Assembly: GCA_021432655.1 (NCBI GenBank)
Contig: MU271292.1
Coordinates: forward strand, 1-64,000
DNA length: 64,000 bases
Source: Atractiella rhizophila
Taxonomy: Eukaryota
Direction of reading: 5' to 3'
Position 1 is the first letter of the stretch, and every line of letters begins with the position of its first letter. Below the pieces are notes generated by a model. It made no database searches, was not told the origin of the DNA, and was given only the letters and a program-made list of their open reading frames with translations. The translations under genes and the position numbers were made by a program. Positions 1 through 64,000 of the stretch are shown here, piece by piece.

Positions 1-95
1 CCCTAACCCTAACCCTAACCCTAACCCTAACCCTAACCCTAACCCTAACCCTAACCCTAACCCTAACCCTAACCCTAACCCTAACCCTAACCCTA
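1..95. repeat. Telomere repeat array (CCCTAA)n, left chromosome end
   Basis: 15 perfect CCCTAA units plus CCCTA starting at base 1, then unique sequence. Confidence 0.98.
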
Positions 96-239
96 GTACT
101 GTTAGTAGTCACAAACAAAATGGTTGTATCATTATCAATAGAGTTCAATCACGGTATTTTACTGCCAGCCTATCCCATCCAATTAGTGTATACCACGAGA
201 AGTGATGAAACATACTAGCAACCAAGCTAGCAAGGGCTT

Positions 240-2075
240 TCAACACCACTTCTTCAGGAAAAAAGCGGAGCTCTCCATCAACTTGGATGAAGTATCCATC
301 ATAAGTCCTTTCCTGTAATAAATTGTGTTCCTGTTACGAAGTAGAAACCTAGAACTTACTACATAAGTCCAGCTCTGTTCACCAATGCCGAAATCAAATC
401 TCGATTTTGATACCAAGCACCTTAGCTGCGCACCAAGCCGTTGTTCCTCTTCAGTCCATTGTGCATAAAAGAGTTGCAAGGTTATTTTGGAGTCTTGGCG
501 TTCAAGGAAACCACGACAGAAATCGAAGCATTCTCCGCAATTGAAGATGCAAAAATACAATCCAAGTATACACAGTTGCTCAGCACTCTGAAGCTGTGAG
601 AAGAAATCATTGGGCAAGACATTGCTATTTTCGTGTCCCCCATCGATTTCCAGTCGGCCAAGAATGTGACAGTTCATTAGGTTCAATGGCTCGCAGAAAA
701 TAACTTTTTCAATATCAAATTTTGAGTAGGCTGGATATCTTATGTCTAGGACTGTGAGAGCTTGTCGCTGATGCGCTAAGAACGGTGCGATTGCTGTAAG
801 CGGCAGTAACTGCACAAAGTGTGCTGTCTGAACTCCAAATTTGATGAGTGAATCCATGAACCACCCACTTCCACATTCAACGTAAAGTTCCTTCAGGTTC
901 ATTGGTGTGAGGTCGTGCTTGGCCGCGATCTCTGAATGAGGAAGAAGTGTGTGCAACAGCATCAATTTGACTGAGACCAGACTTGAGCGCGATTGGCAGC
1001 TCAGCAAAAACTTGAGAACCACGAACTCATCCCAACCCTGTAGTTCCAACTGCTTGATGGTCTTGAGATGAACGAACTCTATAAGCATCCAACGTTCTTC
1101 CTCAACCATCGGATACACTAGAGATAAAAGGGACACAGTCTGATAAGTTTTGAGTGCTGAAACCAACGTATGGAAGGCAACGGCATCCATGTCACGATGA
1201 CGATATTGGAACGCGGACCAACGTCTTTGAAAAACGGGGCACTGCTTCAAATAGTTGAGTTTTTCGTGAGCCGCAGGCGGTTCAGGTGACAATGCCTTCA
1301 GCAGTCGTCGCCAGTCCCTGCAAACTGAACCGTACTTTTGAAACTGTGATCGCCAGTAATCCCAACTTGAATTGCTGGAGTCGGGCTCAAGGAGATTCCA
1401 AAAAATGAGGTCCATCAGCTCTTCCGGCAAAACGAGGATTGATGAAGTTGTCGAAAATGGAGGAGAGTCTTGATCGACTGAGGGAGGTTGTCTACCGCTC
1501 GAAGTGTTCCAGTAGTGGCTTAGGAAATGGGAGGGGGAGGGAGTCACAGGATATTGAGCATGTCCGTCAAGTCTGTGTTCCAACTGAAGGACTACAGATG
1601 AATCGTAATCTATAGCTGGATCAGGTCCAGGGAGATTTATTGGATCGTCAAAGATGTTTTCTGCGTGCGCGAAAGATGGCGCTGTTTGCGTGCGCCTTTG
1701 CGGCGGGTCGTCTTGTGTGACCAATGCACGGTAGTTGGGTACGGAATCAAACGGATCAAATGAAGGAGGTCTGTGATCGTCGGATAGCGGAGGGTCCACA
1801 ATCACGGAATCTGCCGCAAACGGGACTGATGTCGAAACTTCGGATGTGTTGGTGGGAGTTTGAATGCTGGTTGAGTGCGAAATGAAGTTTTGCTGGCGAT
1901 CGTCCTTAAACAAGGCTGTGGCTCTCGAATCTGGTTCCTGAACGTCTGCGCATGGGATTGATGGTTGCTGCTCACTCGCTTCCTGCGAAAAGATGCCAGA
2001 CCAAAGCCCAAAGCTTATGTTAGATGCGATGAAAAGAAGAAAGAGAGACATCATGCCCCCATTGCACAATCCCAC
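240..2075 (-). CDS. F-box protein with LRR-like C-terminal region (last, large exon; true start probably upstream)
   Basis: F-box-like ILVLPEELMDLIFWNLL...SVCRDWRRLL; C-terminal LEIDGGHENSN motif shared with the ORF at 14657-16120; a CTAAC branch site and CAG acceptor near 1983 suggest the first ~31 ORF codons are intronic. Confidence 0.7.
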   Translation of the reverse strand: MGLCNGGMMSLFLLFIASNISFGLWSGIFSQEASEQQPSIPCADVQEPDSRATALFKDDRQQNFISHSTSIQTPTNTSEVSTSVPFAADSVIVDPPLSDDHRPPSFDPFDSVPNYRALVTQDDPPQRRTQTAPSFAHAENIFDDPINLPGPDPAIDYDSSVVLQLEHRLDGHAQYPVTPSPSHFLSHYWNTSSGRQPPSVDQDSPPFSTTSSILVLPEELMDLIFWNLLEPDSSNSSWDYWRSQFQKYGSVCRDWRRLLKALSPEPPAAHEKLNYLKQCPVFQRRWSAFQYRHRDMDAVAFHTLVSALKTYQTVSLLSLVYPMVEEERWMLIEFVHLKTIKQLELQGWDEFVVLKFLLSCQSRSSLVSVKLMLLHTLLPHSEIAAKHDLTPMNLKELYVECGSGWFMDSLIKFGVQTAHFVQLLPLTAIAPFLAHQRQALTVLDIRYPAYSKFDIEKVIFCEPLNLMNCHILGRLEIDGGHENSNVLPNDFFSQLQSAEQLCILGLYFCIFNCGECFDFCRGFLERQDSKITLQLFYAQWTEEEQRLGAQLRCLVSKSRFDFGIGEQSWTYVVSSRFLLRNRNTIYYRKGLMMDTSSKLMESSAFFLKKWC

Positions 2076-2233
2076 AACAAATCATGTGCCATTTTGATGG
2101 ACTCCGCTTGATGTCTGCAAATCGGCGCTGGAGAAGAAATACCTGATGAGATCAGTGTAGTTTCAGATAATACTGCTGCCCTGGTTCGGTGTGGTCGTTG
2201 TCCGGACATTGGATATCAAGTGGCCGACAAACG

Positions 2234-2479
2234 AGCAGACCCGTCGCCCCAGGGGTCGGCGATGTCGGCGTTAAAAACTGCTCCAAAACTGGTGGACCAG
2301 TTTTGTGTGCAAATCCTCGCCTTTTTGAGCTGGCGGCCTCCGGCAGCTTTCGCAAAACCCTCGGGGCGACCAGTTTGCCACGCCAGGTCCAAATGGTTTG
2401 CCTTTCGGTTTTGGGCAATTTCGCGCCCAACACTTGTCGACCAGTTTTAACTCCGACGGGCTGGGGCGACGTGTCTGCT
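2234..2479. mobile_element. MITE-like element with terminal inverted repeats
   Basis: AGCAGACCCGTCGCCCCAG (2234) and CTGGGGCGACGTGTCTGCT (2461-2479) are 18/19 inverted repeats with further imperfect inner pairing; no clear TSD. Confidence 0.45.
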
Positions 2480-3533
2480 ACTCTCGCTCTCAGCCAGTAA
2501 TGAAAGAGTCGAGTTGATGCTCCTCTCCAACCGCGAGCGTGAGGAACTCATGATGCAAGCAGGGTTACGCGCAGCCCCACACCACCTCAAAGAAATCCCT
2601 CAAAGTTCTCCCAAGCGAATCAAAATCTTCATTCACATCAGACCTGCCATCTGCTTCCTGGCGTAAGCCAGTCCTCATATGAGCCTGTGTCCAGAGCGTC
2701 ATCCTCGTGACCTGCATTTAGCCAACTTGAACACTCCGATTAACAATCAATTTATTCTGCTCATTTTCGCTGACACGAACCGGCAGAGTGACTTTGACGT
2801 TTTTACATCCGATTTTCATCTATTTTGACGGATTTTGGCCGCACTCCATCCAATCATTCGACTTCTTGCATCTTTTCAGGACCCGCTAGACGCTTTCACT
2901 TCCTCCCGTGGTTCCTTTGTATCAGTGTTCAGTCAACTCCACAACAATGTTACTCATCTTGGCATAGGTGTTGGCGTGCCTACAGACCCACGTAGATCCA
3001 TGCGCGAATTTCGCCTCAGGCTTTTCCCCTTGTCGGTGTGACGAGTCGAAATTGGCAGCAGACTGTACCTAGAGGAGCACGCTTAGGATGGAACAACACG
3101 GGCCGCGCTCGCAAGTCGTGCTTCCTTCCGAAATCTTCCTCGCTCCAATTTCTGCCCTGCCCCTTCCAAGTTCAGGCCTCCGCCCTGCCTGACGCGGTGA
3201 AACCACCTTTGTGCTGTCGTTGCCGGCTTTTTTTGCTCACTCTTCGACGAATACGGCAGTCTGTTAATTAGTTTCGATTGAATTTGAACTGGACTGACTT
3301 GGATGGAGGTCATGGAAGCCATGGAAAGGTCAGTTTGTGACCTTGTCATGACACACGGTTCATAAATACTGCCTCTCTTCAACCCTTCCATCCATGGTCC
3401 ATCTTCGCTCTTGCTAGTTTCTCTGCTTCCTAATAAACAGCTCGAGGTCTTTATTACCCACTTCAGCTCACAGAGCACATCCTCTTTCCACACTTTTCCA
3501 ACCTTATTATCAAAGACAATTTCGATAGCAACA

Positions 3534-5604
3534 ATGTCAGATCCTGAAAGGGAATCACCTGTGGACGAGAAGAACACTGAGATTGAGAACGCGAAACACA
3601 CTCAGGGTCCCTCGGAAGTAGAGAAGGAGACTATTGAGGACGAGAAGAAACCTGCAGAAGAGAAGAAGCGGAGGTTCGACGTGAGTTTCCACTCAACACG
3701 TCCCTTCCACCTTCTTTTGGCGGAGTTAAAATTCATGATTTTTCCATTGCGAACAGAAAACGTTTGAGAGTAAAGAAAAAGGTCCCAAGCACACACTTAT
3801 CGATATATCGCGGATCGAGCCGAAGGCTGAGGACTTGTACGATAAGGAAAAGGTTGATTTGGAGCAGGTGGGGATGGATGACGTGTGGCAGTTGCTCCAG
3901 TGAGACCCTCCAGTGAGTTTCCGTTCATCATTCTTTCGCAAGAAATGGGAATGGGAGAGTTATTTTTGGTCTCGGTCATTGTTGGTCAATGTGGTCATGA
4001 TGATTTTCCTTTTTGTGTTTAGATGCGACGAGAAGGGATTGACGAACGAGGAGGTCAAACCTGAGGTCAAAACGTCGAACCGAAATCTTCGGACCAAACG
4101 AGCTGGAGTCGAAGGAACAGAACGCTTTCCTCCAATTCCTTTCATTCATGAGGAACCCTCTCTCCTGGGTCATGGACGGAGCCACTTTAGTCGCCATCGC
4201 TCTCTCGAACGGCGGAGGTAGCGCTCCGGATTGGCAAGACTTCGTCGGAATTGTCCTTCTCCTTTTCGTTAACTCAACCATCGGTTTCTACGAAGAACGC
4301 TCCGCCGGGAGCGCTGTCAAAGCTCTCATGGAATCTTTGGCTCCTAAGGCGAAGGCGAAGAGGAACGGCGAGTGGAACGAAATCGAGGCTTCTGAGCTTG
4401 TACCTGGAGACGTTGTTTCCTTCAGAAGCGGTGACATTGTCCCCGCTGACTGCCGTCTGTACGATGCCATCGAGGTGTCTTGCGACCAAGCTGCTTTGAC
4501 CGGTGAATCTCTTCCTTCCAACAAGGTCGTCGGAGACCAGTGTTTCTCCGGATCCGTCTGCAAGTCTGGAGAGGCTGAGGGTGTCGTCATCTCGACCTGT
4601 GCCAACACTTTCTTTGTTAGTCTTTCCTTGCTCACTTTACTCATTTACTGAGTTATCCTGTAATGAATAGGGAAAGGCAGCCACTCTTGTCGGAGCCGAT
4701 GATACCACAGGGCATCTTCAGAAGATTCTTGGTCAAATTGGATCTTTCTGCTTGGTTTCGATTGAATTTTCGTCATCGCCGAAATTTTCGTGCTTTACGC
4801 TGGTTTCCGGTTAGTAGTCTGATCCCCCAATCGTGAATAGTTTCTAAGATGTTGTGCAGCTACTCTTACCGCCGTGGTCTCAACAACATTCTCGTCCTCT
4901 TGATCGGTGGTATTCCCATCGCCATGCCCACTGTCTTGTCTGTCACGCTCGCCGTCGGAGCTCAGCAGCTCGCGAAGTACAAGGCGATTGTAACCCGTAT
5001 CACTGCTATTGAGGAGTTGGCTGGTGTCACCATCCTTTCTGGTACGCTCACCACCAACAAACTGACCGTCGATCGTTCGACCATCAAGCCCTACAACGGT
5101 CATAGTGCGGACGAGGTCATTCTCTACGCAGCTTACGCTTCGCGAACTGAGAACCAAGATGCCATCGATATGTCGACCATTAGCGCATTGGGTGAAAACG
5201 GAACCGCCAAGGGTCGTGAAGGTATCACTCTTCTCGACTTCAAGCCCTTCAACCCTGTTGACAAGCGAACGGAAATCGCCTACATGATTAACGAGTCCGG
5301 AAAGGTGATGAGAGCCACGAAAGGAATGACCGGAAAGATTATCGAACTTTGCACTAGGAACAAGACGGAGGATGTCGAGAACCAACTCGAGGAAGACGTC
5401 GAGGAATTAGCTCGCCGTGGTCTTCGTGCTCTCGCTGTCGCCATTGAGGAAGTCACCTCTGAAGATAAGGATGGAGAAGGAGACGGATTGGAGCTCATCG
5501 GTCTACTCTCCATCTTTGTCCTCCTCGTCAAGATACCAAGCAAACCATCGATGGAGGCTCTTGTCGGAGTCAAGGTCAAGATGGTTACCGGTGATCAGCT
5601 CGAG
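3534..5604 (+). pseudogene. PMA1: Truncated, frameshifted plasma-membrane H+-ATPase (P3A ATPase) copy
   Basis: [45 protein letters not shown] and KMVTGDQL are present; the phosphorylation motif reads ILSGTLT (DKT missing, ~5040); frameshifts near 4060, 4765 and 5520; homology stops abruptly after TGDQL. Confidence 0.9.
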
Positions 5605-6103
5605 GCCTATTCGTTGTGGGGGTAATCTGTGGTCCGCCACCGATGAAAAGATATTCGCCTAGATCAATACAATCGTCGACAGTTAGACAAAACCTTCGTA
5701 TCAGTTTTCGTCGTTACCTCGAGCCTGTCAGCTAACTTCCTATAGCTTAGTTCGTACCCTTTGATGTACGTTGGCTGCAGCGACACAGGACCGGACATGT
5801 CGACTGAGCAAAAGGTGGGTATCACTGTAACTGGTACGGACTCTTTAGACTTACCAGTCTGTAATCGGATTGACGATCAGGTAAGGTAATGGCGTTGGCG
5901 GTTTCTTTCGCAAGGTTTTCGCGAGGGTTACATGCTCCGCCATTCCAGGGCTGAACGCTTTCATGTTGTCCGCCGAGATACACACCATGACAACCTTTGA
6001 AAACAAATGGATTAGTGCTGGCTGCTTCTAATGAGTAATGAGGGATTGGATTGCAAAGAGAAAAAATCGTAAATATAAACAGAAAGGGTTCACAACCGCT
6101 AAA

Positions 6104-7764
6104 TCAGTCCCTTACACCACGCTCACGTCGGATACAATCCAACATATCGTGATCGGCAAGGATCAGTTCACCATCTACCGCATCGTCGGGTCGCCACAAC
6201 TCCGGACCTTTATTCACGTTTATTGGATATCGCACTTCCCCAATCTTCCCTGCCCAGTCGAAGTCCACTAGCATAACTTGCTTTTCGTCCCGTGACACCA
6301 GGATGTTCGTCTCCGAACATCGCCGTGAACGTAACTTCGCTGGTGCAGTTCGCCTAACCTCCTTTCAATCGTATCAAGCAGCGTGGACGCGGGCGTCGTC
6401 AGCATGGTAAGCCCAATGTATTCCTTCTCCGACAACCAATCCATCACTACCATCTTCCAGCCACCAGGGAGCTCTTCAAAACCTCGAAGCTTTGGCGCAA
6501 ATCCTAGGGAAGCGCATATCAAATGGGCCTCTTTCGAATACTGGCGAGCAAACTTGACACAAAGTTCCGACCGTTCTGATTGGTTGCAGAGGAAGACTAG
6601 CTTTTGATCGTGGGGCTGGGATATGTAATCGAAATTTAAGGGATCACCTCCTTCGAGAGGAGTGAACGTTGTTCGATATGGATACAGTTGGGGTTGGCGT
6701 GCTGTCAAATGCGTTGTGTCGGTTTCGACGTCTCGATAGTATTGGTCCAGGAGGTTTACCGTCTTTCTGAATGCCGCAAGATGGCGAGCCACCGTCCTCC
6801 GTGCATTCGTGTCCGTAGGGTGGTGATGCAGTGGGAGAGCAAAGGATAACGTCTGGATGACAGGGCGCAAATTCCACACTGCACCAGCAAACGAGATATA
6901 AGGCCCTATTGTGATTGGCTGAATTGATCAATTTCTACTAGGACGAACCAATGCAACTGACCGAATAGAAGGATAAACATACAGGGCAACGACGAGTGTT
7001 GCAGTCTAACTGCGTGATCTCTGGTCGACTCGAAGTAGTCTAAAATCCCCTGAGCGTACGGCTCGGCACCAGTTTTTCCGATTTCGTTCTTGAACTCTGC
7101 AATAGCGTAGCGCAAGCCTGCCCCAGATATATCGCCATCCGTCCTGTACCTATTGATATCGCTCGGGACGAGATGAATACCGTGAGTTCTGAAAACGCGA
7201 CGAATTGCATGTGCACGTCTATCTTCGTTCGGATAGAGGTCTGACATGACGGAGCAGAGCTCTATAGTGAGGTCGCTGTCTTCTTTGGTCACTTCGTGAT
7301 TCTCGCAATCGTCGAGAAATGTCCCGAAAACAGCGTGTAAGAGTGTGGGAGGAATCGTTGCAGTGACGATATCAGAGCGGTAGCAATAGATCATCGTTTC
7401 GGGAGACATCTGGCGAATCATGAACTCTTCCAACCTCGAGGCTGCAGATGGGTTTTCGCTCATATTTGCCCTAATAAAGGCGGATCTCCGTGCTCCGACA
7501 TTATGTTGCTCAAGGGAACGGCCAGGGGATCCACACGTAATCGTACGAAATAATAAATTAGGAGCGAAGGTTCAGTCATCCATCGGAAGAACAGGTTGAT
7601 AACGATGGCTCACTAGAGGGAGGGGCATCGGCCACGATGTGAACATGGTCGAAAACTGGTAAGTTGTCGAAGAAGAGACTAGACAGCAGGTCGGTGACAA
7701 GCAAAGGCCCATTTTCCTCAAACTTTAGCTTCTTCACATCTTCTTCAAAGTCTTCGTGGTCAGA
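6104..7764 (-). pseudogene. Crinkler-like N-terminal fragment + PD-(D/E)xK-like domain + fungal protein kinase, disrupted
   Basis: Kinase motifs CVKFARQYS, GFAPKL, YVHGDVR and LVDFDWAG with a frameshift at ~6310; TDG...IAEFKNEIG nuclease-like motif in 6906-7463; upstream exon reads LLSSLFFDNLPVFDHVHIVADAP (CRN HVLV-like) and is cut off by the repeat array. Confidence 0.65.
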
Positions 7765-8063
7765 CTTGCTTCGGCGAAGCCAGTTCGCTTCAACGAAGTG
7801 CAGTTCGCTCTAGCGAAGCCAGACTTGCTGGGAAGGTGAGTTTGCTCCTGCGAAGCCTGGCTCGCTCCGGCGAAGTGCAGTTCGCTCCTGCGAAGCCCAG
7901 TTCGCTTCAATGAAGTGCAGTTCGCTCGGTGCAGTTCGCTCCTGTGAAGCCCAGCTTGCTCGGGCGAAGTGCAGTTCGCTCTAGCGAAGGCAGGCTCACT
8001 AGGACGAAGTCAATATGCTCCTGCGAAGCCTGGCTCGCTCCAGCGAAGTGCAGTTCCCTCTAG

Positions 8064-8109
<46 letters not shown>

Positions 8110-8325
8110 GCAGTTTGCTCCTGCGAAGCCTGGCTCGCTCCAGCGAAGTGCAGTTCCCTCTAGTGAAATCAGTTCGCTCCTGCAAAGCCCAGCTCGCTCG
8201 GGCGAAGCCAGTTCGCTTCAGTGAAGTCTGGCTCGCTCCGGCGAAGTGCAGTTCGCTCTAGCGAAGCCAGGCTCGCTGGGCCGAAATCACTTCGCTCCTG
8301 CAAAGCCTGGCTCGCTCTGGTAACC
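7762..8325. repeat. GC-rich minisatellite (GCGAAGTGCAGTTCGCTC / GCGAAGCCTGGCTCGCTC units) containing an A44 run
   Basis: About 20-bp degenerate units repeated in tandem; A-run at 8064-8107. Confidence 0.9.
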
Positions 8326-8474
8326 TCCTGTTCACTGCAGCAAAACTGGAGTGCAGATGCAAAGCCAGTCTCACTCTCACAACCTCGTGCTTACTTCAGC
8401 TAAACCAGGAGTGCTGAAGCGAAGACGGTCTCGCTCCACCAAAGTCCTGTTGGCATTTGTGAAACCAGGACTGC

Positions 8475-8775
8475 TGCAAACTCGCATTTGGATTCACGTC
8501 ACAAGTTTGCTCTCTCACGAGTTTGCAGTCTTACAAGTTTGCTCTCTTGCGTTTGCATTCCCGCTCATTTGCTGTCTCATGGGTGTGCTCTCTCACGTTT
8601 GCAGTCTCGCGAGCTTGCTATTTCGCGAGTTTGTTGCAGTCTTGCGAGTTTGTCACAGTCTTGTGAGTTTGCATTCTCGCTAGTTTGCTCTCTTGTGTTT
8701 GCTGTCTCGCTAGTTTGCTGTCTCGCGAGTTTGTTGCTGTCTCGCGAGTTTGTGGCTGTCTCGCGAGTTTGCAAC
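8475..8775. repeat. Second degenerate minisatellite (TCTCGCGAGTTTG-type units)
   Basis: Repeated GTCTCGCGAGTTTG/TCTCGCTAGTTTG variants. Confidence 0.8.
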
Positions 8776-8849
8776 CTAGTGTTTGGGTTCACCTTGGTAG
8801 TTTGCTGCCTCCCGAGTTGGCCGTCTCGCTGGGTAGATAACAAGTGAAG

Positions 8850-11800
8850 TCAGAAGGCAAAAGAAGGAAGTGGCCCTGCATGGGGCCGGCGACGTAGAGG
8901 AGAAAAACGGTGGGAGAGGCTGATAGGGAAGGGTTGGTTTGTTGGCTCGAGGAAGGGGCTGAGGCAATAGAAGAACCACCTAATAGCTGGGAGCAGCATG
9001 TGAACGATTTGCCGACGAATAAGCAAGAGGAGTTGACGGTCCAAGCGAAGCTGCCAGATAAAAACAACAAACTAGCAGTGTCAAAGAAGCACCAGCGAGA
9101 GAAGATGTTGGGCTGCCAGCTATCTCCCCAGTAGCCGATCTTCTGCTTTCCACCACCTTACCCACCTCTCCCCTTTCCAGCCAACCGCGACAACAATTCT
9201 ACCCATTCTCCGATCCTACTTCGTAGCTTCCAGCTCGGCAACCCGATGCCCTATCTGGTCAACAACAGGCGACATTGCAAGGCTCGACCTTCCTCTCCTC
9301 TGTCCCCGAACCCGATTTAGACCTTTCAAAAATGCCCTCGTAGCTGATGTCCGAAATTTGTCGCTGAATGAAGCGGATGAGGAGTCAGAGATGGATTGAC
9401 TCCTGGGGCACAATCAGGTTCGAGAGAAACCGGTCACGAGCAATAGCAGGGGATCCAGCGATCTGCTTGGTCCTTCCTATTCTCAACCAAAGCTCTACCC
9501 GGCTGTCAACATGCTCACCGTCCTCCGAGAGCCCCATTCCCAGAATCCTATGAATGTGAAATGGCAGTATCGCGATCCCAAGGGCCAAGTGTAAGGACCA
9601 TTCAGTACAACGCAGATGTAGGATTGGTATTGGTGCTCCTATTTTCCGGAGGGTGAGCGAGTGGGAGAAGGTTCTGTGCGACTTGTGGACTTTATTACGA
9701 GGGTGGGAAACAACGAAGAACCGTTTTTCAAGCTGGTCCCGCCGATTCAGATCGGGTCGTCAGATGAGGACTTCTGGGCTGGGCGAGAAATGATGCTGAT
9801 GCACAATGCTCCGATTGAGGATGCGCGCGCAGTTTGAGAGGGGAGAGACGAGGCAGCGATCTGTTGCTCGAAGAAGGAGTTTCGATAGCTAGAAGAGAAG
9901 GAGTGCGAGTCGCAGAGAGGTTTATGAGATGGAAGGACGAGAAGGATCGGAGTTGGATTAGCAGACAAATCTTTGTTAGAGCAGTTCCGGCAACAACAAT
10001 CTGCCTCTATCTTTGCCGGTTACGACACGTTTGGAATACCAGCAAATGCAGCAGCAACAGCAAAAGGAGATCCAAGCTCTATTGCAACATAAGACCTCTC
10101 CCCCGTAGTATGTCTATCCGCCATGCCCGGCAGGGAACCATTCTCTCCTGAGCTTCAGCAAGGAGAACCATGGAGGAGAGCTGGAGGATTAGAGCCGATG
10201 AGGAGGGGCAGTGTAGGCCTGTCAAATGGACGGCGGGATGTTCAGGACCTGGAGATGTCGCTTTTTGGCGGCACAAGCGCAACAACGGTTAAACGGAGCG
10301 GGAGTATATGGGACCCAGCAGCAATCTCTCGCTTCGAGTCAGCAGGCCGATCTCCTCGCTGCCCTTGGCGTCGCGTCAGTTCAACAGGAGCGCGAGCGAG
10401 AACGCCAGAATCTTCTTCGCGAATATGCTCAGCAACATCACCAATTGCGCCTTCCCTTGAACGACTCTCTCGCTTCTACATCCCCTTCAACCCCATGTTT
10501 CTCATCCCACACACTCGCAAGGTGTGACGGGTCCCACGTCGCCAGGGTTATTTGATCGATTCCCTCAACACTCTCCCTGCTGCCCTTTCCCCCGAATGGG
10601 CTTTAACGGCTCAAAAACAGTCCACACCTATGACGAGCCCAAGTGGACCCTGGTCCCAGGTGCTTCCTGCTCACAGGTTTCGATCCTTTGCGAACCCTGC
10701 CTAGCTTGCTGTGGAATCAAAAGAGAGGGGAATGAGGGCTTTGCAGCTCTTGCTGGCACCAGTGCAGATGTAATTCACGAGCCCCCATTCCCTGGTTTAC
10801 GTGAGCTTAACTCTTCCCCTGCCGAATTTGAACAGCCACTCCAACCTCAGCGCCACCAGTTCGCCCAGGAAGACGAGTCCATCATACCGTCTTAGATACA
10901 CCACAGCAAGCAGACGTCACCGTTGCACAACCCTCGCTGGCCAGACTAAGAGATTCGGCAAATATCCACAGCTCCGATGCGCCCCCTTGAAGCAGAAGAG
11001 GATCAGGATCGTGGCAATCTGTGGCCGTGAGGACACACCCAAAGCTCGTTGTCCACCACCATCATACCCAATTCCTGAGCTTGTACCGCCACAATTTACG
11101 CCTGGAAAGGCATCCATCCTCACTCCGGCACAATTCGAAGCCGTCAAATCTTCCAGCATCGCCCAGCCTTCAAGCACTACCTTCTTCCACGAACAACGTT
11201 GAACCGCACTAGCCGCATCTATTCCTAAGCCTGCGCCGTGGGTAAAGGAGGAAGACTGAACCGCTCCTTCGCTAAAACAAATTCAGGAGGCTGAAACGAA
11301 GGTAGCCAAAGCGCGCAAAGAGCGGAGAGGCAGGCTCAGATGTTACAGTATCAACCGCACGCGCTCGTGGAGCCGTTGGCTGTTGAGCATGCTGCATTGG
11401 CAAAGGAAGCGGAGTCCTTACCCTTATCAAGCACTTGGGGGTCAGATGGTGATGCAAAAGGAGGTGTGGGCTGGGCTAAGTCGACAGGTTCTGGACCACA
11501 GCGGACGAAGAGTCTAATGGAAATCCAGCAGGAAGAAGAAATGAAGAAAAGAGGATAGCTGCTCAACAGGCTCAGGCTTCGGCAACCGCAAATCAACTTA
11601 GTCCACCTCAGCGTGCTTATGCTTCCAGTGCAGCCAAGGCTGCCCAAAAGGCTAGCCAATTCTCCTCATTTGCGTATGATTTTGCTCATGTCGAGTGCAA
11701 TGCTCGTCACCCGCCAAACGAACTGGTACAGTTCCAAGATCCCTTGTATTGGTCCGAAACTTTCAACAAAGGCGCCTCCCAAGCCAACTACCCCGTCCTC

Positions 11801-12311
11801 TACCCTACCTCTAGTTCGCCTTCAGTGACCAAGAAAGCCACACCAGTTTCCACCCCAGCTTTGAGTGGGAGCAAACGCCATCGCCTTCTCCCGAATTTCT
11901 AACATGGTGCAGAGAAGCATTGAGAAGCTTGACTGTCAATGGTTTGTACTCCCCTCCACCGCAGCGGCTGTTGATTTGATTCTCCAGTGGACGGCTTCAT
12001 TTCAAATGCTGCTCGATTTCCCTCTAGACCCTGCATCTTACCACTTGGAACTTATTTTCGGACAGTGTCTACGAGAACCCAACGTCATTAGAGGGAGGGT
12101 GTTTGCCAGTGATTTCGTTACCAAAAGGAAAGCTGACGCACGCGCGAGGATCCCGAAAGGTAGTTCTATTGCTGGTAACACCAACAATGGGAAGACAACG
12201 GGGACAATCGCTGGCGCTCTGAAGGGCGTGCCGAGAAAGAGCAGTCAGGAGTGGAACGTCAACGCCAAGTTCAAAGTCGTGACACCAAAGCAAAAGAAGG
12301 GGAAGCGATGA
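8850..12311 (+). pseudogene. Degenerate GYF-domain protein (Smy2/GIGYF-like)
   Basis: 9562-9650 translates as WQYRDPKGQV*GPFSTTQM*DWYWCSYFP (GYF domain with two in-frame stops); later segments KSLMEIQQEEE, PSPEFLTWC and QMLLDFPLDP...FASDFVTKRKAD lie in shifting frames. Confidence 0.8.
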
Positions 12312-13329
12312 AACGGGGAGAAGCAGGAGAGATCATCCACATCGCTGTGGAGTTCTGAAATGGATAATGTTGTCGTTCTACATGATATTTGTCGATTTAA
12401 GTGGGAAGGAAGGATCATAGTGCAACAAATTCCTACTCTCATCGTAATTCTCAATGACTCAGGAGTCAACGGTCGTCTCGGAATCGAAAATGGAGGCTAT
12501 TAAGTCTATCAGAGGACCTGTTCCCACTCCCGCAGCTTCATCCGTTTCCCTGGAGCCTTACTGAGAGCGAGCGTCATGCTGCTCCCCCCCCCAAGACCCT
12601 CGTTTGGTGTTGGAGTTTGCTCCATGTGATCCCCTCAGCCTTTACTGGACAACTTAACAGGATGTGTCTCACCTGCACATTATTACAGAAATTCTGCCGC
12701 GTCCCCTCCGATTGTGCGTCAGTCTCACCTGCAGAGCTTTCCTTTTCTTGACTAAATTGTCAGCATCAGCATGGCAGGTCAAATTCTCAAACCTCACAAC
12801 CTCACGGAAATACAAACGTCTGCGGCGTTTCCAAGTTGAAAAGCAGCGATCGTTTTCTCCATCCCTGATTTCGATGAATAAGAAATAAGATTCACGACGT
12901 TACTCTTGCTTGTCCATCCGTGCTTACCCACGCAAAGGACAAACTAGAGAAATTTTTCATCTTGCCCCGTGGAAAGAGGAGCAACCTTGGCGCATAGTTC
13001 GGTGGCAAACGCTTTTGTGTCCTGGTGAAGCTACTTCAGACCGGCTGGTGACAAGGATAGAGCTTACCCACTATTCGACGGCCGTAGAATATTTGACATT
13101 CGCTATCGTGAGGCTACGCAGTAATATTTTATTTCAACTTTCAACATGATTCATGGATCCCGTTGCGATCAAGCTAAGTTCCCGATTAGGTATCCCCTTG
13201 AGGTCGAATTTGTACCGTAAGCTCGCCTTGCGACACCTGGTATCCGGTCTGATCCCAATCGTTAGACCCTACTTGTAGAGGTGCGTACTTGCTAGCCGAG
13301 AACTTTCAGCACTGATGACAACATCCGGG

Positions 13330-13800
13330 CCGTCATCAATTTCTTCCCCGTCAGTGCAATCGTTCGCCGACGAGACGAAGGAGCACAACATTTCATCGTC
13401 AAGGTAGTTGAAGAACCCGATTATGAAGCAAGGGAGATCCACTGTTTCTTGCATCCATTGCAGACCCGAAAAGTCATACCATCAAGATCATGGAACTTTT
13501 GGAAAGTGGAGGCTATCAAATCCTTGTTCTTCCACTCGGCACTCCTCTTCGCGCTCTCGAAAGTCAACTTGATGCTGCCCTCGCGATCTCCCTATGCGAG
13601 CAACTCCTTGAAGGGGTTTGTGCACTTGGATTTGAAACCCGCAAGTCTCGTTGTCACGTGTGATACTCTCCAAATCACTGACTTTGAATTTACTTTGTCC
13701 CAGTTGGCTCCGATACAATATTGACAGGTTTCAGAGGGACAACAACGTGGGTTACCCCCGAAGTTGGGAAACTAACCATCCCTGTCGATCTTTGGGCAAC
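13330..13800 (+). pseudogene. Protein kinase-like fragment
   Basis: GFVHLDLKPASLVV...LQITDFE catalytic-loop and DFG-like motifs within broken frames. Confidence 0.5.
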
Positions 13801-14209
13801 TGGAAGCATTATGTTTTGTTTCTTTGGTGCATCCCTCCCAGCTGGCCACTAACTTTTGGAGCTTGGAACTTGCAGGGAAATTGACCTCCCCTGATCCGAT
13901 AACGCGACCACGCCGTCGAGTTCGGGCTACATTGTTCGCTTCTTGTTGATCACATCTCTTTTTGGTTCTCTGTTCTGCACAGATCGATCCCTTAATGGAT
14001 TACCTCTTGTCCGTTTTTTTTCTGTACGACAGTCATGTATTGGAAGTAGCTTGAGCCAAAATAAAATCAAACACAGTCGGGCCATGAAGTTCGAAGTTGG
14101 GTTGCACCTAAGTGCTAACCATCCGCTGCTCACTCGCCCCTCCGGGCCGCTGACTGAGAAAGTCATATTACAGATGAAATCCCCACAAAACCCATCTTCC
14201 CTCCGCATC

Positions 14210-16120
14210 ATGACCTTGCAACCTACGTGGTATGGCCACATATTTGACCTCGACGACGTGCAGAAGGTCGTACATGCTTGCGTCCAAGGGTTGCTCGTTG
14301 ATATCCCTAGAAGATTGGACGAGCGGGAGATGGAAGAGATAATCCAGCACGGCAGCGTTTTCGTTTTTGAGGAAGGCAAGAGCGGGATGACACAGTGGAC
14401 CGATCATTCAAAAGTGAGAAAGTTACTAACCCAAAGAAACTAACTCGCACTGATTCATCCATATCGACAGTATGAACAGCCAAGAAGGGCAGGCATTTTC
14501 CTCACTTGCACCGAACGCGATTCTCCAACCGGCTCTTTTCCTCTCACCAAAGCCTACATCTGCATTCAACCAGCCACTTCTCCAGCCGAGCGGTGGCACC
14601 TCGTCGCGTACTACAACTGGCATTATAACAATCTTCCGCAAGTCCGTCGCGATCCTTTGTTTCATAGAGTCATTGTGACGGAGGAGATGTACTTCGTGGA
14701 CTGGTCGCGGACCCTTTACGGGATAGGCATTACACCAAGACCTCTGATTATCTGGATGCCAAACGAACTACTGTTCCAGATCCTTAACCTTCTCCTACCT
14801 CAAGTCACTCATGTGGAGGATCTCAATCAAGAGTTTATCACACAATTTTCCATCTTTCGGCAGGTTTGCTCTGGATTTAGCAAACTCGCGCTCCGAGTCC
14901 TAGCAAGTTACAGTGATCAATTTGAAGAATCGTTCTCCTCCCATGCTCTTAACATTAGATACCTCAGGAACATGGCGATGGAATATGGGTTTATGAAATG
15001 GAAGAAAGGCCAGATATTTAATTTAGGTCTTCCTCTTCAACCCTCTCGCAGGTCTTATCCTGAATTGCTGCAGGCTGTTCGGTCATATTCAGGCAGGTCA
15101 AATGTGCAGATCCACAATCTTCCATGGACATGTGTTAATCTAGAGGGCATATTGGAAACAATTTCTTCGTACCAACCAGCATCTTTGAAGCTTTTTTTCA
15201 CGAAACAACATGTAGAATTATCTCTGCAGGAAATACTTGCTCTGCTCTCAGGCAAGGTCAGTAATGTCACCCTATCTGGGCTAATTCCGTCGCCCGCCCA
15301 GTGCCTTGCAAGTGAAGGAATATTTCTTCCCCATGAAAGCCTTGCTTTGCTTCAGTGTAACCTTTGTGATGAAGACCTCTATGACATCCAAGGCAAACAA
15401 AACATGCGAACACTCATATTCAGCTCATTTCATCCGTTACTTACCACAAATGGCCTTTGTCATCTCTTGAGGATTATGAACCCAAGTCACCTTTGCTGTG
15501 CTGTTCAGCAGCCTTCACATTGTGATGCCAGTCACCCACTCTCCCCCATAGAAAGATATCTTCACTATGACCTCCTTCGTGTACCGTCTGAGCATCAGTC
15601 CTCCAAGCTCAAAACACTTTACCTCGATGGAGGAACTGAGCATTCGAATATTACATCAGATAGATTTCTGACGGTTGACTTTGATTGGTATCACCTGTCA
15701 GAGCTTGTTTTACTTTACTGCCACTTTCCGGCCAGCACACTATTCGACTTCCTGCACATTGTCACTCGAACCCACCGCAGATGGCGCATCAAACCTTTTG
15801 TTATGCAGTTAAAGCCATTCTTCGGAGACTCTGATTTTTCTGCCTTTTGGTTCTCCGAGGTGCTTGGTACATTCCAGACCTCCGTGGCAGTGATAGCATC
15901 TTCTGCAGACTCATTCAACGAAAGGTACAGGAACAACTCCAGATATCCGCTTCAGTATGATCCCTCAATATCGGGATCAGAATTTAGCGTGCTGGGCATT
16001 CAAGACTTTTCTGTCTGGAACGGTTTCCCAGTCGATCTTTGGATTATTGATCAAGATGACGCACCGGGCAATGAGGGATCCCTCCTTTTTTGGGAGAATT
16101 TCAACGCCAACAAGCAATAA
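14210..16120 (+). CDS. Gti1/Pac2 (WOPR) domain fused to F-box and LRR-like region; 2 exons (14210-14413, 14471-16120), ~617 aa
   Basis: Exon 1: PTWYGHI...IPRRLDERE..IIQHGSVFVFEEGKSGMTQWTD. A 57-bp phase-0 GT-AG intron follows. Exon 2 is open through LTKAYICI...WHLVAYY...DPLF into the F-box WMPNELLFQIL...FRQVCSGF. Confidence 0.75.
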
Positions 16121-16274
16121 CAAGTTGTTGAGGTTGTCTGAGTCTACATCTGTTAGAACATCTTGCAGTAACAGGATTAAGAATGGATTGTAGCTTGTAG
16201 GGAAGATTCATTGTGGATACTTCTGCCCAACATTTTAGATGAACCAGGCAATATGATGAATCTTATTATTTATG

Positions 16275-18253
16275 CTACTAACAGTACTCTGGCTACATCC
16301 TTGCCTCCTGGCTGCCCAGGGTACAACCCTGCCTGTGTCAGGAAGACACCTGGCTGAATCTTTACCTTCCGGCTCAAAACCTCCCCAGTCGATAGGTTAT
16401 CAACACAGGAGCGGAGGGGTCACTGCAGGGCAATTTTGTTGAAAACGTCCCCAGTCGATAGGTGTTAGGGCTGACACTATGTGCGGTCGCCGATAGGCGA
16501 TGCGTCTGTAGTGGAGATAAACCTAAGTGCATGATATGACATGAAGACTAACCTGTAGTGGAGATAAACCTAAGAGAATACTCTAAGGTCACCTCCACTA
16601 CTCTCTGATCTATATATACAAGTGGAATAACACTGCCACAGAGCGTAGAGGAGAGCAGATGAAACATGTAAGAGAACTAAAAGGGGAAGTGACAGTGGGA
16701 TTACACGGGGTTAATAAGAGGAGGATAGGCACAACTGGGCTAAGTGGTGATGTAGGTGCAAATGGGCGACCGGAGACGCAGTGGCGAACGGGCGCCGATT
16801 CGCAGGGAATGCAAATGGGCGATAGGAGACACAATCCGGCGAACGGGCGCCGATTTGCATAAGATGCAAACCTGACAATAGGTTATCAACACAGGTGTAG
16901 AGGGGGTGTGGAAAGTGCAATTTCGCTCCAAACGTCCTAATCTTTAGCTTATCACTAAAGGTAGCTAGTGAGGACGTGGAGACAAAGTTCAGATATACTT
17001 GCAATTTCCGTACGAATGATATATCCCTCCCACAGAGATGCTGCAGCTCCATATGCTTGACATGATAAAATGTTCCCACAACCACCCTCATGAATGCAAG
17101 TTTTACATTCTCGCTCTTACTCATGTTACATTTACTAGTAGATGTGAAAATAACAAAGGGTTCAGAATAGCATAACATGCGCTTATCTTTATGTGAAATC
17201 TTTCAGCCATGATCTTATTTATGGGCACTAACATCATTATTAACCATCTGTTTATCGTCATCTTGACCGTAATGATTGAAAACAAGCTCTTTAATTGGTC
17301 ACATTGTTAATCATTCTTAACACGTTTTTATTTTAATTGTAGTACTATTTTCAAGGGCTCCATTATCTTGATCATTGGTTATACATTCAAGTTTGTGTAT
17401 ACACCAAATTGGTTCTACACAATGCGGCCCCTCGATTGCTCACAGCTACATCCAATGCCTGCACTACCTTCAGCATGGTATCAATCTGTCCATGCTCATA
17501 ATCACTCTTAAGCGGCTGCCTGGCTGAGTTTCATGAAATATTGGTTCTCAGTCCCATCTTCACCTCCATACATGGTATCGATAACCTATCGACATGGGAC
17601 ACTTTCAACAAAATTGCACTCCTCAGACCCCTCTATACCTGGTGTCGATAATCTATCGATCTGGCGCAGTTTCGCCAAAATTGCATTTATCGTTAATAAT
17701 GTATACAGAATACATATCTAAACCGTTATAAATTAATTTTGCAACTTTGAATGTACTTTGTTCAATAGGAGATGTATGCTAAATATGAACCAGAGCTGTC
17801 GAATGAAGCAACATTTCAATGGATAAGTGATTTAAGATGTGTCTTAAGGAGGACATTGCCTGTGCCTATGAGTGTTTATGTGTACATGACATTTTGACTG
17901 GATTGTTATTCCTATATATGGCAGGGTTCTACCCTGGTTGACTAAGAGCCAACAATTTCATGATGATGCTGTTTTATTGGAGGCAGGGTCATACCCTGGA
18001 TGCCTAGGAGGCAAGGATATAGCCAGGATCCTGTTCATGACAGAGGCAGGGTTGTACCCTAGGCAGCGAGGAGGCAAGGATGTAGCAGGATCCTGTTCCC
18101 GACAGCATCAGGGTCGTACCCTAGGCAAGGATGTAGCCAGGATCTTGGTCATGACAGAGGCAGGGTTGTACCCTGGGCAGCCAGGAGGCTGGGATTCAGC
18201 CAGGATCTCGTTCCTGACAGAGGCAGGGTTAAACCCTAAAGTACTGTTAGTAG
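16275..18253. mobile_element. Non-autonomous element with 14-bp terminal inverted repeats and mirrored subterminal repeat arrays
   Basis: CTACTAACAGTACT at 16275-16288 and AGTACTGTTAGTAG at 18240-18253; ~62-bp repeat at 16289-16350 (minus) and ~6 copies at 17920-18237 (plus); a second ~65-bp repeat at 16383-16940 is mirrored at 17575-17685; AT-rich non-coding core; no TSD seen. Confidence 0.75.
16463..16877 (-). mobile_element. Solo LTR (415 bp) nested in the TIR element
   Basis: TG...CA termini; 5-bp TSD ATAGG (16458-16462, 16878-16882); near-identical reverse complement of 20552-20966. Confidence 0.93.
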
Positions 18254-18874
18254 CGTTTCCACCATCTCATATTCGCTGGGGATCAGCTCACACAGAGTAC
18301 ACTGATGTGCCTGACAGCTCTCTCATCCCCCCTCAACAAGGGGACTGGTATACCCCAGAAGAGTTGAAGGAGGTGGGGGGACAACGGAAGGCTTCGAAAA
18401 AGGCAGCGCTTAAGAAGAGGTTGAATATGATGGATGAGAGAAATGCTTTTGTTCAGAAGAACGACAAGGTGGTCTTAGTGTCGTTTTGGAGCTCTGATAG
18501 ATATTGATTGCTGATGTTGGTGTCAAGTTGATTACAACACCATGCTTTCCTCAATGTCTTGGGGCGAAATTGCAATGCCATTTCTGTCAGTCTCTCTTCT
18601 TCTGGGCAAGACAAATGCATGAATAGTTCACAACCTTATCGATGCCTCTTTGCTTTCGCTTTGATTTGATGAAGAGAGAATCAGTCGAAAGGCTTGACTC
18701 ACAACTCCATGCGACAGCATTTGTGTAATACCGTTGAGGATGAAGAATGCAGAAATGGGCACAGGATCCCACGGCGCAAGCATTGACACAAGAGGAAGAT
18801 TGGTGGGAGGCGCAATGTCCTTGGGGGTGAAGATGCAGAGAAGTTCGTGATCTCGGTTGGGGACCACGCAATAC

Positions 18875-19364
18875 TGTCAGGCTTGCCCCTACGCATTACC
18901 GAAATGTACCATTCGGAGTCACGTGACCTACTTCAGTACATCGTAGGATCAAGTGCCTACACGTCGCCACTTTGCGCACGTTCGCGCTGACCGCCGCCTT
19001 CTCCCATCTCACTCGAATCGCCGCTCAGCAAACCTTATACATTTCTCCGGTCTGCACCGTCGCCATTATTGCCTTGTTATCTTTTCTCACTTGTACTGCT
19101 CAGTATATCTTATTTCCGAGTATTCCCTTTATTGCTTTCCTGATCTAGCTATCTTACATGTTTCAAGAAACTTATGTTACAGTTTATGGCAGTGCCTTGG
19201 CATATGTATATATACATTGAGATGTAGTGGTGGTGACCTCAGAGTATTCTCTTAGGTTTACCTCCACTACAGGTTAGTCTTCTCATGCTATACGATTCTC
19301 TTAGGTTTACCTCCACTACAGACGCATCGCCTATCGGCGACCGCACATAGTGTCAGCCCTAACA
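18875..19364 (+). mobile_element. Solo LTR (490 bp), related family
   Basis: TGTCAGG...CCCTAACA termini; 5-bp TSD AATAC on both sides; last ~130 bp shared with the 415-bp LTR. Confidence 0.9.
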
Positions 19365-19639
19365 AATACCTTTCAGATTGCAATTCTAATGATTTACCCT
19401 CACAGTACCAGTAATGTTACCTACCCCAATTGAAACCAAACCTCAGTTTTGCAGCCTGCCGCCTCCACTTCCCTTCATATTATTGATCAACATCTTCAAT
19501 GTTTTTTTCCCCCTCGACGGACTTGTCAACATCAAAGACCACCAATTACAATGACATTTGGCTATGGTATAACATAGCAAGCTTCATGCCTTCCATGGAG
19601 GCGTTCATGTGTACAACCTAAAATAATGCTCTGAGGATT

Positions 19640-20966
19640 TAACCATTCTCTCCGGAATTGGTGAATGGAAGTGAAGAATGGGAAGTGGAAAAAATTGTCG
19701 ATGGAAAATGGTTCGGTACCCAAAATAGAGTTTTCAAATATCGCGTTCGATACAGACGGTATTCACCATCTGAGGACGAGTGGATCAACATCGCAGATCT
19801 AGAAAATTCGCAGGATGCTATAAAAGTCTATCACACTGCACACCCTCTTGCAGTTCGTCCCAATTCCATACCGAACTCCGCAAAAAATCGCCTAAATGCG
19901 CGTTTTCGTAACCTTCGCCTAAATGCGCGTTTTCGTAACCTTTGACGAAAACGCGCTGAAGGGTCTTCCTCACTTTAAGAGGTCCAACACCCCTATATGC
20001 CTTGCCGGATGAAATCCTAGTCTTTGATACTTAGGTCAAGGCAAGGCGCCGACCTGCTCCTCAACGGACAAGTCGGCGACTTGGTCATTGGTGAGTCCAT
20101 TCGTTGCCCGTCAAAGACGAATGCTCATAGTGTTCTCGCACCATCACCAATGTCGCATTTACGAAAATTGCCCTCAATCGCAAGGTCCCCTCCCCCTCAC
20201 TTTAAGAGGTCCTACTCCTCTACACGCCTCACTGGGTGAATCCCTAGTCACATTGTTGAACATAGGTCTAGGCGAGGCGTCGGTCAGTTCCTCAACGGAG
20301 AGATCGGAAACCGGTTTGTTGGTGAGTTGTCCAGCCCGTTTTCGCAGAATGGACACTTATTACACCAAAACAACACCTGGTCAACTTTGAAAAAATTCCT
20401 CAAATTGTGAGGTACACAGTGTCTCTTTGCTCCAACAATTTCATCTCTGTCCAAGCAGCAGCTGGTACTTCAGGCACTTTTCGCAAAATTGGCAAACCTG
20501 ACGAAGCAGAAGTTTCTGCTTACTGCAAGCACCACAGAAACTGGGGGGTGTTGTCAGGTTTGCATCTTATGCAAATTGGCGCCCGTTCGCCGGATTGTGT
20601 CTCCTATCGCCCATTTGCATTCCCTGCGAATCGGCGCCCGTTCGCCACTGTGTCTCCCGACGCCCATTTGCACCTACATCACCACTTAGCCCAGTTATGC
20701 CTATCCTCCTCTTATTAACCCCGTGTAATCCCACTGTCACTTCCCCTTTTAGTTCTCTTACATGTTTCATCTGCTCTCCTCTACGCTCTGTGGCAGTGTT
20801 ATTCCACTTGTATATATAGATCAGAGAGTAGTGGAGGTGACCTTAGAGTATTCTCTTAGGTTTATCTCCACTACAGGTTAGTCTTCATGTCATATCATGC
20901 ACTTAGGTTTATCTCCACTACAGACGCATCACCCATTGGCGACCGCACATAGTGTCAGCCCTAACA
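19640..20966 (+). mobile_element. 3' remnant of a Ty3/Gypsy chromovirus: integrase chromodomain, 3' UTR, G-rich PPT-like tract and 3' LTR (20552-20966)
   Basis: EEWEVEKIVD...YRVRYRRYSPSEDEWINIADLENSQDAIKVY chromodomain at 19658-19945; GGGGGG just before the LTR; the LTR has no TSD, as expected for a 3' LTR. Confidence 0.85.
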
Positions 20967-21483
20967 GTTGACTTGGCTGTTGTTACACGCTTTGGAGTTG
21001 GTCGCACAGAGATATTACAACAACTTGGGCATGTTCGACTAGCTCACATGTAGCTGATGGAAACTCCTGGGGGGCAGGGGTGTGAAGGCAGTGCTTCTGA
21101 GTCTGCGTGTATGCCACGGGAAGGAGGGCATCGGGTATCCTTAGGTATCCTTGTCGTTGTGCAGGTGCAGAGAAATACGAGTGGGGGAGACTCGATGGGA
21201 GGGAAAGAGGATACAGCACTGACATGTACTGACACGTACTTGACATGCTCGCTGGAGAAATTCGAACTAAATGGAAATGGATCGACATTTTGTTTACCAC
21301 AATCATCGTCAGGGAAAGAGAATGAAATGGAAAAAACTCGTAACCAGAACTTTGCCATTGTGGAATGAACGACCTAGGAGAGTGACATTACAGAGGAGTC
21401 AGATGTACTTGGAACACATTTCTTCGAACATCCTCCCAATTGATGAAACATTTCGCATTGGATCCAGAATCTTTGAAGAAGGA

Positions 21484-21867
21484 TCAAGTCAAAAGCAAAG
21501 TCTCAAACGGCACATCCGCCAAGCCGGCATCTTTCAGGAGGCCATTTCTGACCTTGTTTTTCTCGGAATCAGTCTCAGAAAAACCTGGACCCTTCAAAGG
21601 CCAATCACTCCGGCTCGCTGGGATGCTTCTGGTGATGAGCAGAAAGACTATATCTTCGGGTCGAGTTTTTGTTTTGTCCGGATGAGGGAAGAGGTATATC
21701 ACTAGGTGGGATAAATTGTTCCTACGAGCCCAACTATTGAACTCGGCAGGATAGAGCCATGACCCCCGACCTGCGACCGCCGAGTAGACACCGCAGAATT
21801 TGAGGAGTTGGACCACTTGTACTTCGGTTAGAAGGTAGCCACCGCATAGGTACGGTCCGAACCCCAT
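21484..21867 (-). CDS. Hypothetical protein
   Basis: 127-aa ATG-initiated ORF with no recognised motif. Confidence 0.25.
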   Translation of the reverse strand: MGFGPYLCGGYLLTEVQVVQLLKFCGVYSAVAGRGSWLYPAEFNSWARRNNLSHLVIYLFPHPDKTKTRPEDIVFLLITRSIPASRSDWPLKGPGFSETDSEKNKVRNGLLKDAGLADVPFETLLLT

Positions 21868-22559
21868 TGCTATGTCACACCAGTCAGACTTACTACACCG
21901 ATGCTTAGAGACTATTTACCACTGAAAACTTATGAGATATCAGGATAGCGAGAATAAATGGCCGTCGAGGGACTAAAACTCGCAAGGTAGTGAGGATGTG
22001 TTAGAACAAATGGTTATGACGCTAAATAAATGAATTATAGGTTGTAGTTTATGTCAGTTGACTCGTATGGCAATGCTTACATTATTCCCGATTTTGTCGT
22101 TGTAAAGACCTGCTGCAACCTAAAGGATGACACTATCTTGATGGTCGTGGAGGTTAAGAATTCAAGCGCTGCACCTGAACACGTCGCTGAGTAGAGTCAT
22201 TTTTAGCAGATCAGCACCAGTTATACACAATAGGGTTATCGATTGATAAGTCACGTTAGATACTTGTGTCAAGTTACACCTGGCTCTGGGGAAGTAGAAA
22301 GTCTAATTGACAAATCTGGGTTTAAGAGAGAGACCTATCAAGTCATCAAAGATGTTGCTGTGAACAATTGTTGTTTGTTGTTGCCCGCTCAAGTTCAGTT
22401 TGCGCCTTGTCTCTGCTTCTTATCTAGCTTTTAATCTACACACTGTTGTTGTACTTGTACGAAATTACAGTCATGTAGTGTTCGGGTTCAGTCCCAGCCT
22501 CCCGAGCAGAAGCGCGATCTATCTGCCAGTAGAGATACCAATATCGCAAGGACGAAGGA

Positions 22560-22740
22560 CCTTGTCTTCTGGCACGTCGACGTCATACACCCTTACAATG
22601 AACGACGAGCTAACTCTCAAGGTCGGAGACGAAATCAAGGTAAAGGTTGTCTATGCTGGCGCACGATGTGTGGGTACGACGTTGAAGGAAGGAACAATGG
22701 AGTCTGGCGTCGAGCGGAAAGGGGCATTCTCGTCTGTGTC
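22560..22740 (+). pseudogene. Degenerate SH3-like domain fragment (second copy near 25840-26015)
   Basis: YTLTMNDELTLKVGDEIKV....G...RKGAF resembles an SH3 domain lacking the conserved Trp. Confidence 0.4.
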
Positions 22741-23977
22741 AGGATTGGCGACCGCAATCAGATCCCAGAATACGAGTTTGCTCATTCAAGTTGCCGAACG
22801 TCTTTCTCTTTGGTAACAATGTATCACAATATATTTACTGCTCTTCGTACTTGTTGCAATTAAACTATTGTATTACTTACGTGAAGTATGTTATTGACAC
22901 TAAGTCACGGTGGAAGAAGGTTTTGTTGAACATGAAAACAGGTACTGGGACTCAGTCGCCTCGCCTGTACTTCGAAGATCATCATGGCGACAGCTTGAAG
23001 ACTGTGACTTGTTGATCCTTATGGCTGTACCAGTGTGTCAAACTGGGAAGTTCTCATTGTAAGATTCCCCCCTTTGAGTGTCCCATAAGTTGGTATCTGC
23101 ACAAGAAGGTAGAATAGTGAGTAAGAGATGAATCAGAGGGTTGATGGGGCGAAGGATGTACCTCCTCCGGGCTCCGTGTGACGGCCGTTTAGAGCTCCTT
23201 CCAGAAACGAATGGACCCAGAGGCCTTCATCCCTTTATCCCATTGAGAAGAAGTGTGCGATTTTTGTTCGTCAACAAAAGAATGGTGAATGATAGAGCAA
23301 GAACGAAGTGGGAGCAAAGTGCCAAGTTTCCCTCTTTCATTTCCTCGACCCCTGACTCCATCACTAGCCATCGTTGAATTGGCTGCATCCCAGCCATCGA
23401 TAGAGTGTAGCAAGAAAGTCAGATATCTTTAGCATAGAGGAGGGAATAGACCTGCAGAAGCACGATGTGTAAAGTCTCCCACCCATTATGTGCTGCTCGA
23501 CGATCGCACTGTTCAAATTCCAGTACAGTGCACTTCGGATGATCCTCGATTGCCTCATTGTTGGGGAGTTACAGATATGGGGTTGTCTGAGGAAGTAGAC
23601 TGACTTGAATGGAGGAGTTGCTCGAGTAATCGAAGTTTCTCGCAGCGGGAGTGGATGGGAGGTAGCCGCAAAACTCTGACACGCTGATTTACATAGTGCA
23701 CTGGTCGATGTAGTAAAGAGGTATCGCATCTTCCACTCGCTCCTGGTACTTTTGAGGGTGAGGACCCGACAGAAAGGCCGGTATGTCTCTCCAGCGGCCG
23801 GTAGAAGGTATCGGTCTCACCAAACTTAGCTCCGTGCCTAGCCCGTGGACTTCCTGACGGATCGCGGACGGATCACCGCCTTATCCAGCACATAAAAGCC
23901 AACGCGCTTAGCCTGTGCTCCTGCTCCCATCCATCAGGACATCAGGACTATCCTTTGGTCAAAGAGAATACTCGACC

Positions 23978-25070
23978 ATGTCTTTCAACGCTTTCGCCGC
24001 CAACACCAAAAAAGCCCTAGCTGGGGAGAGCGGGTCGAAGGAATCCCAAGGCCCCAAGATGAAGGCTGTCAAGACCCTCGGGGCTGGAGAGTGTGCTGTT
24101 GCTGAGGTCGATGTCCCTCAGATTACTGATCCCGACGAGATCATCGTCCAGTAGGTCTATCGAAGACTTTTCCGTCAAAACCCAACCAATGCCGGCCAAA
24201 ATTGGACCGGTTCCCCTTTTTCTCTTTCAGATCACCGAAGGGGGTACTGATCCATTGATAACAGGGTCAAGGCTGTCTCGCTCAACCCTACCGATTGGAA
24301 AAGGGCTCTCGGTGGAAAGCCCACCGGCGGTGGAGGAGGAATTGTCGCAAATGTAACCCCAGATCTCGTCTGTGGTTGCGATTTCGCTGGTGCGCATTCC
24401 ATTCTCAATCCACTTTCTCTGGAGAAATGATTTTGATGTCGATATGCGCCAGGCATTGTCACGGAGACCGGAGGTGGTTATGATACTCGCAAACTGAAGG
24501 TCGGGGACAGAGTCGCAGGGTTTATCATGGGAGCCAAATTCCCAGGGCATGGATCCTTTGCTGGTATTTCTCTCTTTTTAGCCGCTCACACGTCCTTCGA
24601 GCTGATTGGATTTCATGACAGAATACCTGAAGACGGAAGGTACGCTTGTGTGGAAGATTCCTGAGGGAACGTCTTTCGAGGAGGCGGCCGCTATGGGAGG
24701 AATCTCTCAACACACTGCTTTCATGATGATGTTCCTTCGCTCTTCTCCTCCCCTCCCAAGGCCCGACAACCCTATCAGCGAGGAAAGGTCTTTCCCCATT
24801 CTCATCTGGGCTGGTGCCACGGCCTGTGGTATTTACTGCATTCAGTACGCCAAGGTGCGCTTCGTACAGAACGTCAGCAATTAACAGCCTTACCTGGATT
24901 GTTTAGGCTGCTGGACTCAAGGTTGTCACCACCGCTTCACCTGGTAACCATCAACTTTTGAAGGGTTACGGTGCAGACGCTTGCTACGACTACAACGATC
25001 CTGAAGTTGTTTCCAAGATCAAGAAGGACTGGCCTGACATTCGGTTCGATGATTCCTCCCTCCTCCAAAC
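23978..25070 (+). pseudogene. 3'-truncated duplicate of the MDR/enoyl-reductase-like gene
   Basis: Matches 27292-28384 but is cut at the duplication junction inside an intron. Confidence 0.85.
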
Positions 25071-27291
25071 ACAGAATTTGAGGAGTTGGACCACTTGTAC
25101 TTCGGTTAGAAGGTAGCCACCGCATAGGTACGGTCCGAACCCCATTGCTATGTCACACCAGTCAGACTTACTACACCGATGCTTAGAGACTATTTACCAC
25201 TGAAAACTTATGAGATATCAGGATAGCGAGAATAAATGGCCGTCGAGGGACTAAAACTCGCAAGGTAGTGAGGATGTGTCAGAACAAATGGTTATGAAGC
25301 TAAATAAATGAATTATAGATTGTAGTTTATGTCAGTTGACTCGTATGGCAATGCTTACACTATTCCCGATTTTGTCGTTGTAAAGACCTGCTGCAACCTA
25401 AAGGATGACAGTATCTTGACAGTCGTGGAGGTTAAGAATTCAAGCGCTGCACCTGAACACGTCGCTGAGTAGAGTCATTTTTAGCAGATCAGCACCAGTT
25501 ATACACAATAGGGTTATCGATTGATAAGTCACTTAGATACTTGTTTCAAGTTACACCTAGCTCTGGGGAAGTAGAAAGTCTAATTGACAAATCTGGGTTT
25601 AAGCGAGCGACCTATCAAGTCATCAAAGATGTTGCTGTGAACAATTGTTGTTTATTGTTGCCGCTCAAGTTCAGGTTGCGCCTTGTTTTTGCTTCTTATC
25701 TAGCTTTTAATCTACACACTGTTGCTGTACTTGTACGAAATTACAGTCATGTAGTGTTCGGGTTCAGTCCCAGCCTCCCAAGCAGAAGCGCGATCTATCT
25801 GCCAGTAGAGATACCAATATCGCCAGGACGAAGGACCTAGTCTTCTGGCACGTCGACGTCATATATCCTTACAATGAACGACGAGCTAACTCTCAAGGTC
25901 GGAGACGAAATCAAGGTAAAGGTTGTCTATGCTGGCGCACGGTGTGTGGGTACGACGCTGAAGGAAGGAACAGAGTCTGACGTCGAGCGGAAAGGGGCAT
26001 TCTCGTCTGTGTCAGGATTGGCGACCGCAATCAGATCCCAGAATACGAGTTTGCTCATTCAAGTTGCCGAACGTCTTTCTCTTTGGTAACAATGTATCAA
26101 AATACATTTACAGCTCTTCGTACTTGTTGCAATTAAACTAGTGTATTACTTACGTGAAGTATGTTATTGACACTAAGTCACGGTGGAAGAACGTTTTGTT
26201 GAACATGAAAACAGGGTACTGGGACTCAGTCGCCTCGCCTGTACTTCGAATATCATCATGGCGACGGCTGGAAGACTGTGATTTGTTGATCCTTATGGCT
26301 GTACCAGTGTGTCAAACTGGGAAGTTCTCATTGTAAGATTCCCCCCTTTGAGTGTCCCATAAGTTGGTATCTGCACAGGAAGGTAGAATAGTGAGTAAGA
26401 GATGAATCAGAGGGTTGATGGGGCGAAGGATGTACTTCCTGCGGGCTCCGTGTGACGGCCGTTTAGAGCTACACGAATGGACCCAGAGGCATTCATCCCT
26501 TTATCCCATTGAGAAGAAGTGTGCGATTTTTGTTCGTCAACAAAAGAATGGTGAATGATAGAGAAAGAACGAAGTGGGAGCAAAGTGCCAAGTTTCCCTC
26601 TTTCATTTCCTCGACCCCTGACTCCATCACTAGCCATCGTTGAATTGGCTGCATCCCAGCCATCGATAGAGTACCTTGAAAACGCCGAACTCTCGATCAT
26701 GACTTGGAGCAAGCTTATCCGGAGCAAGAAAGTCAGATATCTTTAGCATAGAGGGAGGGCATAGACCTGCGGAAGCACGATGGTAAAGTCTCCCACCCAT
26801 TATGTGCTGCTCGACGATCGCACTGTTCAAATTCCAGCAGAGTGCACTTCGGATGATCCTCGATTGCCTCATTGTTGGGGAGTTACAGATATGGGGTTGT
26901 CTGAGGAAGTAGACTGACTTGAATGGAGGAGTTGCTCGAGTAATCGAAGTTTCTCGCAGCGGGAGTGGATGGGAGGTAGCCGCAAAACTCTGACACGCTG
27001 ATTTACATAGTGCACTGGTCGATGTAGTAAAGAGGTATCGCATCTTCCACTCGCTCCTGGTACTTTTGAGGGTGAGGACCCGACAGAAAGGCCGGTATGT
27101 CTCTCCAGCGGCCGGTAGAAGGTATCGGTCTCACCAAACTTAGCTCCGTGCCTAGCCCGTGGACTTCCTGACGGATCGCGGACGGATCACCGCCTTATCC
27201 AGCACATAAAAGCCAACGCGCTTAGCCTGTGCTCCTGCTCCCATCCATCAGGACATCAGGACTATCCTTTGGTCAAAGAGAATACTCGACC

Positions 27292-28930
27292 ATGTCTTTC
27301 AACGCTTTCGCCGCCAACACCAAAAAAGCCCTAGCTGGGGAGAGCGGGTCGAAGGAATCCCAAGGCCCCAAGATGAAGGCTGTCAAGACCCTCGGGGCTG
27401 GAGAGTGTGCTGTTGCTGAGGTCGATGTCCCTCAGATTACTGATCCCGACGAGATCATCGTCCAGTAGGTCTATCGAAGACTTTTCCGTCAAAACCCAAC
27501 CAATGCCGGCCAAAATTGGACCGGTTCCCCTTTTTCTCTTTCAGATCACCGAAGGGGGTACTGATCCATTGATAACAGGGTCAAGGCTGTCTCGCTCAAC
27601 CCTACCGATTGGAAAAGGGCTCTCGGTGGAAAGCCCACCGGCGGTGGAGGAGGAATTGTCGCAAATGTAACCCCAGATCTCGTCTGTGGTTGCGATTTCG
27701 CTGGTGCGCATTCCATTCTCAATCCACTTTCTCTGGAGAAATGATTTTGATGTCGATATGCGCCAGGCATTGTCACGGAGACCGGAGGTGGTTATGATAC
27801 TCGCAAACTGAAGGTCGGGGACAGAGTCGCAGGGTTTATCATGGGAGCCAAATTCCCAGGGCATGGATCCTTTGCTGGTATTTCTCTCTTTTTAGCCGCT
27901 CACACGTCCTTCGAGCTGATTGGATTTCATGACAGAATACCTGAAGACGGAAGGTACGCTTGTGTGGAAGATTCCTGAGGGAACGTCTTTCGAGGAGGCG
28001 GCCGCTATGGGAGGAATCTCTCAACACACTGCTTTCATGATGATGTTCCTTCGCTCTTCTCCTCCCCTCCCAAGGCCCGACAACCCTATCAGCGAGGAAA
28101 GGTCTTTCCCCATTCTCATCTGGGCTGGTGCCACGGCCTGTGGTATTTACTGCATTCAGTACGCCAAGGTGCGCTTCGTACAGAACGTCAGCAATTAACA
28201 GCCTTACCTGGATTGTTTAGGCTGCTGGACTCAAGGTTGTCACCACCGCTTCACCTGGTAACCATCAACTTTTGAAGGGTTACGGTGCAGACGCTTGCTA
28301 CGACTACAACGATCCTGAAGTTGTTTCCAAGATCAAGAAGGACTGGCCTGACATTCGGTTCGATGATTCCTCCCTCCTCCAAACCATAGCTAAACTGCTT
28401 CCACAGCTACGGTATCGACAACGTTTGCCAAGCTCCTTCTTCGCTCCTTGCCGCTCAGTGCTTCAATGATCTCACCGGCGGCCACCTTGTCGTAACCCTA
28501 CCATCCGATATGGGACCCACTCCGCCTCCAAAGGTCAGGCTCGAGTCCGTTTTAGTCTACACCGTACTTGGAAAGGAGTTCACCTTCCCTGGGCACGCTC
28601 ACGGAAAGTGGACCAAGCCGCTTCAAGGACAGACGCTCTACCCGGTCAGAATTGACGACCGCTTCGCCGTAGCAGACTGGTATGTCGCTTCCTCTGCTGG
28701 TATGATATGACGCTCATCAGTTGTCATTCAGGAACGAGTACCTACCTAAGCTGATTTCGGAGGGCAAGTTCAAGGCGGCTCCTCTTACTGTAGGCAAAGG
28801 TCTCGACGGAATCACGGAAGGCATGAAGATGCATAAGGAGGGCAAGGTTAAGGTAATATCTTTTCGGTTCCAAATCTTATCCATGCTGACATGCCACGAT
28901 TAGGCGACCAAACTAGTTTACAGCATCTAA
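27292..28930 (+). CDS. Medium-chain dehydrogenase/reductase, enoyl reductase-like (ToxD/LovC-type), multi-exon
   Basis: VKAVSLNPTDWK, GCDFAG, LKVGDRVAG, ILIWAGATACG, GADACYDYNDP and GLDGITEG motifs across several GT-AG introns; stop at 28928-28930. Confidence 0.88.
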
Positions 28931-29271
28931 GTAATGGATACCGTCTCTCAAAGATCCCTGTATCACTTCGACGCTAATGGATGTCTCGCTTTGGGATGTT
29001 GGCTTGAACACGATCGTGTTAACAATGTATGGGAAAAATACTGAAATATTAGATACGTGTTGACATACTTCACTACTTGTCAAAAGTCACTTTCGCTTGC
29101 TCGTGAAAGTAGTTCAGCGCGGCAGCTCCAAATTCCGTCACGCACTGTTTCATCATTCATCAGTATTGAATGCGATACGACGTGTGCTTCATTAAAAGTA
29201 CAAATGATGGTCACTAAAAGGCTATCACAAAACCCGAACTATCGTATGCACAGCAGATATCCAAAGATTCC

Positions 29272-30230
29272 TCATATCACAAGTTTGAGCGAAGTCCTGC
29301 GATTCTTCGAATCTGATTTCCCATTGACCACTGTCGCATCATCTTCCTCAGCCACGTCGTCGATTTTCACCATGGGTATGATGGGGACGGTCTTACGCCT
29401 TTCCTTGTCTTTTTCCTTCTTCACCTTGTCCTTCTCCTCGATCACAGGCATCGGGAGGGGAGGGGGCGCAGGGCTGCAGAGCTCGTACGCGTCGTAACCT
29501 ATTCCAAACTGCGTCCTTCGTGCTGTGGCGACGACGATGATTTTGTTCAGCCATTCGTATCTATCCCTCGTCTGAGGTCGGGGCACAGGACGAAGGCGAA
29601 AGTGAACGCACCGTTTGTCCCCCGTCTCCAGTTGGACGGACATATGGAAGACTACATGCTCCGATTCCTGCTCAGTAAGCGTGTGCCCGTCGAGAATCTT
29701 TCTCAACAAATGTTTGGGTCCACGGCGACATCCTTTAGTTTGAACATAGATGAACGCTCCATCGTCCGTCTACCAACAATGCCAATGATGTTAATTCGTT
29801 GATTCGAACATGGAGGAACGTACTTGGAGGTTGTAGCGCGTGTCTGTGTACACCTCTCCATCTTTCAACATTATTCTAATTTGACCGCATTCAGAAGCTT
29901 GGACAAGATAACGCTGAAAGGTCTCACAGATGATCACCTCCTCCAGTGAGAATCTTTCCCTTCAGACGGTCACCTTTGAAATAGCCGGATGTGATTGAGA
30001 GAGCACTATAGCGTGGAGGGACGCACAGAGGAGTTAGTTAGTATCATGACCTTAACACTTACAAAGGAAGCGTCAACAGTGCTAGCCAAGCTCAACGATG
30101 AATGCATTTGGAGTGCACGTTTCAATTGAATACATTTCTAATCAGATCAATGTCCAGCGTCACAACGTCAGCGGTCACACAACTGCCAATGCGTTGGGTG
30201 TTCTCAGTTTGGAGTGCCCTGACTTGCTCT
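29272..30230 (-). CDS. Hypothetical multi-exon protein
   Basis: 145-aa terminal ORF with upstream splice signals; boundaries uncertain. Confidence 0.3.
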
Positions 30231-31059
30231 GACGATGCCAGACAATATCCATAATCATTCCTGTTGCACAGATACTCGTCTGGGACGGATCTGGAGTTTC
30301 GATCAGCAGGCTAATGCAGGTGAATGACTAGATTTTCGACGTGATGATTCTCACGTAACGCAGGTGCATTAGACCTCCTTCAAAATGGAAAACAAGAACG
30401 AAGGGGCATGCTGCAACGTCGTTAGAGAACAGTGACTCGCATTTCTTGCTGTAGGAAAGACGGATGACTGAAAGGAGCCTTGCAGCGATGGATAAATCAC
30501 GCAAAACAAATAGGGTGCTTAACTCGAAACTGTGAGGAATAAAGCACACACCGACGATACCCAAAGGGACCTCTGCCAAAGTCCACCGGCTGCTCAAGGG
30601 ATGCGAAGAGTGTGTAGAGATGTCGGAGAGTGGGGACAGGGAGCATTGCCTGCATCTTTCGTCGAATCGCTCCTCTTGAGTAAGGTAAACCTCGTGCAAG
30701 CCTTCGTTGAAACTGATGTGGGAGGAATGGGGGTCTATTGATGTGGTGTTGTTATATCGGAAGGAAGGAATGGCGTCGTATCCTTGTCGGGAGTTGCAGC
30801 ACCGCCAGCTTGGGGCTGAGCCAGCTGATACTTTGTTGGTGGGAGACAGGGACAACTGGGCAGCAAAATGAGAGGGCAGGGGAACCGATCAGACGACTTG
30901 GCCAGTTCCTGAAGCGGTCCTGCTGCGGATGGAAGTTGAGCAGATTAGGGTTGCGGAATCAATTGCGTGTTAGGGTCGTCGCGTCGCCCGCAAAAACAAC
31001 GACCAGTCGACATCTCATCCTCACCACCAGAATTCAGCAGCATCAGCGCAGGATTCATC

Positions 31060-32443
31060 ATGAGCAGCATGGACAGTGGAACCATCAACGCCGGCGGCTC
31101 TTCTTCAAGCATGAAAGCTAATGCCACCTTTGCAGACATCAACCTCTCCTCCCTCCCGCCGGACATCCTCCAAACTCTCTTGTCCCTCGCCTCCACATCC
31201 AACCCTTCCTCCGCTCCCCAGGCATCCTCCTCAAACGCAACACACGCAACGCGTTCAGGACGTATTCCCCAGCCAGTCGATTCCCAGACGCTCTTGGACA
31301 CCTCCATATTCGATCAATACTTCAATTCATTCATAGATGGCGATGGCGGATATGACGAGAATGCAGATGCTGATTTCAATCCTGATACCTTCTTAAATGA
31401 GAGCTCCCCTATCAAAGGCGGGTACCCATTAGATGGAGGGAAGGGGAAGGGGAAGGAGACGGAGGATGATGCAGATGCAGAGGGTGATGTTGGGGAACAA
31501 GGGGACGGAGAGACCGATGTGGAAAATGCAGGAGGTGGATTGACATTTGATTGGAAGGCATGGGAGTCAGAGATGACAGGTGAGTTTACCGTTACTGTAT
31601 TTAGGGAACAATGTTGACTCCATGCAACTGTGAATGAAAGATGGAGAAATCGACATAGACAACTTCCTCCGCACAGATATTTTTTCTCCCATCGCTCCCC
31701 TACCTCTCTCTACCACTCCTTCTGGTGTACCCTCCACCTTACCGATACCCACAGCCGCACCTTCCACTTCTCCCGACAAGGATATCCTGCTCCCCGCCTC
31801 CTCCCTTCCTCTTCTACCACAGTCCCATGTGCAAAATGAGCCGGCGAGGGATTCGACCCCTCCACCACGAAAGAAGCGAAAGCTCTCTCCCGAACCTTCC
31901 AAACCCGCACCTCGCCCTCCTCCCAAGATCCACTTCAAGCAACAATTCGTCCAGTCCGTCTCCCCGCGCTCCGACACCATCCACACAATCACATTCGGGG
32001 GGAAGGACCGGATGAAGATGATCCCAGACCTGGTGCCAGAGGCGACGCGGCGGTCTCAGCAGGAGGCACGGCGACAGCAGCAGGCGGCGTTGTGGAAGGA
32101 GGACAAGGATTCGCACTTGGAGAGGTTGATGGGTACCTCGGATCCGAGGAAGTTGCAGGAACGGTTCAGCGCGCTCGAAGTCGCGAACGGAAGGCTGAGG
32201 GCGAGGGTGTTGGAGTTGGAAGAGGAGTTGGAGGGAGAGAAGAGCTGGAAGAGGGAGGTGGGGAGGTTGTGGAATCAGGCGAAGGTGAAGGGAGGGAAGG
32301 AGGAGGTTAAAGTGCTGGCAAGGGTGAAGGACTGGATGGGGAGGTGGTTTGATCAACCTTCTGGGGAGACGGAGAGAAAAGACAGGGTGGGAGCGAAGAG
32401 AAAGAGAGAGGACATTGAAGAGATTGTGGTGGTGGATGATTGA
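31060..32443 (+). CDS. Hypothetical nuclear-type protein with C-terminal coiled coil
   Basis: Two long ORFs joined by an intron starting GTGAGT at ~31580; PRKKRK NLS-like motif; LQERFSALEVANGRLRARVLELEEEL heptads. Confidence 0.55.
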
Positions 32444-32998
32444 GAGCTGGGATAGCGATGCAAGTAAGTTATACCGAAGTTATAAGGGACTCTCCACCCT
32501 TGACGACCGAAGATATGTTGATAGTAGGGGACGCAGACCCGCGAGTTGTTTTGTGGCAAATGTATACGGTACAATTCCAGCTGAGAACTGTTATACACTA
32601 CCCTTCGTCACCCTACCCTTCGTCTAATACCCATGACTGTTGATCATCCTCACCCTCACTGGCAACCATTAGTTGGAGATGGGCAGTCTCTCTCCGATAA
32701 CGCACAATGCAGGAAAGCATGTTGCCATCAAGCCGCATCATTTGCCGTCAGTCTAGATTGGGATTGGGTTTCTGTATTTGAGCATCATCGACTGGAGGAA
32801 CAGTCACAAGACGTGGTTGTCTCCAAAACTTTCTTTCTTTGCACACGAATCGTGAACTTCGAAGGTCTCTTCGCATCAGTGTGCATCCTGTATTTTTGTC
32901 TCCGAAACTGTACGAGGTCAATTTTCACAACACATGCCATGTAGCGAGGAACTTTGAACGACTCACTGTGGCATCTCGAATGGTTGTTTTCTACTGCA

Positions 32999-35900
32999 TC
33001 ATTGCGGTTCTTCCAGATTATGGATTATTCCAGAGATACGACCAAGGCAGTAGACTCTACTGTGGGCATCGCCGGCTTTGCGATAGAGCTCTTCAGCCGC
33101 CTCGAACCGCTCCAATGCTTTGTCGTTCCTCCCACATCGATAGTCGATGTCACCCATGGATTGGAGGCAATTTGCCATCCCCTGTGGATCCCCTGCCAAA
33201 ATGTACAGCTCCTCTGCCTGCCTGAAGCGCTCCAGTGCATCGTCATTCCTCCCGCATTGAGAATCGATCTTCCCTATGGAATGAATGCAGTTTGCTCTCC
33301 CCTGCACGCTCCCCATAGAAATGTAGACCCCCTCAGCCTCTTTGAATCGCTCCAATGCTTTCTCGTTCCTCCCGCATCGATAATCGATGTCTCCCATGGA
33401 ACGAACGCAGTTGGCCCTTCCCTGTGCACTCCCCGTCGAGATGTAGAGTCCCTCCGCCTCCTTGAACCGTTCCAACGCTTTGTCGTTCCTCCCGCACCTG
33501 AAATCAATGTCCCCTATGGATCGGACACAATTTGCCCTCCCCTGTGGGTCCCCCGTCAAAATGTACAGCTCTTCTGCCTGCCTGAATCGCTCCAGTGCTT
33601 CATCATTCTTCCCACATTGAAAATCGATCTTCCCTATGGATTGGACACAGTTAGCCCTCCCTTGTGCACTTCCCGTCGAGATGTACAGCCCCTCGGCCTC
33701 TTTGAACCGTTGCAACGCTTTGTCATTCCTCCCACATTGAAAATCAATGTATCCAATGGATCGGATGCAGTTTGCTGTCCCCAGTGGGTCCCCTGTCGAG
33801 ATGTAGAGCTCTTCCGCCTGCTTAAACCGCTCCAGTGCTTCCTCGTTCCTCCCGCATCGGAAGTCGATGTTCCCCATGGATCGGACACAGCTTGCTCTCC
33901 CCTGCAAATCACCCGCCACAGCATACAGCTCCCTCGCCTCCTTGAATCGCTCCAACGCTTCGTTGTTCCTCCCGCTTCGAAAATCGACGTCCCCCATGGA
34001 TCGGACGCAGTTTGCCCTTCCCTGTGAATCCCACAACAAAACGTACAGTTGCTCCGCCTGCCTGAACCACTGCAGTGCTTCACCATTCCTCCCACATTGA
34101 AAATCAATGTCCCCCATGGATCGGAAGCAGTTTGCCCTCCCCAGTATATTTCCTGTCGAGTTGCAGAGGCCCTCCGCCTTCCTAAACCGCTCCAGTGCTT
34201 CCTTGTTCCTCCCACATCGGAATTCGATGTTTCCCATCGATCGGATACAGTTTGCCCTCCCCTGCAAATCTCCTGCCATGATATATAGCTGCTCAGCCTC
34301 CTTAAATCGCTCAAACGCTTCATTGTTCCTCCCACATCGAAAGTCGATGTCCCCTCTGGATCGGACACAGTTTGCCCTCCCCTGTGCACTCCCCGTCGAG
34401 ATATAGAGCCCCTCCGCCTCCTTGAACCGTTCCAACGCTTTGTCGTTCCTCCCACACTGAAAATCTATGTCCCCTATGGATCGGACACAGTTTGCCCTCC
34501 CCTGTGGATCCCCCGTCGAGATATACAGCTCTTCCGCCTGCCTGAACCGTTCCAGCGCTTTGTCCTTCCTCCCACATCGGAACTCGATGTTTCCCATGGA
34601 TCGAACACAGTTCGCCCTCCCCTGTGGATCCCCCGTCAAGATGTACAGCTTCTCAGCCCGGCTAAACCGCTCCAATGCTTCTTCATTCCTCCCGCATTGA
34701 AAATCGATCTTCCCTATGGATTGAACGCAGTTAGCCCTCCCTTGTGTACTCCCTGTCGAAATGTAGAGCCCCTCAGCCAGCTTGAATCGTTCCAACGCTT
34801 TGTCTTTCCTGCCGCATCGGTAATCGATGTCCCCCATGGATCTGACGCAGTTTGCCCTTCCCTGTGCACTCCCGGTCGAGATGTAGAGTCCTTCCGCCTC
34901 CTTGAATCGCTGAAACGCTTCGTCATTCTTCCCGCATTGAAAATCAACATCCCCTATGGATCGGACACAGTTTGCCCTTCCCTGTGGATCTCCTGTCAAG
35001 ACATACAGCTTCGCAGCCTGCCTGAAATGCTCCAATGCTTCTTCATTCCTCCCACATTGAAAATCAATCTTCCCTATGGATTGGACGCAGTTAGCCCTCC
35101 CTTGTGCACTCCCTGTCAAGATGTACAGCGCTTCAGCCTCCTTGAATAGTTGCAACGCTTCATCGTTTCTCCCGCGTTGAAAATCGACATCACCTCTGGA
35201 TCGGATGCACTTTGCCCTTCCCTGTGAATCCTCCGTCAAGATGTACAGCTCTTCTGCCTTCCTGAACCTCTCTAGCGCTTCCTCATTCCTCCCACATTGA
35301 AAATGGATCCTCCCAATTGATTCACTGCAATCTGCTTTGTTTGCGATGTCTGTGCTGTCCCTCATTGAATAATGCAGCTCTGTTAAAGCTTCTGCAATAC
35401 ACCCTCGAAATGCAAGGGCACATCCACGATACCACCTCAAACGAGTCATCACTGAAACAGATAATTCCCTACTGGTTAACATTCTCTGAAGCAATTGTGT
35501 TGTATCGAATCCTTGGACGAGGAGGGTGTTCGAGTGTTCCAAAAGGAATGCTGTAATGTTCTCACTCATTTCGGGAACATGCAACAGACTGTCAAAAACC
35601 ACCTGTCGAAAGTTCAGATATTCGTCTTTGAACTCAAGTAAGGTATCTTGATTCTTGATTGCTTCAAATTGATGCATCATATCTTGTGCCTTGGCTAGCA
35701 GGCAATTGCCAAGAGGTTGAAGTGAATCAGACACTCGCTGAGGGAAAGGGGGGACTTGTTTCAAAACAAGTTCGTTGATATGCCGTCGAACTGGGGCGAG
35801 CATACGCAGACGCGCTGAGGCTCTCTTCAACGCAGTAACCTCATCTGCCAGCCCAACATTCAGAATGGCCTCTATGGCATGGTAATCTCCAGTAAGTAAG

Positions 35901-38130
35901 CCCTTCAAGTCGGAGAGCAGGAGGCCATCTGGACACCAAGAAAGAAATGATAAAGCAAGGAAGCTGCCTGGCTGTTCTCTGATAACTGGAGATGCGAGAG
36001 AAAATCCAAGTGATATGTCCAGTGTAGGAGTACCGTCTCTACCGTCTGCATTTCCTGAAAGAACTGCACTGGCTTGGTTGCGCCAAAGTTCTAGAAGATA
36101 TGCTGTGCTGGAAGATGGATCATGCTTGGCTCTGAGAGCAAAAAGGCGGATACAGAGAGGATGGTAATCTAAGCACGATAAAATCTTTGATGTGACAGCT
36201 GCATTTGTGGGGTCCCGACCACCTTCATAGAAATGACAGAAGGTATCCGTTGCTGCCGCCTTATCCTCCTTCAGTGTGTCAACGACAACCCGCACAAAAG
36301 CAGCGCTTTTCACATCGATTCGTGGGGCATGATATCCACGCATGGCAAGCACGAGAATAGAACCAACTCCAGGTTCGCCAACGAGAGCCTGAAAGAAATG
36401 TTGCACCCGTACCGAATCTGAATTTGCAGGTGTCTCAAAATTGTCCAGGATGAGAAGACATTTGTTGTTTTGAAAAAATTCAGCCACAGCCATCAAATCC
36501 GTGATACCAAACTGGCGCGATAGAGCGAAGACCCGGCAACACAAATGGTTCTCAAGGCCAGCGAAGGAAGTGAAGGCGTCACAACGGACCCAAAAGCGTC
36601 GCTCGACAAGAAAATCTCCTTCTCGAACTATGAAGGCAGGCTTCACACACTCGTCATGTAACACGGAAAGCGCAACGGTCGATTTCCCATTTCCGGCTAG
36701 ACCCATGATTGCTACGTGGTGACCCCTGAGAACCGCCGTCCGCACCTCTTCGACCTCCTTTGTTCTTCCATAGCAGAGGCCTCGTGGTGGGAGAGGCTCC
36801 TTTTCATGGACTGCCACTCGATGAGGATGCGCTGCTAGCTTGTCATGAGTCCAGGAACTGAGTGGGTCAAAAACGCACCAAGGATTATAGATTCTGCCAC
36901 GGCCTTCGTTTCATAACCCATTCCACCCAAATAAGCTTTCGTCTGTCCCACAACATCCTTCATCCGTCCAAACTCGTCCCATTCGACACCCACCATCGTG
37001 TCAACGTTGAATCGATGGTAGCAGTGGCCAATCCCGCGGCCCTGCATCTCGTTCTTCATTTCTTTGTCAACGCGGGAGCAGTCTTCTACTATCTTTTTGA
37101 AGGCGTCCTCGTCCTCGCTTGGCTTCGATCCAAGTTTCACCGCAGGTCGAATGCCAACACCCAAGGAGAGGAAACAAATGACTTCAATCCCAACCCCCCA
37201 GATCCTCTTTGCCTCTTTCGCAGCGAAAAAGGACGGATTATTGTTGCCAACCAGGACGTACAATGTCTTGTCGAGAGTGACAGGGGGAAAGAATGCCGGT
37301 TCTGCAGATGTCGCTTTTGCAGCATCTACGACGGAGCACTTGGCTGCAGATCCTCCAGCGGAGGGAACACTGTAAGTGCGCATCTCTAGGGGAACTACCG
37401 AATTGGCTTCGTACGTGGCGATGACAAAGGTTCGACACCGCTCTTCGAAGTTAGGATCGGTCATTGGAAGTGCTGTCCGTTCCAAAGAGGTAAATATCGA
37501 ACTTTCGGAGGGAGTGATATAATCTCTGACGATCCTCTCGAAAACTTCTTCAAGGGCTTTGTCAGAATAAGCAGGTGAGCTGCCTGTACAAAGACTCTTC
37601 TCGCGGAAGACCCCCCTTACGATTTCGTTAAACGCGTCCATGCACTCTCGGACGGTCATGCCCAGTCGCCCGAGCAACAAAGCAATCCACCCTCCAGTCG
37701 ATGTACCGCAGATGAGGTCGAAGAATTGACATGGTCGAAGGGTTCCGGGATCTGGCTTCCCAGGAAGGAGATCGGCAACTTGCTCCATAATGGCCTCGAG
37801 CATATAAAGGCAAGAGAAAGCGCAAACACCTCCATTGTCGATTGAAAGGATGCGGAGACCTTTAGTATTCACTTTCTTGATATCCACAAGCCGTTTGTGC
37901 AGGTCAGGGTCGATCATCCCGTCTCCGATGCAGTTTGACGTGGCCGGCAAAGGTTTTGACTGCTTCGATGGAGAAACAGTTGGCTGCGTAACGCGGGGTA
38001 CGACGGTTGTGATGGTTGTGCTTTCAGTCGCGGATTGTTTAATTGGTTCAGAACTGAACCTGTCAGGTTTATCAGCCTCTTCTGTGTCACGGTCAATGTC
38101 GGAAGATGCTATGTTGGGGGCAGCCCACAT
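32999..38130 (-). CDS. Fungal NLR-like protein: patatin-like phospholipase + STAND (NB-ARC-like) NTPase + TPR array
   Basis: Patatin motifs LSIDNGGV, GTSTGG and TSAEPAFF; a 47-bp GT-AG intron (36878-36832) joins the two ORFs in frame; P-loop GLAGNGKST; Walker B LLILDNFE; 19 TPR-like repeats. Confidence 0.9.
33062..35341 (-). repeat. Coding tandem array of 19 x 120-bp (40-aa) TPR-like repeats
   Basis: GRANCVRSxGxIDFxCGRNxxALERFxxAExLYxxxGxxQ repeated with exact 120-bp period. Confidence 0.97.
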
Positions 38131-38787
38131 TCCTCGAAAGGTTCTCTGTGACTGTCCACTATTGGGGTACGGATGTCAATACATTATTCACCCCAGAGTA
38201 ATACAGGACTGTAGCGTACAACCCTTCGTCACGAGGAAGTCAAGAGTCTATATACAACCAACTTAGGGATTCGGCAGGAAGGGTCAGATGCCATAGGCTT
38301 CAGATGAAGGAATGTGAGGAGTTGAAATACATTTGACAACTCCCTAGGTAGACAAAGGTAACAAGCGCCGGTATGCCTTTGCCGAGTCCAACGTTCGACG
38401 CACTAACACTTCGTCCAGGACTGGCGGTGCTATTGAGCGCTTGCTGGGTAATAGAACTGGGCCAAAGCCAAATGTACCAATATCACTCTACTCAGACCCA
38501 TTTATCTACCATGCTTGTTCCCACCGTACCAACTTGACATCTCCCAACCATTGTACCAGAGTGCAACTTGATGGTGCGCACCTTCGGCAGTATCCCAATT
38601 GTCAGTCTGTTTAGGAAAGCAAAAGGTTTTCCTCTCTTTCACTACAAATGGGCTTCGATATTGCTCTCGTGTTCGTCGTTCGGGAAATTCGAACCCCCGT
38701 TGTTGATCCAGATTGATCAGATAAAGTATCTAATCGCTTTGTCCAACCTCTTTCTCTTTGTTTTATTTGTGAAGAACATTTATATCA

Positions 38788-39440
38788 CTATTCGATTTGC
38801 AGGGCTGAGAAGGAAACCGTCAGCTCATCAGTGCCTTCTCCTTGTGAGGGGCGACAACAGTAAACTCCAACTTCCACCACAGCATCCTGCTTCCCAAACG
38901 CCCAAGTCACTTCTCTGACACCTGACCTCTTCCCATCCTCTCCAACGATGTACACCCAGAGCGCTACTCCCTTCCTCTCGATTTCAATAGTCGCTCTGCT
39001 GGAGCTGATGGGTACGAGAGACCAGTCAGATGTCACCTCCCCGCCAGCTGGTGTTGCAACCGTAGAGACGTTTTGACGGCCATCGTAGACTTCGATTCCT
39101 GTTTTGATCCAAGCTGGTGTATCCGTTCCGTCAGGGAAGAGCAGCACCAGCCCGCCCTACGCCATTCATTTTGCTCAATCTTGTTTATGAGAGCAAAGAA
39201 GGCACAAACCTGATCATAGAGCCTCTTCCAGTCCGCCTCCACTATGACGCGAGCTTTGTTGAAGTTGGTGACGGAGAACGCCTCTGTCACGTATGCTGGA
39301 ACATTGGCATCGTTTGTTGAGGGAGCTTTTCTCCAAAGGTCTGTGCGGTAGCGGGTTTTGAGCTCGAATGTGGACAGATCTTGTGGGATGACGTTGTTTC
39401 CTTGATTATGGAACTTGAACTTCGAAGTGGGAGGGGCCAT
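38788..39440 (-). CDS. DUF1349 / Ree1-like concanavalin-fold protein, 2 exons
   Basis: TDLWRK, YDQ|AGL across an intron at ~39150-39209, WIKTGIE, STVAT...SDWS and VGVYCCRP. Confidence 0.8.
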
Positions 39441-40006
39441 TGTGAACGTGATTGATCTGTGCTGGTGGGGGTTATCTCAGTGGTGGTGGTCCTTGCAGCC
39501 CAGCTTGGCACAGCAATTGACGTGCCGACATTCTGCCATAGTGGAGAAGCAGCGGCCAAGGTTGAGCATGAAAGCGTTGCTCGTAGCTTTACTGGTATTT
39601 TGGTCAACAGCCAGAGTACAGCCGTTTTGGCCCAACCCCTCTCGACATCTTCATCCTCCATCATCCCCTTCTTGGTGCTTTCTTTCACTCCTTGACGCAA
39701 CTGCTTATTCATCTGCGACCACATTGTTTCATGCTGATACGAAGACTATACAGAAAACATAACACTGTTACTTGTTTATTAAGAACACTACACACAAAAT
39801 GCCGGCTCGTTAGTAATTGCGTCACAATTGTCCAACAACAGTTGCTCCATGAACCTTTCAAACTACCATATTCACAACCCAAGAACAATGGTCCCGTAAT
39901 CAAGTGTACCAACAAACCAAAATATCCAGCGCGAGCCTTCACTGTTCGATGAAACCAATCCATCAGTTAGGATCCCAGAACGCTCACTCGCTCACTAGAC
40001 CAAGTT

Positions 40007-41523
40007 TTATTCAGTTGTCCTGTTTCCCTCCGTGGTTGTCGTTCCATCATCGGTAGATTCCTCCATCCTCCATCCGCATTCCCTCGCAGAGCTTTGTGGA
40101 CTCTGCTCGACGTTCCAAGTCCCCAACGGTAAATTCGTCGTCATATTCAGTCCCACCTCGCCAGGGGTTGTCATAGGCGTCACAATATCTCCACTACCAT
40201 CCGTCCTCGCTTCCTCGTCCGAAAAACAAGATCCAGCATATCCCCTCCTGCTCGACTGATACCCTTCATCATCAGAATCCCCCACCAGATAGGATCTTCT
40301 GGTTTCCCCACTGGAACACTTCTTGTGCCCTCGCCTACGGTTCACTGGCGTACCGGGTGCAGGAGGATGGAAATCAGAAGCAGATGATATTTCTTGCTCG
40401 AGAGTCGTATAAATGGCTTCCCATCCGGAATGAACTGGGGGAGGAGTTTCCTGAGATTCTCTGACGAAAGGAGAATAGGAATGGCGAGACTGTGCTCTCA
40501 GAGGACGCGGCAGAACGTCGGCATTGCTGGTGGTCCGCGGTCTGTCGGGAGGTCTCCTGGCTCTGGAGTCGACTCCAAGGGGAGGAGGGGCTAAGAGATC
40601 TGGAGAGGAGACGGCGTGAGCAAGACAGACGTTTCCACGTGCTGGAGGGAGAGGGAAGAGCGTGTTCACATTGATAAGAGGAGATCCCTGGGTTGAAGTT
40701 CTAGGACCAGGTCGCGGAGGCAGTTCGCAGGCAGGAGCAAGAAGGGCCGGCGGTGCAAGCTTGAAAAAGTTATATGCTGCCCTTCGATGCTCGTCCTTCT
40801 TTGATTTACTCGGTGGCGCATCTTCGTGACCCCTTGGATCGAGGTACGAAGCTGTTTTCCGTGAATTCTTAGGAGAGGACACCGAAGTCGTCAGCGGTTG
40901 GTCTGCTGGAAGGACCGTCGTTTGAATCGCTGAAGTGAACATGTCGCTGAATGGCGCACCGACAAGTTGGGTAGATGAAAGCTGAAGCTGTCCAATGTTG
41001 GAAAACCTTCGATCCAACAGCTCGTAAGGGGAGGCCGCTTTTGAAGACCTGGTGGCAAGCAAAGACTTGTAGTACGTGACGCTGAACAAATTTGAGGGAT
41101 GCTTATGACGGTCGGAAGCGGTAGACAAGACGTTTTTTGTGCCAAATTCTGTTGACAGATGGCGTCAGTGTCCTATCGGTGCTCGGAAGACTGCACAGAC
41201 GTACTATCAAGACCGCTCTCTTGCCACAATTCAAACCCTTTTATCTCGTCGTTCAGTCCTATCCCCGCAGAAGGATTATTCCTCAAAATCCTGATTTTTC
41301 CTAGCGGAGGTGCCGCAAATGGGTCCTCCTCTCCTTCGTTAAACACAGAATCCTGTGGACCCGCTGCCTCCGCCATGTCGACATCGAAAAAAGAAGAGCA
41401 GGAAGTTCGAGGGGAATCATTTGTTCTTGGCGAGTTCCGTCGAAGTTTGAGATTCGACAGCCAGGTCTTGAGGGATTTAGGAGATTTAGGAGTCGAAGGA
41501 CGGTGAGCCTTGGTCATAGCCAT
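40007..41523 (-). CDS. Hypothetical low-complexity protein (probably 2 exons)
   Basis: Adjacent 136-aa and 373-aa Ser/Pro-rich ORFs; no domain recognised. Confidence 0.45.
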
Positions 41524-43956
41524 TGAACCAAGGAAATAATGAATCACAGAAAATGTCAGCCTGAGGGACCATTCGAGATTCAAGGAAGACCGGACCTTAT
41601 ATGATCAAGACTGACCTCGCCCTATAACGGGAGCGTAGTGAGAAAAGGGACCTCTTTGAACGGCAGCAGGGATGTTTCCCATATCGTATGGTCGGTTGTG
41701 GTGAGAGATGTGAAAAAGCGGGAGCTGTGAGGACTGGGCGGGTGACTCACTGCTTCTCGATACCACCTTCTCTCATTAACATCTTAACATAAAACATATG
41801 CCTCTGCGTAGTACTGACTATTTCGTCGAGTCGACTCTTGTCTTGGATAGTGGCGGGGCATTGTCAATATCACCATACAACAGCTGCAGCAAATCCTATT
41901 ATTTCAGATGCAGATGCATTTGTTTGACCCTTGAGACGACCGCTAACAACGACCTCCCCAGTCTCTGTGATACCGCTTCAATGACCGTCAAAATCAGTTC
42001 TGTGAGCAAGGAGACATATACATTCAAGTTGGTTTGAGGCACCTAAATTGTGCCCTCCAGTGAAACAAGATGAAACTAAAGCAATCATGTCAGCGATATC
42101 CTCTAAAGCGCTTCACTGAGCGCGAGAAGGGTGTGTTCTCTAATATCGCAAGGCCCTCAACAATTCTGCAATGAACCAAGATATACGGCAAGGATGAAAG
42201 GGAGAGGCCCAGGGATGCATTGTTGGCCAAGGGTTCCTGGTAAAGGTAGTCCCAAACGTGCTTCAGTTTGCCCTTTGACGTCCGCTGGTTCGGAGCAAGG
42301 AGTTAAGGTCGTAGAAATGGCACCTCCTAAGCTTCGGATTGAAAAAGACGGTGTTAACGCCTGCGGTGCCAGCACATAGATGGCATGCGGAACATTTCGT
42401 ATCAGTTGGAGGGCTACTGAATGGTTGTGTCATCGGGTTATCGTAAGGATTGTCGCTGCTCGCTGTTACAAACATCCAGTTATACTCAAGATATGGTCTT
42501 ATCACTTTTCATGGGTTACCAGAACTCATCCATACTCGGACCAGATTCAAGTTGGCTATGAGAGTGTGACAAGACAGCCCTGCGATTGCCGCATATAGCT
42601 CCTTTTTGCTCTGCAACACCTCTTTCAACCGCTCTCACGCTTTCCCGGTACCATGAAATTCCAAACAGCAATGGTAGGATGGCTGCTGTTGATTCATTGG
42701 GCCTCCACCTTGTGCGGCAGAAGAGATGTTACAGCAACCGGCTTAAGTGACATGCTGAAGCAGTCTGAGAGTTGTGGTAAGATCGACCAGTGAAGGCGTA
42801 AAGCAACATCGCGAGCGGCAAAAAGCTCATCAGGAAGGCGAAAGAAGGCAAAAGATCCGAGATCGATCGAGTTACGATCGAGTATCGATGATCTCTGCAA
42901 TTTCCCTCTCGCAAACTCTCGCTTTACGAATGAACAGTTCCTGCATCAACCGAGATGGCTTGAAAAGATCTGCTTGACTCTCTTTGATGAAATGATATGA
43001 AGGTCTCTTTGATAGCTAGGGGAGTAGATAAGCAAAAACGTGAGGGGAAAGAACGTGTCCATTCAAGCCAAACTCCCGAACCCTCCTCTGTGCCCGCAAG
43101 TCTCACTGTTGGCCTCAAATACCTCGATAAACTTGGGCCCTCCCGGTCCTTCGAGTGTCTCCAACGTTCTATCCTCGAACCATCACAACAGGCATCCAGA
43201 TCTTCGTAACCCTCGTCCGGCGCAACAAACGTTGACCGTCACCTCAAAAGACGTCAACCCCAAAACAACATTTCCCCCAAAGATAGGCCGATAGACGATG
43301 GAAGCTGAGTTCGCTAGACTACTGCCGACAATAAGAGAGGTGGATGAGGATCCGATGGTGAGGAGGGGCAGATTGGGGAAAAGGCGGAGGTGAGTAATTG
43401 TTCGAGAAGACTGAATAATCGTCGTTATTTCTCTTTTTGTTGGCGTTTCTTTAGTGGCGAAAGGTATATAAGTCCTTTTCTAGCTCAGCCTGTACGCCAC
43501 ATAATCGCGCTGAGAGCTCCTGTTATAAACTGGCAATAACCAGGAAAGAGAAAAGTGAGTAATCACGTGAGTTCGCAATTATTGTTGGGAGTTACGAGGA
43601 ATTTCGTCGGTATCAATGCCCCTTTAACGACGACCCCGTTTTCAACTTTTTCACGTTTTCCTCTGCCACTTTCTTCCCTTCCTTACGCCCTGTCATTGTT
43701 TCTATTTCGCACAGAACACTCAATTGCTGTTGTGGCTGGGAAGGGAATACGTTAACGAAAGTCTCTGAGTCAGTCCAGTCTTCTCGCCAACTCTAACTTA
43801 TCAAGACCGTTGTTGGCATCACAACCCAACATTATTACCTGCGCTATGAAATTGATGAAGTGTTATGAAAGCACTATGAAAAGTGTTATGATTGGCATTA
43901 TGATGTTATGAAAGCGGCAAAAAATGGTATGCATGCATGCTGATGACGTCTGTAGA

Positions 43957-46900
43957 ATGTCGCCGACTCAAACTCGCTCACTCTCAACTCCAAAGCTCCT
44001 CCTCGCCTCGACGCCATCGCCGCCAAACGTCTCTGCTTCTCCAACCAAAGCAACAAAGTCAAAGCGTCCCTGGTCTCGCTCTTCCTCCCCGGATTCCGAT
44101 GCTTCCACTTCCACAGCCCACGTTCGGGAAAAGTCCGGAAAAGGCGGACGCAAGTCTTCTGTCTCCTTTCAACTCTTCAATCGCACCTCTTCATCCTCCG
44201 CGTCTAACTCCCAGAATGTCTCCACCACACCGTCGACCTCTGCGTCCCGCCTGAGGATCACTCCAGACCTCACCAGCTCGCCGGAGAACAGCGATGTAGA
44301 AACTACTCCTGAGCCAAGTGCCAAAGGCAGTGCTCTCACTGCACATAATGAAAGGGAGGAAGATCTGGCAAGCGAGGAGGATGAGGTGGAAGGCGAGGAG
44401 AGCACAGAAGGAGACGGAGGGCGGCTTCCCGCTTCTCCGTCCCTTCCCCAAATTTCGACCACTCTCACCTTCAGTCCATCAGATGAGGAACTCCGTCAAA
44501 AGGTCTTCAATCAGGGATTCACCATTGTCTCGGATACCATAGCGCGCGGGTCTTCCAAGCGCGGACGTCGGCGGAAAAGACGAGTCCAGCGAGTGGGCGG
44601 GACTGGAGAAGGAGACGGTTGGACGTCAGCCTCCGAAGTATCAGATCTGGAAGGGCCAGCGGTCTCGGTAGGTTTATCCAGGGCCTCATCCCGCTCGAGT
44701 GTATCGCTCCCCTCATCCCGTCAGCCCTCTCGTCCCTCCTCCGTACTCTCCTGGTCATCTGCATCAACCTCTTCCTACTTCTCCGCTCCACCAGACGCTC
44801 TCAGCTCCTCAGAGTCAACATCTGACGAGTCATCTGCTACTGAGAGCGGTCACCCCTCTCGTCCGAGATCGAGGAAGACGTCCCACAGGCAGTACACCGC
44901 CACCGCTACCAGTGCCCATGAAGAGGGGAAAGGGTACACGCTCGATGTTCCTGCCCTTCCGTTGCCCATCGAGGATGCGGAGGAGGAGATGGAGCGGATG
45001 GGTGGAACCGCCGGTGGATTGAGGGACGTAGTACCGTTGGCTCCATTTGAGAATCAGGTCGGAGGTCACACTACTATGCTGAGGTTCAGCCGGAGGGCAG
45101 TATGCAAGGTTCGTGTCTCCCCCTCAAACTCCCTTTTTCCTCTTGTCATATGGAAGAACATAGACTAACGATGTCACGAACAGCCACTTACGAGCGGAGA
45201 GAACCAATTCTATGAGCGCCTGGAGCATGAACACCCCGAACTCCTCTCCTTCATCCCTCAATACCTCGGCGTCCTCCGCGTCACATTCCGTCGTCGCGAG
45301 GAAAGCCCCATTCCTGCCTCCCTGTCTTCGAGCATGCAGATCGACGCGTCTTCGGAGATCCCTATGAACGGAAAGGAGGAAGAAGAAGAGGTTCCGGAGG
45401 TTGAATTAGAGGAGAATAGGCACATCATTCCGGATTCCAGGGTTTGGGACTTCATAGAGAGAGAGCGAAGGGGGAGGACCGCTTCTTTCTCTCATAACCA
45501 TTTGCACGGTCAGTCTCCCTTTCGTTAGAAAAGAATTGCTCATGGATAATTGAACAATAAAGGACATTCTGCATCTCCCATCCCTCCCGCTGTCCCTCCC
45601 ACCACGCCACTTGCCCAATCCACCGGTCTCCGGCGAACTTCCGACCTGTCGCTATCCACTGTATCCAACAGCGGGACTGGGATCGTGGGACGAGGCAGCA
45701 CGCGGGTGAATAAGAGATTGTGCGAACAAGTATTACGGGAAGTGTTCAGCTCTCCAAAGATCAGGGAGAGGAGGACGACTTGGAAAGATGGCAGGCGAAC
45801 TACAGGGATGGGTTCGACTCAGAGTTTCAGCGGACACATGCATACCAATGGTCGAGTGGGAGAAGTGACAGGCGGGAGAGAAGAAAGTGGGAGTGGGAAG
45901 GACGGAGAGAGAAGAAGGGAATTGAAGAAGTCCCTCAGCGAAACTAATGTCCATAACGCGCTCTCCACCTCCACCTCCACCGCCGCCGAATCCGATCACT
46001 CTCCATCCCCGAAGTCGTCGGCGATGACGAAGAACCCACTCACTCGGTCGCTCGCTCTTCCTGCTTCTGCGCCGCCGGGAGAGATTCGAGAGCCGTCCCC
46101 AACGAGGCACGAACAGTTCCTGCTCATGGAAGACCTGACTGGATCGCTCAAATCTCCATGTGTGCTCGATCTGAAGATGGGGACGAGACAGTATGGGATT
46201 TTCGCCACGCCGGAGAAGAGGAAAAGTCAGATCAAGAAGTGCGACAAGAGCACATCGAGAGAGCTGGGCGTGAGACTGTGTGGGATGCAGGTCTGTGTTT
46301 CCAGTCCGCTCGGTGCGCTGTCATGTTAATGATTGGATGCGATGGGCGACAGGTATTCGACGCAACGGCGAACAAGTACGTTTTCCACGACAAGTATTGG
46401 GGACGAAAGGTCTCTCTGCCAGAGTTTCCTCACGCCCTCGCTTCTTTCATCCACGATGGTAGCAAGCTTCTGGTGCATCACATCCCAGTCATCATTCGCC
46501 AGCTCTGTCGACTTGCAGGTATCGTCATCAAGATCAACCGCTACCGATTGTACGCCGCCTCTCTGTTATTCATCTACGACGGTGATCCAGAGGTTCAAAA
46601 TCAGTATCGACGGGAGCTGGAGGAAGGTAACGGTAAGGAAGAGAACAAGAGGGAGAAAGAAGAATCGAGACACCGTCACCACCACCACCGTCATCACGGT
46701 CGGAAGAGGAGAGAGGAGAAACGGAACGGAGCCATCAATATCAAGCTCGTTGATTTCGCCAATTGTTCCACAGGCGACGATTATCTTCCTCCATCATCTA
46801 CCGATGAGGACGTTAGAGAGACCTCCCTCCCTCGAGCCACATTCCCTCCCACACATCCTAACCAGCCGGACGTCGGCTTCATTCTCGGACTCAAAAGCCT

Positions 46901-47090
46901 GTGCGCCGCGCTCAAGATTGTCTGGCGGGAGGAGCAGCGGAGGAGGCTCGAGAATGGGGAGAAACCGCTCGAGGATTTGAAGGTCGAAGGCGACGATGTG
47001 TGGCACCAGATCTTTGGTCCTGGCTCGAGCGAGTTCGGCTTGGGAGAGGGACCGACCGAGAAAGAGATCTGGGATTTAGTGTCTGCTTAA
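43957..47090 (+). CDS. KCS1: Inositol polyphosphate kinase, IP6 kinase-like, multi-exon
   Basis: [22 protein letters not shown]...[14 protein letters not shown] (PxxxDxKxG), SLLFIYDG and IKLVDFAN. Confidence 0.88.
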
Positions 47091-48255
47091 ATGCTGTCTT
47101 CCATCGACCTCCGCCGAGTTTCCGTACGGCGTCTCGTTGACCCTTGGGCTCGATTCACTTCCGGGGATTCCGTTTCCAAGTCACTTCTCACTATCTGTGT
47201 CTAGGAAATTCTCTCATAGCTGTTTGCAGATGTTTTCCTCACGCTTCCCTTCTCCCTTCAAGGTATACAATTCAGGTATTTATGACGCAGCAAACAAAAA
47301 TGCTGCTTTCTCCTTGTCCAACTTGACCAAATTCAAATTCTTAACTTGGACTGAACCTGAGAATCATTTTCAGAATCGGCCGCTTCGGTTTTCTTCCTTG
47401 ATATATCCCTCTGAGTCTACCAAAAGAAACGAGTGCTGTATCATCATTCTCGAGTCTCCATTTGACCGCATTTCTGAATTAGCTCCCATGTACACACTAA
47501 TGAACCGATACTTGCAAATAATCCTTTCACAATCGAGGACCGCACATCGCTTTGCCGACGACATAATATTGTGAACTTGCCAGCAGCAAAAGGCAAAGGC
47601 ATAACGGTGATGTCCTGTTTTGGTCAACTGTACGCGAACATCCTGATTTTTATTTAGGCGATAGTCTACGAGATTGAAATTATTCATACATCATCAAGCT
47701 TAATGCTTAATCCCCCTCTATCACATCCGCAGTCCCACTGTTCGGAATTGAGGAAAGGAGCAGGAAATCTTGACAAGCTTTGGCAGATTCATGAGAACGT
47801 CGCGCTCCGAGCAAACAGTTGGCGTATCATAAACTTCCTCTCCAGCTCGGATCTTCGGTGCTGCGTGCAAATTGATGGGTTAGACAAGTACGAGTCGATG
47901 GCGCACGAACTCCTTGAACTGGCGGTTTTGGCTGGTCAGCCAGGCTTGTCCTACCCTGTGCAACTACTTCAAGAACTCAAAATCAAAGTACTGTATGGTT
48001 GCACTGTAAATGTCTGTCCGTCTGCGTCTAAGGGCTTCACGCATGCTTCCCGTCAAACGATATTTGTCCGAAAATGCAAGCGCAGGAAATATGCCTTCAG
48101 AACCACCTATGCGCTGCGGTAAACAGAGGAGAGAGTGACCTCAATTAGCTTCCGAAGATATAAGAACTTTGGACAAAAGATAAAAGGAGGAATCGCCATG
48201 AGGCCATGAGAGTTACTCGTTGACCAATATCAATCCTCACACAGGTTAACTAATC

Positions 48256-49100
48256 ATGAAACCCTTCGAACAGTCTTCAAGAAGTTTACTAAAAGGCCCG
48301 AGCTATGCAAAGCAGCCTTCCTCACGGAACCACTTTAGCGACACCTCGAACGCAAAGCAGAGCAATACACCGAATAAAATGCACAGATCTCACTCTAGTA
48401 GCACTCAGAGAAACACAATCTGCAAACGATGCTTTCAACAGGGCACCCCATGTTACTTTTTGCCAGGTCTGGACGGTTGTGTTCCATGCCAGGGCAATGG
48501 AGGGCACGAGAAACTCTTGTAAGAGCTGTCTCCACACCTCGCCTCTGCTGATGAGCTGGATCAAAGATGCGAGCGAATTGGACGCCGCGAGTACGATAAA
48601 GAATTGGGTCGAAGGCGTCTTCGTCGATTGCTAGATTCGTTAAACAGTCCAACCACCTCAACCACCTCGTCTTCCCCTTGTCCATCTCCTGTTTCCTTCG
48701 CTTCCACCTCTCCAACGTCTTCGTCTGCATCAAGTGGTTCGATATACGACCTCGGATCCCCTCCAGCTGTTGAAGAGTTGGATCCATTCTTCCAATTCAT
48801 TTTCAATGAAGCGCCAGAAGGGCCTTCAAGCTGTTCTCATCTCGAGGATACGGCGGAGGCCGACTGTAGTCAGTTTCCGAGCATTCTAGCAGGAATGTAT
48901 CTAGAAAGAAGCGTTTCATCCCCATCTTCAAGGTGAGCCTTACTCTGTCTGTCTCTCAACGAGCGGCAGAATTCTAACAATGCTCAGCTCATCGGTGCCT
49001 GATCGCGGGAACGAACCAAACCAAAGCCTGAATCACAGAATATCATATCCCTTAAGTTAACATGGTACACGATGGACAATGCTTCAGTGATCTCTCTGTT
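48256..49100 (+). CDS. Small Zn(II)2Cys6-like protein
   Basis: CKRC-x6-C-x8-CVPC, with the sixth Cys supplied in frame after the intron at 48519-48566; 3' end uncertain. Confidence 0.5.
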
Positions 49101-49637
49101 TAAGTTGTACGGCAGTTTGTGATTGTCAGTGATTCGCAGTTTCCTGTAATGAATTGTCCGTAAACTCCTTTTCCAACTGACAGCCCATGCACAATTCAAT
49201 TCTCCACTGCTACTTTTGGCCGACAGTTGCGTTCATGACCTGTCTAACAACGACAGAAAAATACAAGCAGGCAAGGCATAACGGGTACCATAATTGCGAT
49301 TGCGAGAACTCAAAACCAATTATATCTAAATTGTGTATATCAGAAATACGCATGACATGGTGCTACGGAGCAACCGCCGCGGTCACTTCCTTCGGAAAAG
49401 GGGAGTCAGCTTGATCTTACAGCCAGTTGCGATCCGTTCTATTTCTAACTTCTAATCCACGTTCCTGCCGTCCATCAACCTTGAGCCTCAGCACCCTCAC
49501 TCCTCCTCCGTGTCTCAGATTCATCGACGATGGTCGTGTTTTTTTGCGCTGTCCTGAGACTTACTCCCACCCGTCCGGCTCTGATTACCGGATAGTCTGA
49601 CTTTATCATCAACATCGAATCGAAAACGTTGAGAAAA

Positions 49638-50601
49638 ATGCCTAAAGTTCCCTCAAATCCCAAGAAACGAACTTATTCCTCCCTCCATGCATCCAATCGA
49701 GCTGTTCCAGCGTCCAAAGGCCGTCCGATTGCAGTAAAATCAGTGAAGTTCGATGAGGAGGCCAGGCGGGAGTTTCTGACTGGATTCAGCAAGCGGAAGA
49801 AGGAGAGACAGGAGGAACGAAAGAAACGGCGAGAGGGGAAAGAAAAAGAGGAACGCGGAAAGTTGAGAGCTGAGGTCTGTTTCTTACATTTACACGAAGG
49901 GAACTAGATATTGGCCAATGTTGTCAGCTCTTTATTGTATCGGCACTTGCACATTGATTTCTCATGTCTATATCTTTACTGTCCTAGGCTTTCAGCCAAT
50001 TATAAGGAGCTGACGGTCATTCCTAATGGAAGTATTTGAAGGAGCCTTACTCCCTCAACATGAAGAGACATCATGAGTGCACATGAGAGCTGCGAGAGGT
50101 CCTAAAAAACACCGTTTCAGTCCATTTTGTCTGATTTGAAAGTTTCTGCATGTGCTCAGGTGCTGACCCTTTCGTAATGTTACAGCTACGAAAGCAGCGG
50201 AAGAAACAGCTCGCAGAGAGTATAGAACTAGCTGAGCGACTTTACGGGAACAACACCAAGGAGGATGATGACGATTTGGAGACTGAAGAGGGAGCAGAGG
50301 AGTCATCAGGTATGTCCCTAACCCCTTCACTCCAGCTTTGTACCATGTAGAACCTGAGACGTTAGAACCGCAAGAAGCTGTATTCGAGGACCATACTGGC
50401 GAGATCGAGACGCATGTGACAGTTGAAGAGTTTGATCCTGCTCAGGCTCAGTTAGAGGATGATGGAAGGGAGAAGAAGAGGCGTAAGCTGGAGAGGAGTC
50501 GGCAAGCGGAAGGAGAGAGGCGGTATGCTAGGAACAAAACTTCGAGCGCACACAGAGGGAAAAGTGGCAAAGGATTGGGGAGAGGAGGGAAGAAAAGATA
50601 A
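49638..50601 (+). CDS. RRP17: Nucleolar protein Rrp17/Nop25 family, 3 exons
   Basis: VKFDEEARREFLTGFSKRKKERQ signature; basic C-terminus; introns at ~49875-50185 and ~50310-50350. Confidence 0.85.
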
Positions 50602-50808
50602 GCCTTCTTGCATATACTGACCTTGTTGTGTACTGTGCTTCGTTTGTCATTCTACATTCTTCCTTTAGCACTTCCGTGCAAAGTCAGATATGTTTATTCG
50701 TTGGCAGAAAAGGAGGTAAGACGTTCATGGATGCAGGCAATGAGGGGGATAAACAAATGTTCTGATTTCCTGTGTTATTGCACCACACACGACATCCTGC
50801 AGTTCTAC

Positions 50809-53800
50809 CTATGATAGCCAGGGGTGTGCAAGTTTCATGGTAACTTTTCCCCTTTGCGTATTGCGATCCTAAAGCTGTACTTCAGCATTCCAGCACCTAT
50901 GATGAAATCAGAACTTGCCTTTTCTACTGAAATATCAACCTTGATTTTGTCAAATACACCAATAACGAGTGGTCCGTGTGGTGTGCTAATGGTTACTTCA
51001 AACTTCTCCTCGTCGTAGCTATTCTCGTGCTTGAACTTGATCAAGCCTTCTAACCCGAACCTATTCACCATATGATCAAACTCCTCCGTCATTGGTCAGT
51101 GAGAAGCAAACTTTGAAACGAAGACTGCAAGCCCATTCTTGAAAGTTCGTATAACGAAAGCCTCTTCATGTACGCTTTCGTTGCCCGATCTCTGCCGCAT
51201 TGACAATGCGACGTAGAACTCGACGCTAGCTCTTCCAGCCTGTTGCGCGGCGCGATGTCTCTTGTTTATCACCTCCATCACTCGTTCTACATGAGCCTTC
51301 GACAACAACGATGGATGTAGCGGGGTCTCTGAGATTGCGGCGAACAGCTGCCGATGTGCCATCACATCTGTTGCAGCAGCATCAATCTATGCTGACGTCT
51401 TGCATAGGTGGACTTACCAGCATATCGTCGAATGGGGGATGTGAAGTGAGTGTAAATGGGGGATGCAAGTCCATAATGTCGAAAGGCATCTTTACCGAAG
51501 CTTCCAGAACAGAAATATTCTGCGGAGAGCATACAACGGGTTGCCATGATTCTGACAAGGGTGTTGAATGCTGGTTCTTTCGGGTCCTTTTGGTCCAAGT
51601 TAAGTCATAAGCGCACGCCGCCACAAGAAGACTCACAACGCAAGCATCTAAAGAGTCTGCCAAGGCTTTCGAGCTAGAGACGTCGACGATCAGCCCTTTT
51701 CGCACTTTAAGGACATTAACGAGGGCATCAAAATTTGTCTTTGGCGGAGGGGCATGCCGCCTACATTCCTCATCCTTGTAAATAATTCCTCGATTATTAC
51801 AGAAACACCATACCGTAAGACAGCAGTGAGGGGAAACTGCTGATAAATCCTTTCCGCTACGCTTATGTTAGCGAGTAGCATGAACTCCTCGACCAGGCTG
51901 TTCGTTTGGAGCAACATTTTCTGTTCGACATCTATCGGTTCGGTACTCTCTGCACTTTCCATGTGAATCTTGACTTCGGGAGAGGCGAGATTGAGTGCGC
52001 CTGCGCGGATACGCTTCGCTTTTAACTTGATGGCAAGGGAGTTGAGGAGTCGGATGCTCTGTGTAATGTCGTCGTTTAAGGACCTACATTCTTGTCCAGT
52101 ATTCTGAAGGCAGAGAAATAAGAAACGCACGGATTATCCATGCGGACTTGCGCCTCCTCGTAGGTGAAGGCGGATTTTGAAGCGATGACTGACTTGGTGA
52201 ACCGCACGTTGACTATATCAGCCTCTTCATTTAACTCCTGTGTCCCGGTACATATCAGACAATGCCCTCATTTTCGAAGGAACACTAACCCAGATCACCG
52301 AGAACGCTAGCCTCTCAACGAAAGGTCGCAAAGAGCAAAGATTTGTCCCTAACAGACTGGGCAACATGTCAATGCGCTGATCTACCAAATACACAGTTGT
52401 GCCTCTTGAAGCAGCCTCCATGTCCATAGAATTGTTAGGTTGTACGAAGTGTGAAACGTCCGCAATGTCTAAATCCCCCTTTCAGCCAGAGCATGCAGTT
52501 TAAGAATACAACTTACGAACTCCAGCTTGGATGTTTCCGTTCGGCAGTCGAATTGCGTGCAAGGCGTCATCAATATCTTGACATCCTGTGTCTCCTGTGA
52601 GTATTACATTTGGGTCGGAGAGGCAGATACGAACGTGGCGGGTCGATAGAGCAGATATTCAGATGCCTCAGGTCCTCTCGGTTCTTCCAAACTCCGCCTT
52701 CCTCTTTGGGCGGCACTTTCCAGCTTTCCCCTTCCTTCGGAAGACATCCCAAAACAGCCTTTGAAAACGGTCTGTGGGGTACATCGTACTCCAACAGTAA
52801 AGATTCTCTTTCTCCTTCGACGCTCTCCACTTCCCCAAGCGCACGTACAAAATGCCCCTCTGGATATTTGCTGTTCACGTCCCATCGATCGATTGCGACC
52901 AAGATCTTCTGTCCCATAAGCGCTGCAGCTTGTCTCGTTCGAATGCGTATGCGAGGTATAAGACGGGAGACAGGGGTTGCGAATACAGTGACTGGTGTAA
53001 GTGTCGTGGTAGAAGTCGATTGAAGGGCCGACGGTGGAAGGGACGAGCGGTCTATGTGCGCCACATATCTGTTCCGCTCTTGAGCTTGCAGAGGAAGGAA
53101 GGAACCGAGAAAGAACAAACGGTCGCCATTGGCGTTTCAACACACCAACAACCACACCTGTCGGCTGAGCGTCTCCTCCCCCTTTCTTGGCCCCCTTTTT
53201 CTGCTTCTCTCCTTCTTCAATGTTCTGCTCCTCGACCTCTTCCTCCTCAGGATCGTCATTTTCTCCTCCTACCGACAACACGGTAATATGTCTTAGGCCG
53301 TGCGGCGATGAATTAGGAACCTACCTTCCCCGTCCACAATGTCACTACTTCCTTTCTCCCATTCGGCCTCTGGCAAAATCCTCACCACCACCACATCGCC
53401 GGCAGTGGCCCGGTTCATGTTCTTTCTCCCGCGAAGGAGCACGGGACGGGAGCTTGTGACCTTATCGCTGAGAAGATTGACCGATCCCTACACGTGAACT
53501 CATTGTTAGGTGTGCAAAGTCAGCGGAGGGAAGGGAAGGGACAAACTTCTAAAAAGTTATAAGGAGATGGCTGAAAGTGACCTTGGTACAACTGGCCCGA
53601 TTTGATGCCTGCTTGCAGAACGGATGGTGGGAGGTACTTTAATCAAACCGTCATCAGTCCACATTCCGTAAATCAAAGGGAAGGACGAACCTCAGCGTAC
53701 AGAACCTCCTTCTCCTTTCCTATTTTCCCTTCAGCTTCCTCCCCAGCCGCAGATGATGCATAAAGGTCCAACAATCCCGCTGCTCTCTCATCAGGCATCA

Positions 53801-54665
53801 GCGAAACGTATTCTCGCACTGTTCCACATCTCTTCTTAGTGGCTTGCTACAGTTACACACAGCCCACACGTACCCGAGTAGGCAAGTATCCCCTCTTCTT
53901 TCGCGAGACGCCGGTTCTCCTTGTCATCTGAGAGAAGCAGCACCTTCGGCATATCTGCTTCATTTCTTGTCGAATTGTTTAGCTTTCGCTTCTTCGTCAC
54001 CGGTTCCATGGCTGAAAGGTGGTTGCTATACCACTGAACTACAGCTCTAATTGCTGTTGCAGCATCCTGTTACGAAAGTCTTGAAATGACAAGAAAGGAA
54101 ACACAAACCTCGATCACTGCGGTCATTGGCACTCTCTTCCTTTTTCTGTTCTACCCACAGACCTTGATGGGCCTCATTCCACATTATCCATCCTCTCGTC
54201 TTGGCGGCACCCTGGTTGTCAACCTGCATCCCAGTCTCGGAAGTTGCTTCTTCCTCGACTAGGGAAAGGAGACGATAATACAAAGGTAACGAGCGATGCC
54301 TGACTTCTGAGAGAACGGTTTGAGGGATGATAATATCAGCTCCGAAGCGCGAGTCTTCAACAAGATCAAACTACCTCCGGCTTACTACCTTGTCCAACTC
54401 AAAGCCCAAGAACACATCGTACCTGATGTAAAATCACATTGGTATCCAGCACCACCCAATGTCTTCCGATAACACACCCCTCCCAATTCCTAGCTTCTTC
54501 AGTGAGTGGGCCGTCTGCATCCTTGCATTGCGTGCACCCCCGAAATCCACACGAAATGTCGTTTCGCAGATAATGCTCGCGGTAGACGCTGTGGAGCTTG
54601 GACTTTGCTGTTTTTCGCAGGAACGAGGTGTTGGTCGTGGATGGCGGGAGGATGGTGATTTGCAT
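50809..54665 (-). CDS. DIS3: Exosome catalytic subunit (PIN + CSD + RNB + S1), multi-exon
   Basis: [20 protein letters not shown] (PIN), [38 protein letters not shown] and [19 protein letters not shown]. Confidence 0.96.
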
Positions 54666-54815
54666 ATTGCTTTATTAACTTGGTGTTATTCGCTGACGCT
54701 CTGAAGCCCCAACTTCAGATTTCGATGTTCGGTCGAAGTCGAAGTCGAAAATTGGCTCAGTTGAGAAATGCGGATGCCAAGGCCTTGCCAAAGCAGACAA
54801 CAACCACAACCACAG

Positions 54816-55342
54816 ATGGCGAGCACTTCGAAGGATCCTAAGAACGGAGCAGCAGTAGCCGAGAAAAAGGAGGATACCAATGTTTTAGGTCCACTAGAGT
54901 GCGTATTCCCTGTCTCTACGGCCGTCAGCGTCGGGGAAATGGGGAAATGGAGACTGACGCGTCTTCCTTCCATGACAGGGAAGATGATGAGTTCGAGGAA
55001 TTCGACGTTGAAGGTTGATACTGATCATTTAATTCGCTTTAGCATAGGCTAATAGGTCCTTGCATTAGATTGGGAGGATAAAGAGTCCGACTTGACAAAC
55101 ATCGCACGAGGAAAGGCGTCGTCCGCTCCAGTTCAAGCCGGGAAAGCGGGCACAGATGGGAAGGGGAACACGCTGGACGCATTATGGGAGGATAATTGGG
55201 ATGATGACGATGTTGACGATGACTTTTCCAAGAAGTTGAGGTGCGTCCCTCATTTTTGTTGAGGTTGTGAAGTGTTCATGGTGGTGAAAGGGCGATCATC
55301 GAGAAGACGTCTGGGGGTGATGTGAAGATGAAGGACAAATGA
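54816..55342 (+). CDS. SEM1: 26S proteasome / TREX-2 subunit Sem1 (DSS1), multi-exon
   Basis: LE-EDDEFEEF..DW and LWEDNWDDDDVDDDFSKKLR motifs across short introns. Confidence 0.92.
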
Positions 55343-56664
55343 TCACTCCACAATGCAATTACGCCCACATCTCGTTAGTAGGAGCACCTTGTACCTGTTA
55401 GCGCTTTCATTCCTTTATAGCTTCACGAAGAAACCCGTCGAAGCTTGCAGCTCGACCGTAAGGCGGGAGGTCCAGCTTCATATCCATGCGCTATAATCGC
55501 GTTCAATGAAACATAATCCCAGCACTTCCGTTCGCAGACATTCCTCCCTCATTCATTTGGTTCCGTTTGTGCGATCATGCTCTTTGTTGTGACAACTTGC
55601 ATAAACCGAAGGATACAAGTAAGCTAATCCCAGCAACAACTTCCCAAGCTCAGCGACGACAGTAGGAGGCGTCAGGTAGTAATGGTAACATGGTTATAAC
55701 AAACACAAATTGTTCACATCCTCACCAAGACACAAAGTGCCAAACAAACATGCCGAGAAACGCCGACAAACCTGTGCCGCAGAACCCAAGCCTTGATCAG
55801 AGGACGACGACCACCCCTGGCGTCTCTTTCCTCTTTCCTTCCATATTCCTCAGTAAACCTCTTTAGAGCTATACGATCAGCACATAGGTAAGCGATCTAC
55901 CTCAATTCGTTCAAAAAGAGCCCCTTTTTTGTTCTTTGGGGAGAACCATCAGCCCAGGAGGCGATCAGAGCAGGGGTCACTCATCACTCCGCTCTCAGCC
56001 CCTTTTGTGATGAAGTTGATACCGATCTGCGCTCTCTGTGTCTAAATCCTTATCAGCTATGTTGGGATAGCCATCAAGGCTGTCTTGGCAAACAGTGTGG
56101 GAAAGCATTATATAACCTCAATTCACCTGCCTCCTTGGTGTAGCTCCTGCCGATAAGGGTATACCTACGTTTGATATTATGATTTCCATCTTCTGCCTCA
56201 ATCGTTGAGGTTGAAAGTGCGCGCTCTGATAGATTTAGGCCACCATCAACCCGAACCGAGCAGTTCACGCCTTCGAGTTTGTATTGTTTGTTTCAACGAT
56301 GATTCGGATTGCTGCATCGCTGGCTTCTGATAACTCAAATAATCAAGCAGAGAGTAATCCTGCATGCTGCAGCCTGAAGGGGCTGCGGGCTAGCTGCGAG
56401 CAATCCCCTCTTGTTCCCGCACGCTGACTGGTGGCGTCGGCCTTTTGCATATGGGTCTGTGTTATTTTTTCTTATCGTAAATGTAAGGCTGTAAAGCATT
56501 GACGGACACACGTCGTCCATTACTTGCTTAGGCTTCGATAGAAGAGCCAAAGTCGCTGACTCAGTTCCCACTGAGTCTTCCCCACTTTCCACGTCTACAC
56601 TTCTCATTCCTTAAATCAAGCACTGATACTCCTTTTTCCAGTCGTCCTTCGGTTGAGAAGAACA

Positions 56665-58785
56665 ATGTCTTCGTCTCCTCCCTCGCCAACGCTTTCCAGC
56701 AGTTCCACTGTGTCTGGCAACCTTTCCGATCTCGAACTATCGTCACTCTCCGATGGCGAGATCGAGGATTTTGAAATCATCAGCAACGACGGATCTGCGA
56801 GCGTCGCGAGCGTTGAAGACGGAGCAAGTTCCAGCAGCGACCATGAGGCTGAGGCGAACGAGACGGCCTCTCGCAGTTGGGCGACGCTCAACCTCCTCTC
56901 CAATGAAGACCGCACTCCCGCCGCCACCACGCCACAGGGGTCTGTACTTCGCGAGAGCCCGTCTATGTCCCTCCGCTTCCCCGACCCGATGAAGGACTCT
57001 GATTTTCTCATCAAGAAACCGAAAGTGGATGAGGAGGGACAGAAGACACCGGAAAGCCTTAGTTTGGAGAATTCAGTGATGCTCGATGAGGACAATGAGG
57101 TTTTCGGCAGCACGATTGCGCATTTTAGGGAAAGGACGGAATTGGATAAACAGAAAGTAGTGGAACGAAATGAAGGGATTGAGGTCGCAAGGTGCTTGCA
57201 CCAAGAAGGGGAGACGAAGCCTACGCTCGGCAGTCAAATGGAAGTGGAGGAAACTCCGACTGTGGAGACATCGGGCGGTGTGCAGGTCAAAGAAGAGGGA
57301 AATAACTCGCCATTTGACGATCCTGCTGAAGCCGAAGTCAAGTCGGAAGATGCGTATCACACTGAAGTCGAGTTTGCGGATACGAAGGAAGAACCGGTTG
57401 AGGAACTTCCACCCATGAAGGATGAAGAGGAACTCAGTGATGCCGAAACCGAGCCGCTTATCACGAAGCCTTCACCTGCTATCTTCAGGCCACTTCCTCC
57501 CTCCACTCAATCTCCCCTCGCTTTCTTCAAGGGTTTCGCAGACAAGTATTTGCACATCACCCTCGGTGGTCCTACTCTCGTGATCATCATCGCTATCCTC
57601 GCTGCTACTACCGCTACCTGGTCCATGCTTCCCGGTGCTACACCTACAGCCAACGTGAAGACTCACAAGCTGGAGAAATACGCTGTGAAGGGTAAGGAAT
57701 CTGCAGTTGGTGGGTTCCTCCTTCCGAAGGAACAAAAAGTACTGCTGATGCATAATGTCGAATCAGGTTCGATCTCGACTATTACAGCCGTACCGTCTGT
57801 TTCAAGCCTCCTCTCTCTCCCCACTGCTGTTCATGTACCCCGCTTGGACTCGACCCTCCGACATGCGTCTGCGGTATCAAGCTCTGCTGTGCCTGTTGCC
57901 TCCTCCAGTCCTCGTATCGATCCTTCCCCTGCTTACTACACCATCGGATGTGGGACTAAGTGTCATCCTCCTCTGATCAAAGCGGACAAGAAGCACAGAA
58001 GGTCGAGCGGCGAGGGGAAGGGGAAAGAACGCGCCGTACTTGATCAGGTCGAACGATTTGACATTCCTGCTCAAGTCTCGAAGCTTCTGCACTCCCATCC
58101 TCTCATTAAAGCGGACAAGGAGCGCAGATCCGCCAAATCAAACGGGAAAGGCAAAGAACGCGCCGTCCAGGATGAGGTTGAAGGGTTCGACGTGTCCGCT
58201 CAGGTCTCAAAGCTTCTGCACTCCCCTGTTCTCTCCGGTTCCGAATTGGTGGATATCATCAAGACTTTTTTTATGCAAGCTTGGGACGAATTGATGAAGG
58301 ATGAGAGGACTGCGAACATCTTTGATCCCACGGAGTTGAAGAAGAGAAGGACGGAGCTTGAAGCGTTTTTGAAGACCGCGGCCAAATATTTGAGAGCGAT
58401 GGAGAAGAAGGGTGGGAGGGGAGCGAAACGCTTGCTTGCTTCCCTAAAGGAGAAAAGGGATGCATACATCAACGGGGACGGGGACAGGTTCGGAGGCATG
58501 AAATGGCGTCATGAGATGAGGAAGGACATGGAAACCTTCAGCAGCGATATGCTGAAACGGGCGAAGAGAGGAGCTGGTAAACTAGCAGCAATGCGTACGT
58601 CCCCTCTTCCCTCTGATGCATTGGCCACTGGCTGATGGAAAGCAGATCAACATCACCTCCGATCGAGCCAAGTCGGAAGAAAGACGTGTATGTCCAAATC
58701 AAAGAGAGCAAAGTCCAAGAAAGCGGAAGGGATGGAAGAAGATCCAGTCATGAACGTCTGGCAGGATTTTGGTATCTTTGTTTGA
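56665..58785 (+). CDS. Hypothetical protein with one predicted TM segment
   Basis: Long ORF with acidic N-terminus and hydrophobic TLVIIIAILAATTATW; probable intron at 58595-58645 extends the frame to 58785. Confidence 0.65.
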
Positions 58786-60344
58786 ATGTGTCAACGAAAT
58801 ATGTTGTTCAATAACGCCTGAAGTCTCTTTTTTCTGTTTCCCCTACCCATTGTACTATCAACGACCTCAACGGTCCCAACCCTCTCCATCCAGTTTCTTT
58901 CATTAACTTCATTGCTTTTTCTGACTGTGTCTTAAAACTTCTCGACAAATCGCCACAATGAATTCAAATTTTGCTCCTACACTTCAACTCCACCCAGAAG
59001 GGCTGCCAACAACTGCTGTTGATCGGCTGGAACCTCGACCTGTCATGCATGTCATGGGAGGAGTTACAAATTACGTTCAGGGAAGTTGCTCGTCCCTCAT
59101 CATGCCTCTGCCCGGCCTGCGAAGACAGTGATGTGTATTCTTGAGTAAGCGTGAGTAACCAAGCACGCTGCTGCTAGACATCTAGACCTTCAGTCTGTCT
59201 AACCCTTTTGATGCCGGGTAGATGTCTCCCACATTGCACAGGAGAGATTCACAACTTGTAATTCATTAGGTCAACGATGGGCAGGCCAAATTGCTGATCC
59301 CTTTCAACGCTTTCAACTGCACCTCCTTCTGGATTGATCGTCTTTCAAAGCTTCTGACAGCTTCTGATCACTTCCAGCCTCCCTTCGTTACCCGCCCGTT
59401 GGGCTACGTTGCCTGTCCAAGCAACCAATCCTCTAAAATAGACGACTAAGAATGAGATCATGGCAGCGAAAGCTTCCAAGAGAGTAGAATTAGACCTTCT
59501 CCACAGTCCAAGCACTCCCATGTCATTTTTGCCAACCATTAATATAAATATAATATGAGCCGACTTGACCCCAGCAAAAGAAAAGTCTGCATCGCGACGT
59601 GAGAAAATCACGACAGTCGGTCGTTGCGATCACGTCAAAGTTTGCCATTCGAGCCTTCTCTCCCGCGGCACTCGCATTGAGAACAACGAGCTCTTCTTCG
59701 CTGTCTTCTCTTTTCTGCGCTCCTGGAGCTTCAGGTTGGAGGTGTTGGTGTTTAGGCGCAGCGGAGTGGCAGAAGCAGTTGAGCATCCAATTGCTGCTTC
59801 CATTTCGATTGGCTGGCTCGGTGAGTTGCTGCTTCATTGATCGTCGTCAGATAGGGAATGTTTTTGCGAAAAGTGTGATATCGTATGTGGCACATAACGA
59901 GTGGTCAAAGGACTGGGCTCCATCTCAATAGTACCCAGTGTACAGCTGGCCACGACGAGTTGCAAGTTGCATCAGACGAGATATCTGCGTTATGTCTGGC
60001 AATCAGCATTTGAATTGCCGCTCCTGATACCGCTGCCAAAGTTATTGTGCCCTTCCTAACGATGGCTGTGACATTTGGGCTATGAATCTATGCTCATCTC
60101 TCACTCCGGTTCTGAATCTTTGTTGAATACCTCCACTTCGACCAACAGGCGGTACAAGAGCAACGCTATGGACTTGTCTCCTATCAGCACTTCTAGACAT
60201 GAGCGCTAACTGAAGCGCTGTAGGAGCCATGTCTAACTGCTAACCTATTTCTCCTGACTGATAAAAGCCAACAATATCTTCCCGTCCAAATTTGGTGTTG
60301 ACCGAGTCTGCTCTATTTGTCCAGTCTGAGTATCTACTGACTAC

Positions 60345-62843
60345 TTGTTTCAGCATTGTTCACAAGCGCAGCGCGCAAGCCTCTGGTTGGGCTTTATTTA
60401 CAGCTTCCCAGAACTTCATTCCTTTCACATCAACAAAGGGGCTTTGGTCCCCGCTCCCGGTCTAACTTTCGACTTTCTAACTTCGAATTTCTTGAATGGC
60501 GACTGCTTCTCCTCCCTCTCGTTTCTCCTCCGATCTCTCGATGCCGAACGGCTCTGCAAACGATTATTTCTTCGACGAGTACAAGCCTACCTTGCAGTGG
60601 AGGAGGATTGTTCTCCAAGTTCCGAGAAAGGAGACCTCGATGGAGGGTTTGGGAATGGTGTGGAGGACGAGAAGAAAGCTGAGTGGTGGAAGATCGGCGC
60701 TGGTTCGATCACGCGAATGAACAAGGCGGATCCTCTCAACGTCTCCCTCTTACCCGCCGATCGGTTTCGCTTGCTCCTCCTCCTCAACGCGCTCATCTTT
60801 CTCTTTTCTCTCGCCGCTTTCGGCTCTCTTCTTCCCATCCCGAACTCGCAGGACCAAGCCTGTCGCTTCCTCGTCGCCTTCGCCGTCCTTACGTTCCAGC
60901 TAATCCATCCCATCACTTGCCTAAAACTCTTCCTCTCCCTCTCCACCTTGTCTACCAAATTTTACCTCCGTCTCCTAGAGTCACCATCTACTATCACCAA
61001 ACCCTTCCCCCGCGTGGGCCTGTACGAACAAGTAGCCGTCTACATCGTACTGCTTATTCGCATCGGAGCTGCCATCGCAACCTCAGCATTAGACGGTGGC
61101 ATTCTACGCAGAGAGGTCTGCAGCATCGATATCAGTACCGAGCCAGGAGCTGTAGTCCTCTCCATCGATTTCGCGATGATCGCTTACCTCTGCATTCGCT
61201 ATGTCTGGATCCTGAGGGTAGCAAAGAGCCAAGGCTTGAGGAGGATGGGAGACAATGGAGGCGACGTCATCTTTGATGAGAGCTACAAACAAACTTGCTT
61301 TGGACGCTGGCTGGTCGGACAGGTTATCGGGAGGTTCACAGCACGAGTGGCTGCTTTACTGGTCGTCGTCCTCTCTGGTGCAAGCCAATGGGTCAGCCTG
61401 TCGAGCGTGGAGGCATTGTAATGATATTTCTCTTGCTCTTCTAACTTCCGCTGATTGATTTTGATCAGTTGGATCCCTCAAGCTCTTGCCCTCCTCCTTT
61501 TTCTCCAAGCGCTCAACGTTCCTCTTCTCCGTGCTCCCTCCTTAGTTGCTCTTCCAGCAGTGCCAGCAATTAGTCGGACGGCGACTGCAGACAAGCGGAA
61601 GACGGGACTCACCAACTTCCTCCCTGGTTACCAACGTCGCCCCTCGCGTGGAGCTGCCAACGTCCTGAACTCTGTATCAAAGGACAGTACCGATGGCGGG
61701 ATTGGTGCTGTGCCCGTTATTCACAGGCGCAGTCAATCCGCACTATCCAACTCTCTTCCTCCCAAACCTATTCCGCAAGCTGCGCTTCCAGCACTCCCGC
61801 AGCCCGCTTTTCCCGCCTCACGACAAGAGTCTCCATTCATGGCCGCCATGGAATCACCTCTCACTCGACCGGGAAGTGTGAGGAGTGGAGGAAGCGGAAG
61901 CGGGAGACACCAACCCGGCGATTCTGTGAGTTCCATAAACTCTCGTATGGTGCCGGTGGAGAGCAGGCCTTTGCCTCCAACGGCCGCTGGGGAGAAGAAA
62001 GGGTTCGGCCTGGGTAGAATGGGCTTACCCGGGAGTGTAAAGATAAAAGGTGGGCTCGGAGTCGGTGGGATTCTGCCTCTCTATCGGGGACGGGATGGAG
62101 AAGTGGACGGAGAAGCTGGTGAACCGCGCGAGAGAAAGAGCATGAAGATGGCCGTTGATCGAGTGCGACAACTCGGACGTTCAGTCAGCGCATTCAAGAG
62201 GAACGATCAGAGAAATGATCAGACTTCCCAAGAACCGGCTCCGTTCAGTCAATTAGAGGCTCGGAAACCAATCTCGAGCAGGGATCTTCCCCCTACAGTG
62301 GTCAAGATCGGGAATGGACTTGGAAACATCCCCAAGAAACCGAGCAGAGAGAACATCCGACCGCTTCCCTCTGAGCCAAGACCGCAACTTTCTCTTCCCT
62401 CAAATCCCTCAAACCCTCCTCCTCCTCCGCAGCCCGTAGCACAGACATCCCTTCCTTCAGACCTTCCGTACGCTTCTACTTCCTCTACACAAATCAAGAC
62501 TGCCGCTCCTCGGCCTCCACAACAACAAATGAGCATCCCCTTCCTCCTCCCCTCCACGTCTCCTCTTGGCTTGGGTTTCTCCTCCAATTCTCCCGTAGTT
62601 GACGCTCGAGCTTCAGTCTCTGAATCACTCGGTGGCGTGACGCCTTTGTTGACCGCCAGAGGCTTGCCTAGCATGCCTTACACCCCGAGAGATAGCACCA
62701 GTATAGAAGGAAGGCGAAGCGCGAGCATAGCGAGAGAGAAGAGGCTCACTGTCGAAACGGGTTTACGGATGCCCAGTGACGATAAGAAGGAAAAGGTGCA
62801 GGCGGTGAATGGAGCGATTGACGGAAGAGGGGATATACTTTAG
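60345..62843 (+). CDS. Hypothetical multi-pass membrane protein with long disordered C-terminal tail
   Basis: Several hydrophobic segments in 60715-61510, an intron near 61392-61468, then a Pro/Ser-rich ORF; start uncertain. Confidence 0.55.
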
Positions 62844-64000
62844 TCTATCGCCTTCCAATGACGCAAATCCTGGTGATTTTTCAGTTTCATATATTTTAAA
62901 GAACTGCTTGGATTCAATAAAGTGTGCTTGGGGTTCTTTCTTTGTATTTGAAAGGGCATAACCGTTTCTGGCCATCGTTTAGCACCAGCAGTTACAAACG
63001 ACATTCGACGAATGTAAATTCTGTAGCAAAACTTGTGCCTTTCGTACGGAGAACCTTCATTCTCTGGACTCCAAATGCTTGCAGTCCGCAGATTTTAAAG
63101 AATACCCGATGGTTTCATTAGAGGGTAAGTCTCGCGCAAGAAAGTCAGCTCGGAAAAGGCATTTGTCGTTTCCCAGCTTCCAATTGGTTGGTCCCTACAC
63201 TCGGACTTTTCAAAATTCAAAAACCACCGTTGCTCATGATCAAGCTCCCAAGTTTGGAGAGAGTCATATAGGTAGGCATTGTAGGCATGAGAGAAGATAA
63301 AAGAGCGCCGATATCTGTGGACGTTGGACTGGAGGATAGGGATTTGGAGCTAGTAGGTGTCTTGTTATGAATCTCCGTCATGGACTTGTCAATTTAACCA
63401 GCCAGAGAGCCATCAAAGGCACATTGACGGCAAGGCGTGATCCTGATCCTGACCGTGCAAATGCAAAGACTTGGTCATAACAAATTCGACACAGTCAAAT
63501 GTATCGCTGTTGAGATTATCAACTCCTTGTCATATAATTCCCTACCTTGTCTATGACGGCCCAAAAAGAGCTGAACTGCTGCTAATACTACCTAATGTGG
63601 AGGCCCTGCCTTGCGCTTGTCAAGTCCTTAGGCCTGCTTTGACCCAGCTCCAGGAACTCAAGCCATTGCTGGAGGGCCGACCCTGTAGTTGGTACTGCAT
63701 ACCAAGTTGCTGGTAGTGAGACTGATGTCTACCACAACTGCACATCCAAATATCTCCTTGTCAACGAATCTGAAAAGACTTTCCATACAGGTTTCCACGA
63801 ATGATGTGGATGTCGTGGCCCCAACTAGATCAGATGTTCAAACCAGCTTGGATAACATGAACGATGTCTTCAATTTGAATAAGAAAGGACTGTGGTGTTT
63901 GGCTGCTCAACACTTTTCAAGGTAACTGGTATCACCTCTCTTTTGTTAAGGAGCTAACATGCTGATGGCCCGGAAACTCAGCACTTGGGGAGATCGTTGC

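Follow-up and report, generated by a model that had tools for sequence, protein, structure and literature searches.

A putative class II element terminus at a telomere junction of Atractiella rhizophila, and further telomere joins in the same repeat family

The left end of contig MU271292.1 of Atractiella rhizophila raises the question of how a chromosome comes to end where a mobile element ends. The stretch analysed here, called the window, comprises the first 64,000 nt (64 kb) of that contig. It begins with telomere repeats that run straight into a 14-mer, and the same 14-mer is found further inward as both termini of a repeat element. The first-pass annotation, made from the letters alone, had proposed that another copy of that element broke just inside its terminus, that telomerase extended a TTAGGG built into the element, and that the family may be a portable site of breakage and telomere addition. 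The features at the chromosome end are as follows:

1..94, plus strand: telomere array, C-rich strand, (CCCTAA)15 followed by CCCT (letters read directly)
95..108, plus strand: apparent outermost 14 nt of an element copy, a terminal inverted repeat remnant (exact 14-mer and contig match)
240..2081, minus strand: terminal open reading frame of 613 codons, with no Pfam family (reading frame list and Pfam)

The complete CCCTAA units occupy 1-90 and the final CCCT 91-94, in the orientation that is right for a left chromosome end, and telomere 12-mers are confined to 1-96 in the 64-kb window. The 14-mer, AGTACTGTTAGTAG, follows at 95-108, immediately inward of CCCT. There are no telomere repeats between the 14-mer and the single-copy DNA at the start of the window, and the DNA from 109 on has no similarity to any other part of the window. 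The stop codon of the terminal reading frame (240-2081, minus strand) lies 131 nt from the 14-mer. An apparently intact gene is thereby placed almost at the chromosome tip.

Three public runs with cover of the terminal 9 kb were used as contigs, two of them (X1 and X2) from one sample of organism A and the third (X3) from organism B; these contigs, which are not reads, were placed on 85-20000 at 85% likeness. An X1 contig of 1796 nt (record 1, depth 129) matches 85-1868 and an X2 contig of 672 nt (record 9) matches 85-744, both with 0 differences and both reaching 12 nt further outward. Since X1 and X2 are one sample, perhaps the assembly's own source, this match is not independent confirmation of the junction. 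The junction is reproduced in short-read contigs, which means that it is not an artefact of long reads, assembly or polishing. Additionally, the contig that carries 109-1868 has the depth of single-copy sequence (129 in X1), and the label "unique" given to this DNA is correct.

Exact matches to the 14-mer number three in the 64-kb window, at 95-108 (plus strand), 16275-16288 (minus strand) and 18240-18253 (plus strand), where 0.12 would be expected by chance with up to two mismatches allowed; none of 100 shuffles reached three. The two inner matches delimit the following element:

16275..18253, plus strand: full internal copy of the terminal-inverted-repeat (TIR) element, 1979 nt including a nested solo LTR (repeats and 14-mer ends)
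16275..16288, minus strand: left terminal inverted repeat, exact 14-mer (14-mer search)
16289..16367, minus strand: left subterminal arm, one repeat unit, with a palindrome at 16318 (repeat comparison)
16463..16878, plus strand: nested solo LTR between duplicated ATAGG(T) (repeat comparison)
17918..18239, plus strand: right subterminal array, about four to five units of ~63 nt with six AGGGT-N3-ACCCT palindromes (repeats and fold)
18225..18239, plus strand: innermost palindrome variant, AGGGTT-A-AACCCT plus AA, containing AACCCTAA (letters read directly)
18240..18253, plus strand: right terminal inverted repeat, exact 14-mer (14-mer search)

The element termini are an exact inverted repeat (14/14), and the arms inside them are related to each other, with left and right units 80-83% complementary over 55-82 nt. 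The left arm amounts to about one ~63-nt unit. The right arm is a tandem array of 4.3 copies of this unit at 17980-18238, with a further diverged unit from 17918, and as single-stranded DNA it folds better than 100 of 100 shuffles (z = -3.9). The nested solo LTR at 16463-16878 is 98% identical, in inverted orientation, to an LTR at 20551-20966. No second copy of the element is present in the 64-kb window.

The palindrome AGGGT-N3-ACCCT occurs seven times in the window (16318, 17923, 17985, 18048, 18110, 18162 and 18225), always inside the element. Because its half-sites resemble permutations of the telomere repeat, the right arm has a high density of telomere-type hexamers, 28 per kb against about 2 per kb elsewhere in the window (14-fold). 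The innermost of the seven, at 18225, is the hairpin with a telomere repeat and is changed at two or three bases; it yields the telomere-like 8-mer AACCCTAA at 18232-18239, directly beside the right-terminal 14-mer. Telomere-like 8-mers are found at eight other places in the window, which is about the chance frequency, and the left end of the element has none. Outside the element, telomere-like sequence is densest at 30945-30976, where two such 8-mers (30945 and 30969) are spaced by 24 nt, and at 50316-50324, a telomere match of 9 nt.

As a description of the letters, the first-pass annotation was accurate. The order (CCCTAA)15-CCCT-14-mer-unique DNA at the chromosome end was read exactly and is carried without a difference by a contig of single-copy depth, the same 14-mer does form both ends of 16275-18253, and AGGGTT-A-AACCCT-AA does precede the right-hand copy at 18225-18239. 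However, this hairpin is one of seven palindromes, all in the element. The chromosome junction also equals the internal element end minus 2 nt, as had been claimed, with CCCT-A-GTACTG at the telomere and CCCT-AAA-GTACTG in the element, that is, two A fewer at the telomere.

The element family is multi-copy. At least nine distinct X1 contigs lie over position 17763 and eight over 17706, and the summed X1 contig depth across 17349-18676 is ~8000-9000 against ~130 for single-copy DNA, a summed depth that is not to be equated with copy number. Joints between contigs reveal that element copies differ in their interior and in their number of arm units. To the left of the internal copy the DNA is single-copy (X1 record 8, 12862-16325, depth 135), and the right flank is multi-copy, with a summed depth of 18557 at 18271 in at least five X1 contigs. 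Two of the three 14-mers thus adjoin single-copy DNA (109-1868 and 12862-16274), which points to the 14-mer as the boundary of a mobile unit; as the right flank is multi-copy, the unit is bounded with more certainty on the left than on the right. In X3, from the other organism, there is no contig cover of 85-748 and almost none of 15357-18012 (binned mean depth 0.3-1.3); X3 accordingly showed no empty site and no ancestral full copy, and such lack of cover is not evidence of absence.

A search for target-site duplications, with direct repeats of 3-10 nt and offsets of up to 3 nt from the boundaries of 16275-18253, found nothing but a trivial offset TTT. The asymmetry between the flanks and the missing target-site duplication together suggest a rearrangement beside the element. 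It could be argued that the 1979-nt unit continues rightward into a larger repeat, but the data favour the 14-mer as the true terminus, and the right side most likely reflects a deletion beside the element or else a neighbouring repeat related to the LTRs (18254 to about 19364). The stretch 18254-19364 is itself multi-copy in X1 and X2, has loose contig ends at 18933 and 19083, and shows neither a repeat within the window nor a Pfam family. A second partial LTR, 87% similar, lies at 19187-19364. The LTR at 20551-20966 comes after a Chromo-domain fragment at 19643-19945 (Pfam E = 4.8e-08) within an LTR region of 19137-20966, and the contig runs are very rich in this LTR family, whose ends adjoin 16-18 different flanks.

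Judged by its sequence features, the unit at 16275-18253 is classed as a non-autonomous, unclassified class II TIR element, and without a target-site duplication it is unassignable to a superfamily. The scan for Pfam families found no transposase in 102 reading frames of the window (10 + 86 + 6); of the 115 frames that reach 110 aa, it leaves aside 19, which are confined to the first 16 kb. The reading frames of the element itself contain no Pfam family and no reverse transcriptase. Among proteins of 112-359 aa, a reading frame that spans the right arm (17890-18504) had no match but itself, and among those of 30-111 aa it had 0 matches. In the window no match to Rfam, the hammerhead ribozyme included, attained the gathering score, and 16000-19200 gave only four chance-level matches with E of 1.4 or more. 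Metagenome scans gave 0 matches, both with a subterminal 22-mer and with a telomere-like heptamer followed by a 0-2-nt gap and a 13-mer. Neither the 14-mer nor a comparable class II family was found described in the full-text literature, a search that lies outside Repbase-type libraries and supplementary files.

Several known groups were considered for the element and set aside. A Tc1/mariner element with a TA duplication and an 8-bp TIR is contradicted by the telomeric copy, which has the whole 13-14-mer including the would-be flank. CACTA, hAT, PIF and MULE are each not supportable without a target-site duplication. Helitrons have 5'-TC and 3'-CTRR ends, a 3' hairpin and no inverted termini, whereas the ends here are CT... 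and ...GTAG and mutually inverted, and the palindrome 16 nt before the end is the sole Helitron-like feature. Helitrons inserted in telomere repeats are described, in the available text of one report, as capping germline chromosomes of Paramecium (PMC13085455).

The window is not the only place where a telomere meets this family. Among the six loose contig ends listed for X2, telomere repeats stand right before 17831 in one contig, right before 18023 in one contig and right before 18088 in two contigs, the actual join in the last case being near 18076. X1, from the same sample, shows no telomere-repeat loose end on the element among the six listed for it. The three X2 joins lie 165-430 nt from the element terminus and have few nucleotides common to telomere repeat and element: at most three (TAA) at ~17826, one at 18023 and at most one at ~18076. 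The loose parts measure 26-28 nt, as is expected of a k=31 contig that enters a long pure repeat, so these joins look like real telomeres or long interstitial tracts. ACCCTA at 18056 and 18118 and AACCCTAA at 18232 are on the centromere side of the joins at ~17826 and 18023, and the sites at 18118 and 18232 are on the centromere side of the join at ~18076. No telomere-like tract lies on the centromere side of the window's own junction. By estimate rather than by a computed statistic, four junctions in a family that makes up a small fraction of a contig set of ~40-50 Mb would far exceed random placement.

The reading that we regard as probable, with some reserve, is that copies of this family have been truncated repeatedly at chromosome ends and healed by telomerase from a short seed, so that the family is a preferred end-forming site. 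For the window, a non-autonomous class II copy would formerly have stood at 108/109, the terminal gene having its stop codon 131 nt further in. Everything distal to it, together with nearly the whole copy, would have been lost by a break or by terminal erosion. The G-rich strand would then have had an exposed 3' end, ...CAGTACT-3', which telomerase extended into a new telomere. The seed would have been 1 nt, or up to 7 nt if the A run, three long in the internal copy, was a single A in the lost one. Like events would have occurred in at least three other copies, at different positions, and this recurrence is what points to the family as a preferred place for chromosome ends. In the available text of the Magnaporthe study, 19 of 24 de novo telomeres extended seeds of 1-4 nt, and 17 of 23 truncated MoTeRs had seeds of 1-7 nt (PMC7367193). 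The 0-3 nt shared at the three X2 joins matches the short seeds reported there (PMC7367193).

The recurrence could be due to two causes. Copies may simply be close to chromosome ends, as is the intact copy 16 kb from the telomere, or the arms, rich in telomere-like half-sites and palindromes, may favour breakage, recruitment of telomerase or both. Subtelomeric siting and arm composition are both plausible and do not exclude each other. One built-in seed does not account for the recurrence. Relative to the "built-in TTAGGG" of the internal copy, the telomere junction is out of register by 2 nt, and this offset, the left end without the motif and the eight other telomere 8-mers all argue against extension of that TTAGGG. 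The first-pass annotation therefore holds in part: the chromosome does appear to end in a former element copy of which the outer 14 nt are left, but the proposed extension of TTAGGG is not supported by its register. Similarly, the idea of a portable family is borne out in its recurrence, by the three X2 joins, and not in its specific seed mechanism. For the window's own end a built-in seed may nevertheless have served, because a one-A copy would give an in-register extension of 7 nt. If breaks fell purely at random, it would be a coincidence that the cut lies exactly at the inner edge of the TIR, beside the place where the internal copy matches the telomere over 8 nt.

Recurrent truncation and healing has to be weighed against other accounts of the four junctions. 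In one of these TTAGGGTT, read inward from the right terminus, is a functional seed held in a hairpin, copies break inside the terminus and telomerase extends the seed, which would make each copy a portable telomere-addition site. The 8-mer AACCCTAA at 18232-18239 does lie immediately beside the 14-mer, the junction in the window is at exactly that place with an A run of one instead of three, a shorter A run in the lost copy would permit in-register extension over as many as 7 nt, and telomere-element joins are recurrent in the family. We nevertheless hold this account to be unlikely. The junction as sequenced is 2 nt out of register, the left element end lacks the motif, and the other three joins (~17826, 18023 and ~18076) are away from the seed and have 0-3 nt in common with the repeat. 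Furthermore, the 8-mer is a two-to-three-base variant of a palindrome present seven times in the element, the window has eight further telomere 8-mers at about chance level, and by our own reasoning a 6-bp stem with a 1-nt loop is no stable hairpin. A broader form of the idea, which we consider doubtful to a similar degree, is that a DNA-transposon family whose subterminal binding-site palindromes consist of inverted telomere half-repeats (AGGGTT / ACCCT) is a mobile hotspot for new chromosome ends. Breaks would be made by its own transposase, at the inner edge of the 14-bp terminus, or arise at fragile palindromes, the arms would attract telomerase or telomere-binding proteins, and each landing would install a latent neo-telomere site.

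Cleavage by a transposase is another conceivable source of the break. P elements are cut on one strand at the element end and on the other at the inner edge of the TIR, and a staggered cut of this kind would leave the flank with a 14-nt 3' overhang, ...CAGTACT, an end on which telomerase could act at once and that was healed instead of rejoined. The remnant is precisely the 14-bp TIR, the strand polarity fits (the G-rich strand reads flank, 14-mer, telomere), and the missing target-site duplication with a one-sided repeat is the pattern of transposase-mediated adjacent rearrangements; maize Ds is the classical case of transposon breakage followed by healing. However, there is neither a transposase nor a superfamily assignment here, the cleavage chemistry is assumed, the family shows no sign of activity, and the three joins 165-430 nt inside the element cannot arise in this way, so that this account appears improbable. 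Addition of an element to an end, rather than loss from it, is more improbable still. An eroded end would have received the element and been capped later. The join could be made by ligating an excised linear copy to the end, or through RNA, as happens with MoTeR, CNL1 and endonuclease-deficient Penelope-like elements, and the result would be variably "5'-truncated" copies with their other end towards the centromere. The terminal repeats of Penelope-like elements carry a hammerhead ribozyme. The element here has no reverse transcriptase or other reading frame family and no hammerhead or other Rfam family, it has true inverted termini and inverted arms, its telomere-like 8-mer is 14 nt inside the terminus and not at it, and no proximal telomere repeats separate the 14-mer from unique DNA. 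What speaks for addition is that a missing target-site duplication is expected, that all four junctions have the same polarity (telomere, truncated element, right terminus, chromosome), although the arms are inverted repeats and make polarity uninformative for three of the four, and that telomere-localised fungal retroelements similarly have one to three TTAGGG at the end away from the telomere, according to the available text on Zymoseptoria (PMC4522978). A misjoin of a telomere read to a contig that starts in a repeat is the least probable of the explanations. A short telomere tract (94 nt) and a junction at a repeat terminus are what such a misjoin would show, but two short-read contig sets match 85-1868 and 85-744 with 0 differences and extend 12 nt outward, an assembler is not misled by a repeat of 14 nt and the DNA beyond it is single-copy, so an assembly artefact is largely excluded.

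Truncation and healing of a terminal repeat, the preferred reading, has its closest parallel in rDNA and MoTeR truncations of Magnaporthe oryzae. There too, in the available text, a terminal repeat is shortened and a telomere added at an in-frame seed of 1-4 nt (up to 7 nt), and separate copies are truncated at separate positions (PMC7367193). MoTeR differs in being a non-LTR retrotransposon that inserts into telomere repeats (PMC7367193, same text), whereas the element here has inverted termini, no reverse transcriptase and no proximal flanking telomere tract. A second parallel is with the SiRTAs of yeast, telomere-like internal sequences that are preferred in break healing (PMC10055226, as available). 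A comparable feature here is that telomere-type hexamers (18056, 18118 and 18232) lie centromere-side of three of the four junctions. However, SiRTAs are described in that text as fixed and experimentally defined chromosomal sites (PMC10055226), while the candidate hotspot here would be on a mobile, multi-copy element.

Class II elements are known to mark breaks elsewhere. The likeness to maize Ds/Ac and to the P element is that a class II element marks the break and the broken end becomes stable. Ds/Ac breakage with end healing and the terminal deficiencies at P elements of Drosophila are cases in which the action of a transposase is proven. By comparison, the element here has no known transposase or superfamily, and three of its joins are deep inside it.

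In the ciliate systems TBE1/Tec and Cbs and in the elimination system of nematodes, breakage belongs to a developmental programme and each break site has the motif. In TBE elements telomere repeats form the extreme termini at both ends. The element here has a single telomere-like 8-mer, at one end only and 14 nt inside the terminus, which sets it apart from TBE. Compared with Cbs and the elimination motif, four junctions are known here and their positions vary. The likeness to ciliate TBE1/Tec, Tetrahymena Cbs and the nematode elimination motif (PMC13060919, in the text available) is that of a short conserved sequence associated with a break and telomere addition.

Fungal repeats concentrated at chromosome ends are also represented by the Penelope-like Athena/Coprina and Zymoseptoria families (PMC4522978) and by CNL1 of Cryptococcus (PMC12810828). 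As far as the available texts of both reports go, these have telomere units near the centromere-facing end and variable distal truncation, like the family here, but they encode a reverse transcriptase and are without inverted termini (PMC4522978, PMC12810828). The element here has no reverse transcriptase or ribozyme, and a non-autonomous derivative is possible. The polarity of telomeric retroelements fits all four junctions, three of which are uninformative owing to the inverted arms, and the 8-mer is 14 nt from the end. The available text of a telomere-to-telomere paper on Agaricus (PMC7473861) reports class II families and subtelomeric RecQ helicases, with nothing in that text that resembles the element.

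These data strengthen the case for a special relation between this family and chromosome ends. Truncation of a terminal repeat followed by healing through telomerase is known in fungi; what would be new here is its recurrence in a class II family with telomere-like arms. The telomere-associated fungal elements found in the literature, in so far as the available texts describe them, are retroelements (MoTeR, CNL1 and the Penelope-like families), whereas here a class II family with inverted termini is present at four different telomere junctions in one sample. If an excess of such junctions is confirmed genome-wide, the family would stand beside the fixed sites of preferred telomere addition in yeast as their natural counterpart on a mobile element, and would give a handle on the remodelling of fungal karyotypes and subtelomeres. 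If it is not, the locus would be a tidy case of ordinary telomere healing.

The rest of the window contains genes and repeats of other kinds. Pfam places a P-type ATPase at about 4043-5625 and a Gti1/Pac2 domain at 13895-14443, with an inositol polyphosphate kinase and a Dis3-type RNase further inward. The Gti1/Pac2 family is a fungal one, and the gene content gives the window a fungal character. An NLR-like gene at 33002-38175 (minus strand) encodes a long TPR array behind a patatin-like phospholipase domain, an architecture typical of fungal subtelomeric genes for non-self recognition. A minisatellite region at 7780-8770 consists of two arrays. The first, at 7780-8490, is built of units of about 20 nt (AGTTCGCTCC-TGCGAAGCC type) in several registers and includes a run of A26 at about 8062-8089, and the second, at 8519-8767, has units of about 16-20 nt; length variants of the region are found in the contig runs. 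In X3 the summed contig depth reaches 26000-41000 at the P-type ATPase (3405-5396) against tens to hundreds elsewhere, and X3 may be RNA or may hold a highly abundant relative of this gene.
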